Source of the DNA: Spirochaetota bacterium
GTDB lineage: Bacteria; Spirochaetota; UBA6919; CBDBPB01
Assembly: GCA_965208615.1 (NCBI GenBank)
Contig: CBDBPB010000007.1
Span: 224,001 to 288,000, forward strand
Length of the DNA stretch: 64,000 nucleotides
Direction of reading: 5' to 3'
The notes beneath the pieces are model-generated. The model saw only the letters and a program-made list of their open reading frames with translations, did no database searches and was not told the DNA's origin. Below are positions 1 to 64,000 of this stretch, one piece after another. The position numbers and the translations under genes are program-made. How positions within the stretch are numbered: position 1 is the stretch's first letter; each line of letters opens with the position of its first letter.

Positions 1-966
1 GTACGATACGGTTATCGGGTTCTTAAGATGAAGATTGTTAGGAGAAAGGTTATTACTTCTTTAAAGAAGGGTAATGAGAATGTTTTAGTAAAAATTACTC
101 CTGAAGAGTTTTTACCTTTAGTATTTTATGAGCCAAGGATTAAGACTATTTATCTTGGAAACTCTAAGAGTGTTAGAATTAGAAGTATTGTATTGGATTC
201 TGGGGTTAAGCCTGATGATGGTCAATTAGTTGCTCCTAATCCTGGTAGGAGTGAGGGCTTAGATATTGAAAGAATTTGTTATAAGTCTGTAACTTTATCT
301 AAGATTGGTGATCTTGGTGAAGTTGCTCAGTGGATACAAGATGCTGGTGGGAATCCTCAGGATGTTGTTAATACTACTAGTACTGTAAAGACTAACCAGG
401 GGATAGACTGGAACTGTGTTAGGGCTATATATAGTGGTGTAGATAACAAGAGTTTGTTTGTTAGAGAGCATTCTATTAGAATATTCTTAAACTATATAAA
501 AGGCTTCACTGGCGATCCTAATTATAATGGTGCTGGAACTCGAAAGCTTAATAAGGAGCTTGAGAAAATGGCTACTGGACCTCGTTATGTGAGGATAGCA
601 CAAGTTGCGTGGGATAATGTTAAATGGGCTGAGTTTTATTATTCTGACTTTGTGAATAATAACTTAGGAGACTTTATTCGAAACAAACATTATATGGAGT
701 ATGGTAAGAAATACAACATAAGCAAGCGATATTTTACTGATAGCGTTAAGAATGGCTATCCTGAGTGGGGTACTGAGGTTAGTGGTAACTACAGAAACGA
801 TGTTAAAGAGCTAAATCGTATTTTAGGTTTATCGTGGTATTTAGACGCTGAATATGTTAGAATACAGCAACAACAGCAACAAGTTGAAGCTGTTGGAAAA
901 AGTCGTGTTGAGACTCTATTTGATCATCCTAATAGAGAGGACAGTATTGAAGGTGAATTAAGATAA
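1..966 (+). CDS. Hypothetical protein, probably 5'-truncated by the window edge; one HEAT-like segment and a short poly-Q run
   Basis: Frame 1 is open from base 1 through the ATG at 28. The ORF is at least 312 aa and is followed by a strong terminator. No family recognised. Confidence 0.6.
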   Translation, partial: VRYGYRVLKMKIVRRKVITSLKKGNENVLVKITPEEFLPLVFYEPRIKTIYLGNSKSVRIRSIVLDSGVKPDDGQLVAPNPGRSEGLDIERICYKSVTLSKIGDLGEVAQWIQDAGGNPQDVVNTTSTVKTNQGIDWNCVRAIYSGVDNKSLFVREHSIRIFLNYIKGFTGDPNYNGAGTRKLNKELEKMATGPRYVRIAQVAWDNVKWAEFYYSDFVNNNLGDFIRNKHYMEYGKKYNISKRYFTDSVKNGYPEWGTEVSGNYRNDVKELNRILGLSWYLDAEYVRIQQQQQQVEAVGKSRVETLFDHPNREDSIEGELR

Positions 967-990
967 ATATTATAAATATTTATTAATTGA

Positions 991-1022
991 GAAAGAGGGT
1001 CTTAATATGACCCTCTTTTTTT
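991..1022 (+). terminator. Rho-independent terminator
   Basis: Stem gaaagagggtc / gaccctctttt with a 7-nt loop and a T-run, about 25 nt after the stop at 966. Confidence 0.85.
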
Positions 1023-1144
1023 ATATGGTTATGATGTTTTATAGTTAACTAAAGCTATTAAGAGTATTACACCCTGTTATTTATTAACTTAGATGATTAT
1101 CAGTATAAAATAATTGACTTTTAAGAATAGTTTTGTTAATTTTC

Positions 1145-1210
1145 AGTATAATTTTTCACTTATAAAATTAGATAATAAGTATAATTTTTCACTTATAAAA
1201 TTAGATAATA
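1145..1210. repeat. Perfect 2 x 33-bp tandem duplication upstream of the polyprenyl synthase gene
   Basis: agtataatttttcacttataaaattagataata occurs at 1145-1177 and 1178-1210. Confidence 0.95.
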
Positions 1211-1223
1211 ATATGTATACGAA

Positions 1224-2231
1224 ATGAGTAATCCCTTGAATAAAGATATTCCAATTGGATTAGAAGAGCTTTTTGAGCTTATTAAAGAGCCTATTAATAC
1301 TATTGAAAAGCGTTTTAAAAAGCTGATTTATAGCGATAATCCTATTATACAAGAAATGATTGATTATGTATTTGCTCAAGCTGGTAAAAGGTTAAGGCCT
1401 GCTTTAGTTTTTATTAGTTCTATGATATGGAAATCGGATTATTATAATAAAATAATTGATATAGCATTGAGTATAGAGTTAATACATATTGCTACTCTTG
1501 TTCACGATGATGTTATTGATAGGTCTGACTTAAGAAGAGGTATAGAGACATATAATAAAAAATGGGGTAGTAGTACTGCTTCGGTATTATTTGGCGATTT
1601 TCTTTTTAGCAGAGCGTTTATGATTTTAACTAGTCTGGGCAATTTTAAAATTATAGAAAATCTTACTAGGACTACGTCAGAGATCTGTGAAGGCGAGATT
1701 ATGCAGAGCCTTTTGAAAGAGAGTTATGATATAACCGTAGAAAGGTATTTAAATATTATTCGTTATAAGACTGCCTCACTTATTGCAGAGAGCTGTAGGA
1801 TTGGTGTTATTTATAGCAATTTTGGTAAAGATATGGAAAATATACTTTATCAATTTGGTTTAAACTTAGGGATGGCATTTCAGATTTATGATGATTATCT
1901 CGATTTTAATGCCAAGCAAGAGGTTTTGGGAAAACCTATTTTGAATGACCTTGATAATGGATATATAACTCTACCAATTATTCATCTTTTGAATAGAACT
2001 GATAACGGACAACGGGGTCAAATTATTAATAAGCTTAATAATTATTTGCTTGCTAAGGAGTATCATAAGGTTAGGGATTTATTAAATGAGAGTAATAGTT
2101 TAAAATATACTCTTGATACTGCTAATAATCATGTTAGTAAGGCCGTTAGTTATTTGGATAAGGTAAAAGATTATGAATTAAAAATGTATTTGACTGAAGT
2201 TGCTGGTTATATTACGGCTAGGGCGTATTGA
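1224..2231 (+). CDS. Trans-polyprenyl diphosphate synthase (IspB/HepT-like)
   Basis: GKRLRP, first DDxxD (HDDVID...RRG), KTA, and second DDxxD (QIYDDYLD) motifs. Confidence 0.93.
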   Translation: MSNPLNKDIPIGLEELFELIKEPINTIEKRFKKLIYSDNPIIQEMIDYVFAQAGKRLRPALVFISSMIWKSDYYNKIIDIALSIELIHIATLVHDDVIDRSDLRRGIETYNKKWGSSTASVLFGDFLFSRAFMILTSLGNFKIIENLTRTTSEICEGEIMQSLLKESYDITVERYLNIIRYKTASLIAESCRIGVIYSNFGKDMENILYQFGLNLGMAFQIYDDYLDFNAKQEVLGKPILNDLDNGYITLPIIHLLNRTDNGQRGQIINKLNNYLLAKEYHKVRDLLNESNSLKYTLDTANNHVSKAVSYLDKVKDYELKMYLTEVAGYITARAY

Positions 2232-2240
2232 GGCTCTAAC

Positions 2241-3974
2241 TTGGCTCATATATGGAACTTTCCACAAAAATCACCCAAAAGTTATCATAAACTGTTAGAC
2301 AAGCTAAATATTGGATATACCATAGGACAAATACTATGGAATAGAGGATATTCAAGCGAAAAGAAAATAATACAATTTTTAAGCCACGACATTCTACTAA
2401 AGACCCACCAAATAAAGTATATTAAGGATATGGATAAAGCACTTAATAGAGTGTCCAAAGGGCTAAGGGATAATGAGAAGATAGTTATATATGGTGATTA
2501 TGATGTTGATGGCATTACGTCTAGTGCACTTTTATATATTTTTTTTCTTGCCTATTCATATATCAAAGAAGTAAATATTGATGTTATTGCTATATTTCCA
2601 GATAGACTTACTGATGGATACGGTTTAAAAGTAGGCGGTATAAAAAAGGCTATTGATCTTAATGCTGAACTTATTATTACTGTGGATAACGGAATAAGTT
2701 CTTATGAGGCCGTAGAATATGCTAATAAAAGTAATGTTGATGTTATTATAATTGATCATCATAGGGTTCCTGATAATATACCTCCTGCTTGTGCTATAGT
2801 TAATCCTAGGCAAAAGGATTGTTTTTATCCTTATAAGGGTTTATCTGCAGTAGGGCTTGTTTATAAGCTGATAGAGGGGCTTTGTAAGGAGTTGTTTACC
2901 GAAGAATACGGAGAACGTTTTTTAAAAAGGTATATTGATTATGTTGCAATAGGAACTTATCAAGATATTGCTCCACTCGTTGGAGAGAATCGTTTTTTTG
3001 TTAAAAGGGGAATGGATTTAATTGAGGAGATTAAGAGTTCAAATAATACTAATTTAAGGGGTATTATTGAGTTACTTAAGGTTACTGGGAAGTTTAACGA
3101 TAAGATAAACACAAATATTCTTGGATTTTGTATTGGTCCTATGATTAATGCGGCTGGTAGAATTGGGGATCCTAGTATTGCATTTAAACTTTTGACTACA
3201 AGGGATCATAATGAGGCTAAGCTTTTGGCTGAGGAGTTAAATAAAATTAACATAAAGCGAAAAGAGCTGACTAAGAGGGCGCGTAAAGAGGCCGCTGATA
3301 TTATTAAGCGTGATGATTTAGAAAAAGAAAAAGTTATATTATTGGAGTCTAATACCTGGCATCAGGGGATTATAGGGCTTATAGCGCAGTATATATCCAG
3401 CAGTTATAAAAGGTCTTGTATTATAATGACTAATAATGATAAAGATTATTATACTGGTTCTGCAAGGAGCTATGGCAATTTTAATATGGGAGAGTTTATA
3501 AATAGTCTTAGGGAATATTTTAAATATCATGGTGGGCATAAAAAGGCGGCTGGCTTTTCTATAGATGAGGATAAGCTTTATTCTTTTAAAAAGGCTTTTT
3601 ATAAAAGTCTTGAGGGAGTTGTTATTGAGGATATAGAAATTAATATAGATGCAGTTGTCAATTTAGAAGGTCTTTTGGGCATTGATAAAGACTTAATACC
3701 GCTTGAGCCCTTTGGTGAGGCTAATCCTATTCCAGTAGTTGCAGTTTTGGAAACTAATATAAAAAGTATTAAAAAGTCTAAACGGGGTTTGGATAGTCTT
3801 ATAACGGTTTATCAGAATGAATATTCAATAGATCTTGTTGCATTTAATGAGACCAAATATATAGATGAATTTAAGGTTGATCAAAAAGTAGATATTGCTA
3901 TAAAGGTTTTTCCGAAGAATGACTATAGTGATTTAAAGTTAGAGATAATGGATATAAAAAACGCTATTCATTAG
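2241..3974 (+). CDS. recJ: Single-stranded-DNA-specific exonuclease RecJ
   Basis: YGDYDVDG, TVDNG, DHH, INAAGRIG, GSARS, GGH and LEPFG motifs; TTG start. Confidence 0.95.
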   Translation: MAHIWNFPQKSPKSYHKLLDKLNIGYTIGQILWNRGYSSEKKIIQFLSHDILLKTHQIKYIKDMDKALNRVSKGLRDNEKIVIYGDYDVDGITSSALLYIFFLAYSYIKEVNIDVIAIFPDRLTDGYGLKVGGIKKAIDLNAELIITVDNGISSYEAVEYANKSNVDVIIIDHHRVPDNIPPACAIVNPRQKDCFYPYKGLSAVGLVYKLIEGLCKELFTEEYGERFLKRYIDYVAIGTYQDIAPLVGENRFFVKRGMDLIEEIKSSNNTNLRGIIELLKVTGKFNDKINTNILGFCIGPMINAAGRIGDPSIAFKLLTTRDHNEAKLLAEELNKINIKRKELTKRARKEAADIIKRDDLEKEKVILLESNTWHQGIIGLIAQYISSSYKRSCIIMTNNDKDYYTGSARSYGNFNMGEFINSLREYFKYHGGHKKAAGFSIDEDKLYSFKKAFYKSLEGVVIEDIEINIDAVVNLEGLLGIDKDLIPLEPFGEANPIPVVAVLETNIKSIKKSKRGLDSLITVYQNEYSIDLVAFNETKYIDEFKVDQKVDIAIKVFPKNDYSDLKLEIMDIKNAIH

Positions 3975-4393
3975 CTATAAATATTTTAATCATACCAACG
4001 TTAATAATAAAAACATACCTAGTTAAAAAATAACCCTTATTTAAGAATACCATTGTATAATAATGAGATAGCCCAATAGGTTGGCTTAATTTTATACTAA
4101 GGCTAATAGAATAAAGATGTTTATTCATTTTGTTATAATATCTATACCTATAAAGAGTTTAAGATAAGTTTTTTATTAAATTTGAATTTTGGATATGTTA
4201 GGGTGTTTTAACAAATATGAAAGCTGTTTTTTTATGTGCTAATTAGATATTGAGTTGCATATTAAAATTTGTTATTGAGCTTTATATATTTGGATAGTTC
4301 ATTAGGCCATTTTAATAAGTGGTACTAAGTTTTATGAATAAGCTTACTAAAGTATAATAGGTTTTTTTAGGGTAAGATATTCTATATTAAAAT

Positions 4394-4888
4394 ATGGGTA
4401 GTACAATGACAGAAGCAGAGAGTGTAAAACAACATAATGAGGTTCAAATAGTAACCTTTCTTGTAGATACTGAAGAATATGGACTTGAAATCTTAAAAGT
4501 ACAAGAAGTTGTTAGATTGCCTTATATAACAAGATTACCAAGATCACCCCTTTTTATAAAGGGGGTTATTAATCTTAGAGGTAATATAATACCAATCGTT
4601 GACTTGAGAGAAAAGTTTGGTCTTAAAATAAGAAAATATGAAGGCTCTACAAGAGTGATAATTGTTGAGATCGGCGAAAAGAAAGTAGGTATGATTGTGG
4701 ATATTGTAGCACAGGTTATTAATGTTTTAAAAGATAGTATAGCACCGCCTCCGCCTATGGTAAGCGGAATTGCTAGTGAGTATTTATCCGGAGTTGTTAG
4801 ACTAGAAAAAAGACTAATTATGCTATTAAGAATCGAGGAAGTTATCTTTTCTGACCAGATAATTAACATGGATAAAAAAGGACTATAG
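4394..4888 (+). CDS. cheW: Chemotaxis coupling protein CheW
   Basis: EEYGLEILKVQEV and GVINLRGNIIPIVDLR. Confidence 0.95.
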   Translation: MGSTMTEAESVKQHNEVQIVTFLVDTEEYGLEILKVQEVVRLPYITRLPRSPLFIKGVINLRGNIIPIVDLREKFGLKIRKYEGSTRVIIVEIGEKKVGMIVDIVAQVINVLKDSIAPPPPMVSGIASEYLSGVVRLEKRLIMLLRIEEVIFSDQIINMDKKGL

Positions 4889-4906
4889 ATTAACTTTAGG
4901 GATATA

Positions 4907-5710
4907 ATGTATAAGATGACCCACTTCAAACGTTTTTCAGATAAAGAGTTTAAAGAGTTTTGCAAATATATTTACGATAATGTTGGCATTAACCTAACAG
5001 ATAAAAAATATAGTCTTGTTCATAATAGGCTTAGGTCTAGGTTGGTAAAGTATAACTTTAATAGTTATGGAGACTATTTTAACTTTGTAAAAGAAGATAA
5101 AGAAAATGATGAGCTTACTAATTTAATAAATGCTATAACTACTAATGTAACCACGTTTTTTCGCGACAGAAATCAATTTAATACTTTTTCACAATTAGTA
5201 TTACCATATTTTGAGCAAAAGCATACTAATATAAACATTTGGAGTGCCGGGTGTTCAACCGGAGAAGAGCCATATAGTATTGCTATAGAAATATTAAAAC
5301 ATACAACTAACATAAAATTTAAAATTCATGCCACTGATATAAGTACAAAAGTATTAGATAGTGCTTCTGCTGGAATATATTCTAAAGAACAAATAAAAAC
5401 TGTTGAAGAACATTATCTAAGAAGATTCTTTATAAAACGGAATGATAAATTTGAAGTTTTACCAAAGGTAAAAGAAAATGTACAATTTTATAAACTTAAT
5501 TTAGTCGAGGATAAATTTCCTCCTAGAATGGATATTGTTTTTTGTAGGAACGTTGTTATTTACTTTGATAAAGACACCAGGGATAAGCTATATAAAAAGT
5601 TTTATGACAGCCTAAATCAAGATGGATTCTTTTTTGTTGGACATTCTGAGTCATTATTTACGAATAAGCTTTTTAAATTCTTCAGACCTTCAGTATACAA
5701 AAAGGCTTAG
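4907..5710 (+). CDS. cheR: Chemoreceptor methyltransferase CheR
   Basis: TTNVTTFFRD, IWSAGCSTGEEPYS, FCRNVVIYF and GHSE. Confidence 0.96.
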   Translation: MYKMTHFKRFSDKEFKEFCKYIYDNVGINLTDKKYSLVHNRLRSRLVKYNFNSYGDYFNFVKEDKENDELTNLINAITTNVTTFFRDRNQFNTFSQLVLPYFEQKHTNINIWSAGCSTGEEPYSIAIEILKHTTNIKFKIHATDISTKVLDSASAGIYSKEQIKTVEEHYLRRFFIKRNDKFEVLPKVKENVQFYKLNLVEDKFPPRMDIVFCRNVVIYFDKDTRDKLYKKFYDSLNQDGFFFVGHSESLFTNKLFKFFRPSVYKKA

Positions 5711-5732
5711 TTATGTATGGGGATAATTATTA

Positions 5733-6803
5733 ATGGATAAGAAAGTTAAAGTAATGATTGCTGATGATTCTCCTTTAGCAAGAAAGATATTTAAGGATAT
5801 AATTAACTCAGAACCGGCATTTGAAGTAATTGCTACTGCTAATAATGGAAAAATTGCCTTATCTAGAGCTAAGGTATTAAAACCTAATATCTTAATTTTA
5901 GATATTGCTATGCCAGAAGTGGACGGATTTGAAGTTCTTAAGGAAATTGTAAAAAATAAATATGACATAAAAGTATTAATGATAAGCGGCTTAGCCGGTG
6001 AAGGAGCATCATTAGTCTTAAAAGCTCTTGATATGGGAGCCCTAGACTTTATTTCAAAACCATCTGGCAAGAGTATTAATCTTATAGAGCTTTCTGAGGT
6101 ATTAAAAGAAAAGATTTATGCCATTGCTGAGGCTGATGTTAAAAAAATTAAAAGGGGCTATAAGGTACTTAAGCCCATTAAAAAACATATTCACAAGGTT
6201 GCTAAAACTTCTAGTATACCAAAGCAGATTATTGTTTTTGGAACATCTACCGGCGGACCTAATGCCCTAAAGGATGTTTTTCAGGATAACAATTTACCAG
6301 AGGATTGTGCTTATCTTATTGTTCAGCACATGCCAAAGGAGTTTACAGGCTTATTTGCTGAGAGATTGAATCAGGTTTCTAAAATACTCATGAGTGAGGC
6401 TAAAAATAAAGAGCCTATTTTAGCTGGTAGAGGCTATATAGCCTCTGGAGACTCACATTTAGAAGTCGAATTTGTAAATGGAGTTCCTTATACAAAACTT
6501 TTTAAGTCAGAAAAAGTATCTGGTCATATGCCTTCTATAGATGTGCTTTTTGATTCTGTCGCTAGGAATTGTGCTAATAATTCCATAGCTATTATAATGA
6601 CTGGAATGGGTAGTGACGGAGCTAGTGGAATAGAAGCTATTCATAAAAATGGTGGAAAAACTATTGCTCAAGATAAAAAATCTTCAGTAGTTTTTGGAAT
6701 GAATAAAGAGGCTATTAAAAAAGGTGCTATTGATAATGTAGTACCATTAGAAAAAATACCAAATATGATTAGCTATTTTGTTAATCAAAAAGTGAGACCA
6801 TGA
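5733..6803 (+). CDS. cheB: Chemotaxis response regulator methylesterase CheB
   Basis: N-terminal REC domain (DD, LDIAMP), then GTSTGGP, VQHMP and MTGMGSDG. Confidence 0.96.
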   Translation: MDKKVKVMIADDSPLARKIFKDIINSEPAFEVIATANNGKIALSRAKVLKPNILILDIAMPEVDGFEVLKEIVKNKYDIKVLMISGLAGEGASLVLKALDMGALDFISKPSGKSINLIELSEVLKEKIYAIAEADVKKIKRGYKVLKPIKKHIHKVAKTSSIPKQIIVFGTSTGGPNALKDVFQDNNLPEDCAYLIVQHMPKEFTGLFAERLNQVSKILMSEAKNKEPILAGRGYIASGDSHLEVEFVNGVPYTKLFKSEKVSGHMPSIDVLFDSVARNCANNSIAIIMTGMGSDGASGIEAIHKNGGKTIAQDKKSSVVFGMNKEAIKKGAIDNVVPLEKIPNMISYFVNQKVRP

Positions 6804-9727
6804 GCGGATACGATTATAAAGAAATATTTGTTGAAGAAGCAAGAGAACAAATTGATGTATTAAACGATAGATTGCTTATTTTTGAGAAAGATCCTAATAA
6901 TATGCAGGTTATAAATGATATATTTAGGGTTGCTCATACATTAAAAAGTTCATTTGCATTTGTTGGCTTACAGGAGCTTAGTAGCTTTTGTCATAAGATA
7001 GAAACTTTATTGCAAAGGATTAAAGATAAGACAATTGTTTTATCTGATGATCTTATGGATATTATTTTTGCAAGTTTAGATAAAATTAAAGATAGCATTG
7101 AGTTATTTATAGATAAAGACGAAATAACAAAAGAATTTGCTAATTTGCCTGATAAAATCGATAAGTATATTCTTGGAGAAGTTACTCCTGCAAAAAAAGA
7201 CAGCTCTACTGAACAAGATAGTGACTTATTGGTGGAAGTACAAGACTCTAATATAATGCTAAATGAGGAAGAGTTAGAAAAGCTAAATGCCGCAGAAGAA
7301 AGAGAGAATAAATATTATTTAGTATACATAACTTTTGAAAGCAATATAAAAATGAAATGGGTAAGGGCAGAGTTGGTCTATGCCAATATGACAAGACTCG
7401 GTAATGTAATTATATCCTTTCCTCCTCACAGCCATTTTAGTGCGGATATGCCTGACAGAATAGGTGCAATTTTAGCTTGTCATGAAGATGTAAAAATAGA
7501 AAATATTAGGTCTAAGCTGGATGTCGATTTAGTTGCAGAAATAAATATTAACGAGTTAACATATGAAGAGGTTTTAAATTTTAAACAAGAACCTCATAGT
7601 ACTACCCCAGAGATTAAGACTATAGAGCCTGAGAAAGCTTATAAAACTGAAAAGCTTGATGAAGTCAAAAAAGTTGATAAAACCATACTCAAAGAAAAAG
7701 AAGAAGAAATAAAAGAAAAAATAGAAAAAATAAAAGAAAAAATAGAACCTGAAAATGAAAAAATAGAACCTGAAAATGAAAAAATAGACCTAGTTAAAGA
7801 TATCGACGGCAAGTCTGTTTTAACTAAGTCTGATACAGTTAGAGTTCCGATAAAGAGGTTAGATGAATTACTTAATTTGGTTGGAGAGCTCGCCATTACT
7901 AATTCTGGATTTATAGAGGTTTATGGACGGTTTAAGCAATTACTTGGTAATAAAGAGGTTATAAGCGAGTTTGAAGAGAAAATTGACTCTCTATCTAATA
8001 TAGCTAAAAATCTACAGGAAAGTATTATGCAGTCTAGGATGGTTCCTATTGGTACTGTTTTCTCACGATTTACACGGCTGGTTAGGGATTTATCAAAGAA
8101 TCTGGATAAAAAAGTAGTTTTTAGCTTTAAAGGTGAAGAAACTGAACTTGATAAAAAAATTATCGATGTAATTGGAGAGCCTTTAATACACTTAATTAGG
8201 AATGCACTTGATCATGGGCTTGAGTCTGTTGATGATAGAAAGACACTAGGAAAAAATGAAAGCGGAAAAATACTACTGGATGCCTATCAAAGGGGTAATC
8301 ATATTTTTGTAGAGGTATCTGATGATGGAAAAGGCCTAGACCGTAATAAAATCTTATCAAAGGCCATTGAGACAAATGCTATTACGGAAGAGGATGCTGA
8401 TGATATGCCTGAAAATGAAATTTATAATTTAATTTTCTTACATGGATTTAGTACAAAAAAGAATGTTACTTCTATTTCTGGTAGAGGCGTCGGAATGGAT
8501 GTCGTTTCTGATACTGTTGCTAAGCTAAATGGCTCTGTATCAGTTAAATCAGTCCATGGTGAAGGAAGTACATTTACTTTATCATTTCCCCTTACTCTTG
8601 CAATTGTGCCTGCTATTTTGGTTGAGTGCGGTGTAGAGACTTATGCTATACCTCTTTCTAATGTGGTTGAGACTATTAAGGTTACTCATGGTGATATAAA
8701 AAGTGTTGATTTTAATGATGTTATTCAGCTTAGAGAAAGTGTTATACCTTTACTACACCTCGATGAGGTCTTTGATATTAAGATAACTGGTAACGGTAAT
8801 GGACGTATTCCTATTGTGGTTAGTGATTTTAATGATAAAAACATTGGTATAGTTGTAGACAAGCTCTTGGGCAAAAGAGAGATTGTTATTAAGGCTCTTA
8901 GTCAGAATTATCAAGAGGTTAGGGGAATATCAGGGGCTACTATATTAGGAAATGGCAAGATTGCTTTAATATTGGATGTCCCAACATTGATTGAGCGAAG
9001 TAGAGGTATAAGTTATAGGAGAAGGCTTTCTAAGAAAAAACATAAAAAGAGAAATCTTCATACTACAACGGTTAGTGATATGCTTAAGGATTCTAATGAC
9101 ATAGGAGGTCTTCAGGAAATATTAGACAGCTTTGAGTTGGATATTGTTTCCTATGGGCTTGTTAATGAGATAATCAAGGTGGCTTTGGCTACTTCTTCAA
9201 ATAATCTAAATCGTTTCCTTAATAAGGATGTTTTATTGGCTGTTCCAGGAATTAATGTTAATACTTATGATATGGTAATAGGTGATCCAAAATTTACTGG
9301 TGCTGATAATATGTATTTTGCGTCCTGTATGCTGGAAGGAGATCTAGAGGGAAATGTAGTTATATCTTTGAATGACGAGTCTATGATAAAGCTCTTTAAG
9401 GATTTGGTTGGTGATGATGCTATGCTTTCTCCTGTGGGACAGTCTTGTATTATGGAGATTTGTAATTTACTAACTGCAGGTATTACAAATACCATAAGTA
9501 GGTCTTTAAAGATTAAAGCATTCCCTATGCCTCCTGTATTTTACTATGAGTCATACAGCACTTATTTTCATGACTTGATTGAGGAGCATTCAAAAGAAAA
9601 TAATTACATCTGGACAATAGATACCGATATAATTATTGACTCTATGATTATAGAGGGTAGAGTATTTTTCATACCTTATGACAGCTCATTTAGGGCTATA
9701 GGAAAGGCCGTTAGTGCTCTTAAATAA
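6800..9727 (+). CDS. cheA: Chemotaxis histidine kinase CheA with an extra C-terminal CheC-like domain
   Basis: Hpt (FRVAHTLK), dimerisation domain (LLNLVGEL), HATPase (HLIRNALDHG, GRGVGMDVV) and CheW domain, then about 200 aa with a CheC-like SCIMEICNLLTAG motif. Confidence 0.93.
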   Translation: MSGYDYKEIFVEEAREQIDVLNDRLLIFEKDPNNMQVINDIFRVAHTLKSSFAFVGLQELSSFCHKIETLLQRIKDKTIVLSDDLMDIIFASLDKIKDSIELFIDKDEITKEFANLPDKIDKYILGEVTPAKKDSSTEQDSDLLVEVQDSNIMLNEEELEKLNAAEERENKYYLVYITFESNIKMKWVRAELVYANMTRLGNVIISFPPHSHFSADMPDRIGAILACHEDVKIENIRSKLDVDLVAEININELTYEEVLNFKQEPHSTTPEIKTIEPEKAYKTEKLDEVKKVDKTILKEKEEEIKEKIEKIKEKIEPENEKIEPENEKIDLVKDIDGKSVLTKSDTVRVPIKRLDELLNLVGELAITNSGFIEVYGRFKQLLGNKEVISEFEEKIDSLSNIAKNLQESIMQSRMVPIGTVFSRFTRLVRDLSKNLDKKVVFSFKGEETELDKKIIDVIGEPLIHLIRNALDHGLESVDDRKTLGKNESGKILLDAYQRGNHIFVEVSDDGKGLDRNKILSKAIETNAITEEDADDMPENEIYNLIFLHGFSTKKNVTSISGRGVGMDVVSDTVAKLNGSVSVKSVHGEGSTFTLSFPLTLAIVPAILVECGVETYAIPLSNVVETIKVTHGDIKSVDFNDVIQLRESVIPLLHLDEVFDIKITGNGNGRIPIVVSDFNDKNIGIVVDKLLGKREIVIKALSQNYQEVRGISGATILGNGKIALILDVPTLIERSRGISYRRRLSKKKHKKRNLHTTTVSDMLKDSNDIGGLQEILDSFELDIVSYGLVNEIIKVALATSSNNLNRFLNKDVLLAVPGINVNTYDMVIGDPKFTGADNMYFASCMLEGDLEGNVVISLNDESMIKLFKDLVGDDAMLSPVGQSCIMEICNLLTAGITNTISRSLKIKAFPMPPVFYYESYSTYFHDLIEEHSKENNYIWTIDTDIIIDSMIIEGRVFFIPYDSSFRAIGKAVSALK
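7691..7788 (+). repeat. Low-complexity tract with a 21-bp in-frame tandem repeat in the CheA linker
   Basis: Encodes KEKEEEIKEKIEKIKEKIEPENEKIEPENEKID; aaaatagaacctgaaaatgaa occurs twice. Confidence 0.85.
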
Positions 9728-9742
9728 TTTACTTAGTTATTA

Positions 9743-10561
9743 TTAGTCAGAGTAGTGATTAGCAAAGGTTTTTGATTTTCCCCAATATCTTAAGTGCCAA
9801 GGCTCCCAGTCATATCCTTTTGTATTATTTTTAGGGTAGGATATATATATACCATATTTTTTAGCATTAAGTTTAATCCAGTTATGTGTTTTGGTGTTAT
9901 ATAGTTTTTTTGTTAGTCTATATCCCACTTCTGGTGAGGATATATCAGCAGTTGTACCCAGTTGATGTTCTGAGTGGCCTGGTTTTGCACTAGAGCTTTG
10001 CTTTGGATTTCTTTTAACTGCCCTTTTATATAGCCACTCTTGTAAACGTGATGATCTATAGCAGGATACAAGCTTAATTATAATACCTTTTTTACGGGCA
10101 TCATCAATCATAGCTTTAAAGGCATTATATGCTTTTTTACGTAGAAAGGCATTTTTTTTATAGACCATATATCTATTCGGAATGCGGATAAGGTCATTAG
10201 GTTTATATTTTAAGGGAATTGGATTATACTTGTTTATGTGAGCACTACCAATTACTATATTTCTATTTTGATAAATATAGTTATTAGATGGGATATTGCT
10301 AATATATTGAAGGGGTATATAGCGGACTTTCTTTTTATGGATTATTTTAGCAAAGTCGTATGATTTTTTAGTTTTAATAATTTTTATTACCCGTACTACT
10401 GTATTACGATATAAATAGCCATTATGCTTACTTTTGATAGATGGTATATTATAAAGTTTAACTTTATCAACGCATATTATTTTAAGTTTTTCATTAGCAT
10501 TAGCTATCTGGCTTAGCATTAGGATTGGGATAAGGTATAGGGTTAGTTTTTTTAAGATCAA
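9743..10561 (-). CDS. Exported M15B (VanY-like) carboxypeptidase with an N-terminal SH3b-like segment
   Basis: SCYRS, PGHSEHQLGTTAD and EPWHLRY motifs; signal peptide. Probable TTG start at 10561 after AAGGAG. Confidence 0.85.
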   Translation of the reverse strand: MILKKLTLYLIPILMLSQIANANEKLKIICVDKVKLYNIPSIKSKHNGYLYRNTVVRVIKIIKTKKSYDFAKIIHKKKVRYIPLQYISNIPSNNYIYQNRNIVIGSAHINKYNPIPLKYKPNDLIRIPNRYMVYKKNAFLRKKAYNAFKAMIDDARKKGIIIKLVSCYRSSRLQEWLYKRAVKRNPKQSSSAKPGHSEHQLGTTADISSPEVGYRLTKKLYNTKTHNWIKLNAKKYGIYISYPKNNTKGYDWEPWHLRYWGKSKTFANHYSD

Positions 10562-10562
10562 A

Positions 10563-11705
10563 TCATTCTCCTTTTTCAGAAAAAACTTGTACTCCAAAAA
10601 ACTTAAGAGGACCAAATTTATTATATAATACGACTCCTGTTCCTAAATATTTAAGTTTTTTGTTTAGTATATTTCGTCTATGTATGGGGGAGTTCATCCA
10701 CCCATTTAGTGCGGACTTAGCAAATGAGATATATGTATGAGGGGGGATGTTTTTAAATGACCGTACTCTTGTACCGGCTATATATTGTTTACCAAATATC
10801 TGAGTGATATTCTCAGCCGATGAGCTATAATAAGATTTATGTCCAGATAGTCTAATTCTATCCCCTGGAGTTTTTCGACCTTTAACTGGACTATAATGGC
10901 TAAAGAATTTAAGTTTTTTCATATCGTCAGCATGCATCTGTGCGGCTTTTTTTAGATATAGTGAATACATAAAGGGTTTTCTCTTATTTTTAATTCTTCT
11001 AAGGTTAGTTTCGTAGAATATACTAGCTTGCATAAGCTTATAATTAATATTATCGAAGTTTATTTTTTTATTAGGAGGTTTATATTTATAGAACTTTTTA
11101 TAGCTATACTTTTCATACATACTGTCATTCCACACTGTATTAGTGGAATATTTATTTTTAGTTTTATAGGTTAGTTTTTTAACTAGGCTTGTAAAAGGAG
11201 TTTTTTCCCATTTATAGTATCCACTAATTTTGCCTATAATATTAAGTTCCTTATCAATTATGAAAGTTGTGGGTATACCGTTCATGTTAAAAGCTTTGCT
11301 ATATTTATTAGTTACTTTTTTATTATTATCGAGGAGTATGTTAAAATTAAGGTTATTAGATTTTGCAAACTTACTAACTATATTTTTGTTTTCTCCTACG
11401 TTGACTGATAATATTACAAAGTTTTCCTTTTCCATGGACTGATTTAGTTTTTTAATACTGGGCATACTTATTTTACATACAACGCACCAAGTTGCCCAAA
11501 AGTTAAGGAATATTACTTTATTTTTATAATCTGATAGGGATATTGTTTTATCGTTTATATCTTTAAGTTTAAAGTTTATAGCTTTTTTATTAATTATGTC
11601 TATTTTGATAGGCTTATTGGCCCTAACATCGTTTTTATATATTGATAAATAGACGGTTAAAGCAAAAAAGCAAAAGATTATTATATATTTAATTAGTTTT
11701 TTCAT
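10563..11705 (-). CDS. Membrane-anchored TlpA/ResA thioredoxin fused to a CAP (SCP) domain
   Basis: NFWATWCVVC and GIPTTFII in the N-half; AAQMHADDM, FFSH, AENI and WMNSPIHRRNIL in the C-half. ATG at 11705 follows GGAG. Confidence 0.85.
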   Translation of the reverse strand: MKKLIKYIIIFCFFALTVYLSIYKNDVRANKPIKIDIINKKAINFKLKDINDKTISLSDYKNKVIFLNFWATWCVVCKISMPSIKKLNQSMEKENFVILSVNVGENKNIVSKFAKSNNLNFNILLDNNKKVTNKYSKAFNMNGIPTTFIIDKELNIIGKISGYYKWEKTPFTSLVKKLTYKTKNKYSTNTVWNDSMYEKYSYKKFYKYKPPNKKINFDNINYKLMQASIFYETNLRRIKNKRKPFMYSLYLKKAAQMHADDMKKLKFFSHYSPVKGRKTPGDRIRLSGHKSYYSSSAENITQIFGKQYIAGTRVRSFKNIPPHTYISFAKSALNGWMNSPIHRRNILNKKLKYLGTGVVLYNKFGPLKFFGVQVFSEKGE

Positions 11706-12113
11706 TATGTTAAACTCCACAAGGTTAATATACTATTTTAGGTTTAAATAATCTATATAGACTTATTAACAGGCAAACCGATACTTATAAAAGATATTTG
11801 TTTTTTTTTATAGTTTAACCTAATTATTTTGTTATAGTTTAACAATTTAATATAATATAAACATAATGCTTTAAGATGTTAAAAAGAATTATTATTTAAA
11901 GTTGTTTTAAGGAAATGTTCTTAACTTATAGTTTAGTATAATTTTAGGCGGATTAGTTTATGGTTTTATATATTGATTATTGTTTAAATATAGTTATTCA
12001 TATATTGTTTATGTGGTTTAAAATAATTAGTTTTTATTTCCGATGATAATACACTAGTATTTTTATTTTATAGTGCATTTAATTATTGCTTTACTTAAGG
12101 ATAAGGGGGATAT

Positions 12114-12851
12114 ATGAAAAGGATTTTATTAATATGTTTTATTTTTGTGATAGCCACTTCGCTTTTTTCGTTGGACTACTACACCAACAGGGATAAAAAG
12201 GATAAGGCTAAGGTTAATATATATTCTCCCAAAAAAGAGAGTGCTAAAGATGGCTGGGAGTTTATTGGGGATAAGGATAATATAAATCCTTATAGAGCCT
12301 ATTGGAGGCTTAAGATTGATGCTAAGGAGCTTCCTTATAAATATATTGAAAAGGCTATTACTGATGATTTTACTATAAAAAATGCTGAGGTTAAGTTTAG
12401 TCTTAAGGATGAGGGGGATTATAATTTTGCTAGTGTTATATCTAAGGTTAGTGTTAGGGTTTTTCCAAGGCCTACTGGCGATTATTACGAATATAGTATT
12501 AGTGGTAGGCTTGTTGTAGAGGGTAAGGATTATGGTATAGTTAGTGGCAAGGCTAAGGGAAAGCGTATTAACAACAGGCTAAACTTTAGTATATTTAGTG
12601 AAGTTAAGAATAATGATATTAGGCTTGGCAGTTTTAGTGGCTCACTTACCCTTGGATTGGATAATGGCGATTTTAAGGATGGACTATTTACATTTTTTGC
12701 AAGGCTAAAGATAGATAAGCGTTGGACTTATGCTAGAATTAGAGGGCGGATAGCTGGTAATATTAATGATGCAAGGATTATTAAGTCTAGTATTATAGAC
12801 GTGGATGGAAGGCTTATTGGTGATATAGATGTTAAGTTTAAGCTTGACTAA
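12114..12851 (+). CDS. Exported beta-rich hypothetical protein
   Basis: 245-aa ORF with RBS (aggggga) and signal peptide MKRILLICFIFVIATSLFS. Confidence 0.7.
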   Translation: MKRILLICFIFVIATSLFSLDYYTNRDKKDKAKVNIYSPKKESAKDGWEFIGDKDNINPYRAYWRLKIDAKELPYKYIEKAITDDFTIKNAEVKFSLKDEGDYNFASVISKVSVRVFPRPTGDYYEYSISGRLVVEGKDYGIVSGKAKGKRINNRLNFSIFSEVKNNDIRLGSFSGSLTLGLDNGDFKDGLFTFFARLKIDKRWTYARIRGRIAGNINDARIIKSSIIDVDGRLIGDIDVKFKLD

Positions 12852-12863
12852 CTTGAGTATTAT

Positions 12864-13619
12864 ATGTTAGTTAGAAAATTGACTATTGTAAGTAATATTT
12901 TGATTAAGGCTCGTTTTTATAAGTTAACATTGTTGTCTGATGCAGATTATTATCCAGGTCAGTTCATACATATAAGGGTTAGTGATAGTATTGATCCTTT
13001 TCTAAGGCGTCCTTTTAGTATATATAGGCTTAATAATGATCACATAGAGGTTTTGTATGAGGTTGTTGGAAAAGGAACTTTAGCATTATCCAAGAGAAAG
13101 GACGGCGAGCTATTGGATGTAGTTGGGCCTTTGGGTAATAGTTTTACTTATGATATAGGTAATTATTATCCCTTATTAGTTGGTGGGGGAATAGGGGTTG
13201 CACCTTTATTCTTTTTAGCAGAGACTTTAGTTAACAAGGGTCATAATCCTAAGGTGATACTTGGTTATCGGAGTTATGATGAAATTATAGCCCTGGATGA
13301 TTTTATTAGTATAGGTTTAGATCCAGTGGTGGTTACTGATGACGGGTCTTACGGCTGTAAGGGCTTTGTAAGCGATTTTATAGAGGATTATCTAAATAAT
13401 AGCACTATGATATTTACTTGTGGACCTTTGCCTATGTTGAGTGTGGTATCTAAGATTGCTTATGATAGTGCCATTGCTTGTGAGCTATCCCTGCATAGCT
13501 TTATGGGATGTGGTTTTGGGGTTTGTTTGGGATGTGTTATAGAGTCGCCTGATGGCTATAAGCGTATATGTAAGGATGGCCCTATATTCACTTCCGATCA
13601 GGTAGTTATTGGGGTATAG
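12864..13619 (+). CDS. pyrK: Dihydroorotate dehydrogenase electron transfer subunit
   Basis: PGQF, LRRPFS, GGGIGVAP, CGPLPML and the 2Fe-2S motif MGCGFGVCLGC...CKDGPIF. Confidence 0.88.
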   Translation: MLVRKLTIVSNILIKARFYKLTLLSDADYYPGQFIHIRVSDSIDPFLRRPFSIYRLNNDHIEVLYEVVGKGTLALSKRKDGELLDVVGPLGNSFTYDIGNYYPLLVGGGIGVAPLFFLAETLVNKGHNPKVILGYRSYDEIIALDDFISIGLDPVVVTDDGSYGCKGFVSDFIEDYLNNSTMIFTCGPLPMLSVVSKIAYDSAIACELSLHSFMGCGFGVCLGCVIESPDGYKRICKDGPIFTSDQVVIGV

Positions 13620-14711
13620 ATGCGTCCTACCTTGTTAGAAGTTAATATTACTGCTCTTAAAAAGAACTTAAATCTTGTTAGGACAATCACTAATAACAAA
13701 GAGATAATAGCTGTAATCAAGGCTAATGCTTATGGACTGGGTAGTGTGGCTGTAGCTAAGGCGTTATTAGAGAGTGGGCTGTCCACATTTGCGGTAGCTA
13801 TTTTGGATGAGGCTGTCATATTACGAGAGGGTGGGATAAGTAATAATATAATTCAGCTTTGTCCTTTTAGCGAATGTGAGATACCTGATATTATTAACTA
13901 CTCGGTTACCAGTACCATAGTGGATTATAAAAGGGCTAAGGCATTAAATGACTATGCACATAGCCGTAATATAGTGTTAGCTGTTCATATAAAGGTTGAC
14001 TCTGGTATGGGTCGTCTTGGTGTTAGGGCTGATGGGGCTTTTGAGCTTATTAAAAGGGTATATAATTTAACTAATCTTAGGGTTGAAGGTATATTCACTC
14101 ACTTTTCTAGTGCGGATATACCCGATATAGATTATACTAACTATCAGATTAAGGTTTTTTCTAATCTGGTTAATCGTTGTAGGGATATAGATTTTAGGGT
14201 TATTTATCATTTAGCTAATTCTGGTGCTATTATATTTTTCTCAAATAGTTATTTTGATGCGGTTAGACCCGGACTTATGCTTTATGGATGTTATCCTTCT
14301 TTAAAAAGCGAGTCTAGCATTAGTTTAAATAAGGTTCTAACTCTTAAAACTAAGATAGTATCGGTAAAGGAGCTTTTGGCTGGAGAGAGTGTTAGTTACG
14401 GACGTACTTTTAGGGCAAAGTCTAAAATGACTTATGGTGTTTTACCTATTGGCTATGCTGATGGATACTCTACTTTGCTGTCTAACAAGGGCAGGGCTAT
14501 GGTTAACGGTGTTTATGTACCTGTGATAGGCAGGGTTTGTATGGATTATACTATGGTTGATCTTAGAAAAGTTAATGCTAAAGAGGGGGATGAGGCTATT
14601 TTAATTGGCGATGGTATAACCGAAGAGGAGATTGCACATAAAACCGGGCTAATACCTTATGAGGTTATAACTGGCATTACTGAGCGTGTTCCGAGGGTAT
14701 ACAGGTCATAA
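13620..14711 (+). CDS. alr: Alanine racemase
   Basis: AVIKANAYGLG (PLP lysine), HIKVDSGMGRLG, GYADG and GRVCMD. Confidence 0.96.
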   Translation: MRPTLLEVNITALKKNLNLVRTITNNKEIIAVIKANAYGLGSVAVAKALLESGLSTFAVAILDEAVILREGGISNNIIQLCPFSECEIPDIINYSVTSTIVDYKRAKALNDYAHSRNIVLAVHIKVDSGMGRLGVRADGAFELIKRVYNLTNLRVEGIFTHFSSADIPDIDYTNYQIKVFSNLVNRCRDIDFRVIYHLANSGAIIFFSNSYFDAVRPGLMLYGCYPSLKSESSISLNKVLTLKTKIVSVKELLAGESVSYGRTFRAKSKMTYGVLPIGYADGYSTLLSNKGRAMVNGVYVPVIGRVCMDYTMVDLRKVNAKEGDEAILIGDGITEEEIAHKTGLIPYEVITGITERVPRVYRS

Positions 14712-14813
14712 TTCTTATAGTATTTTTCTTTATTATAAAAAGAGTTTTCATATTGTTATAAAATCGTTATCTTTTGGTAGATATTTTGTTATAATGTTGA
14801 CGAGGAGCTTATA

Positions 14814-16484
14814 ATGAGGAGTGATTCTATAAAGGCTGGTTTTGAGAGGGCACCTCACCGTAGTTTACTAAAGGCATGCGGTCTAAAGGACGAGGACTTT
14901 AAAAAGCCTTTCATAGCTATTGCCAACTCTTATATAGATATAATACCCGGCCATGTTCACTTACAGGAGTTTGGACGTATAGTTAAGGATGCGGTTAGGG
15001 AGGCTGGAGCAGTACCTTTTGAGTTCAACACAATTGGTGTGGATGATGGTATAGCAATGGGACATTCTGGCATGCACTATTCCCTTCCCAGCAGGGAGCT
15101 TATTGCTGATTGTGTGGAAACCGTTATTCAGGCACATTGTTTTGACGGACTTATATGCATACCCAATTGTGATAAGATAGTACCTGGTATGTTGATGGCC
15201 GCTATGAGGGTAAATATACCTAGTATATTTGTTAGTGGTGGGCCTATGAGGGCGGGTAGGACTAAGGATGGCAGTGTAGTCGATTTAGCCAGTGTATTTG
15301 AGGCTGTTGGTCAATATAGCTCTGGTAAGATAAATGAACAGAGGCTTAAGGATTTGGAGGATAATGCTTGTCCTGGATGTGGTAGTTGTTCTGGGATGTT
15401 TACTGCTAATTCTATGAATTGTTTGTGTGAGGCTCTTGGTATGGCTTTACCGGGTAATGGTACATATTTGGCTGACTCTGATAAAAGGCGTTTACTTTTA
15501 AAAAAGGCCGCTAATACCATTGTGGAACTTGTAAAGAAGGACATAAAGCCAAAAGACATTGTAACCAAAGATTCTATTGATAACGCTTTTATACTTGATA
15601 TGGCAATGGGAGGCTCTACTAATACGGTATTGCATACTATAGCCATTGCAAAAGAGGCTGGTATAGACTATCCTATTTCAAGGCTTAATGAATTATCGTC
15701 TAGGGTACCTCATATATGTAAGGTCTCACCGGCGTCTGACATACACATTGAGGATGTGGATAGAGCTGGAGGTATTTCAGCTATACTGAATGAGATTAAT
15801 AGGGTTGGTGCTTTAAGGGATAGTACACTGACAGTTAGTTTAAAGACTCTTGCTGAGAATATTGAGGGTGCTAAAATACTTGATAACTCTGTGATACGTA
15901 CTATTGATGATCCATATAGTGAGAAGGGGGGGTTACAGGTATTATTTGGCAATTTAGCCAGTGAGGGTGCTATAATAAAGTCTGGAGCCGTTAATTCTAA
16001 TATGCGTATTCATAGTGGCCCTGCTATTGTGTTTGAGTCTCAGGAAGAGGCTGTTAGGGGTATTTTGGATGGAAAGGTAAAAGCTGGAAATGTTGTTGTA
16101 ATAAGGTATGAGGGGCCTAAAGGCGGTCCTGGTATGGTAGAGATGCTTGCTCCTACTGCTAATATTATGGGTATGGGTCTTGGTGACTCGGTTACACTAA
16201 TAACTGATGGACGCTTTTCAGGTGCAACTAGAGGAGCTTGTGTTGGTCATATATCCCCAGAGGCTGCTGAGGGGGGTAATATTGCATTAGTTAAAAATGG
16301 TGATGTTATTGCTATTGATCTTAGTAAAAACCTTATTGAGATAAAGATATCGGATGATGAGCTTAATTTAAGAAGGGCAAATTGGCAGCCTAAAAAACGT
16401 GATAATTTATCTAGTTATCTTAAGAGGTACGCCAGTATGGTTACCAGTGGGAGTAAAGGTGCTATATTGGAGATACCGAGTTAG
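14814..16484 (+). CDS. ilvD: Dihydroxy-acid dehydratase
   Basis: [33 protein letters not shown] and TDGRFSG. Confidence 0.97.
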
Positions 16485-16520
16485 AGTTTGTTATATTAAA
16501 TAACTTTAAGGAGTTTGTTT

Positions 16521-16955
16521 ATGCAAGAAGTTAGTAATGGTGATACTGTTCAGGTACACTACACAGGCAAGTTGGATGATGGTAAGGTATTTGATTCATC
16601 GGCTGATAGAGACCCACTGGAGTTTAAGGTTGGGGATCATCAGGTTATAAAGGGTTTTGAAGAGGGCGTTATTGGCATGAAGGCTGGGGATAAAAAAGAG
16701 ATTACTATTCCTCCTGATAAGGGCTATGGTAATAGAACTGATGATAATATACACGAGATCAGCTCTCAGAACATATCATCACCTAAGGATTCTGAATTTA
16801 AGGTTGGTATGCCTATAAGCCTAAAAAACGAAAAAGGTGAGGAGTTTTATGGTATAGTCCAAGAGGTTAAGGATAAGGCTATAGTTATTGATTTTAATCA
16901 CTTTTTAGCTGGTAAGAATTTAACTTTTGATGTTGAGTTAATGGCTATAAAATAG
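16521..16955 (+). CDS. FKBP-type peptidyl-prolyl isomerase (SlyD/SlpA-like, no His-rich tail)
   Basis: VHYTGKLDDGKVFDSS and DFNHFLAGKNLTFDVEL; ATG at 16521 follows AGGAG. Confidence 0.92.
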   Translation: MQEVSNGDTVQVHYTGKLDDGKVFDSSADRDPLEFKVGDHQVIKGFEEGVIGMKAGDKKEITIPPDKGYGNRTDDNIHEISSQNISSPKDSEFKVGMPISLKNEKGEEFYGIVQEVKDKAIVIDFNHFLAGKNLTFDVELMAIK

Positions 16956-16985
16956 GTTTATTTTGGATTATTTATTTTAGGGCTG

Positions 16986-18014
16986 TCATTGAGTTTGCTT
17001 ATATTTAATTTCTTTTAGAGCGTTTATTAGAAGGCTTATGGAGAGTTCATCCTTAACAGCTAACCTTATCCACTTTGAGTTTAGGGGGTAAAAGTTATCA
17101 CAAACCCTTATAAGTATTTTATATGGGGTTAATAGCTTTTGGAGTTTGTATCCGTCTATATTTTTCAATTTGACTAGGATAAAGTTAGCACAGGAGTTAA
17201 AGATTTTATCAAAGAGGTCTATTTTTATTAATTTTTGTTTTAGGATATGTTTATTTAATTTAGTTAGTTTTTTTGTTTGGTTTAAAAAGTCTTTATTTTT
17301 GATAGCTTGGTTTAGGTAGTGCATATCTAGTGAGGATAACTTCCACGGTGGTTCTGTTTTTCGTATTTCTTTTATGTTATTTTTGCTTGATATAACACAT
17401 CCTATTCTTAGCCCAGCACAGGCAAATATCTTACTAAAAGATTTTAATATAAACATATTATCATTTACTAAGGGTAGAGCGGACTCATAATCGGTAAAGT
17501 CTAAGAAGGACTCATCCAGTAATATATTGGCATTTTTTGTTTTCCATTCTGATAAAAATGTTTTTATATTGTATAGTTGTCCATCTGGTGTGGATGGGTT
17601 AACAAAGACCACAAGAGAGTTTTTAGTTATATTTTTGTTTATGTTATCCAGGCGATTAATTTTGTTTATTTTGCAGTTTAGGTTATTGGCTATTTTCATA
17701 TATTCCGTATAGATGGGTAGATATAGGCTAACGTTTTTGGGGTTTATGTATTTAAATATAGAATATATACCAGAGCTTGCCCCGTTATAGAACTCTATAT
17801 CGCAATGACTGGGCAGATTAAAGAACTTGGATACATTAATTTTTAGTTCTTTATAGTTTGGCTCTGCATAGGCTGATAGGTTAAGGTTTTTCATATTCAT
17901 ATTGACGTTTGGGCTTATAAAGTTAACGTTGGACGAAAAGTCTATAATATCTTTTATGGGTGAGTTTATCTTATTGGCAAATGAGTATATATTTCCACCG
18001 TGATCGTAGTTCAA
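16986..18014 (-). CDS. cobD: L-threonine-O-3-phosphate decarboxylase (PLP, class I/II aminotransferase fold)
   Basis: HGGN...IIDFSSNVN N-terminus, NPSTPDG, DESFLDF, SFSKIFACAGLRIG and IRVCDNF; lies in a cobalamin gene context. Confidence 0.82.
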   Translation of the reverse strand: MNYDHGGNIYSFANKINSPIKDIIDFSSNVNFISPNVNMNMKNLNLSAYAEPNYKELKINVSKFFNLPSHCDIEFYNGASSGIYSIFKYINPKNVSLYLPIYTEYMKIANNLNCKINKINRLDNINKNITKNSLVVFVNPSTPDGQLYNIKTFLSEWKTKNANILLDESFLDFTDYESALPLVNDNMFILKSFSKIFACAGLRIGCVISSKNNIKEIRKTEPPWKLSSLDMHYLNQAIKNKDFLNQTKKLTKLNKHILKQKLIKIDLFDKIFNSCANFILVKLKNIDGYKLQKLLTPYKILIRVCDNFYPLNSKWIRLAVKDELSISLLINALKEIKYKQTQ

Positions 18015-18053
18015 GACAATATCCTTAACATAAAATAATATTTAGGGGATTCT

Positions 18054-19115
18054 ATGATAGATAATATCAAAATAATACAAGGTAGCCAAGACTTCTTAAG
18101 AAAAATAAAGAATACGAGTTTTCAGTTTTTTTTAATAAGTGCCTATACAAAGACGGCTGAGATAGATAATATAACATCAGCAGGACTAGCAGGACTAGTA
18201 GAGTATACCCCGCCTTTGGATATGGAGGTATTGTATTATGGTAGGCCATTGTCCATGCCTGATATACCTAAGATGCCGTCTGGACCGCCATCTCCTGTGA
18301 TAATAACCTCTGCCATTAAGCAGTTAGTGGACTTTCCAATAAGCTATATAGATGTTGGACTTAAAATTAGACCTAAATGTCCTATAACTGTTATTCAGTC
18401 AAAGGTTGCTAAGTCTATTTTGGAGGGTTCTGATATTGACGCACAGGAGCTGTTCAACGATGGATTACGCTATGCTAGTGAGGTAAAGGATTATGCCCAT
18501 ACATTTATACTCTCAGAGTGCGTTCCATCGGGCACTACCACTGCCTATGCTGTGAGTAAGGCTTTGGGCTATTCATGTGATGACTCTTTTTCGTCGAGCA
18601 ATAGTGATGAAAAGACCAAATCCTTAAAAAGGGATGTTGTTAATAAGGCTATATCTTTGTTTGGTAAAGATGTTAAGACTGTTTTTGATGCCATAAGGTA
18701 TTTGGGTGATCCTATGCAGGCATTTTTATCTGGTATGGCTGTTGGACTTAATCAGCTTGGTAAGATGGTTATATTAGGCGGTGGGACTCAGATGCTAACC
18801 ATATACTCAATTTTAAAGAAGCTGGATAAGCCTATAGACTTTACTAATATTGCCTTAATGACAACCAAATGGGTGGCTGAGGATAAATATAGTGATATGA
18901 AGGGTTTATTAAGCCGTATAGATAAAGATTTAAACGCTTTTTATGCAGATTTTGACTTTAAGGAGTCCAAGTTTAAAAACCTTAATCTATATGATAACGG
19001 ATATGTAAAAGAGGGTGTGGGAGCTGGTTCTATAATATGTTATGCTTATTTAAAGGGTATATCTAAAAAGGCAATACTAAACCAAATAGAAAAGCTTTAT
19101 AAGCAGGTAAAATAA
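18054..19115 (+). CDS. cobT: Archaeal/cyanobacterial-type nicotinate-nucleotide phosphoribosyltransferase CobT
   Basis: ITSAG, PSPVIIT, ECVPSGTTTA, GDPMQ, LGGGTQM and VKEGVGAG motifs. Confidence 0.88.
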   Translation: MIDNIKIIQGSQDFLRKIKNTSFQFFLISAYTKTAEIDNITSAGLAGLVEYTPPLDMEVLYYGRPLSMPDIPKMPSGPPSPVIITSAIKQLVDFPISYIDVGLKIRPKCPITVIQSKVAKSILEGSDIDAQELFNDGLRYASEVKDYAHTFILSECVPSGTTTAYAVSKALGYSCDDSFSSSNSDEKTKSLKRDVVNKAISLFGKDVKTVFDAIRYLGDPMQAFLSGMAVGLNQLGKMVILGGGTQMLTIYSILKKLDKPIDFTNIALMTTKWVAEDKYSDMKGLLSRIDKDLNAFYADFDFKESKFKNLNLYDNGYVKEGVGAGSIICYAYLKGISKKAILNQIEKLYKQVK

Positions 19116-19987
19116 TTTAGACTGCTTATTGAGTGGAACTTCTTTATATATTCTTCGATATCGTTTTGTGATAGGTTAGTTTGTTTTTTAACTTTTTTCA
19201 TATATATGCGTTGAGAGCCGTAGTATAGGCAGGCAAAACGCATCCACTCTAATAGTACGTCTAGGGATATAACCATTGACGATTTACTATTATAGGTATT
19301 AATAAGCTTATCCAAAAGATTTTTATTTAGGCTACCATCCAAAAAGCACCAGTTTATGCCTATTACTGCTATATCAAAGTATAGGTCTCCATGACAAAAG
19401 TCACTAAAGTCAAATACCCTTAAGCCGTTTTTGTTAAATCTTACGTTATCCATAAATAAATCACCGTGTATAAGTACATTAGCTTTGGCTATTAGGTTTA
19501 AGCTGTCAATATGTTTTAGCATAGAGTTATAGCCTGACTCACGCAAATAATACTCAATACGCTTAGTGGTATAGATATTGTCTATTTTTTTGTTATAGTT
19601 TATGGAGTGGAGTTTAACTAAGAATAGTGCAATTTGTTTAATATTATTTTTATTAGGTTTATCTATTGTTCTACCCTCCATATAAGAGAATAGAACAGAG
19701 GGTTTATTATCCAAATGGATAAGCTCTTTACCGTTATACCCTATAACATGGGGGACATTAAGTTTTTTTAGTTTTAATAGTTTTAGTAGGTCTATCTCGT
19801 TGTTGACCTTTTTACTAGAGCTATATTCATATATTTTTAATATATAGTTTTTATTATCAGTTTTTATTAGATATGTGTTATTAGATATGCCGTTTTTGGT
19901 GGGGTATATATAGTTAGCGTTTAGGTTATAATATTCTTTTATTTTAAGTTTAATATAGTCGGTTTTGAGTTTAGTTATAATCCCCAA
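19097..19987 (-). CDS. APH-superfamily kinase (type II homoserine kinase-like)
   Basis: GISNNTY, YILKIYE, IHGDLFMDN and FDF motifs; TTG start after TAAGGA. Confidence 0.8.
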   Translation of the reverse strand: MGIITKLKTDYIKLKIKEYYNLNANYIYPTKNGISNNTYLIKTDNKNYILKIYEYSSSKKVNNEIDLLKLLKLKKLNVPHVIGYNGKELIHLDNKPSVLFSYMEGRTIDKPNKNNIKQIALFLVKLHSINYNKKIDNIYTTKRIEYYLRESGYNSMLKHIDSLNLIAKANVLIHGDLFMDNVRFNKNGLRVFDFSDFCHGDLYFDIAVIGINWCFLDGSLNKNLLDKLINTYNSKSSMVISLDVLLEWMRFACLYYGSQRIYMKKVKKQTNLSQNDIEEYIKKFHSISSLNYFTCL

Positions 19988-19997
19988 GGTTTTATCC

Positions 19998-20705
19998 TTA
20001 GTCTATGATTTTCTTTTTTGAGAAGTCTATTATGAATGACATATACTTATTCCAGTTTTGGGGTAGGTCTTTTGATATGTTTTCATTTTTAAAGCCGAGG
20101 TTCTCTATGTATGATAAATCACCAACTGGGGTGTAATTAGATAGTGCATCACCGACTTTAGGTTTCATAATGACTTTTGTAATATGGTTTGGATTATTAT
20201 TCCATGGCCTAATCTCTAATGAGGACATCCCTTGGCATAAAGACTTCTTCATTTTGGCTGAGGCATAAGAAAATGACGTTATACCAGGGATAACTAATGT
20301 ATTACTATATAGTTCTGGATCAACATCTTTTAGGTATTCTAATAAATAATATACTCTGCTAAATATTGCAGAATCACCTAAGGTTACGTAGGCGAGGCAC
20401 TCATAACGTAAAAAGCCTGTTAATAGTTCATTAAGTTGAGCCTTCCACAGGGATTTATCATATTTCATGGGGGATGGTATACCCTTTAGGATAGGGAAGT
20501 CAGTCTTTTTTATTAATATATCATTATTATCAAAAAACATAGTTTTTATGGACATTATAATCTTATATGCCCTTGAGTCTTTTATGTTATCTCTAACGGG
20601 TATGTATATGGCCTCTGAGGCTAATAAATATTTAATTGCCTTCCAAGTTAATAGTTCAGGATCACCAGGTCCTAAGGATATTATATATAGTTTTTTTTTT
20701 GTCAT
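19998..20705 (-). CDS. cbiL: (Cobalt-)precorrin-2 C20-methyltransferase
   Basis: SLGPGDPELLTWKA, YVTLGDSAIFS and VIPGITSF. Confidence 0.85.
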   Translation of the reverse strand: MTKKKLYIISLGPGDPELLTWKAIKYLLASEAIYIPVRDNIKDSRAYKIIMSIKTMFFDNNDILIKKTDFPILKGIPSPMKYDKSLWKAQLNELLTGFLRYECLAYVTLGDSAIFSRVYYLLEYLKDVDPELYSNTLVIPGITSFSYASAKMKKSLCQGMSSLEIRPWNNNPNHITKVIMKPKVGDALSNYTPVGDLSYIENLGFKNENISKDLPQNWNKYMSFIIDFSKKKIID

Positions 20706-20707
20706 GT

Positions 20708-21541
20708 TTATAGTGTTCCCATTTTTATTTTAAGTTCATCTATAAGGTTTTTTATGGTTTCTTTGACGATATCCAAGTCTAACAGGTTAAAGGGACAGTT
20801 ATCCACTTCGGCTATTAATACGTTAAAGTTTTTGGATAGGCTGTTTTCAATCTTTTTGACGTCTTTGATAAAGTGATTACCGCTTGTGAGTAATAACGGC
20901 ACTATTTTTATGGATAGCTTTTTCTTATGTACTGACTCAGCTCTTTTTACGGAGTCTATAATGGAGTCTTTTAACAAGCTAAAGTTATATATCTTTTCTA
21001 GTGAGCTAAAGAGGTTAAGTGGATTAAGTGTTGTTAAAAAGTCTTTTGCGTAGAAAACTGATTGGATACCAGATTGCTCAAAATATGGTGCACCGTGGAC
21101 TAAATATAATATTACGTCATTATAGTTTTTCCGTACATATTGGTTAATATGGTATAATATACGGCTTGTCTCATCTCCTCTTGATAAGATTGCTGGACTA
21201 AAGCGTATATCGGCTGGTGAGAATATATTAAAACCCTTAACGGTATTTTTTATTAACTCGTGTTCGTCAGTGGGGAATAGGTTTATGGAGGATGCTATTA
21301 TACGTTTATATCCTTGAAGTTCTACATCAGAGAGGGTTTGGCTTAGGTTTTTATATATAATACCTTTAGTTTTCAGGTTATTTAACACCGACCTCGACGA
21401 AAATGCCAAATGTACTGGTATATTAGTATTATTATTTTCTATATATTCTTTTAGGCTTTCGTATTTAGCCTTTTGAGGTATTGATCCAAAGGCAGATAAT
21501 ATAATTGCCGTATCTTTTTTATAATGTCTCCATCTTTTCAT
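20708..21541 (-). CDS. cbiK: Sirohydrochlorin cobaltochelatase (CbiK type)
   Basis: LSAFGS, LAFSSRSV, and the two catalytic-type His residues in LVHG and SGNHFIKD. Probable start is MKRWRH at 21541. Confidence 0.8.
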   Translation of the reverse strand: MKRWRHYKKDTAIILSAFGSIPQKAKYESLKEYIENNNTNIPVHLAFSSRSVLNNLKTKGIIYKNLSQTLSDVELQGYKRIIASSINLFPTDEHELIKNTVKGFNIFSPADIRFSPAILSRGDETSRILYHINQYVRKNYNDVILYLVHGAPYFEQSGIQSVFYAKDFLTTLNPLNLFSSLEKIYNFSLLKDSIIDSVKRAESVHKKKLSIKIVPLLLTSGNHFIKDVKKIENSLSKNFNVLIAEVDNCPFNLLDLDIVKETIKNLIDELKIKMGTL

Positions 21542-21616
21542 ATTGTCTATTCTTATTTTGTGAGTATAGGTTTGTACCCACCAATAGATAGGTACAAACA
21601 AAAACTATAATATATT

Positions 21617-22300
21617 TTATATAGAATCTGGACTATAGAGTCTTTTTTCAACGAATAGGCTGTCTTTTAAAGGGTTTAAGGTTTTTGCAAGGGCTAAAAC
21701 TCCTAAGTCTAAAAGTGGTTCTATTAGTATAACAGCTAGATATACGCTTCCAAAGGATAATACCTGAGCAGTATTGGCTATAGTAAAGCCTTGACCATAG
21801 AATGCCCAAAACATTACCCAAGCAACTATACCACCTTGATAAGCTATAGATAGTTTTAATACCTGTGAATATTTAAGATCTTTATAGGCTATGTTTTTGG
21901 GGATAACTTTTTTGGCTAATAGGTTCATTACAAAGAGCGGCATTAATAGCGTTGTTATATTGACAAAATACATTGCTAGATCAGTTTGTGAGAACAGGAC
22001 TCCCTGACATAACAGTCCAATAGCTAAGCCCAGTGAGGCGGCTGATACACCAAATAATAAGAATAACGTTGAGCCGAATATAAAGTGTACCTCTGACACG
22101 CCAACAGGAAAGTGTGGGAATACTTGAAAGAAAATAAATACTAATATACTAGTTAATATGGTTTTTAGCCCTAAGGATAAATAACCAGTCTTTTTAATTT
22201 CATTAACGGTTAGTTTTGCGGTAATAGCCAAAGACGTTATTGCTGTACCATAGCTTAATGCTAATTTAGCTCCTTGAACAACTCCTGGTTCAATGTGCAT
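21617..22300 (-). CDS. cbiM: ECF cobalt transporter S component CbiM
   Basis: MHIEPG metal-binding N-terminus, GVSEVHFIFG and multiple TM helices; has its own RBS (AAGGAG). Confidence 0.9.
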   Translation of the reverse strand: MHIEPGVVQGAKLALSYGTAITSLAITAKLTVNEIKKTGYLSLGLKTILTSILVFIFFQVFPHFPVGVSEVHFIFGSTLFLLFGVSAASLGLAIGLLCQGVLFSQTDLAMYFVNITTLLMPLFVMNLLAKKVIPKNIAYKDLKYSQVLKLSIAYQGGIVAWVMFWAFYGQGFTIANTAQVLSFGSVYLAVILIEPLLDLGVLALAKTLNPLKDSLFVEKRLYSPDSI

Positions 22301-22333
22301 AATAAACTCCTTTATAAAAGTTTTATTAAAGTA

Positions 22334-22390
22334 TTAAGGAAGTCTGACAAAGCTTTTGTATAGGTTATTAATTTGATAAGGTTTTGTCAT
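22334..22390 (-). CDS. Putative 18-aa leader peptide MTKPYQINNLYKSFVRLP
   Basis: Perfect AAGGAGG (22398-22404) 7 nt before the ATG at 22390; TAA at 22336-22334; ends 33 nt before the cbiM ATG. Confidence 0.55.
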   Translation of the reverse strand: MTKPYQINNLYKSFVRLP

Positions 22391-22397
22391 AATAGTA

Positions 22398-22508
22398 CCT
22401 CCTTTTACGGGAAAGAGATCTCTACTTAAGTATAATATACTGTGTTCCTGACTCTAACAGTTACCCGATAGTGGAGGATTCTCACCTCACTTCCACAATG
22501 TATTATAT
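22398..22508 (-). ncRNA. Compact (class II / AdoCbl-variant-like) cobalamin riboswitch
   Basis: The minus strand reads UGUGGAAGU-GAGG-UGAGAAU-CCUC-CACUAUCGGGUAACUGUUAGAGUCAGGAACACA, followed by hairpin CUCUUU-CCCGUAA-AAGGAG. Loop CGGG/CCCG kissing complementarity; sits upstream of cbiM. Confidence 0.85.
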
Positions 22509-22613
22509 TAAACAGGTTAGAATAGCAAATATATTATAAAAATATATAAAAGACAATATTTATTAAGTTTTTTTATTAATATTACTTTTAGCGAATATGT
22601 TAAATAGGCAATT

Positions 22614-23930
22614 ATGATAAAAGGTTTTATTATATCCGCAATATCGTCCAAACAGGGAAAGACACTAATAACCATGTCTTTGATGAATAAGCTAAATGCT
22701 CAATTTAAGGTATCCCCGTTTAAAAGTGGACCTGATCATATAGATACCCAATTTCATAAAAAGCTTTTGGATAAGCCATCGGTCAATCTTGATTTATTTA
22801 TGATGACTAAAACCCAGACTAAGTGGATATTTAACAACTACGCAAAAGAACTATCCATAATAGAAGGGGCTATGGGCTATTACGACGGCATAGATAAAAA
22901 AACATCCACTTATGATATTGCTAATACCATAAATCTACCCACTGTATTAGTTATATCGGCTGAGGGGTCTTATTCAACGTTATCCGCTGTGATATTGGGT
23001 ATGCTAAGCTATAAAACGGATAATACAATAAAAGGTATTATATTTAATCATGTATCCTCAGAAAGCCATTATCAACTAATAGTTAAGCAGGTTAATAAGG
23101 ATCACCCTAATATTGAGTGTCTTGGATGGGTTAAAAAGGATATAATTAATCTTAAATCGAGGCACCTTGGTTTGGACTTATCCCAATTAAACAGGCTTAA
23201 GCTTTGTGAGATGTCAGATGAGGTTTGTAAGAATATTAATATTCAAAAGCTAATTAGACTTATAAATGATAATAAGCTTACTAGAACTAATATTGACTAT
23301 CCCTTTGATAATACAAGCCTAAAAGAAAAACAGCTAACCATAATAAGTGATAGTGGTTTTTCCTTTTTGTACCACGATAATATGGAATATTTAAAAGGCA
23401 TATTTAAAAATGTTAATATAATATCCGCTCTTGATGATAATATTATACCAAAGGATAGCGATGTTGTATACATCCCTGGTGGATACGTTGAAACAGAGGA
23501 TGTATATCATAAGTTAGCTAAGGCCAATAAGTTTAAAAATAGTCTAATTGATATTTCTAGTGATAAAAAGAAAAGAGTATATGCAGAGTGCGCTGGACTA
23601 ATATATTTGGGTAATAGGTTAACGTTGTTATCCGAGGTTAGTGTTAGTATGTCTGGTATTATGCCTATGAGCTTTAGGATGAGGGTTAATAGACAGCGTC
23701 TTGGATATTATTATGCAAAAGACTTAAAGTTTAATAATATATATAAGGGACATGCTTTTCACTATAGTGAGCCTATTAGTGAGGCTAACCCAATATGGGG
23801 CTTGTCAAAGAGTATAGACTCAAAAGCTATAATGGGAGCATGGATAAGTCAAAATGTATGTGGAACGTATTTACATACTATGTTTAGGGCTAACCCTAAG
23901 ATTATAGACTTGTATTTTAATACGAATTAA
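22614..23930 (+). CDS. cbiA: Cobyrinate a,c-diamide synthase
   Basis: QGKT P-loop, FKSGPDHID, IEGAMGYYDG, SRHLGL, and glutaminase motifs YAECAG and GHAFHYS. Confidence 0.92.
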   Translation: MIKGFIISAISSKQGKTLITMSLMNKLNAQFKVSPFKSGPDHIDTQFHKKLLDKPSVNLDLFMMTKTQTKWIFNNYAKELSIIEGAMGYYDGIDKKTSTYDIANTINLPTVLVISAEGSYSTLSAVILGMLSYKTDNTIKGIIFNHVSSESHYQLIVKQVNKDHPNIECLGWVKKDIINLKSRHLGLDLSQLNRLKLCEMSDEVCKNINIQKLIRLINDNKLTRTNIDYPFDNTSLKEKQLTIISDSGFSFLYHDNMEYLKGIFKNVNIISALDDNIIPKDSDVVYIPGGYVETEDVYHKLAKANKFKNSLIDISSDKKKRVYAECAGLIYLGNRLTLLSEVSVSMSGIMPMSFRMRVNRQRLGYYYAKDLKFNNIYKGHAFHYSEPISEANPIWGLSKSIDSKAIMGAWISQNVCGTYLHTMFRANPKIIDLYFNTN

Positions 23931-23945
23931 TTATTTGGTGGACAA

Positions 23946-24632
23946 ATGAAGATAAAAAACTTTTATATTAAAAAGCCGTTAATCATTAATGCCGGTGATA
24001 TTGAAAAGCTATCCCTTAAGGCGGTTGAAGATAAGTGTATTAGTTTTAAACGGTTTAATGGTTTTGACAAAATGCAAAAAGAAGTTGTTAAACGGCTAAT
24101 ACATAGTACAACTTGCTTTGATAGGGTTATTAACAATATATACTTTACTGATAATGCTATAACCAGTATTATAGGGCATATTAAGGACTCAGCCAGTATA
24201 ATTGTTGATACTAATATGATTAAATCTGGTCTTAGTAGTTATTATACGGATAAATATAATAATGAGGTTATATGTCATGTATCCGATGATGACATAAAGG
24301 CTGAGGCAGGCCAAAAGGGTCTAACTAGGAGCTATTTAGCTGTACAGAAAGCTCTTAAGGATAATTATAATAAAAAGGTGATATTAGCTTGCGGTAATGC
24401 ACCGACTTTTTTATACTCAGCTGTTGAGGCTTTACTAAAAAACGATTGGGATTTATCCAAAGTAATTATATTGGCTTTCCCGGTGGGCTTTGTTAATGTG
24501 GTAGAGAGCAAAGAGTATACTAAAGACTTTTTAAGTTATTTTAATATGGATGGTATTATATTAGAGGGTAGTTTTGGCTCATCCCCGTTGGTGATTGCCT
24601 GTTTGCATGCCGTATATAGACAGATAGCTTAA
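23946..24632 (+). CDS. cbiC: (Cobalt-)precorrin-8 methylmutase
   Basis: RLIHST, GNAPTFL, PVGFVNVVESKE and GSS motifs. Confidence 0.9.
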   Translation: MKIKNFYIKKPLIINAGDIEKLSLKAVEDKCISFKRFNGFDKMQKEVVKRLIHSTTCFDRVINNIYFTDNAITSIIGHIKDSASIIVDTNMIKSGLSSYYTDKYNNEVICHVSDDDIKAEAGQKGLTRSYLAVQKALKDNYNKKVILACGNAPTFLYSAVEALLKNDWDLSKVIILAFPVGFVNVVESKEYTKDFLSYFNMDGIILEGSFGSSPLVIACLHAVYRQIA

Positions 24633-25592
24633 CTATATTAGGTTAAAGAGCTTTTTTATTTTATTATTTTTTATTAGGTCATTTAGCTTTTCAACCATGA
24701 TAAGATAGTCATCCATGTTTTTTATTTTGACATATACATTTATACTTTCGTCTTCTAGGTGTTTATCTATTTTAATTTTAAATCTTGGAGGCAGGGATAA
24801 ATCTTTTATATGTTCTTTAATTTTGTTTATTTCTTTGGTATACAGCGGATAACGCATAATAGACAGCTTATCAAAAAAGGCTTTCTGACGGATATTAACA
24901 CTTTGTGAGTCAAATATAATACTGGATAAGCTATCTAGAACATCATAAGGTATTTTGTTATCCCGTTTGGATAGGTATTTTATATTATCCATCATGAGCC
25001 TAACCTTGCTGTTGGACAAGTTAAGCTCGTTTATAATTGTGTAGATGTAGTCCTGTTCTTTGATAGAGAAACAACTAAACTCATAAGCCAGACTAAGGGG
25101 GATATTATAATTTAGCAAATAAGTTTTTATATTAGCCGATAAGTTATTTAGGCTTAGGAACAGCTTTAGCAACTTGATACTGGGGTTTTCCTTTATGAGA
25201 GGGAGGTATACATTTACTATTTCTTCCTGGCTGAGCTTAAATGTATTAGTAAGTTTATTTAGGATATTATATTTTTCAATAACGTTAAGCCTTGCATAAA
25301 GTTGACCGTATAAGACAGCGTATACAAAGCAGTCCAGCATAGAGCTACCGTCTAATATGAAGGAGTCTGCGTATAGGACTTTATTATTTTTGAGAGCTTG
25401 TATTTGTTCACTACCCCAAACCAGCCTATAGCTATTTAATTTTATTCTCTCCAGCAAAATGGGAGTATAAAGTTTATGATGGTTAAACTCCAAAACACTA
25501 TTCTTATTGGAAAACGAATATAGGTATAGATCATTTTTTATGTTGATATTCTTGATTAGGATTTTATCAAATATTTTATTAATCATAAGCAC
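24633..25592 (-). CDS. Degenerate ParB/Spo0J-like domain protein
   Basis: PILL...YRLVWG and LNVIEK resemble the ParB N-domain and following helix; the Arg-rich GxxRxxA box is not intact. Confidence 0.45.
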   Translation of the reverse strand: MLMINKIFDKILIKNINIKNDLYLYSFSNKNSVLEFNHHKLYTPILLERIKLNSYRLVWGSEQIQALKNNKVLYADSFILDGSSMLDCFVYAVLYGQLYARLNVIEKYNILNKLTNTFKLSQEEIVNVYLPLIKENPSIKLLKLFLSLNNLSANIKTYLLNYNIPLSLAYEFSCFSIKEQDYIYTIINELNLSNSKVRLMMDNIKYLSKRDNKIPYDVLDSLSSIIFDSQSVNIRQKAFFDKLSIMRYPLYTKEINKIKEHIKDLSLPPRFKIKIDKHLEDESINVYVKIKNMDDYLIMVEKLNDLIKNNKIKKLFNLI

Positions 25593-25691
25593 TCCGACGA
25601 TAACTAATATTTTGATAGAATAACAATAATTTTGATATTTTAAACTATTTTGTTATTTTTTTATAATTCCACACCATATCATGGGGATATA

Positions 25692-26300
25692 ATGCATAAC
25701 TTACTGCTTTTTAATAAGATAGCCCTTATATTGTATAGTAGTTATAGGGCTATTATAGTTGTTATACTTTTGGTTATTAGCCAGTGTAGTCTTTATAATC
25801 TTGCTACTGAGGAAGATGGATTTAACGAAAATGATAGGCCTAATATAAATGAGGGTATAGCTGTTTTCATTTTTAGGAGTGCTAATAAGGCACCTTTACC
25901 TAGTGAGGTATTCTTTCGACTAAGAAAGCAAAATGACAAAAATTATCATTTTGTTTTATCAGCTTTTATACCTAGAAAAGAGGTCAGTCGTTATATCTTT
26001 TTAAGAAAGGGTATTTATTCCTTTGCTAAAATGGTATACAAGTTTAACGGCCATACAGAGGACTTTTATTTTCCTAGTAATACATTTCATATTAGCTCAT
26101 CCCACATAAACTATATTGGGGATATTATTTTTGAATACAATAGAGGTAAAGTTAGTGTAAGGCTAAGGGATAACATGAATAAGAGTATGTATGACTTTTA
26201 TAAAAGGTATAAACAAATAACTTTGATGTATCCCAAGCGGAAGAGTCTTCTTATGCTGTTTAGCCTTGATAAGCAGTTAAAGAATCTTTATAAAAGATAG
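25692..26300 (+). CDS. Hypothetical exported protein/lipoprotein
   Basis: Hydrophobic stretch ending ISQC; INYIGDI motif. The ATG at 25692 follows ggggat. Confidence 0.6.
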   Translation: MHNLLLFNKIALILYSSYRAIIVVILLVISQCSLYNLATEEDGFNENDRPNINEGIAVFIFRSANKAPLPSEVFFRLRKQNDKNYHFVLSAFIPRKEVSRYIFLRKGIYSFAKMVYKFNGHTEDFYFPSNTFHISSSHINYIGDIIFEYNRGKVSVRLRDNMNKSMYDFYKRYKQITLMYPKRKSLLMLFSLDKQLKNLYKR

Positions 26301-26306
26301 ATTTTA

Positions 26307-27161
26307 TTAATATGGTTTTATACTTTCGGCCAAAAAGAAGTTATAATTAAGATGATCTAGTTTATTTTTAGCCTTTTTTGCAAGAGTCATTGACTCAAAA
26401 AGTCCAAATACAGATGATCCGCTACCAGACATTAGACTAGCCTTTGCACCATTTTTAGTTAACATAGTTTTAATTTCTTTTATAGTCGGATTAAGTTTAA
26501 TTTGGCTTTCTTCGAACTTGTTATACATAGAGTTAGCGATTTTATCCATGTCTTTTTGCTTAAGAGCGTCTATAATATCGTTTATTTTGTTTTTAGGGCT
26601 GGATAAGTCTATATTATCATAAGCCGTTTTGGTGGACGTATTAATTTTTGGATATACAACTAAAAAAAACAAAGGACAATTCAAATTATCGAGGTATGTT
26701 AGCTTATCACCAATGCCCTGTCCTCTTGCAGTAGCACCTTTTATAAAGAATGGCACATCCGCACCGATTTTACTTGCCATTTTAGTTAGCTGATCATTAG
26801 TTATCCCTAAGCTAAAAAAGTTATTTATTCCGATAAGGGTAGTAGCCGCATTAGAGCTTCCACCAGCGAGTCCCGCACCCATTGGGATTACTTTTTTAAG
26901 GGTTATTTTAAGTCCGCTATTAAGAGGGTGGATATAGGGTCTTAATAGGTTAATAGCTTTCCAGATAACGTTAGTATTGGATTCGAGTTCTTTAATATTG
27001 CTAACAATAGTAAAGTCGGAGCTTTTTTCAAATGTTATACTATCACAAAGGCTTATAGCCTGAAAAATGGTATCTATATTATGATAGCCATCATCCCTAA
27101 GGCTTATTATGTCTAAGTATAGGTTTATCTTGCAATAAGACTTTAATATCACTAATACCAA
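26307..27161 (-). CDS. ispE: 4-diphosphocytidyl-2-C-methyl-D-erythritol kinase
   Basis: KINLYLDI...DGYH, IPMGAGLAGGSSNAA, GADVPFF and MSGSGS. Confidence 0.96.
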   Translation of the reverse strand: MVLVILKSYCKINLYLDIISLRDDGYHNIDTIFQAISLCDSITFEKSSDFTIVSNIKELESNTNVIWKAINLLRPYIHPLNSGLKITLKKVIPMGAGLAGGSSNAATTLIGINNFFSLGITNDQLTKMASKIGADVPFFIKGATARGQGIGDKLTYLDNLNCPLFFLVVYPKINTSTKTAYDNIDLSSPKNKINDIIDALKQKDMDKIANSMYNKFEESQIKLNPTIKEIKTMLTKNGAKASLMSGSGSSVFGLFESMTLAKKAKNKLDHLNYNFFLAESIKPY

Positions 27162-27892
27162 ACCTTATTTAAATATAAACCGCAGGATGGAGCAGTAAAG
27201 TAGTTATGTAGTCTACTTTTAAGGTTTAGTATTCTAATGACCTCAGTGATAGGGCGGTTTTTTAAATTAACGTCTATTATTATGCCTATTATCATCCTAA
27301 CCATTTTTCGTAAAAATGCGTTAGCTTGTATTAATATGGTTATTTCTTTATTATTTTGCTCTACTTTTGTATTATGGATAGTTCTAATTTTGTTTTTGGA
27401 TTCATCATTAACCGAAGAAAAACTGGTAAAATCATGTTCACCTTCTAAGAGTTTTAGTGCCAAGCTTATTTTATCAGCATACAGCTTTTTTTTTTGTAAG
27501 TAAACGTAGTTTTTTATAAAAGGCGGACAAACAATATCGTTATAAATTATGTATTTGTATTCTCTTTTTAGGGCAGAAAATCTTGAGTGAAAATCTAAGG
27601 ATGTCTCTTCGCATTTGAATATTCTAATATCTTTTGGTAAAAAGGAATTAAGGGCATAAAAAAGATTTGTACATTGTATTTTTGAGGTTGTTTTAAAGTT
27701 AGCCACCTGACCTATGGCATGTACTCCACTATCGGTTCTTCCAGAGCAGATTAGGTTTATTTTTTCATTTGTGATGGCGGATAACCTTAACTCTATCTCA
27801 TCTTGTATGGTTATTGCATTTTTTTGTCTTTGCCATCCTGAATATTTGGTTCCGTCATACTGTATGAGGAGTTTTATATTACGCATTATCAA
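27152..27892 (-). CDS. truA: tRNA pseudouridine(38-40) synthase
   Basis: YDGTKYSGWQ, SGRTDSGVHA and FLRKMVR. Confidence 0.96.
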   Translation of the reverse strand: MIMRNIKLLIQYDGTKYSGWQRQKNAITIQDEIELRLSAITNEKINLICSGRTDSGVHAIGQVANFKTTSKIQCTNLFYALNSFLPKDIRIFKCEETSLDFHSRFSALKREYKYIIYNDIVCPPFIKNYVYLQKKKLYADKISLALKLLEGEHDFTSFSSVNDESKNKIRTIHNTKVEQNNKEITILIQANAFLRKMVRMIIGIIIDVNLKNRPITEVIRILNLKSRLHNYFTAPSCGLYLNKVWY

Positions 27893-28748
27893 TATTTAGT
27901 TCTTTTAGTTTATCATTAATCTCTCTAAACAGCTTTCTTGAGAGTTCTAATATTGCAGAGGGTTTTTCTTTACTGGCTTTGCCTGAACCAAACAGTCTAC
28001 TAACTATTCTTTTTGACTTAATAAACTCTTCCGCCTGTTTTTCTTGTTCTTTATAGAATATAATTTTAAAGTTTAATAAGCTCGCTAAATATAGCATACC
28101 ATCATATCCAAAATTATTATCGGTATCCGGGCCGTAGGTTTTTATATTATCAAGAAGCTCTTTTCCAGTTTGTGAAAAGTCAACAGCTTGATTGTATAGA
28201 TAGGCCGCTTTACTATAGAACATTTTTTTAATATAGTTATATTTATCATCACCGGTTTTGATGAATAGATCATTTGCTATCCATGCCACTCTCAACGAGG
28301 ATAGCCCGCACTTAAAAGAAGGAGCATGCTTTTTACTAAAAAAGGAATAGCAACTAGAAGATAGTATATAACTTAATAAACCATGTTTTAATGTTCTACT
28401 GTCATTAAAGTCTATATTGGGGAATAGGTTATAGACTAAATTTTCTCTATTATTTCGGTCATTAAAGATATTGCTCTTGATATCTTTAATTGGAATATCA
28501 AAGTCTTCTGGAAAAGCAGAATAATAACACTCAGGACAAACAATTACTGGGTATATTAGTGGATATATTATTCCATATTTTTTATTTTTTTGATAACTTC
28601 TTCTAAGTTCATTATCTAGGTTTCCTGCAATTAGCCTTCCTCTTCCGGTAAATAGTTCTTCTTTATTAAATTGACATTTGCATATTGGACATTCAGTTGC
28701 CTTTTTTTGTCTAAAAGTAATTTTAATATTTTTATCTTCTAATTCCAT
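27879..28748 (-). CDS. DUF2225 family protein (two CxxC motifs plus helical repeats)
   Basis: CPIC...GRGRLIAG and VCPECYY; position next to truA. Confidence 0.8.
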   Translation of the reverse strand: MELEDKNIKITFRQKKATECPICKCQFNKEELFTGRGRLIAGNLDNELRRSYQKNKKYGIIYPLIYPVIVCPECYYSAFPEDFDIPIKDIKSNIFNDRNNRENLVYNLFPNIDFNDSRTLKHGLLSYILSSSCYSFFSKKHAPSFKCGLSSLRVAWIANDLFIKTGDDKYNYIKKMFYSKAAYLYNQAVDFSQTGKELLDNIKTYGPDTDNNFGYDGMLYLASLLNFKIIFYKEQEKQAEEFIKSKRIVSRLFGSGKASKEKPSAILELSRKLFREINDKLKELNIDNA

Positions 28749-28855
28749 AATACACTTCTGTGATATAAATATTTATTATTTTATGTTTTCAAGTGAGTTA
28801 ACACTTGTTATTGCATTACTACTAAGGTTTTGATTAATTATACATCAATTTATTA

Positions 28856-29803
28856 TTAACGAGTTCTTGATCGTCTAAGGGTAATTTTAATTATTTTTGG
28901 TTTAAAGTCAATAATCTCTAGCTTATCTATATCCTGTGGTACTACCTTAAGCTTATAAGTACCCGGTTTATATATTTTTCCCATATCAATATATGCAATA
29001 ATTTGTTTTTTATCAACTTTATTAATATATTTTCCCTGACCCTTATATATAATATAATCAAGCCTAATATTTTTTTTAGTTGTTTCTAATGGCACAAAAC
29101 TACTATTTATAAGTATAACTTTAACATTGTTAATCCGTAACTCTTTTTTATCACCGCCTATTATTACGTTAACCATAATATAATCTGCATTTTTTATTTT
29201 AACATTTTTGGGTAATGGCTTAAATCTTATTTTTCCTTTAAAGTCTTGATGAACCTCTTTTTTTAATAATAGTATAGTATCGACTTTTTTGATTTTGCTA
29301 ATATCCTTTTCAGGACCTCTAATAATAACCTCAGTGGGAGAGTATTTTATTTTAGTGATCTCAAACATTTTTTTAGTGGTAATATTATGTATTAGTTTAA
29401 CAGGTACAGTTTTTTCGATAATTGGCTGAAAATAAATAGTAACCTGTTTTTCATTTGGTATAACGTTAACATCGGTATGTATTTTTTTAATTTCTATGTC
29501 GTATGAATATGTTCCTGGTTTAGCCTCACTAAGGTCAACGTAACAATCAATATCTTGGCTACTTATGGTATTAACAACATCTCTTTTACCTTTTACCTCA
29601 ACTTCTATAATTTTATTGTTAAAGTTAAAATCGCTATAAATATTTTGTGGCTTATTCCTAAAGTCTACTTCTAGTGTAATATGTCTACTTTTTTTATTTA
29701 GGTCATCTACATAAAGCCATAGTCCGATGGCAATAGCGAGTGAGAATAATCTTAAAAACCATTTAGAATATTGACTATTTTTAAACATCTTAGCTTTTCT
29801 CAC
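28856..29803 (-). CDS. cdaR: YbbR-repeat regulator of diadenylate cyclase
   Basis: N-terminal TM helix SLAIAIGLWLYV, repeated V..G...VDL...G YbbR units; directly downstream of cdaA. Confidence 0.85.
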   Translation of the reverse strand: MRKAKMFKNSQYSKWFLRLFSLAIAIGLWLYVDDLNKKSRHITLEVDFRNKPQNIYSDFNFNNKIIEVEVKGKRDVVNTISSQDIDCYVDLSEAKPGTYSYDIEIKKIHTDVNVIPNEKQVTIYFQPIIEKTVPVKLIHNITTKKMFEITKIKYSPTEVIIRGPEKDISKIKKVDTILLLKKEVHQDFKGKIRFKPLPKNVKIKNADYIMVNVIIGGDKKELRINNVKVILINSSFVPLETTKKNIRLDYIIYKGQGKYINKVDKKQIIAYIDMGKIYKPGTYKLKVVPQDIDKLEIIDFKPKIIKITLRRSRTR

Positions 29804-30686
29804 CTTCTTTTTTAGAAGGTTTATTATTTATTTTACTTATTCTATTTTTTATTCTATTTTTTATTCTATGGAAAAACTTATTTTTTTTATTTTTTAATTC
29901 GTCATCCACTATTTGAGTGGAAAGAAAGTTTTTTAGACTAACTTTAAACTTTTGCGGTTTAAGACCATAATATAACATAGCCTCATGAGCAATGGATACA
30001 TTTCCATTTTCTTCGGATACCACTACAATAACTGAATCAGTCTCTTCAGATAGTCCTATAGCGGCTTTATGTCTTGTACCAAATAGTTTTTGTAAATCTG
30101 TTCTCTCAGTAAGGGGTAAGAGGCATCCAGCCGCAGTAATTCTATCAGTTGAGACAATTACCGCTCCATCGTGTATGGGAGAGGATGGGTTAAAAATAGC
30201 TTCAAGGACTTCAGTGGATAAAATTGAATCAATTTCTATACCTTTTTCTACAATTCCCTGTAGTCCAGTTTTTTTAGTAAATACAATAAGTGCCCCTATA
30301 CGTTTTTCTGAAAACTTATACACTAAAGGAGGTATTATTTGTAATATTTGAGAAATCTCTGGTTCACTACGTCTAAAAATATTACCAACTGCAGTATTCT
30401 CACCAAGTTTCATAATAATTCGTCTAAGTTCGTTTTGAAAAATGATAATTAAGGCAATAGCGGCTACTTCTAGTCCTCTTTCAAAGAGCCATACAAAAGT
30501 ATTAAGCTCTAAAAACTTGCCTATCAAATAGGCCAATAATATAATACCTAATCCCTTTAGAGTTTGTATACTCCTGGTTCTGGCAATGACCTTATAAAGG
30601 GTATATAATATGTATGCAACTATAAAAATATCTACTATAGTTGTAAAATATTGTTTTATATAAAAAAATATAGAGTCTAAATCCAT
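29790..30686 (-). CDS. cdaA: Diadenylate cyclase CdaA
   Basis: Three TM helices, FQNELRR, GALIV, PIHDGA, GTRHKAA and VVSEE. Confidence 0.94.
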   Translation of the reverse strand: MDLDSIFFYIKQYFTTIVDIFIVAYILYTLYKVIARTRSIQTLKGLGIILLAYLIGKFLELNTFVWLFERGLEVAAIALIIIFQNELRRIIMKLGENTAVGNIFRRSEPEISQILQIIPPLVYKFSEKRIGALIVFTKKTGLQGIVEKGIEIDSILSTEVLEAIFNPSSPIHDGAVIVSTDRITAAGCLLPLTERTDLQKLFGTRHKAAIGLSEETDSVIVVVSEENGNVSIAHEAMLYYGLKPQKFKVSLKNFLSTQIVDDELKNKKNKFFHRIKNRIKNRISKINNKPSKKEGEKS

Positions 30687-30717
30687 TTTATAGTTTATCG
30701 TAATCTAATGGTAAAAA

Positions 30718-31611
30718 TTATTTTTCTTTTTTTTCTGTTTTAATAGAATAAGATTTACCATTAGTTTTTAGGTTGATTGTTCCATGAATATCAGTTCTAT
30801 AAACTATAGACTTTAGCGTTTTATATCTACCCAAAACCAAAGGAGAAGGATTATTAATTTTATTTGCCTCACAACTAATAAACACCACTTTTGGACTAAC
30901 CAATTTCAAAAAATCCATAGTGTTTGAGGTATCACTACCCTGATGTGGAGCTTTTATAAATGTTGAACTAAGCTTATCTTTTAACAAAGTGAGTAAATAT
31001 TCTGTTTCTTTTTCTATATCTCCGGTAAAAAGAAAACTAATATCTTTATATATCATTTTAACTACAATAGAGTTTGCATTTGCACTACTATAAGCATTCC
31101 TTATAATTTTATGAGGACTTAATACTTCAAAACTAACATTATCAAAATTAAATATCATCCCTCTTCTAGCGACCCTATACTTAATTTGTTTTTCTTCAAT
31201 CATCTTAAGGGTATTATAATATACTTTAGAGGGATAGGCATATCCAGGGTCAATTATTTTTTTTATTTTTAGCTTTTTTAAAATAGGTATTAAACCGCCA
31301 ATATGGTCGCTATGTGGGTGAGTGATGATATAAAGGTCAATATTTTTAATTTTATGTTTGTTTAAAAAGTAGTGTATGCCTTGTTTTTTTTTAAAAGAAA
31401 AGTAATTATATTTTGATATAGGGCCAGAGTCAATTAATATATTATACTTTTTAAAGATATTTATAAAAATTGCATCACCATTACCCACGTCAACAATATA
31501 TACATTTACTTTTGAGCTATCTACTGGATAGAGCAGATTATTAGAATAGAAAAGTAAAATAACTAATAAAACAAAGGTAAGTTTGTTAGGATAATATAGT
31601 TTATTTAACAT
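30718..31611 (-). CDS. Exported ComEC/Rec2-type metallo-beta-lactamase-fold hydrolase
   Basis: DVGNGD, THPHSDHIGG, FLFTGD and YRTD..G; no ComEC membrane domain. Confidence 0.88.
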   Translation of the reverse strand: MLNKLYYPNKLTFVLLVILLFYSNNLLYPVDSSKVNVYIVDVGNGDAIFINIFKKYNILIDSGPISKYNYFSFKKKQGIHYFLNKHKIKNIDLYIITHPHSDHIGGLIPILKKLKIKKIIDPGYAYPSKVYYNTLKMIEEKQIKYRVARRGMIFNFDNVSFEVLSPHKIIRNAYSSANANSIVVKMIYKDISFLFTGDIEKETEYLLTLLKDKLSSTFIKAPHQGSDTSNTMDFLKLVSPKVVFISCEANKINNPSPLVLGRYKTLKSIVYRTDIHGTINLKTNGKSYSIKTEKKEK

Positions 31612-31614
31612 GGC

Positions 31615-32607
31615 TTAGTATAGGGGTATATCTAGGGTGAATAGTACTTTCATTTTGTTCCAATCGAGTTCTGAGAATGATATAGCTAAGTCAAACTTAA
31701 GTTTAACTATTTTAAGAGTAAGCCCTACACCAACATCGCCTCCACCATAGCCTAAATTTATATATAGTTCATTGGGATATTCTTTTGGAGGTTTTAAAAT
31801 ACTTGCCAGATTCTGGTTATCCTTAATTTTTTTTATAGAGTAGTCCATCTTACCCTTTCCTTGCCAGACTCTAAAATATCCTCCTATTCTAAAGATAGCG
31901 CTAGTACTATTGCTGAGATTTTTATCTACTTGAAGGCTAACCTTCCAAGAATCGGATATACTAGTAGATACACCAACTTTTAAAATTCTATCATAATGTA
32001 TTAATTTATCTCTATTAAAAAACTTTTCAATGGTAACTAGGTCCTGGATCATTACTCCAAAGTTCAAGTATGGGATTTGCAATAAAATACCGACATCTAT
32101 ACCGCCTCCGACAGAATATTTACCATTCATATTTTGGTGGATTATTTTAAAGTTTGCTCCAATACGAAGCATTTCACTATTGTCAATTACTTTAGCAATA
32201 GTAAAGTATGTAGAACTGCTATAGTTAACGGTTTGCCCAGTACTATTACCCGAACTATCTATTTTTTTTATATCGTGATAATATAAGAAGTTAGCAGACA
32301 CACCAAAGGCCCATGTACTATCCTCATTGGTGGAGTGGACAAAGGCAAAGTTACCAAAATATTTATTTTTAGGTATTCTTTGGAAGCTCGTTGAAAAGTA
32401 GGACCACTCTAATGATGCTATTCCAGCTGGATTATGATAGAATGTACTCAAATCATCTGCTATAGCCACAAAAGTGTTACCCATTGATGCCGCACGGGTT
32501 CCAATTTGTGGTATAGATCCTGCACCACTACTATCTTTCGAAAAGCTTTTTATAGATGGATATAAAAATATACCCACTAATATTAGTTTAGTTATTAGTT
32601 TTAGCAT
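31615..32607 (-). CDS. PorV/FadL-like outer-membrane beta-barrel protein
   Basis: Signal peptide; GTRAASMGNTFVAIADD...YHNPAG plug motif; alternating beta strands; C-terminal aromatic residue. Confidence 0.75.
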   Translation of the reverse strand: MLKLITKLILVGIFLYPSIKSFSKDSSGAGSIPQIGTRAASMGNTFVAIADDLSTFYHNPAGIASLEWSYFSTSFQRIPKNKYFGNFAFVHSTNEDSTWAFGVSANFLYYHDIKKIDSSGNSTGQTVNYSSSTYFTIAKVIDNSEMLRIGANFKIIHQNMNGKYSVGGGIDVGILLQIPYLNFGVMIQDLVTIEKFFNRDKLIHYDRILKVGVSTSISDSWKVSLQVDKNLSNSTSAIFRIGGYFRVWQGKGKMDYSIKKIKDNQNLASILKPPKEYPNELYINLGYGGGDVGVGLTLKIVKLKFDLAISFSELDWNKMKVLFTLDIPLY

Positions 32608-32617
32608 AATTATTAAC

Positions 32618-32992
32618 TTATTGTATTATTAGTTCGAAATACTTTTCACCACTTGCTGTTCCACTAATTGTAACTTTTGCTCTATATATACCTGGACTTG
32701 GTAATATACCACTATTATTAAGCCCAGACCACTTTAAATTTATTGTATTACCAGAGTTGGGATAATCTTTTGTTCTTGTCCATACTATTTGATTTCTTTG
32801 ATCTTTAACCTCTATTTTTAGAGTAAAATCATCAGTTATACTATTATTTAGAGTTAATCTAAAAGTACCCTCTCCATTAGGTATGTTATAGGGATTGGGA
32901 TAAATATAAAAGTCACTAATTATATTATCATCATCCGTACAAGCAAATGTAAGAGTTAATAATGTTATTAGTATTAGTTTTAATATTTTCAT
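32618..32992 (-). CDS. Small lipoprotein with a FlgD-Ig / T9SS-CTD-like domain
   Basis: Lipobox TFAC; YIYPNPY...WSG.N..G...PGIY pattern. Confidence 0.7.
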   Translation of the reverse strand: MKILKLILITLLTLTFACTDDDNIISDFYIYPNPYNIPNGEGTFRLTLNNSITDDFTLKIEVKDQRNQIVWTRTKDYPNSGNTINLKWSGLNNSGILPSPGIYRAKVTISGTASGEKYFELIIQ

Positions 32993-33041
32993 TTATTTTG
33001 CTACGCCAGTATCTTGTAAAAGAGAGTGTTAATCTCTTAGG

Positions 33042-34118
33042 TCATGTTTTTTTAGAGTGCTTTTTTTGTAAATAGTATATCATAAGGCCTCCAAATAATG
33101 CCAGTGGTATACTAAGGTATTGTCCCATTGTTAAAAAGGACTGATCTGGGCTTACTGCCTGATATTCTTTAAAGAACTCCACAATAAATCTTAATGTAAA
33201 ATATAAACATATTAGCGTATATAATATTACACCATCGGCTAAAACTTTTCTTTTTTTCTTAAAAAGATAAAATAATGTGGAAAAAATAATTAATCCCATA
33301 ATCATTTCGTATATTTGACTGGGATGTCTTACTATAAGGTCAGTGGGAAGGTTTTCAAACTTATTAGTTTTGTAGTTGTATAAGTTTTTATAGTCATAAA
33401 ATAGGAATGTTACTCCCCAGGATATTTTAGTAGTTATTTTTCCTACTATTTCTGAGTTTATAAAGTTACCCAGGCGTATAAACATAGTACCAAAGGCTAT
33501 TGGTATTGATACTATATCAGTTATAACATAGAACTTTACTTTATGAACACGGCTAAATATATAGCTACCTAAGAATAAGCCAATAGCCGCACCATGACTA
33601 GCTATTCCACCTTGCCAAACCATTAATATTGCTTTTGGATTATTTAAATAATAGCTTTGTTTATCCATAAAAACGTTTATCATGTCGTAAAATACAACGT
33701 GAACTACTCTAGCACCTATTATTATACCTAAAACTAGGTATATAACAAAGCTATCCACTTTATTGTAATCGAGTTTTCTTGCACTAAATAGGTAATACAA
33801 GAAAAACATACCGAAGATTACCGATGATGCAAATAGTGCACCATAATATCTAATTTCGAGTTTAGTATTCATAGGGCTTAGTGCAAGGAGTACAAAGCCT
33901 ATTAGCAAGCCGATTATGGAGTAAGATACGAGATCTTTTAGAGTTGGTTTTTTTATAGTCTTATATTTTTTTATTTTTATTTTTGATAAGAGTATTTTGA
34001 TAGTATATATTATTGCAATTACTGCGGCTATATATATTAAGTCAAAGGGTAGAAAGTCGAATTTTAGTGGAATATTAACCATTGTTGGATCAATATCATT
34101 TATAAAAATTGGTTTCAC
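33042..34118 (-). CDS. lgt: Prolipoprotein diacylglyceryl transferase
   Basis: IRYYG, GARVVHV, GGIASHG, RLGNFINSE, HPSQIYE, RFIVEFFK and MGQYLS. Confidence 0.94.
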   Translation of the reverse strand: MKPIFINDIDPTMVNIPLKFDFLPFDLIYIAAVIAIIYTIKILLSKIKIKKYKTIKKPTLKDLVSYSIIGLLIGFVLLALSPMNTKLEIRYYGALFASSVIFGMFFLYYLFSARKLDYNKVDSFVIYLVLGIIIGARVVHVVFYDMINVFMDKQSYYLNNPKAILMVWQGGIASHGAAIGLFLGSYIFSRVHKVKFYVITDIVSIPIAFGTMFIRLGNFINSEIVGKITTKISWGVTFLFYDYKNLYNYKTNKFENLPTDLIVRHPSQIYEMIMGLIIFSTLFYLFKKKRKVLADGVILYTLICLYFTLRFIVEFFKEYQAVSPDQSFLTMGQYLSIPLALFGGLMIYYLQKKHSKKT

Positions 34119-34530
34119 TTAAATAACCTCTTAATTTTTTAATAAAGCTTTATACTATTCACAAGTTTTATATGTACGTTTACTATTCTACAAAGATATA
34201 TGTTAGATATTTAAATTTATTACAGACTAACATAATAGATTTAGTTTTTTTATTATACATATTGATATGTATAACATACATATTATTATAAAATATATTG
34301 TTTAGTATAAAGTCAAGCTATAAATTTATTATTTTTATTTTTTAGTGTTTTATTAAAATTTAGTATTCTAAGGTTATTTTTTAATTGATTTTAATACTTA
34401 ATTAATAAAAAAAATTATTTAATTAAAAAGTATACCCCTTTTGCTATAAGAGTTGTATATTATTTAATATTACGTATATTTTATGTTGTTATGGGGTTCA
34501 TATATTGGTGAATAAACCGTTAAACATTAA

Positions 34531-35937
<1,407 letters not shown>

Positions 35938-35997
35938 CTATTGACTAAATAAAATATTACTATATCTTTAATGATAAAGCTCAAATTTATTGTATTT

Positions 35998-36024
35998 GGG
36001 AGTCGTTAGTGCGACTCTTTTTTT
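35998..36024 (+). promoter_or_regulatory. rimP-leader terminator/attenuator-like hairpin
   Basis: gggagtcg-ttagtg-cgactctt followed by a T-run, between a TTGACT promoter (35941) and rimP. Confidence 0.7.
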
Positions 36025-36056
36025 AATGATTTTAGTTATAGTAATTAAAGATAAAT

Positions 36057-36509
36057 ATGGTAATTAAAGATAAAAAGGAAGACTATGAAGATGAATTAGA
36101 GAATTTTTTAGCTGAAAATGGATATAAACTAGTCGACTTTAAAAATATAAAAATAAAAACTTCTATTCATCTAAAAATTACCATTGACAAAGATGGAAAG
36201 GTTGGTCATAAGGATTGTCAGAAAATAGGAAAACTACTAGAAGAATTTACAAAGATGGTCGGAATAGACGAAGGCTATAGTTCAGAAATATCATCACCAG
36301 GTATAAATAGACAACTAAAAAGTTTAAGAGAATTAAATATTTTTAGGGGAAGAAAGGTACTGCTGACCTATGAAGAGGATTATAAAACTAAAAAAGTGCT
36401 AGGCCAACTTAAAAAAAGTAATTTAGAAAAAGTTATTTTATTAGTTGAGGCACAAAACGAAAAATCATTCCAAGTAGATAATATCAAAAAAATATTACTA
36501 TTTAATTAA
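36057..36509 (+). CDS. rimP: Ribosome maturation factor RimP
   Basis: DCQKI and EISSPGINRQL; first gene of the nusA-infB operon. Confidence 0.9.
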   Translation: MVIKDKKEDYEDELENFLAENGYKLVDFKNIKIKTSIHLKITIDKDGKVGHKDCQKIGKLLEEFTKMVGIDEGYSSEISSPGINRQLKSLRELNIFRGRKVLLTYEEDYKTKKVLGQLKKSNLEKVILLVEAQNEKSFQVDNIKKILLFN

Positions 36510-36524
36510 TTGGAGGGTAAAGAG

Positions 36525-37973
36525 ATGTCTGCATCTATCGCAGAAGCGGTGAGACAGCTGGTTCATAATAAAGGCATTTCAGAAGACCTTATTTTACAAA
36601 CAGTAGAAGATATTCTTATTGTTGCCTATAAAAAGAAGTTTGGGACTAATGAAAACGTTGTTACTAAAATAAATGAAGAAAAAGGTGAGGTATCTCTTTT
36701 TGCCAGAAAGATAGTTGTGGATGAGGTGGATGACGATATATTAGAGATTAGCTTAGAAGAGGCAAAAAAAGGTAATAGTGACTGTGAGATAGATGATGAG
36801 GTTTTAGTTGAGATAATGCCTTCTGATCTTGGTAGAATTGCGGCTCAAACCGCAAGGCAAATTGTTTTTCAAAGACTTAAAGAAATTGAGAAAAATATTA
36901 TTTATAGCGAGTATGTACAAAAAAAAGGTCAAATTATTACCGGATTTTATCAGAGGGAGAAAAATGGTCATATTTTCGTTGATATTGGAAGAACTGAGGC
37001 AATTCTATTGCGTGCAGAACAATCCCCTAAGGAAGTATTTGCTGTTGGAGAAAGAATAAAAGCTATTGTGCTAGATGTGCAAAATAGTCGTAAGGGTGCT
37101 CAGGTTATTTTATCTAGAACCAGTCCACTTTTTGTTCAGCGTTTGTTTGAGTTTGAGGTTCCAGAGATTGTTGACGGTGTGATACAGGTAAAGTCTATAG
37201 TTAGGGATCCTGGTTATAGAACCAAGATTGCAGTATCGTCCCTTGATATTGATCCAGTTGGTGCATGCGTTGGAATGAAGGGTATGAGAATACAAATGAT
37301 TGTCAAAGAGCTAGAAGGAGAAAGAATAGATATTATTAGGCATAATGACAATATAAGAGATTATATAGCTAATGCTTTGTCTCCTGCTAAAATTGAGCAG
37401 GTTGTGGTTTTGAATGAAGCTAATAAAGAGGCTTTGGCTGTAGTTGGTGATAATCACCTTTCTTTAGCTATAGGAAAATTGGGACAAAATGTTAGGCTTG
37501 CGGCTAAACTTACTGGATGGAATATCGATATTAAGACTGAGTCTGAGTTTAAAGACCTTGATTATCAGGATGAGTCTAAGCGAATAGCAGAAGATCTCTT
37601 TGTAGACAATGAAAGTGAATATCATGATTTGTCTGAACTAGAAGAACTAGATAAAGAAACTATTACTTTATTAAAAGAAAAAGGAATTTCCTATTTAGAA
37701 GAGCTAGTTGAGGTGTCGAAAGAAGAGCTTTCTATGATAGATGGGATTGACGAAGAAAAAGCTAATGCTATTTTAAATATTATTAAAGAGAATATAGTAG
37801 TTTTGGGTGATGAAGAGGAAACTAATAAGGATGCTTTAAAAGAAACTCAGGAAGACACTGTTGAAGATAGTAAAGAGGATGATGACTATAACTATTATTG
37901 TCCAGAGTGTAATACAGAACTTGAGTTGGGTATGAATAAGTGTCCTGGATGTGAAATAGAAATAGAATTTTAA
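36525..37973 (+). CDS. nusA: Transcription factor NusA with C-terminal HhH and Zn-ribbon extension
   Basis: GRIAAQTARQ, S1/KH motifs (DPVGACVG, AIGKLGQNVRLA) and CPEC...CPGC; ATG at 36525 follows GGAGG. Confidence 0.96.
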   Translation: MSASIAEAVRQLVHNKGISEDLILQTVEDILIVAYKKKFGTNENVVTKINEEKGEVSLFARKIVVDEVDDDILEISLEEAKKGNSDCEIDDEVLVEIMPSDLGRIAAQTARQIVFQRLKEIEKNIIYSEYVQKKGQIITGFYQREKNGHIFVDIGRTEAILLRAEQSPKEVFAVGERIKAIVLDVQNSRKGAQVILSRTSPLFVQRLFEFEVPEIVDGVIQVKSIVRDPGYRTKIAVSSLDIDPVGACVGMKGMRIQMIVKELEGERIDIIRHNDNIRDYIANALSPAKIEQVVVLNEANKEALAVVGDNHLSLAIGKLGQNVRLAAKLTGWNIDIKTESEFKDLDYQDESKRIAEDLFVDNESEYHDLSELEELDKETITLLKEKGISYLEELVEVSKEELSMIDGIDEEKANAILNIIKENIVVLGDEEETNKDALKETQEDTVEDSKEDDDYNYYCPECNTELELGMNKCPGCEIEIEF

Positions 37974-38083
37974 CTATAATAATATATAATTTTTAATGTG
38001 TGTTGAGTTATTATGTAAGTTATTTTATATTTAATTAATAAGAAAAAAATAAATACAGCTGAATATAGACTCAGGAATTATTC

Positions 38084-40583
38084 ATGAAAGTTTACGAGTT
38101 ATCAAAAAGGTTTAATCTGTCTAATAATGATATGATAAAAGTAATTAAAAATTTAGAGATTCAAGCAGAAAAAGGTGTTAACTCTTTTACCTCTCTAACT
38201 ACTAAAGAAATAAGAGTTGTAGAAAGGCATCTTGAGCTAAAGCAAAAGACTAAAAAAAAGCCAGTAAGCAAAAAAAGTCAAGCTCCACAGGAACACGGGA
38301 AAGTTTTAATTGTTAAAAAAGGTGAAAAAGAGAACTATAAAGAAAAACAAGTTAAGAAAGTACACCTTAAAAGTAAAGTAGAGAATGAAAAAATACCTGA
38401 AAAGACTATTGAGAAGGAATTACCATTAGCTCCACGAAAGGTGGGTTGTTAGAAGAAAAAAGGTTAAACCAGATGAGGCCAAGAAAAAACCTAAAGTAGA
38501 AAAAGAACTATTAAAGGATAATAGTAGTATAGCTAATAAGAAGGATAATGCCTATGTTAACAAATCAGTTGTCAACACAAAAAAACAAGATAAGGTATTT
38601 CCAAAGCATGATAAGAGTAAATTTACCGATAATAAGAAAAAAGATCCTATTCATATTAGTAAAAGTAAAAAGGTTAAACGAGATTTTACTAAAAAAGATG
38701 TAAAAAAACGAGATGACTGGAAGAAGAAAGGTGGAAAACGAAAAATATATACTAATGACTATAGAGATAAGGCTATAGGAAAGGGGTTTTCTAGAAAACC
38801 TAAGCCTAAAGAGGTTTTACCTTCTTCTATACCAAAACGTATTGAGGTTATGGATACTATTACTATTTCTGATTTGGCTAAAAAGTTAAATATTAAAGCA
38901 AGTGAAATTATAGTAAAGCTTCTTAGTTGGGGAACAGTAGCTACTATTAATCAGATTATTGACTCTGATACTGTAAGCCTGGTTACTAATGAGTATAATT
39001 GTGAAACTAAGATTGTATCTCTTTATGATGAGACGGTTATTGATGAGTTAAAAGATAAAGAAGAGGATTTAAAAGATCGTCCGCCTATTGTAACGGTTAT
39101 GGGTCATGTTGATCATGGTAAGACAAAACTTCTTGATTCTATCCGAGAAGCTGATGTTGCTGGTACAGAGAGTGGGGGTATAACTCAGCATATTGGTGCC
39201 TATGAAATCGCTACAGCAAAGGGAAAGGTAGTTTTTTTAGATACGCCGGGTCATGAGGCTTTTACTGCAATGAGAGCAAGGGGTGCAAAGATAACTGATA
39301 TTGTTGTCTTGGTGGTGGCCGCAGACGATGGTGTTATGCCACAGACTATTGAGGCTATTAATCATGCTAAAGAGGCAAGCGTACCTATTGTTGTTGCCAT
39401 AAACAAGATTGACTCTCCTAATGCCAATTCTGATAGAGTTAGACAGCAGTTGGCAGATTATGACCTCATACCCGAGGAGTGGGGCGGAAAGTTTATTATG
39501 GTTGAGGTTAGTGCTTTAAAGAAAATGAATTTAGAAAAGCTTATTGAGGCCATTCTTTTAGAGGCTGAGCTTTTGGAGTTAAAAGCTAACCCCAATAGGC
39601 CTGCTGGAGGGACTATTGTTGAGTCTAAGATTGATATTGGTAGAGGACCTGTAGCTACTGTATTAGTCCAAGCAGGTACTCTTAAGGTGGGGGATTCTTT
39701 TGTATCTGGAGTTTATTCTGGACGAGTTAGAGCATTATTTAACTATAAGGGTCAGATAGTAGATAAGGCTACGCCGTCATGTCCTGTAGAGGTTTTAGGC
39801 CTAGACGGTGTTCCTAAGGCTGGTGATCCTTTTAATGTGGTGGATGATGATAAAATTGCCAGACAATATTCTCAAAAGCGTCAGGAACTGCATCGCGTAG
39901 AAAAGGCAAAGCTTGTTAAAAAGGTTACTTTAGATGACTTATCTCGGCAGATAAATTCTGGGGAGATAAAAGAACTTAAGATTATCCTTAAAGGTGATGT
40001 ACAGGGTAGTATAGAGGCTCTTAAAGATGCATTTGTAAAGCTATCAAACAGTGAGATTGGTGTTAAGGTTATACATAGCTCTACTGGAGCCATTAATGAG
40101 AATGATATAATGTTAGCAAGTGCATCTAACGCTATTATTATTGGTTTTCATGTTCGTCCTAATAATAAGGCATTACTGCTTGCTCAGAGGGAGCATGTTG
40201 AAATTATAAGACACTCTATTATATATGATGCTATTAATAGCATTAAGAGGGCTATGGAAGGCTTATTAGACCCTGAACTAAAAGAAGAAATTACTGGTCA
40301 GGCAGAAGTAAGAGAGTTATTTAGGGTTCCAAAAGTTGGAGTTATTGCTGGCTGTTATGTTAGTTATGGAAAAATTCTTAAGAGTAATAAAGTTAGGATT
40401 ATTCGTGACTCTATAGAGGTTTATGAAGGCGATATTCTTGCTCTTAAGCGTTTTAAAGATGATGTAACTGAGGTAAAAGAGCAGTTTGAGTGTGGTATTT
40501 CTATTAAAAACTTCAATGACTTTAAAGTTGGTGATGTTATTGAAGGATTCTTTATTAAAGAGACTTCTAAGACTATAAGCTAA
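38084..40583 (+). CDS. infB: Translation initiation factor IF-2, interrupted by a +1 frameshift near 38443-38445
   Basis: The MKVYEL N-terminus (38084-38452) and the G-domain ORF ([17 protein letters not shown]) join into one frame of about 832 aa if one G is removed from gtgggtt. The +1 frame has no stops from 38445 to 38850. Confidence 0.93.
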
Positions 40584-40612
40584 TAGTCTTATGTTGTGAT
40601 TAGGCGGTTAAA

Positions 40613-40984
40613 ATGGTTTATTATAGAGATAAAAGAACTGCTAGCCTACTTAAGAAAGAAATAAGTCGTTTATTGTTAAGAGAGGTTAAGGATCCTCGTA
40701 TTACTGGGCTTATTACTGTTACTGATGTTGTTGTTTCGAAGGACTTAAAGGTTGCTACTGTTTATATTAGTATTTTGGGGGATAAAAAGACTATTGAAGA
40801 TAGTTTAGCTGGTTTAAGCAGTTCTAGGGGATATATTAAAACTTGTTTAGCTAAGGTTCTTCATATGAAGTATATGCCAGATATTCGCTTTAAAGAGGAT
40901 TACTCTTTAAAAAAAGGTGCAGAACTGTATAATAAACTAAATAAACTAAAACTGGAAAGCAAAAATAAAGAAATAAAAGAATGA
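40613..40984 (+). CDS. rbfA: Ribosome-binding factor A
   Basis: VKDPRI, VSKDLKVATVY and PDIRF..D; operon position. Confidence 0.95.
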   Translation: MVYYRDKRTASLLKKEISRLLLREVKDPRITGLITVTDVVVSKDLKVATVYISILGDKKTIEDSLAGLSSSRGYIKTCLAKVLHMKYMPDIRFKEDYSLKKGAELYNKLNKLKLESKNKEIKE

Positions 40985-40994
40985 CTATATATAA

Positions 40995-41921
40995 ATGAAA
41001 CTTTTGATAAAAAGCAAAAAGTTTATTAATATAGATAAAGGAATTTTATTATTTAATAAACCTAGTAATATGACTTCCAATTTTGCTATTCAGTGGTTAA
41101 AAAGGAGTTATGGTTTTGAGAAGATAGGCCATTGTGGAACATTGGATCCTATTGCAACCGGACTGTTAATTGTTTGTTTGGGAAAGGGAACTAAGTTATC
41201 GTCCTATTTTACTTTATTAGAGAAAGAGTATATTGCCCATATTCAGTTAGGACAAGAGACTGATAGCGATGATAGAACTGGTATAGTAACTAAAACTAGT
41301 TCTAAAAAGCTATCTAGGACTAAAGTATTAGAAGTATTAAATAAGTTTAGGGGGGAGATTATTCAAACTCCTCCTTTGTATTCTGCTATTAAAGTTAGTG
41401 GAAAACGAGCATATTCTTATGCTCGGCAGGGTAAGACTTGTGATATTCAACCTAGGAAGGTTAATATTTATAAATTAGAGCTTATTAGCTTTTATGATAA
41501 TATGCTTAGCCTTAGGATAGTATGTTCTAAAGGAACTTATATTAGGTCTTTGGCAAGGGATATTGGTCGTGAGCTAGGGGTATACGCTAATTTATTTGAT
41601 TTACTGCGTAGTGGGATTGGGCAATTTAGTATTTATGATAAAAGGTGTTTGAATTATGAGGATGTTGTTAATAATAAGCTTTTAAAAGATTTTATTATTA
41701 GCTTATCAGAGGCTCTTTATTTTATCCCGGCTATATGTGTTAGTGAGAGCGTAAAGGATAAAATACAAAAAGGTCAAAAGCTGGATAAAGAGCTTATTAG
41801 CCAATATAATGAACTTCATAACTACACTAAATTAAAGTTAATAGATAAAAATAATAACTTATTAGCTATTATTAACTCTGATTTAAGATATTTAAAAGTA
41901 TTTCCTTATGAAGATATATAA
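40995..41921 (+). CDS. truB: tRNA pseudouridine(55) synthase
   Basis: GHCGTLDPIATG, PPLYSAIK and CSKGTYIRSL. Confidence 0.96.
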   Translation: MKLLIKSKKFINIDKGILLFNKPSNMTSNFAIQWLKRSYGFEKIGHCGTLDPIATGLLIVCLGKGTKLSSYFTLLEKEYIAHIQLGQETDSDDRTGIVTKTSSKKLSRTKVLEVLNKFRGEIIQTPPLYSAIKVSGKRAYSYARQGKTCDIQPRKVNIYKLELISFYDNMLSLRIVCSKGTYIRSLARDIGRELGVYANLFDLLRSGIGQFSIYDKRCLNYEDVVNNKLLKDFIISLSEALYFIPAICVSESVKDKIQKGQKLDKELISQYNELHNYTKLKLIDKNNNLLAIINSDLRYLKVFPYEDI

Positions 41922-42825
41922 CAACTTGGATAGCATTCCAAAAACTGAAAAGGGGATAATTACTATAGGGACTTTTGATGGTTTTCATAGGGGGCATATA
42001 AAGATTATTGATCAGTTGCTGGCTGATAAAAAAAAAGAAAAAGGATATGAGACATTTGTAATTACTTTTACTAATCATCCTTTTGAGGTTATATACCCTG
42101 ATATTACACCGAAAAAACTAGCCCCTTTAGATTTAAAGATTAACTTTTTGCATAAAAAAGGCATAGATAATTTAATTTTAATTAACTTTACAAAAAAGTT
42201 TGCTAATATTACTCATCATAGTTTTTTCACTAAGTTGTTAGCTCCTTTTACTTTACTAAAACTGGTATTAGGCTATAATTTTCGTTTTGGTAAGGGTAAT
42301 AAAGGGGATGTTAACTTTTTACGTTGTCATGAAGATAATAATAGATTTTTTTTGGATGTGGTTGAGAAGGTTTTTTATGAAGGTCATGAGATATCCAGTA
42401 GTATAATAAGAGAGCTGATTAGAAATGGCGATATTTATCTTGCGAATAAAATGTTAAAAAGGGAATATTATATTGAGGGTAAGGCTTTGATTGGAGATAG
42501 AATAGGAAAAGATATAGGTTTCCCAACTATAAATATTGTTAATGATGATCAGGAGTATCCTAAGGATGGGGTGTATAAAACCAAAATAGAAATAAATAAT
42601 AAACTATATTCAAGTATGACATTTGTTGGCAAAAAGTCTATTGGTAATTATAGAAGAAAAACTATTGAAACCAATGTTTTTGATTTTAATCAAAATGTGT
42701 ATGACAAAAAAGTTAAGGTCTATTTTTTATCAAGAATGCGGAGTCAGATGGACTTTAACTCTTTAGACCACTTAAAAAGACAGTTAATTAAGGATAAAAA
42801 GGTTGCCTTAGAGTTGAATGAATAA
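41908..42825 (+). CDS. ribF: Bifunctional riboflavin kinase/FAD synthetase
   Basis: GTFDGFHRGH, ISSSIIR and GFPTIN. Confidence 0.95.
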   Translation: MKIYNNLDSIPKTEKGIITIGTFDGFHRGHIKIIDQLLADKKKEKGYETFVITFTNHPFEVIYPDITPKKLAPLDLKINFLHKKGIDNLILINFTKKFANITHHSFFTKLLAPFTLLKLVLGYNFRFGKGNKGDVNFLRCHEDNNRFFLDVVEKVFYEGHEISSSIIRELIRNGDIYLANKMLKREYYIEGKALIGDRIGKDIGFPTINIVNDDQEYPKDGVYKTKIEINNKLYSSMTFVGKKSIGNYRRKTIETNVFDFNQNVYDKKVKVYFLSRMRSQMDFNSLDHLKRQLIKDKKVALELNE

Positions 42826-42908
42826 ATATAATTTGCCGAGATTTATCTAATTATAGAAATTAAATAAAGTAGATATATAATGCATAAGTCTTAATATATG
42901 GAGGAAAT

Positions 42909-43178
42909 ATGGGATTAACAAAAGAAAAAAAACTTAAGATATTAGGGGAATATTGTCAACATGATAATGATACAGGCTCTCCTGAAGTGCAAGTTGCCTT
43001 GATAACAAATAGGATCAATGATTTGAATGAGCATTTTAAAGTTCATAAAAAAGATTTTCATTCCAGAAGAGGTCTACTTCAGCTTATTGGGCAAAGACGT
43101 AGACTGCTTAACTATCTTAAGAGAAAGAGCTTAACTAGATATCAAAAACTAATAGGTTCTCTTGGGTTAAGAAAATAA
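42909..43178 (+). CDS. rpsO: 30S ribosomal protein S15
   Basis: [10 protein letters not shown] and [11 protein letters not shown]. Confidence 0.98.
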
Positions 43179-43276
43179 TAACTGATTATTTTAAACTATA
43201 TTGTTAGCATTAAAAGCTAAATAAAGTTGGTTTATATAATTCTAATTGGTATATAAGGCGTATTAAGGAGTAAATA

Positions 43277-45376
43277 ATGGTTCACTCGGTAACACTAAAT
43301 ATTAACGGGAAAGATTTAATAATAGAAACAGGAAAACTGGCTAGACAGGCTAATGGATCGGTTACAATAAGTTATGGTGGAACCGTTGTTCTTACTACTG
43401 TATGCATAGCCCCTAAAGCTAATCTTAATATGGATTATTTTCCATTACAGGTAAATTATTCAGAAAAATATTATGCAGTTGGTAAAATACCAGGTGGCTT
43501 TATAAAACGGGAAGGAAGGGCTAAAGATAAAGAAATCTTAGTATCAAGATTAATTGATAGGCCTATAAGACCTTTATTTCCTGAGGGTTTTCGTAATGAG
43601 GTTCAGGTCTTGCCAACAACAATATCTGCTGATCAGGTTAATCCCCCTGATATATTGGGTATAATATCGGCTAGTGCGGCGTTGTGTATATCTGATTTGC
43701 CTTTTAATGGTCCTGTTGGTGCTGTTCGTGTGGGGCTTATAAATGGTAAATTAACTATTAATCCTACTTTTGAAGAAATTGGAGAAAGTGAACTTGACTT
43801 AATAGTTGCAGGTACTAAAAATGCTATTACTATGATCGAAGGCAGTGCTAAAGAGTTAACTGAAGATCAGATGCTTGATGCATTACGTTTTGCTCATGAT
43901 AATATAATTGAGGTTTGTAAAATCCAGGAGGACCTAGCTAGTAAATGTGCTAAGGATAAAATTGAGGTAACTCTTTTTACTATAGATGATGATATAAAAA
44001 AAGAGGTAACAGAGTTTATTTATGAGCCTATCAAAAATGCTTTTAAGTCTTCTGCTAAAAAGCTTGAAATGTATGATAGTTTAAATAAAATAAAAGAAGA
44101 AGCTGAACAGACTTTCTCTAGTAAGTTTGGTGAGGATAAAATACAGCAGATTAGGCAGGTATTTGAAGAAGTAGAACATGGTATAGTCCGTAGAATGATT
44201 ATTGATGAAGATCTTAGGGTGGATAGCCGTAAGCTTAATGAGATAAGGCCTATTTCTTGTGATATTGAGATATTACCCCGTACTCATGGTTCTGCATTAT
44301 TTACTAGAGGCGAAACTCAGAGCCTTGCAATCGTTACTCTTGGCACACACACTGATGTTCAACGTTTTGACGATCTTGATGGAGAGAGTTCAAAGCATTT
44401 TATGCTTCATTATAACTTTCCACCTTTTAGCGTTGGTGAGGTTGGTCGTGTTGGTGGAGTCGGTAGACGTGAGATTGGACATGGTTATTTGGCTGAAAAA
44501 GCTTTAGTTAACGTTTTACCCGATGAAGAGAGTTTTCCTTATACTATAAGGGTTGTGTCTGAGATATTGGAGTCTAATGGTTCATCATCTATGGCCAGTG
44601 TTTGTAGTTCTTCTATGGCTCTTTTGGATGCAGGGGTTCCTATATCAAAGGCTGTTAGTGGTATTGCTATGGGATTAGTTACTTTGGATGATAAATATAA
44701 GATTCTAACTGATATACAGGGTATAGAGGATCATTTGGGTGATATGGATTTTAAGGTAGCTGGTACTAGGGATGGTATTACGGCTTTTCAGTTAGACTTA
44801 AAAATGGAAGGTATTTCTTTTGATATTATGATTGATGCTTTTGAACAGGCAAAGACTGCAAGATTTGAAATATTGGATGCTATGGAAAATACTATTAAAG
44901 AAGTTAGCGAGACCTTGTCTCATTATGCTCCTAAGATTATATCTTATACAGTTAAAGAAAATAAAATAAAAGATGTTATTGGTCCAGGTGGGAAAACCAT
45001 TAAAGGTATAATTGAGAAAACTGGTGCTAATATTAATGTAGATGATTTTGGTAAGGTTACCATATCATCAAAGGATGAGTTAGCCGCTGAGAGTGCATAT
45101 AATATGGTTAAGGATATTATTACTGATGCAGAGATTGGCAAAATATATGATGGAACTGTTAAGCGTATTGTAGACTTTGGTGCATTTATAGAGATATTGC
45201 CTGGTAAAGAGGGCTTATGCCATATATCTAAAATATCAAGGGATAGAGTTAACAAGGTTGAGGATGTATTAAGTGTGGGAAAGTCTGTTAAGGTTAAAGT
45301 AATTGAGGTTGATAGGCAGAATAGAATTAAGTTAAGTATAAAGGATGCTGATAGGGCTAATGAAGGGAGAAGATAG
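43277..45376 (+). CDS. pnp: Polyribonucleotide nucleotidyltransferase
   Basis: RLIDRPIRPLF, RREIGHG, GDMDFKVAG, KH and S1 domains. Confidence 0.98.
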   Translation: MVHSVTLNINGKDLIIETGKLARQANGSVTISYGGTVVLTTVCIAPKANLNMDYFPLQVNYSEKYYAVGKIPGGFIKREGRAKDKEILVSRLIDRPIRPLFPEGFRNEVQVLPTTISADQVNPPDILGIISASAALCISDLPFNGPVGAVRVGLINGKLTINPTFEEIGESELDLIVAGTKNAITMIEGSAKELTEDQMLDALRFAHDNIIEVCKIQEDLASKCAKDKIEVTLFTIDDDIKKEVTEFIYEPIKNAFKSSAKKLEMYDSLNKIKEEAEQTFSSKFGEDKIQQIRQVFEEVEHGIVRRMIIDEDLRVDSRKLNEIRPISCDIEILPRTHGSALFTRGETQSLAIVTLGTHTDVQRFDDLDGESSKHFMLHYNFPPFSVGEVGRVGGVGRREIGHGYLAEKALVNVLPDEESFPYTIRVVSEILESNGSSSMASVCSSSMALLDAGVPISKAVSGIAMGLVTLDDKYKILTDIQGIEDHLGDMDFKVAGTRDGITAFQLDLKMEGISFDIMIDAFEQAKTARFEILDAMENTIKEVSETLSHYAPKIISYTVKENKIKDVIGPGGKTIKGIIEKTGANINVDDFGKVTISSKDELAAESAYNMVKDIITDAEIGKIYDGTVKRIVDFGAFIEILPGKEGLCHISKISRDRVNKVEDVLSVGKSVKVKVIEVDRQNRIKLSIKDADRANEGRR

Positions 45377-45381
45377 GGCTT

Positions 45382-46632
45382 TTGATTGAAAAGTATGTTT
45401 TAGATAATGGGATTCATGTTATTTGTGATGAGGTTAGTTTTTATAAAACCTTTTCTCTTGGATTTTGGGTTGGAGTTGGGTCTATTTATGAGGATGATTT
45501 AACTAATGGTTATACTCATTTTTTGGAACATGTTTTATTTAAGGGTACTAAGACTCGTAGTTATTTAGATATTTCAAAAGAGATTGATTGTGTTGGAGGC
45601 TATATAAATGCCTTTACTGAGCATGAAAGTACTTGTTTTTATGTTAACATGATGACTAAGTATACAAAGCTTGGAATAAATGTTCTTTGGGATATTATTA
45701 CTAATCCTACTATTGAATCCAATGAATTAGAAAAAGAGAAAATGGTAGTCTTAGAAGAGATTAATATGTATGAAGACTCTTCTGAAGACCTTGTTACTGA
45801 TTTATTCTTGGCTAGTACATGGAAAGGACATCCTATGGGTTATCCTATTTTAGGTAATAAGGATAACATTGATAAGATAGACAGATATAGTATAATAGAC
45901 TTCTACAAAAAACATTACTCTTCTGATAACATTACTATTTCAATTTCTGGTAATTTTGATAAGAAAGTTTTTATCAAAGAGATAGAGTGTTTATCATTTA
46001 GGATAGGAGAAAAGGCTTTTTATAAGCCAAAGTTAATAGAACCTAATTTTGGTATGGACTACAAATATAAAGAACTATTACAGTTATATTTTAATTTAGG
46101 TTTTAAGGCATTTAATCGCCATAATTCAAAACGTTATGTTCTATACTTGCTGACAATATTGTTAGGAGGTGGATCAAGTTCCAGGTTATTTGTTGAGGTA
46201 AGAGAAAAGCTTGGTTTATGTTATTCTATATATAGTTATCACAAGCTTTTTGAAGAAGACGGACTTATAGCTATTGCCTCATCCACAAGTGAGGATAAAT
46301 ATATTAGGGTATTAGAGGTTATTTGGCAGGAGATAGATAAACTTTGTAAATATGGTATAACTGAAGAAGAGCTTAATTTAGCTAAGGAACAGTTTATAGG
46401 CAATATTATTTTTGAACAAGAGAGCTTAGAGTTTAGAATGATTAGGAATGCAAAGTATGAGATTAAATATGGTTATCAATTACCTTATGAAGAGGCTATA
46501 TTAAATATTAAAAAGGTAAAGGTTGATGATGTAAACAATATTATTAATGAGTTGTTTAAGGTTGAATCATGTTCTATGTTTAGTTTGGGAGCTGTTGATA
46601 GAGTCGGTTTTATACCGAAAAAGATAGGTTAG
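45382..46632 (+). CDS. M16 family (pitrilysin-like) zinc peptidase
   Basis: HFLEH inverted zinc motif, INAFT and SSRLF.EVRE. Confidence 0.93.
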   Translation: MIEKYVLDNGIHVICDEVSFYKTFSLGFWVGVGSIYEDDLTNGYTHFLEHVLFKGTKTRSYLDISKEIDCVGGYINAFTEHESTCFYVNMMTKYTKLGINVLWDIITNPTIESNELEKEKMVVLEEINMYEDSSEDLVTDLFLASTWKGHPMGYPILGNKDNIDKIDRYSIIDFYKKHYSSDNITISISGNFDKKVFIKEIECLSFRIGEKAFYKPKLIEPNFGMDYKYKELLQLYFNLGFKAFNRHNSKRYVLYLLTILLGGGSSSRLFVEVREKLGLCYSIYSYHKLFEEDGLIAIASSTSEDKYIRVLEVIWQEIDKLCKYGITEEELNLAKEQFIGNIIFEQESLEFRMIRNAKYEIKYGYQLPYEEAILNIKKVKVDDVNNIINELFKVESCSMFSLGAVDRVGFIPKKIG

Positions 46633-46685
46633 TATAGTTTTACTTTTGGGGGTAAAGGCTATCTATTAAATATGAGGGAATTAAT

Positions 46686-48380
46686 TTGAATGATAAACAA
46701 AAAAAATTAAAGAAAAAAAAAGTAAGTTCTATAAAAATATTACCTCTTGGCGGGTGTAATGAAATTGGAAAGAATTGTACAGTTATAGAATATAAAGATG
46801 AGATAGTCGTTATTGATTGTGGGGTTATGTTCCCTGAGTCTGGGATGCACGGTATTGATCTTGTTATTCCTGATATGACTTATTTGTATAAAAACTCTAG
46901 TAAGGTAAAAGCTATTCTTCTTACCCATGGACACGAGGATCATATTGGTGCATTGCCATATTTAATTAAGATAGTTAATGCTCCTATATATGGTGGAAAG
47001 TTTACATTGGGCTTATTAGAGAATAGGCTTAAAGAACACGGACTCTTTGAGCAGGTTGAATTAAATATTACTGAATATAGAAAGCCTTTTAAAGTAGGAT
47101 CATTTAATATTGAGTTTGTTAAAACTACTCATAGTATTGCTGATAGTGCCGCTATATTACTTGATACTCCTTTGGGTAAGGTTTTGCATACTGGGGATTT
47201 TAAGATTGACCATTCTCCTATTGATGGAAAGCCATTCGATTTTTATCGATTTGCAGAGTTAGGAGAAAATGGTTTATTGGCTTTACTCTCTGATAGTACT
47301 AACATTAATAAGGATGGATATACCTTATCTGAGAAAGTTATTTATCAGGTATTAAGGGATGCATTTAGGCGTACAAAGGGACGTATTTTTATTGCTACTT
47401 TTGCCTCTAACATTCACAGAATTCAGATTGTCTTTGATGTTGCTAAAGAGTTTAATAAGAAAGTTGCTGTATCAGGGCGTAGTATGGAAGGAAATATACA
47501 GATTGCTAAAGAGCTTGGTTATTTAAGCTTTTCTGAAGATGTGCTTCATCCAATTGAAGACTTAAAAAGTATGTCTCGTAATCATACTGTACTTATTACT
47601 ACTGGTACTCAGGGTGAGCCTATGAGTGCTTTATCTCTTTTAGCAAATGAAAAACATAAGTGGTTAATGATTGAAAAAGGGGATATGGTAATAATTTCTG
47701 CTAGTGTTATACCCGGTAATGAGAAGGGTGTATCAAAGATCATTAACAGTCTTATGAAAGCAGGGGCAAACGTTATTTATGAGGCTATTGAGGATATTCA
47801 TGTTTCTGGACACGGTTGTAGAGAAGAGCTTAAAATGATGATTAGTCTTGTTAGGCCTAAGTTTTTTATACCTATTCACGGAGAATATCGTCATTTAGTT
47901 AATCATTCAAAGATGGCTAGTTTATTGGGTATACCTGAGAGTCGTATTCAGGTTTTAGAGAATGGGGATATGGTTGAAATCACTCCTAATAGTATGGTTA
48001 GGAGTGGATATATTGATTGTCAGCAGGTATTTGTTGATGGTAAGGGCGTTGGAGATATTGGTACTAAGGTAATTCGTGATAGACAGGTATTATCAGAGGA
48101 TGGTATTGTTGTTGTTATTGTTACTAACCAGCCTAAAAACGGTAAAAAGGTTTATAAGCCCGAGATTATATCTAGAGGTTTTGTTTATATTAAGGATTCA
48201 AGTGAGATTTTTAAAAAGGCCGAAAATCTAGTATTAGATATTGCAAAAGAGTATAGTAGTAATGGTTTAGAAAATGATTTTAATAGTTTTAATAATAAGA
48301 TTAGGATGACTCTTAGGGACTTCTTTTATAAAGAGACTCGGCGTAAGCCAATAATTATTACTAGGATAATTGAAAAGTAG
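46686..48380 (+). CDS. rnj: Ribonuclease J
   Basis: LGGCNEIGKN, THGHEDHIG, TGDFKID, HVSGH and PIHGEYRH. Confidence 0.95.
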   Translation: MNDKQKKLKKKKVSSIKILPLGGCNEIGKNCTVIEYKDEIVVIDCGVMFPESGMHGIDLVIPDMTYLYKNSSKVKAILLTHGHEDHIGALPYLIKIVNAPIYGGKFTLGLLENRLKEHGLFEQVELNITEYRKPFKVGSFNIEFVKTTHSIADSAAILLDTPLGKVLHTGDFKIDHSPIDGKPFDFYRFAELGENGLLALLSDSTNINKDGYTLSEKVIYQVLRDAFRRTKGRIFIATFASNIHRIQIVFDVAKEFNKKVAVSGRSMEGNIQIAKELGYLSFSEDVLHPIEDLKSMSRNHTVLITTGTQGEPMSALSLLANEKHKWLMIEKGDMVIISASVIPGNEKGVSKIINSLMKAGANVIYEAIEDIHVSGHGCREELKMMISLVRPKFFIPIHGEYRHLVNHSKMASLLGIPESRIQVLENGDMVEITPNSMVRSGYIDCQQVFVDGKGVGDIGTKVIRDRQVLSEDGIVVVIVTNQPKNGKKVYKPEIISRGFVYIKDSSEIFKKAENLVLDIAKEYSSNGLENDFNSFNNKIRMTLRDFFYKETRRKPIIITRIIEK

Positions 48381-48502
48381 TACTACTTTATAAAATTACT
48401 CAATATAGCTGTATAACGCGTTAGTTGTATAGCAAAAAGTACTCAATTATTTAGTAAGTATACCGATGGATAATTGATTAAAACTAAATTGAGTGTACTA
48501 TA

Positions 48503-50092
48503 ATGAGAAAAGTTATAATTTTGGTATCTTTTTTAATCTTATCAATAAGTTATGGGAAGAACCCTAAGATTATTAATCTTGGAAAGCTTAATGGATGGGG
48601 TTATCTTTACCATCAAAATACTAAATATCATAATGGTTTTGATGATAAAGATATTATACTAAAAGATAATGCTTATAGCCCTGATCATAATGTTGATTTA
48701 TTAATCCACTTTGATGGTAAGACCAATAAACCATGGACTAAAGATAAAAGCAATATAACTCGTAATTATAGTGTTAGAAAGAAGAGATTTTTATTTGACT
48801 CGAAAAATAAGGTATATGGAGAGTCAGCCGCTAAGTTTATCCACAATAATAGCACTATAAACCTAAGGCCTAAGGCTGGATCATGGTTTAATAGAACTAG
48901 TCATGCTGGAAGTTTTACAATAGAGTTTTGGTTAAATCCCTCCACTCTTAGTGATGAACAGGTAATACTAAAAAAATATGGTCCTATAATTGCTAATGGA
49001 CTTGTTGATAAATATAGTGGTATTATTTGCAAAATCAAAAATAGAAGGCTAAACTGGGAGTTTCATAATATGTTCCACTTAGCCAACTACTCTTATGATA
49101 AAAAGGATCAGTTAGTAAAAGAACTTGTTAAAATAACTAGTTATAGTCGTCTTAGGCAGTATAAGTGGATGCATCACGCTGTAACTTTTGATGCTCTTAG
49201 TGGAAAGATGATATATTATGTTAATGGCAAGGCTCAGAAGACTATTTTTATAACTGCATCAGGCCAGCCTTATGATACTATACTCACTCCTAAATTTCAC
49301 TCTGAAGAAAAGTCTTTGTTCATAATTGGTGAAAGGTTTTACGGCTTTATGGATGAGCTTATGATTTATACTGATTATAAGGTTCCTCATCCTCTTATAA
49401 TTAGGTATTCTGGTAAATATAAGGAAAAACAGTACTTTAAGACTAAGAAGTACTCATCTTTAGAGGGGCTGGTAACTAGTGGTATATTTGATCATAAGTT
49501 TACAGGATCATATTTAAAGCGGGTTAAGGTCAATGCTAGTGAGCTGGGTGGGAGTCAAATTGATATTTTATATAGGATGAGTGATAAATATTTTTCTCCT
49601 AGCGATAATTTATTAAAATGGCATGAGTTAAAGCAAAATGACATATCCTTTAGGATTAATAAAAGTCCAATGGGTCGATTCTTTCAGTGGAAGGCTATTT
49701 TAAAGAGCAGTTATGATGGTAAACACTCCCCCATACTTAAGGATATATCTTTTCATTTTGTTATAGACAATAATCCCTCGTCTCCAAAGGGGCTTACGGC
49801 CTATAGCAGCAGGGGTAAGGTATTCTTAAAATGGAAGGGTAATTTAGAAAGGGATATAAAAGAATATCGCATTTATTACGGGATTCATAAAGGAACATAT
49901 CTCGGAGAAGATAATAATATTAATACTAAGCCTATAACTATAGCCATAAATCAGCTAAGCAATAGAGTAGAGCCTTATTATGCTGTTCCAGGGTTATCTA
50001 TGAACCGTGTTTATTTCTTTGTTATTACTGCTGTGGATAAACATAATCATGAGAGTATTCCATCTGATGAGGTATCCATAAAGGTAAGATAG
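48503..50092 (+). CDS. Exported LamG-like jellyroll plus fibronectin type III protein
   Basis: Signal peptide; SFTIEFWL, WMHHAVTF and FYGFMDEL (LamG); PSSPKGL...W...YRIYYG...VITAVD..ES (FN3). Confidence 0.8.
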   Translation: MRKVIILVSFLILSISYGKNPKIINLGKLNGWGYLYHQNTKYHNGFDDKDIILKDNAYSPDHNVDLLIHFDGKTNKPWTKDKSNITRNYSVRKKRFLFDSKNKVYGESAAKFIHNNSTINLRPKAGSWFNRTSHAGSFTIEFWLNPSTLSDEQVILKKYGPIIANGLVDKYSGIICKIKNRRLNWEFHNMFHLANYSYDKKDQLVKELVKITSYSRLRQYKWMHHAVTFDALSGKMIYYVNGKAQKTIFITASGQPYDTILTPKFHSEEKSLFIIGERFYGFMDELMIYTDYKVPHPLIIRYSGKYKEKQYFKTKKYSSLEGLVTSGIFDHKFTGSYLKRVKVNASELGGSQIDILYRMSDKYFSPSDNLLKWHELKQNDISFRINKSPMGRFFQWKAILKSSYDGKHSPILKDISFHFVIDNNPSSPKGLTAYSSRGKVFLKWKGNLERDIKEYRIYYGIHKGTYLGEDNNINTKPITIAINQLSNRVEPYYAVPGLSMNRVYFFVITAVDKHNHESIPSDEVSIKVR

Positions 50093-50106
50093 CTTATTTA
50101 TAAAAA

Positions 50107-50136
50107 CTAAAAAGAGCCCATAGGGCTCTTTTTTAG
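50107..50136. terminator. Bidirectional intrinsic terminator between convergent genes
   Basis: aaaaagagccc-ata-gggctcttttt. Confidence 0.88.
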
Positions 50137-50804
50137 CTTAGTAGCAGTATTGCAGAGTTAGAATCTAGGTTTTTATGTGTTATTTCAGGAACACCCGTAC
50201 TTTTGATTGAATCTAATACCTCAGAGGCAGAAGACTCATTCATAGTACTAACCAACTGTTCGGATATTTCTTGACTCAAGTTATTTTTCAAATAATGTTT
50301 AACATTATCAATATTAGATGAAACTCTATAAATCTTATTGGACAGATCAATAGACCTTATAAAAGGCTTATAACTTGATGCAATACTGACATTTAATTCT
50401 TCAACACTCTTAACCAAACTATTTAAACTAGGAAAGTCTTTAGATAGTTTTGACATATCCTTATAAATAGAGTATAGAGACTGAAATATAGTTGACCTGT
50501 TATGAAAGATACTCGATTTATCTTTCATAAGCTCAAAGTCAACATTTTTTAAGTTATCTAATACTTTAGATAACTTATTAAGATTCACCTCAGTACTCTG
50601 AAGCCAAGATACTGAGTTTTGAATCTTACGATATTTTGCTAATTCTTTCAAATACTTAAATCTTAGGTTTAAAGTTTTTCTAAAAGGATCAACATTATTT
50701 TTTGATCCTTTATTTTCAAAAGAAACATCTGGATAGCCATCTTTTTTAAACTTACTTATTAAGATGGATAAATTACTAATTCTAGAATCATTTAATACTT
50801 GCAT
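50133..50804 (-). CDS. Diverged flagellin-like hypothetical protein
   Basis: QNSVSWLQSTEVNLNKLSKVLDNLK resembles the flagellin N-terminal helix; C-terminus SAILLLS; perfect RBS AAGGAGG. Confidence 0.55.
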   Translation of the reverse strand: MQVLNDSRISNLSILISKFKKDGYPDVSFENKGSKNNVDPFRKTLNLRFKYLKELAKYRKIQNSVSWLQSTEVNLNKLSKVLDNLKNVDFELMKDKSSIFHNRSTIFQSLYSIYKDMSKLSKDFPSLNSLVKSVEELNVSIASSYKPFIRSIDLSNKIYRVSSNIDNVKHYLKNNLSQEISEQLVSTMNESSASEVLDSIKSTGVPEITHKNLDSNSAILLLS

Positions 50805-50864
50805 ACTAGCCTCCTTAAGGATGATAGATAAACTAAAATCCCCTTGGCCTATACCAGCTTACCT

Positions 50865-51725
50865 TTATCGCAATAGTTGAAGAACTAAGCTAGGTTTTAC
50901 ATTTGCCTGAGCAAGCATAGAAGTTCCGGCTTGAAGAAGTATTTGATCTCTAGTCATTTTAATGGTTTCTTCTGCCATATCAGTATCACGGATTCGAGAT
51001 TCAGCTGCTTGAAGGTTTTCGTAACCGTTTAATAGTCCTTTAACTGCAAACTCAAGCCTATTCTGATATGCACCTAGGTCTGCTCTTTGCTTAGAGATTT
51101 TTCTTAAGGCTTCATCAAGGTCACCAATAGCCTTATTAGCCCTATCCTGAGTAGTTAATTCCATAAGCTCACCAGTACCTAATGCTTTTAATCCAAGGGC
51201 TTTGGCAGTCATTGTTCCAACGTAGACTCTTTCACGCTGATCCATATTAGCGCCAATGTGAAACCACATACTGGCAATAGCTGGAGTTGTTGGATTATCC
51301 TTTGCAAATCGACCAGTTAGCATATTAAGAGTGTTAAACTGTGCATGAGATGCAATACGATCCACCTCATCGATTAGTTGGGACACTTCTACTTGGATTT
51401 GCATTCTGTCTTCGGCAGTATAAATACCATTTGAGGCCTGTACAGCAAGTTCTCTAATTCTGTGGATAACATTTTGAGAGTTTTGCAAATAGCCTTCTGC
51501 AGTTTGGATAAAGGATATGTCATCTTCTGCATTCATTGCAGCTCTTCTAAGACCTCTTATTTGAGCTCTCATTTTTTCAGATACTGCTAATCCTGATGCA
51601 TCATCACCGGCTCTATTAATCCGCATGCCAGAAGAAAGCTTTTCAAGGCTCTTTTCAAGGCTAAGATTATTACTTTTGAGTTGGTTATGAGAAAAGATAG
51701 CACTTAAATTGTGATTGATAATCAT
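50865..51725 (-). CDS. flaB: Periplasmic flagellar filament core protein FlaB
   Basis: [54 protein letters not shown] and SRIRDTDMA; 286 aa. Confidence 0.97.
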
Positions 51726-51807
51726 TAATTTCCTCCTTGAAATCGATCATCGTAGCGTCCTTATAAAGCAGCTTTCTCTAAATTGAATTGGTTTCCCATT
51801 GAGATAA

Positions 51808-51829
51808 GTAAACACATCCTTGCGTTTAC
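51808..51829 (-). promoter_or_regulatory. CsrA-type binding hairpin in the flaB 5' leader
   Basis: The minus strand reads GUAAACGC-AAGGAU-GUGUUUAC, an 8-bp stem with GGA in a hexaloop. Confidence 0.7.
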
Positions 51830-51869
51830 ACAGCTAAATGTTTAACCTTTATTTTAAGTATATACCAAA

Positions 51870-51897
51870 AATTCGGTTATGGTTATCCCAAATTTTA
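51870..51897 (-). promoter_or_regulatory. Putative sigma-28 promoter of flaB
   Basis: TAAA-N16-ACCGAATT, about 145 nt upstream of the ATG. Confidence 0.55.
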
Positions 51898-52004
51898 ACG
51901 GAATGAATTAAAAAAGGCTGTTTTTTGATAAAATAATTTATTTTTTTATTTTAAGAGGTGGGCATATAATAACATAGCATTGTTAAGTTGATGAAAATAA
52001 TATA

Positions 52005-52895
52005 TTAGTAGCTTGCTATTATTACAACGGCAAGAGCGTTTAAACAAACTACCTCTATTAGTGAGGCACTTATATTACTCCTTTGCGTAATTTCTTTATT
52101 TAAGGATAGTCCAAAAAGCATAGCCTTATCAACAAATATCCGTATTAGTGGAAAGGCTATAATGGCAAATATTGATAACCAAATATAATAAGTTAAGCTA
52201 TCACCCCAGTTTATAAACTTACCATCTGCATAAATACCTTTAAAAAGGATTAGTCCAAGAGCAATTAACCTTCCTGAAAAAGATATTCCAGCAGATATAT
52301 TAGCCTTATCAATTTCTAATTGTATGTTATAAGGCGATATCCATCCTAAAATAAGGCTGTATATTATAAATGTTATTTGTCCTATTAGAAAGAAAACTAT
52401 GGATAATAATACCTCTGTCAACAATGGACCAAAACTATAATAAAATAAACCTAAATAAGAAGGGCTTAGGCTAATACTTGCACTAATTACTAATCCACTA
52501 GCTATATACCCCCCAGCTAATACTATTCCTGTGCCAATATTTTTATCTTTTATAAGTTCGTTACTTATATTAAACTTATATAGTATTAACTTATAAATAG
52601 TTAACCTTGACATATTTAGTAAAAGTATCCCTAAAAGACCGTGAAGCCAAAAACGTATTATACCATCCTCTAACGGAGTATTATGTATATTAGGTATAGC
52701 CCCCATTATTATAATTATTAGAGCAATAAAGTATCCAAATAGGCTTATTCCGACTGCAGAGTTCTTATTTTGACCTATTTCTTTATTTAGCTTATAACTG
52801 GTTAGTAAGTCATAGATTAGTTTGCCTATTAATAAAAAGATAATAGTCATAAGCCCGTAAAAAAGCATTTGAGGAAAAATAGCAAAGTTTTTCAT
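52005..52895 (-). CDS. DUF350 tandem-domain membrane protein
   Basis: Repeated Y.L..EI...N.A.GI units between TM helices. Confidence 0.8.
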   Translation of the reverse strand: MKNFAIFPQMLFYGLMTIIFLLIGKLIYDLLTSYKLNKEIGQNKNSAVGISLFGYFIALIIIIMGAIPNIHNTPLEDGIIRFWLHGLLGILLLNMSRLTIYKLILYKFNISNELIKDKNIGTGIVLAGGYIASGLVISASISLSPSYLGLFYYSFGPLLTEVLLSIVFFLIGQITFIIYSLILGWISPYNIQLEIDKANISAGISFSGRLIALGLILFKGIYADGKFINWGDSLTYYIWLSIFAIIAFPLIRIFVDKAMLFGLSLNKEITQRSNISASLIEVVCLNALAVVIIASY

Positions 52896-52956
52896 AGCTT
52901 ATTCACCCATATAAAGTTTTGAAAAGGTTTATAGCAGTAATATAATTTAGAAAAAG

Positions 52957-53517
52957 CTAATCTTTTAATGGAAAATCTGGACCTATTAAAGATTCCATAA
53001 CATCACACTTCATTTCAATTTCTTCTTTAAGCTCTGGGGCAATGTCTTCATCAGAAATAGCCCTAACCCATTCAATAAAGTCCAAAATAGCATCACTTGG
53101 TATATAAGACTTTTTATTTTGTACAGATTGATGAAATTGTGTATGATCCTCGCCATAGGAGCCGTATGAGTTAATATGAAGTTGCCCTCTCATATCACCG
53201 TTGAAGTATATTAGTGGTTTATTAGAGTCGGTTTTTTTTAAGCTTTTTGTTTCTCTTTCGTAGAAGTCAATTCCTTTTGGAGTTAGTCTATAGGACAGAA
53301 CCTTATTTTTACTATGAGAAAGGGGAGTAATATATTCTTTATCGGTAAGGTAGTTTAGTGTGGCTAGTATTTCTTTAGGATTAGTATTAGAGCCTATTTT
53401 AGTAGTAATATCGTTTATGGAAAGAGGATCAATAGGATTTTGATTAACATATTGTTTGTAAAGTACTTTTAAAAGCAGTTTAGCAGACTTTCTAATATTA
53501 GGCATATTTTTCCCCAA
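52957..53517 (-). CDS. Hypothetical winged-helix protein
   Basis: LNYLTDKEYI...YRLTPKGIDFYE wHTH-like pattern. Confidence 0.55.
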   Translation of the reverse strand: MGKNMPNIRKSAKLLLKVLYKQYVNQNPIDPLSINDITTKIGSNTNPKEILATLNYLTDKEYITPLSHSKNKVLSYRLTPKGIDFYERETKSLKKTDSNKPLIYFNGDMRGQLHINSYGSYGEDHTQFHQSVQNKKSYIPSDAILDFIEWVRAISDEDIAPELKEEIEMKCDVMESLIGPDFPLKD

Positions 53518-53834
53518 GCAAATATATTACTTTTTTTGTTTATACAAATAAATGAAACTTGCTAATTATTCCTACTTTGAAGATATACAAACTTTTAGAA
53601 AAGTCAATTTTATTATATAGGATTTATTGTATTTTAAATTTATTTATAGTCTTTAAAAATAAACAAATTCAGGCTTAGGAACATTATCGCATAGTTCATT
53701 ATAGCCAGATTTATTTATCTTAATAGATGCTAATTAAAATTAGGGCAATAATTTTTTATTAAGAATAATATAGCTTTTTTTTTGCTTTTTGTAAAGGTAG
53801 TTAGTATATTTTTTTATAATAAAAAAAATTAACA

Positions 53835-54110
53835 TTGAGGCATTTTATGAATTTTAAAAATTATAAAATTAATAATTATGCTTTCCAAAGAGTTAAATCT
53901 ATAATATTTAACTACCTTATAGCGGTTTTTATATTGGCTATACTAACTATATTCTTTTTGCAAACTAAAAAAGAAGGTTTAATTAGTCAAAAGAATATTC
54001 TAAACCTTAGTCAACAGAGCATATATGACAAAAATAAAAAAGAAGAATTCATGCTAACGAAAACTAAGCCTATTATTCTATTTAAAGTTAAAAACTATGA
54101 TAATTATTAA
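53835..54110 (+). CDS. Small single-TM hypothetical protein
   Basis: 91-aa ORF with one hydrophobic helix; weak start signals. Confidence 0.35.
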   Translation: MRHFMNFKNYKINNYAFQRVKSIIFNYLIAVFILAILTIFFLQTKKEGLISQKNILNLSQQSIYDKNKKEEFMLTKTKPIILFKVKNYDNY

Positions 54111-54154
54111 TTTATTCATTGTATGAGTTAACTAATTATTTGTTAGCATATAAA

Positions 54155-56491
54155 TTAGTCTTTACTAATATCTTTTAATTTAGCCATAAATAATATACTT
54201 TTTTTTGTTAGTCCCACGTGATTGATTGCTTTTGCCGCAGATAAACAAGTTGTAATATACGAGTTAGCCAGCTTATACTTTTTTTGTTTATAATAATACT
54301 TAGCAAAAATGTATGAAACATGACCTAAGGCCAGCATATTTTTATTAGACTTTGCAGAGTTAAGTGCTTTGTTAAAAAATAGATAGGTGTTATTAGCATT
54401 TTTTAATGCTCTATAGGCTAATGCGGTATTGTATAATATTATTGGATGGTTTTCTTTTAGGTTAAGGGCTTTTATAAAAATATTTACTCCTTTTTTGTAT
54501 AATTTTTGATTATAATAAATTACTCCCATATTGTTGTATATTTTCCATAAATAATCTAATGCATTAAGTTTTTTGTATAAGGATAAAGCCTTATCATAGT
54601 GGTATAAAGAGGAGTTATACTCTCCTTGGGAGTAATATATTTCTGCTAACATTAGGTGTGCTTTTGCGATATCTTTTATGGCTAGACTTTTATTGTTAAC
54701 TATTTTTTTTAGTTTTCTTATTACATCCCGTTTATCTTTTTCTCCTATGGACTTAACCTTAGGAACTTTATTATCCTTAGTTTTAACTTTTAGTATTCCA
54801 CCCCTCTTTGCCCATATAAGAGAGGTAGACTTATCTTTATTTCCAAAGTTTATAATTCCAGATGGTATTTTCTTGACAAGCTTTTTTTTATAAGGTTTTT
54901 TTAGTGACAGTAAAACATTAGTACCGTCTTTATGGGTAAGGTATAACTGATCTTTTTCTAGTCCCCATTTTATAGTACTTATTGGTTTTTTATTGTTTAT
55001 TCTCTTAATTATTTTATCATCAGAATCGAGGATCACAATATCACCGTTAGAAAGGGCAATAGCTAATTGTTTATCCTGTTTGTTAAACTTGAATGCAATA
55101 ATCCTATGATCAAAGTTCTTTGATGGAACAGCATTTTTACTTATTGTATTAAGTTTATATATAGTATTTGGCGTAATAACCCTAATATTATTTTTAGACT
55201 TTGGAGTAAATCCTAATATTGGTTTATTAAAAAATATATCTCTTTTTTTAATAAATAAATTAAGGTCCCACTCAATAACTCTACCACTACCATCTCCTGA
55301 AAAGGCAGTCTTATTAATTATAAAAATATCATTAACCCAAACGGAGTGTTCTTTTCTGATAACGGTTAGTCTTTTTTTTCTTATCCAGAATGCCACAGTT
55401 CCGTCGTCATGGCCTGTTATGACAAGGCTGTCTTTGTTTATGGAGCTAACCGAATAAATACTTGCTAAATGACGATCTATTAAGTGTATAACTTCTGATA
55501 ACAAAGATATTATCAGAAGTTTATTGTTGGATAAAGTAATAACCATAATATTGGCGTCTTTTGATAAAGCCATATTTTTTATACCATGTTTTGTTTTGAT
55601 TAGTACTTTTTCTTTTTTAGTATATAGATTGGTTGTGCTAACAATCCCAGAGGGGTATGCAGAGTATAAGGTATTATTATGTACTATTAACTTTTTCACT
55701 GGAGAGTTGCTAAAATATAGAGTTTTACTATCCTTAAACAGTGAGTGGATGTAGATAGTATTATTTAGTCCTCCGCTTATTATTAGGTTATTTGTATGTG
55801 TTATAGAGTTTACCCATCCGTTATGGGATAGTATTTTCTTAGTTTTACGGCTTTCTGTATTTATATGGTAAACAGAACCAGACTCATCACCAAAATATAT
55901 GGAGTTATTTGTAACAGATATATCCCTAATTTTATTTTTATGATTTAGGGTATATATAATTTTAGTATCCATATTTCTTTTGGTAATATTGTCAATAATT
56001 CCACTGGTAACAAAAATGATAGACTTACCATTGGGAGTGAATTTAACAATTTTAACGGGGTTAAGTTCTTGTATAAAGTAGTTATAGGAGAAGTTTTGAA
56101 CATTCCATAATATAGTTTGGCCGTTTTCTAGCCCGAGGATTATAGTTTTTCCATTAGGATGAAAGTCTATAGAGTTAACCTTAGATTTGGTTATAAAGTA
56201 TTTTATTAGTTTTTTAGTATTTAGGTTATAAAGGGCTAATCCGAGATTAGTTGATACAGCCAAATAGTTATTATACGGGGATATTTTTATATTAGTTATA
56301 TTAGAGTATCCCCATGTCTCAATGAACAGCTTATTATTATTTTGGAAGATAATAAAGTCTTGATCATTAGTTAGATAGTAGTCTTTATTATCATTTTTTT
56401 TGAACTGCCATTTATTATTTGCTTTGCTTAGGCTAGAGCTAAAGAATATTGTTATTAATATTATTATTATTGAGTAAAAATGCCTATTCAT
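54155..56491 (-). CDS. Exported WD40-repeat protein with C-terminal TPRs
   Basis: Signal peptide; WD40 units (SIDFHPNGK...ILWN, H..WVN, TGHDDGTVAFW); TPR helices (YNNMGVIYY, LYNTALAY). Confidence 0.82.
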   Translation of the reverse strand: MNRHFYSIIIILITIFFSSSLSKANNKWQFKKNDNKDYYLTNDQDFIIFQNNNKLFIETWGYSNITNIKISPYNNYLAVSTNLGLALYNLNTKKLIKYFITKSKVNSIDFHPNGKTIILGLENGQTILWNVQNFSYNYFIQELNPVKIVKFTPNGKSIIFVTSGIIDNITKRNMDTKIIYTLNHKNKIRDISVTNNSIYFGDESGSVYHINTESRKTKKILSHNGWVNSITHTNNLIISGGLNNTIYIHSLFKDSKTLYFSNSPVKKLIVHNNTLYSAYPSGIVSTTNLYTKKEKVLIKTKHGIKNMALSKDANIMVITLSNNKLLIISLLSEVIHLIDRHLASIYSVSSINKDSLVITGHDDGTVAFWIRKKRLTVIRKEHSVWVNDIFIINKTAFSGDGSGRVIEWDLNLFIKKRDIFFNKPILGFTPKSKNNIRVITPNTIYKLNTISKNAVPSKNFDHRIIAFKFNKQDKQLAIALSNGDIVILDSDDKIIKRINNKKPISTIKWGLEKDQLYLTHKDGTNVLLSLKKPYKKKLVKKIPSGIINFGNKDKSTSLIWAKRGGILKVKTKDNKVPKVKSIGEKDKRDVIRKLKKIVNNKSLAIKDIAKAHLMLAEIYYSQGEYNSSLYHYDKALSLYKKLNALDYLWKIYNNMGVIYYNQKLYKKGVNIFIKALNLKENHPIILYNTALAYRALKNANNTYLFFNKALNSAKSNKNMLALGHVSYIFAKYYYKQKKYKLANSYITTCLSAAKAINHVGLTKKSILFMAKLKDISKD

Positions 56492-58071
56492 GGTTTCTCC
56501 GTTATTTTGGATATATATTTGAGATATCTTTTAATTTTTCTTTTATTTTTGTATTTTGGAAACTTATTAACTAAACTATTAAATACTTTTTTAGCATTAG
56601 AATATTCCTTAAGTTTTATATAGCACTCTCCTAGACTGTGATAGTTAATGGCATTATTAGGGGTATTATTAACGAGCCATAAAAACTCTTTTGAGGCATT
56701 TTCAAAGTCTTTTTTCTTAAAGAATACTTTAGCGAGGCTTTTTTTTAGTTTTATAGAGTTTTCATCTTTTTTTAGTGCAAGTTTATAATATTTTATAGAG
56801 TCGTTATACTTTTTTAGCTGGAATGAGGCATCCCCCATTTTCTTTAGTGTTTGTGCTGTGGATATATCCTCATCAACAAGGTATTCTAGAGTAGTTAGAA
56901 CTTTTTTATATTTTCTTTTTTTATAATATACATTAGCAAGCAAAAGGTAGTATTCTGTTTTATTCGGATTCGATTTTATACCTTTTTTAAGTATTCTAAT
57001 AGAGTTGTTATATTTTTTTAGTAGTAATAGTATTTTGCTATACTGTTGTATTATGTCTATATCATTTGGATTAATGGCATAAGCTTTTTTGAGGTAGGAT
57101 AGTGCAGAATTAAATCTTTTCTTTTTGGACAGTACAATTCCTATATTATATAGTGTAGTACTATTAGCTGGTCTAACTGTGCTGGCTTTTATGTAGTATG
57201 TTAGGGCTAGATTTAGTTGTTCTATGCTATCATATGTTTTAGCGATATTAAAAAGGAGATAAAAGTTAGTTGGATATTTTTTAAGTCCATTTTTATATGT
57301 TTTTATAGAGTTGTCGTAGTTTTTTAATTTATAGTATGTTTGTCCTTTTTGGATTATAGTTTTAATATGCTTTGGATCGAGTTTATTGGCTTTATTGAAG
57401 GATGTTATTGCCATTTGGAAGTTATTAAGTTTTTTATCACAGAATCCAATATTATAAAGGGCTTTAACTTTTATAGATTTTGCTTTTATTAGTGGAATAG
57501 CCTTATAAAAGTATTCCTTTGCGCCATCATATTTTTTTTTCAGTAGATAAATTACACCGAGTTTATAAAGTATAATACCTTTGTTATGCTTATCCAGTTT
57601 AGTTTTCGTTAGAGTGAGTTCATAAAGTCCTTGTGCTTCATCTAGTTTATTTTGCTCATAGAACCTATTAGCCATTTTTATATCATTTTTTATTATTTCA
57701 TTTTCTGAAGGTTTTTTATTTTTAGCTATTTCTATTTTTGCACTTTTTACTTCTTCATCAGTTATTTTGATTATTACGGTCTTACTGCTATAGCCTTTGA
57801 TATCATTTTTAACTATTCCTGTAACTCTAACGTAGTAGTCACCTTTTTCTATAAATATATTGGCAAAGCTATCTTTAGTTTTAATTGATTTTATAACTTT
57901 TAAGAATGACTGTGTTTTGGATATTTCAACTAAATAGTATTTACTTATTATGTCAATATTCCATGACAATTTAATTTTTCCTAATTCTTTATTGGGATAT
58001 GCTAGTGGTGAATGAAAAGTAATACTGCTAATAAGTATAATTAGGGATAAGCTATAGAGTTTTTTCTTCAT
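56488..58071 (-). CDS. Exported TPR-repeat protein with an N-terminal FN3-like segment
   Basis: Signal peptide; YYVRVTG beta segment; about 11 TPR-like units. Overlaps the downstream gene by 4 nt. Confidence 0.85.
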   Translation of the reverse strand: MKKKLYSLSLIILISSITFHSPLAYPNKELGKIKLSWNIDIISKYYLVEISKTQSFLKVIKSIKTKDSFANIFIEKGDYYVRVTGIVKNDIKGYSSKTVIIKITDEEVKSAKIEIAKNKKPSENEIIKNDIKMANRFYEQNKLDEAQGLYELTLTKTKLDKHNKGIILYKLGVIYLLKKKYDGAKEYFYKAIPLIKAKSIKVKALYNIGFCDKKLNNFQMAITSFNKANKLDPKHIKTIIQKGQTYYKLKNYDNSIKTYKNGLKKYPTNFYLLFNIAKTYDSIEQLNLALTYYIKASTVRPANSTTLYNIGIVLSKKKRFNSALSYLKKAYAINPNDIDIIQQYSKILLLLKKYNNSIRILKKGIKSNPNKTEYYLLLANVYYKKRKYKKVLTTLEYLVDEDISTAQTLKKMGDASFQLKKYNDSIKYYKLALKKDENSIKLKKSLAKVFFKKKDFENASKEFLWLVNNTPNNAINYHSLGECYIKLKEYSNAKKVFNSLVNKFPKYKNKRKIKRYLKYISKITEKP

Positions 58072-58150
58072 AAATTTTCCTTGATATATCATTTAGATAA
58101 AGTATAATTAAGGTTTTACTGTGTATGTTTAAATAATATATGAATCGGAT

Positions 58151-58179
58151 TTGACTTTTTGGTATTAAGTCTGTATAGT
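58151..58179 (+). promoter_or_regulatory. Sigma-70-type promoter for the 58371 gene
   Basis: TTGACT-N17-TATAGT. Confidence 0.6.
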
Positions 58180-58370
58180 TAAATATATTTGAATTTGTTT
58201 AACATTTCATTAGTTTTGATAAAAGCTAAAATATATACCTAAAGATTCGGCATTTTATAATTTTTCATAAATAAAGAAAGTAGTTTAATTGAGTATGGCC
58301 TAATATAGCATAATTTGCCTTATCCTTGACTTAGTGCTTTTATGAAGGGTATTATTATTTAGGGGGATAT

Positions 58371-59042
58371 ATGAATAATATAACTAGGTTAAAATATGTA
58401 TGTTTAATTTTATTAGTATTAGGTTTTAGCGGGTGTAGTACACTGTTATATCTTATGAGAATAGTTAAAGATTTTAGAGTGGGAGATAAGCTAAAAGATA
58501 ACGAAGTTTTAATTATTGGCAATGTTGAGATAGACCCTCCTTTTACTGATTCTGATTTTGATATTGAGCAAAGGGATGAATGTTGGAAAGGTGATTTTGA
58601 AAAACAGGCTCATCTTTGGATTGATCATAACTTTAATGAGTATCCTCCTGAGCTATATGATGAAAACGATACTTATGGCTATTATTTTAGAAATAGGATT
58701 ATTGCTGGGCTTAACAAAGAGTTTTATGTTAAATTTAAAAAAAAGTCTTTTTATATAATGGAGATATTTATGCTTAGGGAATGTTATTATACCTATAATT
58801 ATTATCGTGACACTTATAAATTAAACATTACCTCTTATAGAGGAAAAATTAATTTTAAGGTTAATGTTAAACCTGATGACCAGGCTATATATATAGGAAC
58901 AATAAAATACACCAGAAATGGTTATAATATAGTCAAATCTAAGCTTATTGATAACTTTGACAGAGTTAAACAAGACTTTATAGAAAAGTTTGGTGATGGT
59001 ATAAAGATTAGGAAGTCTATTATGGTTTCTGCGAAGAGATAA
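58371..59042 (+). CDS. Hypothetical lipoprotein
   Basis: Lipobox FSGC after a hydrophobic stretch; AIYIGTIKY motif; RBS aggggga. Confidence 0.7.
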   Translation: MNNITRLKYVCLILLVLGFSGCSTLLYLMRIVKDFRVGDKLKDNEVLIIGNVEIDPPFTDSDFDIEQRDECWKGDFEKQAHLWIDHNFNEYPPELYDENDTYGYYFRNRIIAGLNKEFYVKFKKKSFYIMEIFMLRECYYTYNYYRDTYKLNITSYRGKINFKVNVKPDDQAIYIGTIKYTRNGYNIVKSKLIDNFDRVKQDFIEKFGDGIKIRKSIMVSAKR

Positions 59043-59080
59043 AATATATATATTTTTTTACTGCTGTTAGGTTATTTATT

Positions 59081-59746
59081 ATGAATATATTTTTTTATAC
59101 TTTTTTATTTTTGATAATATTGATATTTAGCTTTTGTAATTCTTCTACAGGGATAAGGGATGGATCACAATTAACCCAGTTACAACTAAGCCAAATAGAG
59201 GTAATAAAAACTGGAGTTTATAACTGGAATACTTGGAGAAAAAAGAATCCAGATGAAGAGATAAACCTGCAATACGTATCTTTTAGGGAGATGGAGTTAA
59301 GGGGAATAGATTTAAGTAATGTTTTTCTTTATGAAGCGGATTTTAAAGGTGCTAATTTAGAAGGTGCTAAGTTTAATTTTGCTATTATTTCTAAGGTTAA
59401 TTTTAATAGGGCAAATTTAAATAATGCTAACTTTTCAAAGGCAAGGCTAAGCCAAACTAGTTTTGTTAGGAGTAAGTTAGACAATGTTAATTTTTATAAC
59501 TCCGAAATGATTTGGAATAACTTTAATATGGCAGTACTTACAAATGCTAGTTTTAGATGGTCTATTTGTAAGAACTGCTATTTTTTTAAATCATACGCAA
59601 AGGGAGCTGACTTTACTAACTCTGACCTTAGTGGATCAAGTTTTAAGTTTGCTTATTTGGTTGATAGTAATTTCTCAAAAGCTAATCTTTATGGTGTAAG
59701 TTTTAACAATGCTAATAAAAAAGGAGCTAACCTAACTATAAAATAA
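59081..59746 (+). CDS. Exported pentapeptide-repeat protein
   Basis: Signal/lipoprotein N-terminus, G...WNTWR..NP lead-in, and many A(D/N)(L/F)xx pentapeptides. Confidence 0.9.
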   Translation: MNIFFYTFLFLIILIFSFCNSSTGIRDGSQLTQLQLSQIEVIKTGVYNWNTWRKKNPDEEINLQYVSFREMELRGIDLSNVFLYEADFKGANLEGAKFNFAIISKVNFNRANLNNANFSKARLSQTSFVRSKLDNVNFYNSEMIWNNFNMAVLTNASFRWSICKNCYFFKSYAKGADFTNSDLSGSSFKFAYLVDSNFSKANLYGVSFNNANKKGANLTIK

Positions 59747-59794
59747 TAATTAAAGGTAATTATTTCTTTATAGAATAAACTGTTACAAAAACAA

Positions 59795-59823
59795 TTGACT
59801 AATAATAGGGTTTTCGGTATTTT
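59795..59823 (+). promoter_or_regulatory. Putative sigma-70 promoter of the transketolase genes
   Basis: TTGACT-N17-TATTTT. Confidence 0.45.
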
Positions 59824-59913
59824 ATATTATATATTTCGTTTTTCTTTGGTATTTATAACTAACCTAATTAGTCTTAATATACAATTATTTTACATTAATA
59901 TAAGGGTATAACT

Positions 59914-60738
59914 ATGAATTATACTGTAGATGATTTACAAAATAAAGCAAAAGAGATTCGCATAGATTGCATTAGAATGTTAACAAAAGCTGGTTCAGGA
60001 CATCCTGGCGGTTCTCTTTCTGCGGTTGATTTATTGACTGTATTGTTTTATGATAAAATAAAAAGAACTAAGGATAATGCTCTATCCGATAATAGGCATA
60101 GATTTGTTTTATCAAAGGGACATTGTGTTCCTGTTTTATATTCTATATTTTCTCAGGTGGGAATAATAAACAAGGCTGACCTTATGACTCTAAGGAAAAT
60201 AAACTCTCCATTGCAGGGTCATCCTGACTGTGTGTTATTTCCTTATGTAGAGGCGTCTACTGGATCATTGGGTCAGGGTTTATCTATTGCACAGGGAATG
60301 GCTATGGCGGGAAAGGTTGATAATAAGGATTATAGGGTTTATTGTATGGTTGGTGATGGGGAGATGCAGGAAGGTGAGATTTGGGAAGGGCTTATGTCAT
60401 CTGCCAAGTATGGTTTGGATAATTTTTGTGTTATTTTGGATTATAATAAGTCTCAGATAGACGGTACTATAAAAGAGGTTATGAATATTGAGCCTCTTCT
60501 AGACAAAGTTAGAGCTTTTAATTGGCATGTAATTGAGATAGATGGTCATGATTTTGTTCAGATAATTGATGCTTATAATGAGGCTGAGTCTATAAAAGGA
60601 AAGCCTAGCTTTATTATTGCTCATACTGTTAAGGGAAAGGGGGTTTCATTTATGGAGGGTAAGACTGAGTGGCATGGAAAGGCTCCTAATTATGAAGAGG
60701 CTGAAATAGCTATTAAAGAGTTAGGAGCTGGTTTATGA
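59914..60738 (+). CDS. Transketolase, N-terminal subunit
   Basis: SGHPGGSLS, LSKGH, GSLGQG, GDGEMQEG, HTVKGKG and WHG. Confidence 0.95.
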   Translation: MNYTVDDLQNKAKEIRIDCIRMLTKAGSGHPGGSLSAVDLLTVLFYDKIKRTKDNALSDNRHRFVLSKGHCVPVLYSIFSQVGIINKADLMTLRKINSPLQGHPDCVLFPYVEASTGSLGQGLSIAQGMAMAGKVDNKDYRVYCMVGDGEMQEGEIWEGLMSSAKYGLDNFCVILDYNKSQIDGTIKEVMNIEPLLDKVRAFNWHVIEIDGHDFVQIIDAYNEAESIKGKPSFIIAHTVKGKGVSFMEGKTEWHGKAPNYEEAEIAIKELGAGL

Positions 60739-61682
60739 GTATTTCAAGGGCTACTAGAGTTACTTTTGGTGAGGTTATAGTAGAGCTGGGGGAAAAATAT
60801 CCTAATATAGTTGTTTTAGAGGCTGATTTGGCTAAGTCTACATATTCTTATGCTTTTGGAGAGAGGTTCCCAAATCGCTATTTTGAGATGGGTATTGCAG
60901 AGGCTAATATGATTGGTGCTAGTGCTGGATTAGCTTTAAGCGGAAAGATTTCATATATTTGTAGTTTTTCGGCTTTTGTAACTGGTCGTTATGATATTAT
61001 TCGTATGTCTATTGCATATTCTAAGGCTAATGTTAGGATTATTGGCACTCATGCAGGTATTGCCATTGGTGATGATGGTAATAGTCAGCAGGGATTAGAG
61101 GATATATCTATTATGCGATCTTTACCTAATATGGTAGTTATTCAGCCTGGTGATGATATTGAGGCTCGTCAAGCTTTGGAATATTCTGTTCATCATAGTG
61201 GGCCTATGTTTTTCAGGTTGACTAGGCAAAAGTTAGAGGCTATTCATTCTGATAATTATAGGTTTGAGTTTGGTAAAGGGGATATTATTAAAGATGGTAG
61301 TGATGCTACTATTTTTTGTACTGGTGGAGTTGTTTATAATAGTCTTCACGCTGCATATTCTTTGGAGAAAGACTATAATATTAGGGTTGTTAATATTCAC
61401 ACAGTTAAGCCTATTGATGAAGATTTAATTATTAGGTGTGCTAAAGAGACAAAGCGTATTATTACTGTTGAGGATCATAATATTACTGGAGGTCTTGGTA
61501 GTGCTGTTAGTGAGGTGCTTACTAATCATTGTCCTGTTTTGCTAAACAGAATTGGGATAAGTGATTGCTTTGGAGAGTCTGGATCGCCTAAAGAGCTATA
61601 TTCAAAGCATGGGTTGGATATAAAGGGTATAAAGGATAATATAAATCGCTTTTTAGAGAAGGCACAGCCTATTTTTTATTAA
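60735..61682 (+). CDS. Transketolase, C-terminal subunit
   Basis: ADLAKST, GIAEANM, THAG and EDHNITGGLG. Confidence 0.93.
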   Translation: MSISRATRVTFGEVIVELGEKYPNIVVLEADLAKSTYSYAFGERFPNRYFEMGIAEANMIGASAGLALSGKISYICSFSAFVTGRYDIIRMSIAYSKANVRIIGTHAGIAIGDDGNSQQGLEDISIMRSLPNMVVIQPGDDIEARQALEYSVHHSGPMFFRLTRQKLEAIHSDNYRFEFGKGDIIKDGSDATIFCTGGVVYNSLHAAYSLEKDYNIRVVNIHTVKPIDEDLIIRCAKETKRIITVEDHNITGGLGSAVSEVLTNHCPVLLNRIGISDCFGESGSPKELYSKHGLDIKGIKDNINRFLEKAQPIFY

Positions 61683-61767
61683 GAGAATTAACTATATAGA
61701 TAGTTTTTAAGGGCTAGTTATTATTCGAAGCATATAAAAAAAACTATTGTAATTTTTTTTTAATTAG

Positions 61768-61795
61768 TTGACAAAAATTAATATTTAAGTATATT
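61768..61795 (+). promoter_or_regulatory. Putative sigma-70 promoter of dsrC
   Basis: TTGACA-N16-TATATT. Confidence 0.5.
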
Positions 61796-61914
61796 TCTTG
61801 TGACCTTTTAGTAGTATTTATGAATTAGATAGTTTATTATTGACTAGCAAGTTAAGGAACTTTTATTAAAAGTATATTGTTATATATAGAAAATGATTTA
61901 CTTTGGAGGTAATT

Positions 61915-62247
61915 ATGCCATTAGAAGTTAGTGGAAAAGCTGTGGATATTGATGAAGACGGATTTTTAACTAATGTTGATGACTGGAATGAGGATATAGC
62001 GGCTGTTTTGGCAAAGACTGAGCAAATTGAGATGACTGATTCACATTGGGAAGTTATACACTTTTTGAGAGAGTATTATGAAGAATATAAGATTGCTCCC
62101 ATGATAAGGATACTTACTAAAGCTATTGGGAAAAAGTTAGGGAAAGAAAAGGGTAATACTAAATATCTTTATTCTCTTTATCCTGGTGGTCCTGCTAAGC
62201 AGGCCTGTAAGATTGCTGGTCTTCCAAAGCCTACTGGATGTGTTTAG
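61915..62247 (+). CDS. dsrC: Dissimilatory sulfite reductase system sulfur carrier DsrC
   Basis: DEDGFL...W and HWEVI; C-terminal CKIAGLPKPTGCV has both cysteines in C-X10-C spacing. ATG at 61915 follows GGAGGT. Confidence 0.93.
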   Translation: MPLEVSGKAVDIDEDGFLTNVDDWNEDIAAVLAKTEQIEMTDSHWEVIHFLREYYEEYKIAPMIRILTKAIGKKLGKEKGNTKYLYSLYPGGPAKQACKIAGLPKPTGCV

Positions 62248-62268
62248 GCTTGATTTATAATATATCTT

Positions 62269-62310
62269 AAGTGGCAAGGGTTATCCTAAACGCCACTTTA
62301 TCTTTATTTT
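62269..62310 (+). terminator. Hairpin after dsrC (terminator or mRNA-stabilising stem)
   Basis: aagtggc...gccactt stem followed by T-rich sequence. Confidence 0.5.
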
Positions 62311-62444
62311 TTATAAAGGTCATACTTTTTAAGCTACTATATATGTTATCCTTTTCTTTTATATATTTGTGATAATATAACTTTATTTATTTTACATATA
62401 AATAAGATTTGGGATATAGTTATTAGAGTGAGCTAAGGTTTATA

Positions 62445-63002
62445 ATGGGAGAAAGCGAGTTTATTTCTTATCTTATAAATAAAAAATCTGTTATTGTTCA
62501 GAAATGGCTAGACGGAATTGTAGATTGTTATTCTCCTACTACGGCTAGTTTTATGAAGGCTAAGAAAGATCCTTTTCTTAATCCGGTTGGTCATGCCTTA
62601 TCCTCCCTTATAGATGGTATTTTTAGTTATCTTACCAATAGATGTTCCTACGGTGATATTAAGCCTGTTTTAGTTGATGCAATAAAAATACTTGTGGTTC
62701 AGGATATGCCTTCTTCTCGTGGTTTAGGATTTATAAATATGGTTAAGAAGGTTGTTAGGGCTGAGCTTAAAAAGGAAATTAAAAAAGAGAACCTTTTTTC
62801 TGAGCTATTAGTTTTTGAATCAAAGGTTGATGAGGTCTTGCTAAAGGCTGTGGATATTTATATTGCTAATATAGCCAAGCTTTATGAGATTAAAGCCAAT
62901 GATATAAAAAATAGAACTTTTAAGTTATTACGAATGGCAAATCTGGAAGATGAAGCTCGGAGCTTAATGATGGACTCTACTTGTAAAAGTGGGCAGTTAT
63001 AA
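62445..63002 (+). CDS. dsrT: DsrT (RsbRD N-terminal domain protein)
   Basis: IVQKW...Y, KDPFLNPVG and VQDMPSS motifs; immediately upstream of dsrM. Confidence 0.85.
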   Translation: MGESEFISYLINKKSVIVQKWLDGIVDCYSPTTASFMKAKKDPFLNPVGHALSSLIDGIFSYLTNRCSYGDIKPVLVDAIKILVVQDMPSSRGLGFINMVKKVVRAELKKEIKKENLFSELLVFESKVDEVLLKAVDIYIANIAKLYEIKANDIKNRTFKLLRMANLEDEARSLMMDSTCKSGQL

Positions 63003-63024
63003 ATTACGATAATAGGTGGGTTCA

Positions 63025-64000
63025 ATGAAGAAAATATTAATTTCTTTAGGTATTGTTGTAGTTCTTGCGTTTATACCGTATATAGGTATATTGGCGTCTG
63101 GTTCTTTAAAGTTTTTATTTGGAGTTTTTATACCTCTTGTAGCTGTGATTGTATTTTTAGTTGGAGTTATTCGTAGGGTGGTTATATGGGGTCGTTCTGC
63201 TGTTCCTTTTAGGATACCTACTACTTGCGGTCAACAGGAATCTCTTTCGTGGATAAAGCAAAACAAGATAGATAATCCTTCATCTGGTTTTTGGGTAATG
63301 GTGAGGATGTTTTTTGAGGTATTTTTATTTCGTTCTCTTTTCAGGAACACTAAAGCTGAGCTAAGGGATGGTGGTAAAAGATTATCTTATGGTGAATCTA
63401 AGTGGCTTTGGATTATGTCTTTAGTTTTCCATTTTAGTTTATTTGTTGTTATAATAAGGCATTTACGTTTTTTTCTTGAGCCTGTACCTTTCTTTGTAAA
63501 TGCAGCAAGCTATGTAGACTCTGTACTACAAATAGGCATGCCTATTCTTTATTTATCTGGGGTTGCTTTGTTAGGCACGGTGAGCTTTTTATTTTTGAGA
63601 AGGGTTGTACTACCTAAAATCAGGTATATTTCTTTAACCATAGACTATTTTCCATTATTATTGATTTTATTTATAGTATGTACTGGACTATTAATGAGGT
63701 ATTTTACTAAGGTAGATATTCTATCTATTAAAGAGCTTGTCATTAATGTTATGACTTTTAGTTTTAGTGTTAGTGTTTTTAAGGGGATTGATACACTTTT
63801 TTTTGTTCATATTTTTTTAGTTAGCATACTAATTGCATATTTTCCTTTTAGTCAGTTAATGCATGGTATAGGTATATTTTTTAGTCCTACAAGGAATATG
63901 GCGAATAATAACCGTAAGAAAAGGCATATTAATCCGTGGAATTATCCTGTTAAACTCCACACTTATGAGCAATATGAAGATGATTTTAGGGAAACTATGA
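63025..64000 (+). CDS. dsrM: DsrM, cytochrome b subunit of the DsrMK(JOP) complex (3'-truncated by the window edge; absent from the ORF track)
   Basis: Manual translation gives WGRSAVPFRIPTTCGQQ, FRSLFRNT, FH...RHLRFF, YFPFSQLMH and SPTRNMANN...HINPWNYPVK. The frame appears open from the ATG at 63025 to the window end. Confidence 0.92.
   Translation, partial: MKKILISLGIVVVLAFIPYIGILASGSLKFLFGVFIPLVAVIVFLVGVIRRVVIWGRSAVPFRIPTTCGQQESLSWIKQNKIDNPSSGFWVMVRMFFEVFLFRSLFRNTKAELRDGGKRLSYGESKWLWIMSLVFHFSLFVVIIRHLRFFLEPVPFFVNAASYVDSVLQIGMPILYLSGVALLGTVSFLFLRRVVLPKIRYISLTIDYFPLLLILFIVCTGLLMRYFTKVDILSIKELVINVMTFSFSVSVFKGIDTLFFVHIFLVSILIAYFPFSQLMHGIGIFFSPTRNMANNNRKKRHINPWNYPVKLHTYEQYEDDFRETM

Follow-up and report, generated by a model that had tools for sequence, protein, structure and literature searches.

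We analysed a stretch of 64,000 nucleotides from the genome of a Spirochaetota bacterium (contig C7, positions 224001 to 288000; hereafter the window), in which a kinase gene lies among genes for cobamide biosynthesis (Table 1). The open reading frame of the kinase is real, but it lies on the minus strand, where it encodes 296 amino acids from a TTG start; the plus-strand frame is riddled with stop codons. As the initial annotation had stated, the kinase starts 10 nt past the cbiL stop: the TAA of cbiL (20000–19998) is followed by the spacer ggataaaacc and then by the TTG at 19987. An AGGA-like site upstream of the kinase lies in this spacer and spans the cbiL stop.

The kinase is the fourth gene after an AdoCbl-II riboswitch, behind a cbiM-like gene, cbiK and cbiL, and closes the contiguous riboswitch-led operon, which also agrees with the initial annotation. 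Nothing else in the window reaches the gathering score of an Rfam family. By the listed starts of the open reading frames, the gaps between the four genes are 2–15 nt, and because of these short gaps we infer that cbiM, cbiK, cbiL and the kinase are co-transcribed. The true start of the cbiK-like gene may be an internal ATG about 60 nt downstream of the listed one. With an aptamer above the gathering score and same-strand cob genes with short gaps downstream of it, the locus has the layout of a cob operon under cobalamin-riboswitch control. Scans of positions 16800–22700 returned 27 promoter sites (29.9 expected) and 4 terminator sites (3.2 expected), nothing above chance. A search of sequencing runs listed no RNA run as a holder and one DNA run with 0.61 of the queried words. 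No cbiN, cbiQ or cbiO was found beside the cbiM-like gene.

The next minus-strand gene after the kinase is cobD, as had been noticed. The two genes are not adjacent in the window, being separated by a convergent archaeal-type CobT gene that the initial annotation had left out. The CobT-like product shares 40% identity with its counterpart in a Halarcobacter cob operon (L007), and the late cob proteins of the window are 37–56% identical to those of Halarcobacter.

Table 1. Features of the cobamide locus in the window, in window coordinates.
Feature	Position	Strand	Evidence
cobD, L-threonine-O-3-phosphate decarboxylase, presumed consumer of the kinase product	16986..18014	-	TIGR01140 206 bits, best match, below cut-off 290.55; hisC 142
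Archaeal-type CobT-like gene, convergent, 19-nt overlap with the 3' end of the kinase	18054..19115	+	NF003372 346 bits (cut-off 306); TIGR00303 274.3 bits (cut-off 240)
APH-fold small-molecule kinase, proposed L-threonine kinase	19097..19987	-	PF01636 88.6 bits; cob-linked clade
cbiL, cobalt-factor II / precorrin-2 C20-methyltransferase	19998..20705	-	Pfam TP_methylase 63 bits; TIGR01467 95.1 bits, best match, below cut-off 163.25
cbiK-like sirohydrochlorin cobaltochelatase	20708..21601	-	Pfam CbiK PF06180 57.5 bits
cbiM-like cobalt transporter component, first operon gene	21617..22300	-	Pfam CbiM PF01891 54.5 bits; NCBIfam CbiM models 24-31 bits (below cut-offs)
AdoCbl-II riboswitch aptamer, operon head	22433..22510	-	Rfam RF01689 42.1 bits (gathering score 36.5), E 1e-06, whole model (1-81)
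cbiA/cobB cobyrinic acid a,c-diamide synthase, transcribed away from the riboswitch operon	22614..23930	+	NF002204 314.2 bits (cut-off 254)
cbiC precorrin-8X methylmutase	23946..24632	+	Pfam CbiC 150.1 bits

The gene product has the APH fold (aminoglycoside phosphotransferase / eukaryotic-like kinase) with an intact set of catalytic residues, and it is predicted to phosphorylate a small molecule with ATP. The match to the Pfam APH family covers residues 31–215 (E 6.9e-25; gathering threshold 23.2). All 40 aligned family members share the catalytic residues K51, H174, D176, N181 and D193 (motifs IHGDLFxDN and DF). The canonical pair of beta3 Lys and alphaC Glu is present, with K51 in 93/93 rows of the clade described below and E64 in 89%. 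An AF2 model (pLDDT 93.5, pTM 0.90) has the bilobal kinase fold, and its best Foldseek match is the homoserine kinase 2ppq (TM 0.81). The next matches are small-molecule kinases, e.g., APH(2''), LicA choline kinase and N-acetylhexosamine kinase; there are at least 500 matches at E<=0.001, with APH-family kinases throughout among the matches listed. Homologues were gathered by a full HMMER scan, since a word-indexed search with the single protein gave only the protein itself and one weak match.

The nearest relatives of the kinase are the type II homoserine kinases (ThrB2), with 116 bits between the family profile and 2ppq. Both groups have the IHxDLFxDN and DF motifs together with H127, Y232 and R260, and homoserine, the substrate of ThrB2, is an isomer of threonine. 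The best family models for the kinase are those of homoserine kinase, and some JGI records carry the name 'homoserine kinase type II' for clade members, which are otherwise called 'phosphotransferase' or 'hypothetical protein'. The gene could therefore be read as a spare or specialised homoserine kinase that raises the threonine supply, or as a paralog that sits in the operon as a passenger and takes no part in making cobamides. We regard both as very improbable. The kinase scores less than half of the curated ThrB2 cut-offs (NF003558, 113.4 bits against 271; TIGR00938, 92.5 bits against 255.9) and falls outside both equivalogs. The NF003558 cut-off is passed by 39 of the best 149 relatives, whereas none of the best 56 (P0003–P0058) reaches even E 1e-55.

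Phylogenetic analysis separated the two groups. A FastTree tree of 160 rows was split at support 99 into a 67-row side with all 39 ThrB2 and a 93-row side with all 16 cob-linked rows and no ThrB2. In an IQ-TREE tree of 67 rows, a branch with SH-aLRT 99 set off 20 ThrB2 as monophyletic, and the node from which all 16 cob-linked rows descend comprised 37 rows, zero of them ThrB2, with support 98. The residues diverge as well. At the beta3 position (alignment column 85), 38 of 39 ThrB2 have T and all 93 rows of the kinase's clade have K; where the clade has the Lys/Glu pair of beta3 and alphaC, ThrB2 have Thr and Tyr/Phe. ThrB2 are further characterized by P at column 291 (39/39), D at column 336 (33/39), R at column 365 (37/39), E at column 371 (39/39) and R at column 385 (38/39), and the kinase clade has N or variable residues, S, a gap or variable residues, variable residues, and Y or F at these columns, respectively. 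With a median length of 271 amino acids against 315, its members are also about 44 residues shorter. In the numbering of the window's kinase, K51, E64, Y255 and the position of S236/S241 are the candidate clade-specific residues to set against those of ThrB2. On this sequence evidence the kinase is a member of an unnamed clade that is sister to the type II homoserine kinases, not one of them. K51 was considered as a marker of the cob-linked clade and rejected, as seven loci outside Campylobacterota have K there and no cob neighbour; R stands at this position in 21 loci of a Binatia/deltaproteobacterial group.

The rest of the genome also speaks against a role in threonine supply. No thrA or thrC lies near the kinase, as the initial annotation had observed; thrB, thrC and hom lie on contigs C1, C2 and C8, respectively, and the housekeeping threonine pathway is complete. 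This thrB encodes a canonical GHMP-type ThrB (TIGR00191, 268.6 bits; cut-off 168.25), so the proposal, which would have failed had the kinase been a ThrB2 serving as the genome's only thrB, stands on this point. IspE and ThrB are the only two GHMP kinases of this 99.4%-complete genome, and for that reason we conclude that a PduX-like gene is absent. Five kinase-bearing Campylobacterota genomes and two from the window's order (G001 and G002) likewise have two GHMP matches each, which gives two GHMP kinases in every carrier checked. PF04071, the Cys-rich domain of the archaeal bifunctional CobD type, was found in 0/5 genomes, including that of the window. The window's genome contains CbiB, CobU, CbiP, CobD, CobS and the CobT-like gene, and because of these it needs aminopropanol phosphate.

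Linkage of the homologues to cob genes is strong, above all to cobD. Among 80 loci, at least one cob gene lies within 6 kb of the kinase in 23/27 Campylobacterota loci, compared with 0/53 loci of other neighbouring clades; none of the 25 ThrB2-type loci has one. The kinase is found within a cbiB/cobD/cobU/cobS/cobQ/bluB/btu operon in 12 of the 13 Campylobacterota loci annotated by Pfam. CobD is the immediately next open reading frame in 9/27 Campylobacterota loci, often with a 4-nt overlap. Genome G001 has the order cbiL-kinase-cobD-cobQ, with 3 nt from kinase to cobD. In G002 the two are fused into a protein of 634 amino acids, with the kinase at the N-terminus and the decarboxylase at the C-terminus, i.e., in the order of the reactions. 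A second kinase-CobD fusion (P0004) has 637 amino acids. A family-alignment search for longer fused relatives found none, but it also missed P0004, so that this negative result carries no weight. The linkage, which the 53 loci of true ThrB2 and other neighbours do not show, and the fusions count against a homoserine kinase or an operon passenger as well.

Co-occurrence gives a similar picture. Across 201 Campylobacterota genomes, which are related and hence not independent events, the kinase was found in 14 and CbiB in 15, with both in 13, the kinase only in 1, CbiB only in 2 and neither in 185. In 11 of the 13 genomes with both, less than 10 kb separates kinase and CbiB genes. The genome with the kinase only has kinase-cobD beside cbiM, cbiK, cbiA, bluB and cbiC. 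With its association with cobD and cbiB and its co-occurrence with the late cobamide pathway, the clade shows the genomic pattern expected of an L-threonine kinase. There are exceptions. Clade member L009 has no cob gene in 8 kb on either side, a point in favour of a paralog without a cobamide role, and its genome contains only a HisC-like match and a weak CbiB-like match (62.6 bits). Three further Campylobacterota loci are without a cob gene, each of them cut at most 350 bp from the kinase on one side. Genome G055 has CobD-CbiP-CbiB, no kinase and only two GHMP matches, and therefore yet another route must exist. In the window's phylum, the kinase is absent in 8 of the 11 sampled CbiB-bearing genomes; these eight, which might use a PduX-like GHMP kinase instead, have 2–4 GHMP matches each, at least three in 6/8. 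The only one of these matches on the same contig as cbiB, in genome G010, is 11 kb off, and the intervening open reading frames match no cob reference protein used.

Because the clade adjoins or is fused to CobD in many bacteria, the kinase probably makes phosphothreonine for this enzyme. We infer L-threonine as the substrate and L-threonine-O-3-phosphate as the product. In the proposed pathway, the kinase would phosphorylate the beta-hydroxyl of free L-threonine to yield L-threonine-O-3-phosphate, which CobD would decarboxylate to (R)-1-amino-2-propanol O-2-phosphate. CbiB would then join this product to adenosylcobyric acid. Adenosylcobalamin would shut off synthesis of the kinase via the riboswitch that heads the cbiM-cbiK-cbiL-kinase operon.

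Part of the evidence on threonine versus serine comes from CobD. The CobD of the window consists of 342 amino acids with an aminotransferase domain only, and it is 47% identical to the CobD of the Halarcobacter operon. The genes called CobD here score 185–234 bits with TIGR01140, all below the curated cut-off, so their identity is based on best match and context. An L-serine kinase, or a dual threonine/serine kinase, would supply phosphoserine to a CobD-type decarboxylase, giving ethanolamine phosphate and norcobamides. All of the cob linkage would fit this equally well, the distinction between threonine and serine is unreadable from the sequence of the APH pocket, and norcobamide synthesis is known in Campylobacterota, the phylum with most of the homologues. 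However, the phosphoserine on which the norcobamide pathway reportedly draws (Keller et al.) is an ordinary intermediate of serine synthesis, so a dedicated serine kinase would not be needed. Among PDB entries, the L-threonine phosphate decarboxylase of Salmonella (1lc5) matches the window's CobD at 96.8 bits, and the more distant Sulfurospirillum enzyme (6oux) does so at 49.3 bits. Genome G115, one of the two with CbiB only, is a natural control: it has a CobD-like gene nearly identical to 6oux (878.7 bits), in genes ordered as in the norcobamide cluster published for Sulfurospirillum. It is the sole sampled genome with a 6oux-type cluster and has no kinase, nor is there one in the table published for that cluster. 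BluB is frequent beside the kinase, as judged by the NCBIfam BluB model in the Halarcobacter operon and, elsewhere, by BLAST similarity to the bluB found there and by matches to the nitroreductase family of Pfam, and this company indicates ordinary cobalamin. We therefore consider a serine or dual kinase improbable; the aside in the initial annotation that the enzyme might act on serine and lead to norcobamides is the less likely branch of its proposal, and threonine is preferred.

Another late-pathway hydroxyl compound might also be phosphorylated, either free (R)-1-amino-2-propanol, in a salvage route parallel to CobD, or (adenosyl)cobinamide. APH-fold kinases take many small alcohols, as the choline, hexosamine and antibiotic kinases in the Foldseek list illustrate; mycobacteria have an APH-fold aminopropanol kinase, and the context of a cob operon would suit any kinase of the late pathway. 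The pairing of the kinase is nevertheless specific to CobD, with adjacency, 4-nt overlaps and two fusions in which the domains follow the order of the reactions. Cobinamide kinase activity is a property of CobU, which the window's genome and most linked operons encode. The nearest relatives phosphorylate an L-amino acid, homoserine, and no aminopropanol kinase appeared among the PDB sequence matches at E<=1e-5. Such a substrate thus has only a slim chance, about as small as that of serine. A role as a 4-hydroxythreonine kinase or an antibiotic kinase was set aside, since neither accounts for the linkage and fusion to CobD.

We therefore favour the reading that the kinase phosphorylates L-threonine for CobD with a fold other than that of the known enzymes, and hold it to be likely. 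The initial annotation had proposed that a kinase without the PduX fold fills the missing step; all the in silico tests that it had named support this, and both the activity and the choice of threonine over serine are predictions.

PduX of Salmonella enterica (L-threonine kinase, EC 2.7.1.177) would have the same reaction and role, supplying L-threonine-O-3-phosphate for CobD, and both genes are encoded with B12-related genes. PduX is a GHMP-fold kinase without sequence relationship to the kinase studied here, and its activity is experimental whereas that of the APH-fold kinase is predicted. BluE of Rhodobacter, also a GHMP kinase, has the role proposed here for the kinase and differs in family and taxa; it is reportedly confined to some Rhodobacterales (Tavares 2018). 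As the fold is APH, the new kinase cannot be filed as a member of the PduX/BluE family, only as a functional analogue, and it may represent a non-orthologous replacement for these GHMP-type enzymes. The bifunctional CobD of Methanosarcina mazei combines kinase and decarboxylase in one chain, as the 634- and 637-residue fusions are predicted to do. The archaeal type is said to have a Cys-rich metal-binding extension and no APH domain (also Tavares 2018), while the window's CobD is a plain protein of 342 residues without PF04071.

According to a review, threonine phosphate is supplied by PduX or BluE (PMC7242693). In engineered Escherichia coli, PduX and CobD can be replaced by BluE and CobC (PMC6249242), so this step tolerates other proteins. 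CbiU of Dehalobacter restrictus, a cob-operon gene, was proposed from its context as the missing L-threonine kinase where pduX is absent, and it resembles the archaeal phosphoglycerate-mutase-like homoserine kinase type TIGR02535 (PMC4285132). CbiU and the APH-fold kinase are both putative L-threonine kinases and differ in fold and family. Literature searches found no description of the kinase clade, which is unnamed and unstudied so far.

The clade occurs in Campylobacterota and in the window's order; by their records, Arcobacter sp. LA11, Arcobacter nitrofigilis and Sulfuricurvum kujiense are carriers. The kinase-CobD module may have been transferred between phyla. A wider picture is possible, though we put it forward as a tentative one that may well not hold. 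The clade would be an independent invention of L-threonine kinase on an APH scaffold, so that all three structural kinds of homoserine kinase would have yielded a threonine kinase for B12: the GHMP kind PduX and BluE, the phosphoglycerate-mutase-like kind the CbiU candidate, and the APH kind this clade. Kinase and CobD would form a two-gene, sometimes fused 'linker module' that moved between distant lineages, and the presence of the kinase would predict an aminopropanol linker (cobamide) rather than an ethanolamine linker (norcobamide).

Where L-threonine phosphate comes from is a recognised gap in cobamide biosynthesis for most B12 producers. The prediction rules of Shelton et al. do without pduX, since most experimentally verified producers lack it (PMC6461909). 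For Campylobacterota and at least one other order, the kinase clade is a concrete candidate to close this gap. Campylobacterota oxidise sulfur and are abundant at vents, in sediments and in groundwater. If the proposed function is true, the database names of the clade members would be corrected and the genome-based prediction of B12 producers in communities would be sharpened. In engineered B12 strains, the PduX/BluE step needed optimising (PMC6249242), and for such production the clade offers a kinase of small size, or one that is naturally fused to the decarboxylase. For enzyme evolution, the clade would, if the function is true, show cleanly how a new substrate specificity emerged beside homoserine kinase, with the clade-specific residues listed.

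An inspection of the minus strand placed the putative kinase gene behind an AdoCbl-II riboswitch, the sole gathering-level Rfam match within the 64-kb window; the plus-strand frame at the same positions is interrupted by stops. The TTG start lies 10 nt past the cbiL stop codon, which an AGGA-like site straddles, bearing out the position in a riboswitch-led operon proposed in the initial annotation. As judged from gene spacing, cbiM, cbiK, cbiL and the kinase gene would form one operon; promoter and terminator consensus scans of the region gave no excess over chance. The next same-strand gene is cobD, as also claimed, with an intervening convergent archaeal-type cobT gene, previously unstated, that covers the last 19 nt of the kinase gene (19097–19115). 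Read-through of this overlap from either direction would yield antisense RNA, and the divergent cobT-like and cobD starts are 39 nt apart (18015–18053), which leaves scant space for two promoters. No cbiN, cbiQ or cbiO adjoins the cbiM-like gene; a lone cbiM-like gene 52% identical to it occurs in a Campylobacterota cob cluster (L093, 3352–4041). The short frame in the interval from aptamer to cbiM could encode a leader peptide or belong to the expression platform.

Features of the window around the candidate kinase
Feature	Position	Strand or orientation	Remarks
cobD	16986-18014	minus	best match TIGR01140, 206 bits vs hisC 142; curated cut-off 290.55 not reached
archaeal-type CobT gene	18054-19115	convergent to kinase	NF003372 346 bits, TIGR00303 274 bits
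kinase	19097-19987	minus	296 aa, TTG start
cbiL	19998-20705	minus	upstream of kinase
cbiK	20708-21601	minus	upstream of cbiL
cbiM-like, lone	21617-22300	minus	first gene behind riboswitch
18-codon frame	22333-22389	minus	ATG start
AdoCbl-II riboswitch	22433-22510	minus	RF01689, 42.1 bits, gathering score 36.5
cbiA		divergent from riboswitch	NF002204, 314 bits
cbiC		divergent from riboswitch	with cbiA
ORF, 319 aa	24633-25592	minus	right after cbiC; no Pfam/NCBIfam match
ORF, 216 aa	25650-26300	plus	right after cbiC; no Pfam/NCBIfam match
IspE	26307-27161		TIGR00154, 218 bits
CdaA diadenylate cyclase	29790-30686		
weak type IX secretion matches	30718-32992		PorV/PorQ 57.6 bits, PorU 35 bits, all below cut-off; adjoin ComEC-like metallo-beta-lactamase-fold gene

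Pfam assigns the protein to the APH phosphotransferase family (88.6 bits), and its top NCBIfam matches are the two models of the type II homoserine kinase ThrB2 (113.4 and 92.5 bits; curated cut-offs 271 and 255.9). Relatives recovered by an exhaustive HMMER scan over 1.84 billion representatives numbered 1396 at E<=1e-3, of which 244 reached E<=1e-10 and 9 reached E<=1e-30; the closest non-self match is 38% identical. Residues G33, K51, H127, I173, H174, D176, F178, D180, N181, D193 and Y232 are invariant in a 40-relative alignment. This set takes in the lysine that binds ATP, the IHGDLFxDN catalytic loop and the DF that binds metal, so that by residue conservation the protein resembles a functional kinase. 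The AlphaFold2 model built on this alignment (pLDDT 93.5, pTM 0.90) has the Agrobacterium homoserine kinase 2ppq as top Foldseek match (TM 0.81, 22% identity), followed by small-molecule kinases such as APH(2''), YihE, N-acetylhexosamine kinase and choline kinase LicA. A PDB sequence search agrees, with 2ppq first at 116 bits and the runner-up at 43 bits.

The best 149 relatives, scanned against NCBIfam at E<=1e-55, comprise 39 above the NF003558 (ThrB2) cut-off, 7 close to it and 103 without a homoserine-kinase match; the 56 best (P0003–P0058) gave no such match at this threshold. In a FastTree analysis of 160 rows, with matches <230 aa removed beforehand, one split (support 99) has on its 67-row side every ThrB2 protein above the cut-off (39) or close to it (7), and the window's protein with all 16 known cob-linked rows and no ThrB2 on its 93-row side. 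In IQ-TREE (LG+C20, 67 selected rows) the 20 ThrB2 all fell to the same side of one branch (SH-aLRT 99); the 16 cob-linked rows share a last common node (support 98) that comprises 37 rows, none of them ThrB2. Compared column by column, the two clades have the catalytic motifs, H127, Y232 and R260 in common. In the kinase's clade the canonical Lys/Glu pair persists (K51 in 93/93, E64 in 89%), whereas ThrB2 has Thr (38/39) in place of the beta3 Lys and Tyr/Phe in place of the Glu. A Pro, Arg, Glu, Arg and Asp invariant in ThrB2 are lost in the kinase's clade, whose median length is 271 residues vs 315.

The initial annotation had raised the case that the gene might be the genome's only thrB. 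The window's genome (2.46 Mb, 9 contigs, 99.4% complete) encodes a separate, canonical GHMP thrB on contig C1 (TIGR00191 268.6 bits, cut-off 168.25), with thrC on C2 and hom on C8. A ThrB2 identity was therefore rejected on sub-cut-off scores, the separate clade, the lost residues and this thrB, and a spare homoserine kinase, contradicted by the same scores, trees and residues and by the separate thrB, thrC and hom, is hardly credible. The two other APH-family genes of the genome encode an AmgK-like kinase and a protein without an NCBIfam match.

CbiB, CobU, CbiP, CobD, CobS and a CobT-like gene are encoded in this genome, and therefore the cell must make aminopropanol phosphate. IspE and ThrB are its only GHMP kinases; no third, PduX-like one was found in the 99.4% complete assembly. 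Exactly two GHMP matches each were also found in the same-order relatives G001 and G002 and in five kinase-bearing Campylobacterota genomes.

A search for related loci retrieved 80, the best 20 all from Campylobacterota (28–40% identity). Pfam annotation of 146 ORFs around 13 of them placed the kinase within a cob operon in 12, with cbiB, a CobD-type aminotransferase, cobU, cobS, cobQ, a CobC-type phosphatase, btuBFCD, a nitroreductase-family gene and the kind of archaeal-type CobT-like gene present in the window as partners. The aminotransferases tested beside kinases matched TIGR01140 best (212–234 bits), and the nitroreductase-family gene of the Halarcobacter operon L007 scored 210.8 bits against the BluB (dimethylbenzimidazole synthase) model of NCBIfam. 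In L007, L012, L014–L016, L018 and L021–L024 the nitroreductase-family gene adjoins a TIGR00303/NF003372 CobT-like gene, not the usual DBI_PRT; the CobT of the 6oux-type cluster L092 is of the usual DBI_PRT kind (374 bits).

All 80 loci were screened by BLAST with the cob proteins of L007 and the window. At least one cob gene lies <=6 kb from the kinase in 23 of 27 Campylobacterota loci vs none of the 53 others, which upholds the predicted linkage of homologs to cob genes; in 9 of these 27 the ORF right after the kinase is CobD, and overlaps of 4 nt are common. In three misses (L008, L011, L020) the sequence ends <=350 bp from the kinase on one side. The fourth, L009 (8001–8885, genome G044), has 8 kb on both sides without a cob gene and is flanked by DNA polymerase III alpha and a class A penicillin-binding protein; G044 shows only a HisC-like match and a weak CbiB-like match (62.6 bits). 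L009 may be a member with a different role, or a remnant. By position 51, the 53 other loci comprise 25 with the ThrB2-type T, 21 Binatia/deltaproteobacterial with R and 7 with K. The R group (L027, L030–L033, L036, L037 and others), from Binataceae and 'delta proteobacteria' MAGs, combines beta3 Arg with alphaC Glu, and is neither ThrB2 by residue signature nor cob-linked.

Among 201 Campylobacterota genomes sampled evenly across the phylum, 14 carry the kinase (all >=146 bits) and 15 carry CbiB: 13 have both, 1 the kinase only, 2 CbiB only and 185 neither, a table that is descriptive, with no statistical test, as the genomes are kin. Of the 13 genomes with both, 11 have the two genes on a single contig and <10 kb from each other. 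Kinase-only G056 has a kinase-cobD pair (4-nt overlap) adjoining cbiM, cbiK, cbiA, bluB and cbiC. The top-scoring Campylobacterota match (312.6 bits; G197:C1:1157423-1158205) contains one in-frame TGA, which could reflect pseudogene formation, codon recoding or an error in sequencing.

CbiB-only G115 has the order CbiB, 392-aa CobD-like protein, CobU, CbiP, CobT, small Cys-rich protein, CobS, CobC, and its CobD-like protein is near-identical to PDB 6oux, a 'threonine phosphate decarboxylase-like enzyme' (878.7 bits). This order matches that of the published Sulfurospirillum norcobamide cluster (PMC7755780). The other CbiB-only genome, G055, has CobD-CbiP-CbiB-CobT, no kinase and only two GHMP matches, and therefore at least one further route exists. 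The Sulfurospirillum 6oux-type enzyme is said, from the work of Keller et al., to use phosphoserine, which cells already make; such a pathway would need no threonine phosphate, and G115 also lacks the kinase. Cob linkage is equally compatible with a serine kinase, a variant made improbable by this control genome, by the phosphoserine already available and by the window's CobD, which is nearer 1lc5 (96.8 bits) than 6oux (49.3 bits).

Both kinase-less Campylobacterota cob clusters encode a small protein rich in Cys. That of L092 (G115:C1:1317000-1331000, ORFs 6902-13664) is a 92-aa PF04071 protein (95.9 bits) whose gene lies between cobT and cobS; that of L091 (G055:C1:76000-90000, ORF 9726-10169) is a 147-aa protein with a weak, sub-cut-off PF04071 match (16.8 bits), encoded directly upstream of cobD. 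The PF04071 domain is known from the bifunctional Methanosarcina CobD. At genome level it was found in none of five genomes searched: four kinase carriers, the window's genome among them, and G055. The APH kinase and a Cys-rich CobD partner may be mutually exclusive.

Within the window's lineage (41 genomes sampled), the kinase occurs in only two same-order genomes. G001 has cbiL-kinase-cobD-cobQ with a 3-nt kinase-cobD gap, and G002 a single 634-aa ORF with the kinase at residues 1–276 and CobD at 300–630 (TIGR01140, 219 bits). A second fusion, P0004 (637 aa, representative library), is sister to that of G002 in the tree; therefore the two probably stem from one fusion event. Since pairing and fusion are specifically with CobD, and CobU is present, a kinase acting on aminopropanol or cobinamide is quite unlikely. 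The window's late cob proteins are 37–56% identical to those of the Halarcobacter operon (CbiP 56, CbiB 53, CobU 48, CobD 47, CobT-like 40, kinase 37), and in the sample from the window's phylum 8 of 11 genomes with CbiB have no kinase. With the tree unrooted, this suggests that the kinase-CobD module may have moved horizontally.

From these comparisons we consider it likely that the protein is an L-threonine kinase of the APH fold supplying CobD. Counting against this assignment are the window's kinase not being adjacent to cobD, 'CobD' scores that all fall below the curated cut-off, the clade member L009, and the kinase-less CbiB-bearing genomes of the phylum. When adenosylcobalamin is scarce, the riboswitch would permit expression of the operon, and the kinase, with ATP-Mg (K51/E64, D193) and D176 as catalytic base, would phosphorylate the beta-hydroxyl of L-threonine. 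CobD would decarboxylate the product to aminopropanol phosphate, which CbiB would couple to adenosylcobyric acid. H127, Y232 and R260 may serve to anchor the alpha-amino-acid end common to threonine and homoserine, and the residues differing from ThrB2 may set the hydroxyl reach.

A full-text literature search, with most subscription journals and supplements outside its coverage, returned no APH-type L-threonine kinase and no cobamide assignment of this family. A 2020 review names PduX and BluE and no other enzyme (PMC7242693), and most verified producers lack pduX according to Shelton et al. (PMC6461909). The cbiU gene, likewise put forward as a candidate, in Dehalobacter (PMC4285132), is different from the APH kinase. 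In public records, clade members are named 'phosphotransferase', 'hypothetical protein' or 'homoserine kinase type II'. The reaction and the pathway step are known, and their predicted carrier would be a different, uncharacterised protein family.

Follow-up and report, generated by a model that had tools for sequence, protein, structure and literature searches.

In the usual picture, a translational riboswitch hides the Shine-Dalgarno (SD) sequence of the gene that it regulates. The locus described here, located on the minus strand of a 64,000-nt stretch of DNA (the window), raises the question of which reading frame a cobalamin riboswitch controls directly and how its signal might reach the cobalt and B12 genes found behind it. 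The minus-strand positions given in an earlier note on this DNA (L5 at 22469-22464, the hairpin at 22417-22399, AAGGAGG at 22404-22398, the ATG at 22390, the TAA that ends its frame, and AGACUUCCUU at 22345-22336) were all found to be correct. The elements at the 5′ end of the leader are the following.

22528..22556, minus strand: promoter-like site TTGTCT, 17-nt spacer, TATATT (9/12 consensus matches)
22433..22510, minus strand: class-II cobalamin aptamer, Rfam AdoCbl-II (RF01689), a covariance-model match
22464..22469, minus strand: L5 loop AUCGGG, of which CGGG is the kissing-loop partner
22399..22417, minus strand: P13/L13 regulatory hairpin CUCUUU-CCCGUAA-AAGGAG, with the loop CCCG complementary to L5 CGGG

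The B12 aptamer claimed in the earlier note was confirmed by an Rfam scan. RF01689 matched at 22510-22433 of the minus strand with 42.1 bits, above the gathering score of 36.5 (E 1e-06), over model positions 1-81 of 81, and was the sole gathering-level match in the window as well as genome-wide. When nine related copies were aligned, 8 of the 23 consensus pairs of the aptamer helices were still paired despite changes on both sides, in a covariation sample that is small and comes from a single clade. The complementarity between L5 and the loop of the downstream hairpin, also pointed out previously, held in every copy: L5 CGGG and L13 CCCG are unchanged in 9/9, while the linker and the remaining loop bases vary. 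TTCCCG and the GGAG arm were likewise found in 9/9 copies. The 5′ arm of P13 is variable (CUCUUU or CUUCUU) and the SD arm is constant, the 3′ arm of P13 being misaligned in the MAFFT alignment of the copies. Other spirochaete lineages (L008, L014, L029 and L022) carry CGCG in both L5 and L13, so that CGCG/CGCG versus CGGG/CCCG amounts to a compensated change between lineages, which is evidence at the level of sequence. The P13 hairpin is present in the centroid fold. The minimum free energy of the 236-nt stretch is not below that of shuffled sequences (z = 0.76), and the support for a riboswitch therefore comes from the covariance model and the comparison, not from folding energy. Judged by the RF01689 score and the covariation, the element is a genuine class-II cobalamin riboswitch, for which cobalamin binding is predicted. 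The promoter-like site is a consensus match only (10 such sites occur in the scanned region against 6.9 expected) and would put the transcript start just 5′ of the aptamer. Published passages on cobalamin riboswitches describe how the cobalamin-dependent L5-L13 kissing loop controls ribosome loading and mRNA abundance (PMC5028336).

The SD held in the hairpin is followed by a short reading frame, and the first gene of the operon has an SD of its own.

22396..22404, minus strand: gated Shine-Dalgarno AAGGAGGUA, in the 3′ arm of P13
22334..22390, minus strand: leader mini-ORF MTKPYQINNLYKSFVRLP, with ATG, 18 codons, and TAA at 22336-22334
22307..22312, minus strand: first-gene SD AAGGAG, 6 nt 5′ of the ATG at 22300
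22300..22328, minus strand: weak local hairpin holding the first-gene SD (CUUUU:AGGAG plus an AU stem)

AAGGAGG, at 22404-22398 on the minus strand, is separated by a 7-nt spacer from the ATG at 22390. Together with the preceding A, the gated SD reads AAAGGAGGU, a perfect 9-nt complement of the 16S rRNA 3′ end (...CACCUCCUUU), which was located in the same genome. As the earlier note had stated, the hidden ribosome binding site precedes an 18-codon ORF, and the first gene starts 90 nt further downstream with its own AAGGAG at 22312-22307. The mini-ORF is not conserved in sequence, has a Pro-stop ending and is in the same frame as the next gene, with a gap of 33 nt between its TAA and the ATG of the first gene. 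From this arrangement, the switchable SD is that of a leader mini-ORF, presumably a translated one, and not that of the cobalt-transporter gene behind it. The local hairpin at the first-gene SD, whose 5′ base is located 6 nt past the mini-ORF stop, was predicted with pair probabilities of 0.65-0.95 and energies of -3.9 kcal/mol at 37 °C and -9.0 kcal/mol at 15 °C. The predicted accessibility of the first-gene initiation region fell in the 19th-22nd percentile among 600 genes of the same genome, and the region thus appears mildly structured and unremarkable in this respect.

The genes that follow the leader are listed below.

21617..22300, minus strand: first operon gene, stand-alone CbiM-family membrane protein of 227 aa, CbtC type (Pfam CbiM, 54.5 bits)
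20708..21601, minus strand: CbiK-like cobaltochelatase-family gene (Pfam CbiK, 57.5 bits)
19998..20705, minus strand: CbiL-like tetrapyrrole methyltransferase (Pfam TP_methylase)
19097..19987, minus strand: APH-family kinase, homoserine-kinase-like (113 bits, under cut-off)

The riboswitch stands 5′ of genes related to B12 or cobalt, namely CbiM-family (CbtC type), CbiK-, CbiL-, CobD- and CobT-like. The gene names used in the earlier note could be retained in part: the first gene does belong to the CbiM family, but its "cbiM" is of the CbtC type, and the cbiK-, cbiL- and kinase-like genes were recognized only as family matches below cut-off. The NCBIfam match of the CbiK-like gene reached 31.9 bits, far under the cut-off, and the CbiL-like gene scored 95.1 bits against TIGR01467 cobI_cbiL, under the cut-off of 163. 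The kinase gene adjoins a CobD-like decarboxylase gene at 16986-18014, and its product may act as the L-threonine kinase of cobamide synthesis. One homologue of the first gene among the 119 listed bears the name "Predicted cobalt transporter CbtC", and the closest one listed, P0002 (81% identity), is encoded on a 1970-nt contig. No homologue of the first gene was found at E <= 1e-10 among 150 other sampled genomes of the phylum, so there was no orthologous leader for comparison.

A short ORF in this position could be the decayed 5′ end of a gene that a nonsense codon has truncated, be it a transporter once extended at its N-terminus or a gene since deleted from the upstream side. Mini-ORF and first gene do share a reading frame, a single TAA lies between the two ATGs, and the open frame measures 238 aa against the 227 aa of the first gene. 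However, frame agreement with no stop over 11 codons is expected by chance in about 1 of 8 cases (an estimate), all 119 listed homologues of the first gene measure 225-232 aa with 97-100% coverage, and the MHIEPG start found at 22300 is shared by 6/6 fetched homologues. The first gene has its own AAGGAG, and an equivalent layout precedes unrelated genes at seven other loci. The earlier note had named a decayed remnant as something that would overturn its proposal; the homologue lengths and the MHIEPG starts contradict that reading and were taken to rule it out, and we assign it next to no probability.

The related loci were assembled with an aptamer-only pattern, blind to downstream content, and with genome searches. 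Eight distinct loci were obtained from related spirochaete genomes and metagenome contigs of one clade, and they represent 5-6 independent lineages. Scanning the genome collection with the L5 15-mer returned at least 118 stretches, the pattern being too short, and a simple aptamer filter was passed by 3 of the 118 matches listed, all of them at the previously known G001/G002 loci. A search of G000-G004 with a 24-mer (<=3 mismatches) found no aptamer copies past the four already known. In all eight loci the main start is preceded by an SD of its own, and the gated SD is located 73-261 nt 5′ of that start. A start codon stands 5-8 nt 3′ of GGAG in 7/8 loci and 5/6 lineages (binomial P = 0.0016 for 5/6), against a genome-wide rate of start codons after AGGAG of 0.20 (800/3968, true gene starts included). 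At the remaining locus, L003, there is no canonical start codon 3′ of the gated SD. The mini-ORFs of the seven loci are 18, 7, 9, 3, 3, 9 and 9 codons long, which are the lengths of random AT-rich sequence after a start codon, and their sequences are not conserved. Proline is found among the last three codons in three of the four lineages with ORFs of at least 7 codons (p about 0.03). The genes 3′ of the related loci include those of the CbtC type, cbtB-like and CbiC-like genes, and genes for TonB-dependent receptors. At the seven comparison loci from other spirochaete lineages (L008, L013, L014, L017, L024, L029 and L034), an SD 12-32 nt past the aptamer opens a long ORF in 7/7 cases. The conservation at homologous loci that the earlier note proposed to test was found for the layout of gated SD and mini-ORF, but not for the mini-ORF sequence, and the complements described below are significant in 3/8 loci. 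By this comparison, a gated SD far from the main gene is a layout common to the clade, and its recurrence at all eight distinct related loci argues that it is functional.

Recurrence would also be seen if promoter, aptamer, P13, SD and ATG spread as a single block, the mini-ORF being a by-product without a role in relaying the signal and the regulation of the downstream gene being weak, absent or of another kind. The peptides are indeed unrelated and of chance-like length; L157 and L159 have an identical promoter and 5′ aptamer half with different genes behind them, and the differences between L154 and L159 are confined to the 5′ half of the aptamer. Within the pairs L158/L160 and L156/L157, the promoter and everything up to the mini-ORF stop codon are conserved, and conservation drops sharply beyond it, so that the conserved blocks end where a spreading unit would; the same boundary also counts in favour of a relay by the leader ribosome. 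Yet the SD, the kissing-loop bases and the start codon (that of L003 aside) are intact at all loci despite differing spacers, every downstream gene is B12- or cobalt-related, and the long stop-adjacent complements of three loci would be left unexplained. We consider a mere by-product of duplication very unlikely.

If the gated SD acts on the main gene from a distance, a connection between the leader and the main initiation region can be expected. The candidate in the window is located at the end of the mini-ORF.

22336..22345, minus strand: candidate anti-SD AGACUUCCUU, in the last mini-ORF codons

AGACUUCCUU has three possible pairing partners: the gated SD, the downstream SD, and codons 5-7 of the gene that follows. 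Among 54 leader windows it is the top partner of the downstream initiation region (-10.2 kcal/mol, median -5.3), but its pairing with AAGGAGUUU is not above that of dinucleotide shuffles (E -8.0 versus -8.0 +/- 2.0, p = 0.445). The pairing between the last codons and the first-gene SD region put forward in the earlier note therefore stands as regards rank within the leader and position, and not as regards strength. More extensive complements were found in the relatives. In L155, 11 nt that begin 3 nt past the mini-ORF stop are perfectly complementary to the main initiation region (E -14.0, p = 0.003), and L159 has the same arrangement, again with a perfect complement of 11 bp (E -16.8, p = 0.046). 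In L003, a 10-bp complement of the main initiation region is located directly 3′ of the gated SD (p = 0.002). The complement in L156 is not significant (p = 0.23), and no anti-initiation element was found near the stop in L158 and L160 (p = 0.97 and 0.88), where the main initiation regions look open (83rd-85th percentile). Fisher's combination of the complement tests over all eight loci gave p = 0.0019. The strongest leader partner of the initiation region starts between -20 and +10 nt from the stop in 6/8 loci, window included (Poisson-binomial P = 0.007, for an interval chosen after the fact). AGACUUCCUU of the window is located where the relatives have their anti-initiation elements.

Pairings of this kind could also work without any leader translation, as a three-part switch made of RNA only, with the gated AAGGAGG serving as an SD mimic, or anti-anti-sequestor. 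With P13 unlocked, AAGGAGG would pair with CUUCCUU and leave the downstream SD free; with P13 locked by B12, CUUCCUU would pair with the downstream SD or the early codons. The minimum free energy fold of the leader by itself does pair the gated AAGGAGG with CUUCCUU over 7 bp, a state isoenergetic with the P13-locked one (-19.3 versus -19.2 kcal/mol), but the local P13 hairpin would form first in transcription, and the modelled P13 lock leaves the exposure of the downstream SD unlowered (0.39 versus 0.39). L003, with no canonical start codon past its gated SD, would suit such a switch, and at Brachyspira-like loci, for example L007, the anti-SD platform seems to consist of RNA only. On the other hand, an SD mimic does not call for the optimally spaced start codon found in 7/8 loci (P = 0.0016 by lineage), and in L155 and L159 the complementarity of the elements extends to 11 bp with the main region but to only about 6 bp with the gated SD. 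A switch that dispenses with the leader ribosome is, in our judgement, quite unlikely.

Leader translation could matter in a different manner, by preventing polarity. An empty, C-rich and G-poor leader would then allow Rho termination before or inside the first gene, or be exposed to RNase Y/RNase J, when the mini-ORF is not translated. No intrinsic terminator was seen in the window leader. A terminator search with relaxed rules matched, in three relatives, only P13 itself together with ordinary AT-rich sequence, and these matches were judged to reflect composition and discarded. Since no intrinsic terminator was seen in the leaders, any attenuation would be factor-dependent. The genome encodes Rho (Rho_RNA_bind 122 bits, 467-aa ORF), RNase J and RNase Y; RNase E/G was searched for there and not found. 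In Bacillus work on stabilising SDs, a ribosome at a 5′ SD is reported to block RNase J. That reading was folded into the polarity explanation and rejected in its own right, as the B12-structured 5′ aptamer would predict stabilisation in the OFF state; the enzymes are present.

The window leader contains 15 C and 5 G in 86 nt, a skew of 0.50 that is among the highest 5% when 1028 upstream regions from this genome are ranked, and a C-over-G skew of at least 0.20 was found in 6/8 distinct loci (the relatives span -0.11 to 0.78). Polarity might also account for L158 and L160, which have no anti-initiation element and consequently need another relay, but it is in these loci that the skew is near zero (0.05 in L160) or negative (-0.11 in L158). 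Moreover, mini-ORFs of only 3 codons, as in L156 and L157, are too short to protect leaders of about 100 nt (gated SD to main start, 101-104 nt), polarity offers no reason for the 10-11 bp complements of L155, L159 and L003, and a rut site is undefined in a genome of 31% GC. In two published studies, Rho and mRNA abundance are mentioned as outputs of riboswitches that act on translation (PMC11260477, PMC5028336). We regard polarity as a rather unlikely explanation.

The best-supported mechanism is a ribosome relay, to which we give roughly even chances: a class-II cobalamin OFF-riboswitch would control ribosome loading on the leader mini-ORF, and the leader ribosome would switch the operon on. 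It builds on the aptamer, the hairpin, the SD, the ORF and the clade-wide conservation of the layout, all of which are observed, and because this layout is common to all the related loci found, a ribosome on the leader probably transmits the signal. With B12 bound, which is a predicted step, the kissing loop between L5 CGGG and L13 CCCG would lock P13 and hide the 9-nt SD and the ATG at 22390. Without B12, ribosomes would initiate at 22390, translate 18 codons without conserved meaning and terminate at 22336-22334. The terminating ribosome, possibly slowed at the Pro-stop, would sit over the segment that pairs best with the downstream initiation region, and would also extend to the base of the weak hairpin around the first-gene SD. 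With the initiation region opened, or the ribosome handed over, the transporter, cbiK-like, cbiL-like and kinase genes would be expressed. In models of the free, P13-locked and terminating-ribosome states, exposure of the whole initiation region was 0.37, 0.36 and 0.55, respectively, and that of the downstream SD was 0.39, 0.39 and 0.42. The two-tier relay proposed in the earlier note draws strong support from L155, L159 and L003, but in the window itself the modelled exposure of the downstream SD barely changes (0.39, 0.39, 0.42).

For the whole marine-sediment spirochaete lineage, a wider reading can be offered tentatively, with somewhat less than even confidence. A portable B12 cassette would comprise a promoter, the class-II aptamer, the SD with its kissing loop, and a mini-ORF whose length does not matter, with the terminating ribosome as carrier of the signal. 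An anti-initiation element a few nucleotides from the mini-ORF stop, or from the gated SD, would mask a start as far as about 200 nt off and be melted only without B12. If the relay is true, it provides a simple testable rule for riboswitch action over 70-260 nt, explains the copying of the riboswitch cassette to new genes, and warns annotation pipelines against always taking the first ORF past a riboswitch for the regulated gene. If the cassette reading is true, translational riboswitch control can be plugged in before any gene, whose initiation region need not be rebuilt, and the cassette would be a natural counterpart of engineered translational-coupling devices. The start codon, the stop codon and the 11-nt complement are clean experimental handles.

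Leader translation that opens a distant start has a counterpart in plasmid R1, where the antisense RNA CopA blocks the tap leader by a kissing-type contact, and tap translation opens the masked repA initiation region. There the regulator is an antisense RNA and not a metabolite-bound aptamer, and tap overlaps repA. In the tnaC, mgtL/mgtA and corA leaders, a ribosome on a short leader ORF decides the access of Rho to a C-rich leader. In tnaC, mgtL and corA it is the ribosome that senses an amino acid or the peptide, whereas here the riboswitch would decide ribosome loading, the role of Rho being putative.

Class-II riboswitches (AdoCbl-II or "AdoCbl-variant", env8 HyCbl type) have, as found here, the full RF01689 match, a hairpin loop complementary to L5 and the SD in the 3′ arm. 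The window and its seven relatives differ in that the hidden SD serves a frame of 3-18 codons, or none, 73-261 nt 5′ of the regulated gene. In the S. meliloti metA riboswitch, of the SAM-II class, the SD of the riboswitch is needed for translation starting 74 nt downstream, according to the 2022 report (PMC9373788), and a riboswitch SD required for distant downstream translation is what is proposed here. Its riboswitch class is another, the authors' suggestion for it is a standby-type mechanism together with a terminator between two AUGs, and the abstract describes no mini-ORF with an anti-initiation element (PMC9373788).

The closest precedent is M. tuberculosis ppe2, where a B12 riboswitch gates the upstream ORF uPPE2, and PPE2 requires that uPPE2 be translated (Kipkorir et al. 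2024, PMC11260477). As is proposed for the window, it is a translational OFF switch of the class II type acting on an upstream ORF. In the ppe2 type, as described there, the main ORF has no SD and overlaps the uORF stop (NUGA), while the window has a 33-nt gap and its own AAGGAG. The relatives depart further from that description, with a stop up to about 230 nt before a main start that has its own SD and with a link that consists of a long-range complement just past the stop codon. The ppe2 precedent is a single locus, and the spirochaete layout is clade-wide. A literature search turned up no account of a mini-ORF that is gated by a class-II cobalamin riboswitch and followed by a complement past its stop; the supplements of PMC11260477 and PMC13285730 might list comparable cases. 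The single-locus ppe2 and metA studies established that a hidden SD can belong elsewhere, and here a whole clade follows that rule. What is new is its occurrence at eight loci before different cobalt/B12 genes, with mini-ORFs down to three codons and, in three cases, long complements. Like the mini-ORF of the window, uPPE2 also ends proline-rich (PMC11260477).

The compact B12 aptamer that an earlier note had recognized ahead of cbiM was assigned by an Rfam scan to the AdoCbl-II family (RF01689; 22510-22433, minus strand), matching the full model with 42.1 bits against a gathering score of 36.5. It was the sole gathering-level RNA family match in the window, and the 2.46-Mb genome holds this one AdoCbl-II copy. 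All the elements that the note had listed on the minus strand were found where it had placed them. The leader and the first gene are arranged as follows.

Elements of the leader and first gene
22556-22528, minus strand: promoter-like site, which would put the transcript start just upstream of the aptamer
22417-22399, minus strand: hairpin P13, CUCUUU-CCCGUAA-AAGGAG, 15 nt past the aptamer end
22390 (ATG) to 22336-22334 (TAA), minus strand: mini-ORF of 18 codons (MTKPYQINNLYKSFVRLP), 7 nt past the Shine-Dalgarno sequence (SD)
22300, minus strand: start of the next gene, with its own AAGGAG ahead
21617-22300, minus strand: first gene, CbiM-family membrane protein of 227 aa (Pfam, 54.5 bits)

The loop of P13 carries CCCG, complementary to CGGG in aptamer loop L5 (22467-22464, minus strand), and its 3' arm plus flanks, AAAGGAGGU, is a 9-nt perfect match to the 3'-end of the 16S rRNA of the same genome. 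A class II aptamer with a kissing loop is a textbook form, as outlined in PMC5028336, and the aptamer and kissing loop of the window agree with that outline. Since the fold of the whole stretch was no more stable than those of shuffled sequences (z = 0.76), the argument for a riboswitch is carried by the covariance model and by comparison; that it is real is nevertheless practically certain. The mini-ORF start is probably the gated, functional element.

A DNA search of 40 relatives located aptamer and hairpin in both of the other genomes from this order, and an aptamer-only 24-mer pattern, blind to downstream sequence, retrieved seven metagenome contigs. Merging of duplicates left eight distinct loci with this aptamer subtype: the window, L003, L159 (with its variant L154), L155, L156, L157, L158 and L160. 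Further copies were found neither in the five nearest genomes nor among the 118 matches listed from a looser scan of a genome collection. An alignment of nine copies showed compensatory changes at 8 of the 23 pairs of the aptamer. The P13 arm that carries the SD does not vary while the 5' arm alternates between CUCUUU and CUUCUU with pairing kept, so the SD is constrained in its own right, beyond its role in the stem. In the pairs L158/L160 and L156/L157, conservation spans the promoter through the mini-ORF and collapses past the stop codon. That the leader layout is a by-product of a cassette is unlikely. Two mosaics were also observed: L157 and L159 share an identical promoter and aptamer 5' half and diverge thereafter, and L154 equals L159 downstream with a different aptamer 5' half in which the P4 changes are compensated. 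These mosaics suggest recombination between riboswitch copies or chimeric assemblies.

In all eight loci the main gene has its own SD and starts 73-261 nt past the gated SD. These genes encode a CbtC-type transporter (window), cbtB-like products (L003, L157), a CbiC-like protein (L156), TonB-dependent receptors (L155, L158, L160) and a secreted protein (L159). The short ORF, whose conservation at homologous loci the earlier note had suggested checking, recurs as a layout and not as a peptide sequence: a canonical start codon lies 5-8 nt past GGAG in seven of the eight loci (none in L003), opening mini-ORFs of 18, 7, 9, 3, 3, 9 and 9 codons. Across the genome, 800 of 3968 AGGAG occurrences have a start codon at this distance, a count that takes in true gene starts. 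Counted by lineage, the gated SD is followed by a start codon in 5/6 (binomial P = 0.0016), with the caveat that related loci share ancestry. Since the peptides show no relationship outside the pairs L158/L160 and L156/L157, and their lengths are those expected by chance in AT-rich sequence, selection looks to act only on initiation and not on the product.

Elsewhere in the phylum, the picture differs: in 7/7 loci with an SD 12-32 nt past the aptamer, that SD opens the long ORF directly (L008, L013, L014, L017, L024, L029, L034). Of 28 other loci overall, 17 have a first SD-plus-start that leads into a long ORF, most of the remainder being partial class-I matches or having no SD in range. In G003, a genome of the same taxonomic class, locus L023 has a P13-like hairpin, CCUU-CUUGGAUU-GAGG, with an SD-like 3' arm that is not followed by a start codon; a long ORF is first opened by an SD-plus-start 130 nt past the aptamer, and L023 may be one more case of a gated SD that works from afar. 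Class-II riboswitches of one genus (L007, L009, L011, L031, L032, L035) carry a GAGUGCA...UGCACUC hairpin platform, the 3' arm of which runs into an anti-SD, ACUCCUUU; the main SD complementary to it follows 30-80 nt further on. This platform looks like a relay made of RNA only.

Leader folding pointed to a route from the gated SD to the main gene. In L155, 11 nt starting 3 nt past the mini-ORF stop perfectly complement the main initiation region, which lies about 85 nt further on. L159 is similar, its complement of 11-12 bp being about 200 nt away from the target. In L003, which has no mini-ORF, the main initiation region pairs with the 10 nt directly 3' of the gated SD. When the segment within ribosome reach was dinucleotide-shuffled 1000 times per locus, p was 0.003, 0.046 and 0.002 for L155, L159 and L003, and not significant for the window (0.445), L156 (0.23), L157 (0.34), L158 (0.97) and L160 (0.88); Fisher's combined p over all loci was 0.0019. 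The main initiation region of L157 is strongly masked (1st percentile of accessibility), by a helix that, in the fold as read by eye, begins 9 nt past the stop; its strongest single duplex partner starts 14 nt past the stop. A sliding-window scan for the strongest partner that the main initiation region has in the entire leader placed the start of this partner between -20 and +10 nt of the stop in 6/8 loci, window included (Poisson-binomial P = 0.007, for an interval picked after the data were seen). In L158 that partner lies 56-79 nt past the stop in a GC-rich, structured leader of about 235 nt, and L158 and L160 may use another relay. Mini-ORFs of at least 7 codons tend to have a proline at or near their end (..RLP, ..KIP, ..NPPG and ..HPPC in the window [22334-22342, minus strand], L159, L158 and L160); this is so in 3/4 lineages (p about 0.03, with the composition of the mini-ORFs taken into account). 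Proline ahead of a stop codon slows termination. It may act here as a pause keeping the ribosome over the downstream complement; a ribosome slowed at Pro-stop would sit exactly at the complement positions.

Overall, the mechanism with the best support is a relay in which the ribosome passes the signal on to the operon. Three relatives support this relay well; in the window, where its chances are about even, the support is positional only, and all mechanistic steps beyond sequence anatomy and conservation are ones that we infer. The pairing that the earlier note proposed between the last mini-ORF codons (CUUCCUU) and the main-gene RBS region is the best available in the leader (-10.2 kcal/mol vs a median of -5.3) and is no better than in shuffles. 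Two other partners would suit CUUCCUU equally well, the gated SD and codons 5-7 of the next gene. An RNA-only switch relying on an SD mimic is quite unlikely. The first-gene SD lies within a weak local hairpin (22328-22300, minus strand; -3.9 kcal/mol at 37 °C, -9.0 at 15 °C) with its foot 6 nt past the mini-ORF stop, and, compared with 600 genes of this genome, the initiation region ranks at the 19th-22nd percentile for predicted accessibility. In models of the free, P13-locked and terminating-ribosome states, exposure was 0.39, 0.39 and 0.42 for the SD and 0.37, 0.36 and 0.55 for the whole initiation region. Because the gap is only 33 nt, the relay in the window may rest more on plain proximity, and it may depend also on polarity.

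Polarity through Rho or RNA decay as the explanation itself is possible, if unlikely. The window leader has 15 C vs 5 G, in the top 5% of 1028 upstream regions, and contains no intrinsic terminator, and the genome codes for Rho, RNase J and RNase Y. As RNase J and RNase Y are present and RNase E/G was not found in the genome, the decay set is, judging by gene content, Bacillus-type. The RNase J gene is in the window (about 48069-48374, plus strand; RNase_J_C, 91.6 bits; 574-aa ORF).

Parts of the ribosome relay have precedents. In Mycobacterium tuberculosis ppe2, a B12 riboswitch is described as gating a uORF needed for the downstream gene, the uORF stop overlapping an SD-less start (PMC11260477), whereas the window has a 33-nt gap and a main gene with its own SD. 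In Sinorhizobium meliloti metA, a riboswitch SD is described as acting 74 nt from the start it serves (PMC9373788), a case included in a 2026 survey of upstream ribosome-binding sites in that species (PMC13285730). Riboswitch-gated uORFs and distant-acting riboswitch SDs are thus already known; a literature search of main texts found no report of a class-II design that is shared across a clade and has mini-ORFs and complements next to their stop codons.

The first gene scores far under the NCBI CbiM equivalog cut-offs. A database search returned thousands of homologues; among the 119 matches listed, the query's own entry excluded, lengths were 225-232 aa, identities 60-81% and coverage 97-100%, and one was named 'Predicted cobalt transporter CbtC'. 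Six of six homologues examined begin with MHIEPG, as does the window gene, and none is extended; therefore ATG 22300 is the true start, and the possibility that the mini-ORF is a decayed remnant of a deleted gene or a lost transporter N-terminus was rejected. The mini-ORF and the transporter gene share a frame, a lone TAA separating the two ATGs (22301-22390, minus strand), and the open frame of the first gene spans 238 aa vs 227 aa for the gene. The shared frame looks coincidental, given homologues without an N-terminal extension; read-through of the TAA would give the transporter 30 more residues. A search of 150 other sampled genomes from the phylum gave no homologue of this gene at E <= 1e-10, while thousands exist elsewhere at 60-81% identity, among them named ones from Arcobacter and Hyphomicrobiales; this distribution suggests that the gene was acquired horizontally. 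It has no cbiN/Q/O genes as neighbours.

Behind the first gene follow a CbiK-like, a CbiL-like and an APH/homoserine-kinase-like gene; a CobD-like decarboxylase gene and, in convergent orientation, a CobT-like gene come next. From these families, the operon combines cobalt uptake with early and late steps of cobamide synthesis. A second operon, with cbiA/cobB-like and cbiC genes, extends in the opposite direction from 22614 (22614-24632, plus strand), about 100 nt off the riboswitch 5' end; the Rfam scan of the window detected no riboswitch of its own, and two divergent promoters must lie back to back within roughly 100 nt. The CobT-like phosphoribosyltransferase gene (18054-19115, plus strand), above the cut-off of TIGR00303 and with no Pfam match, converges on the kinase gene (19097-19987, minus strand) with a 19-nt overlap.
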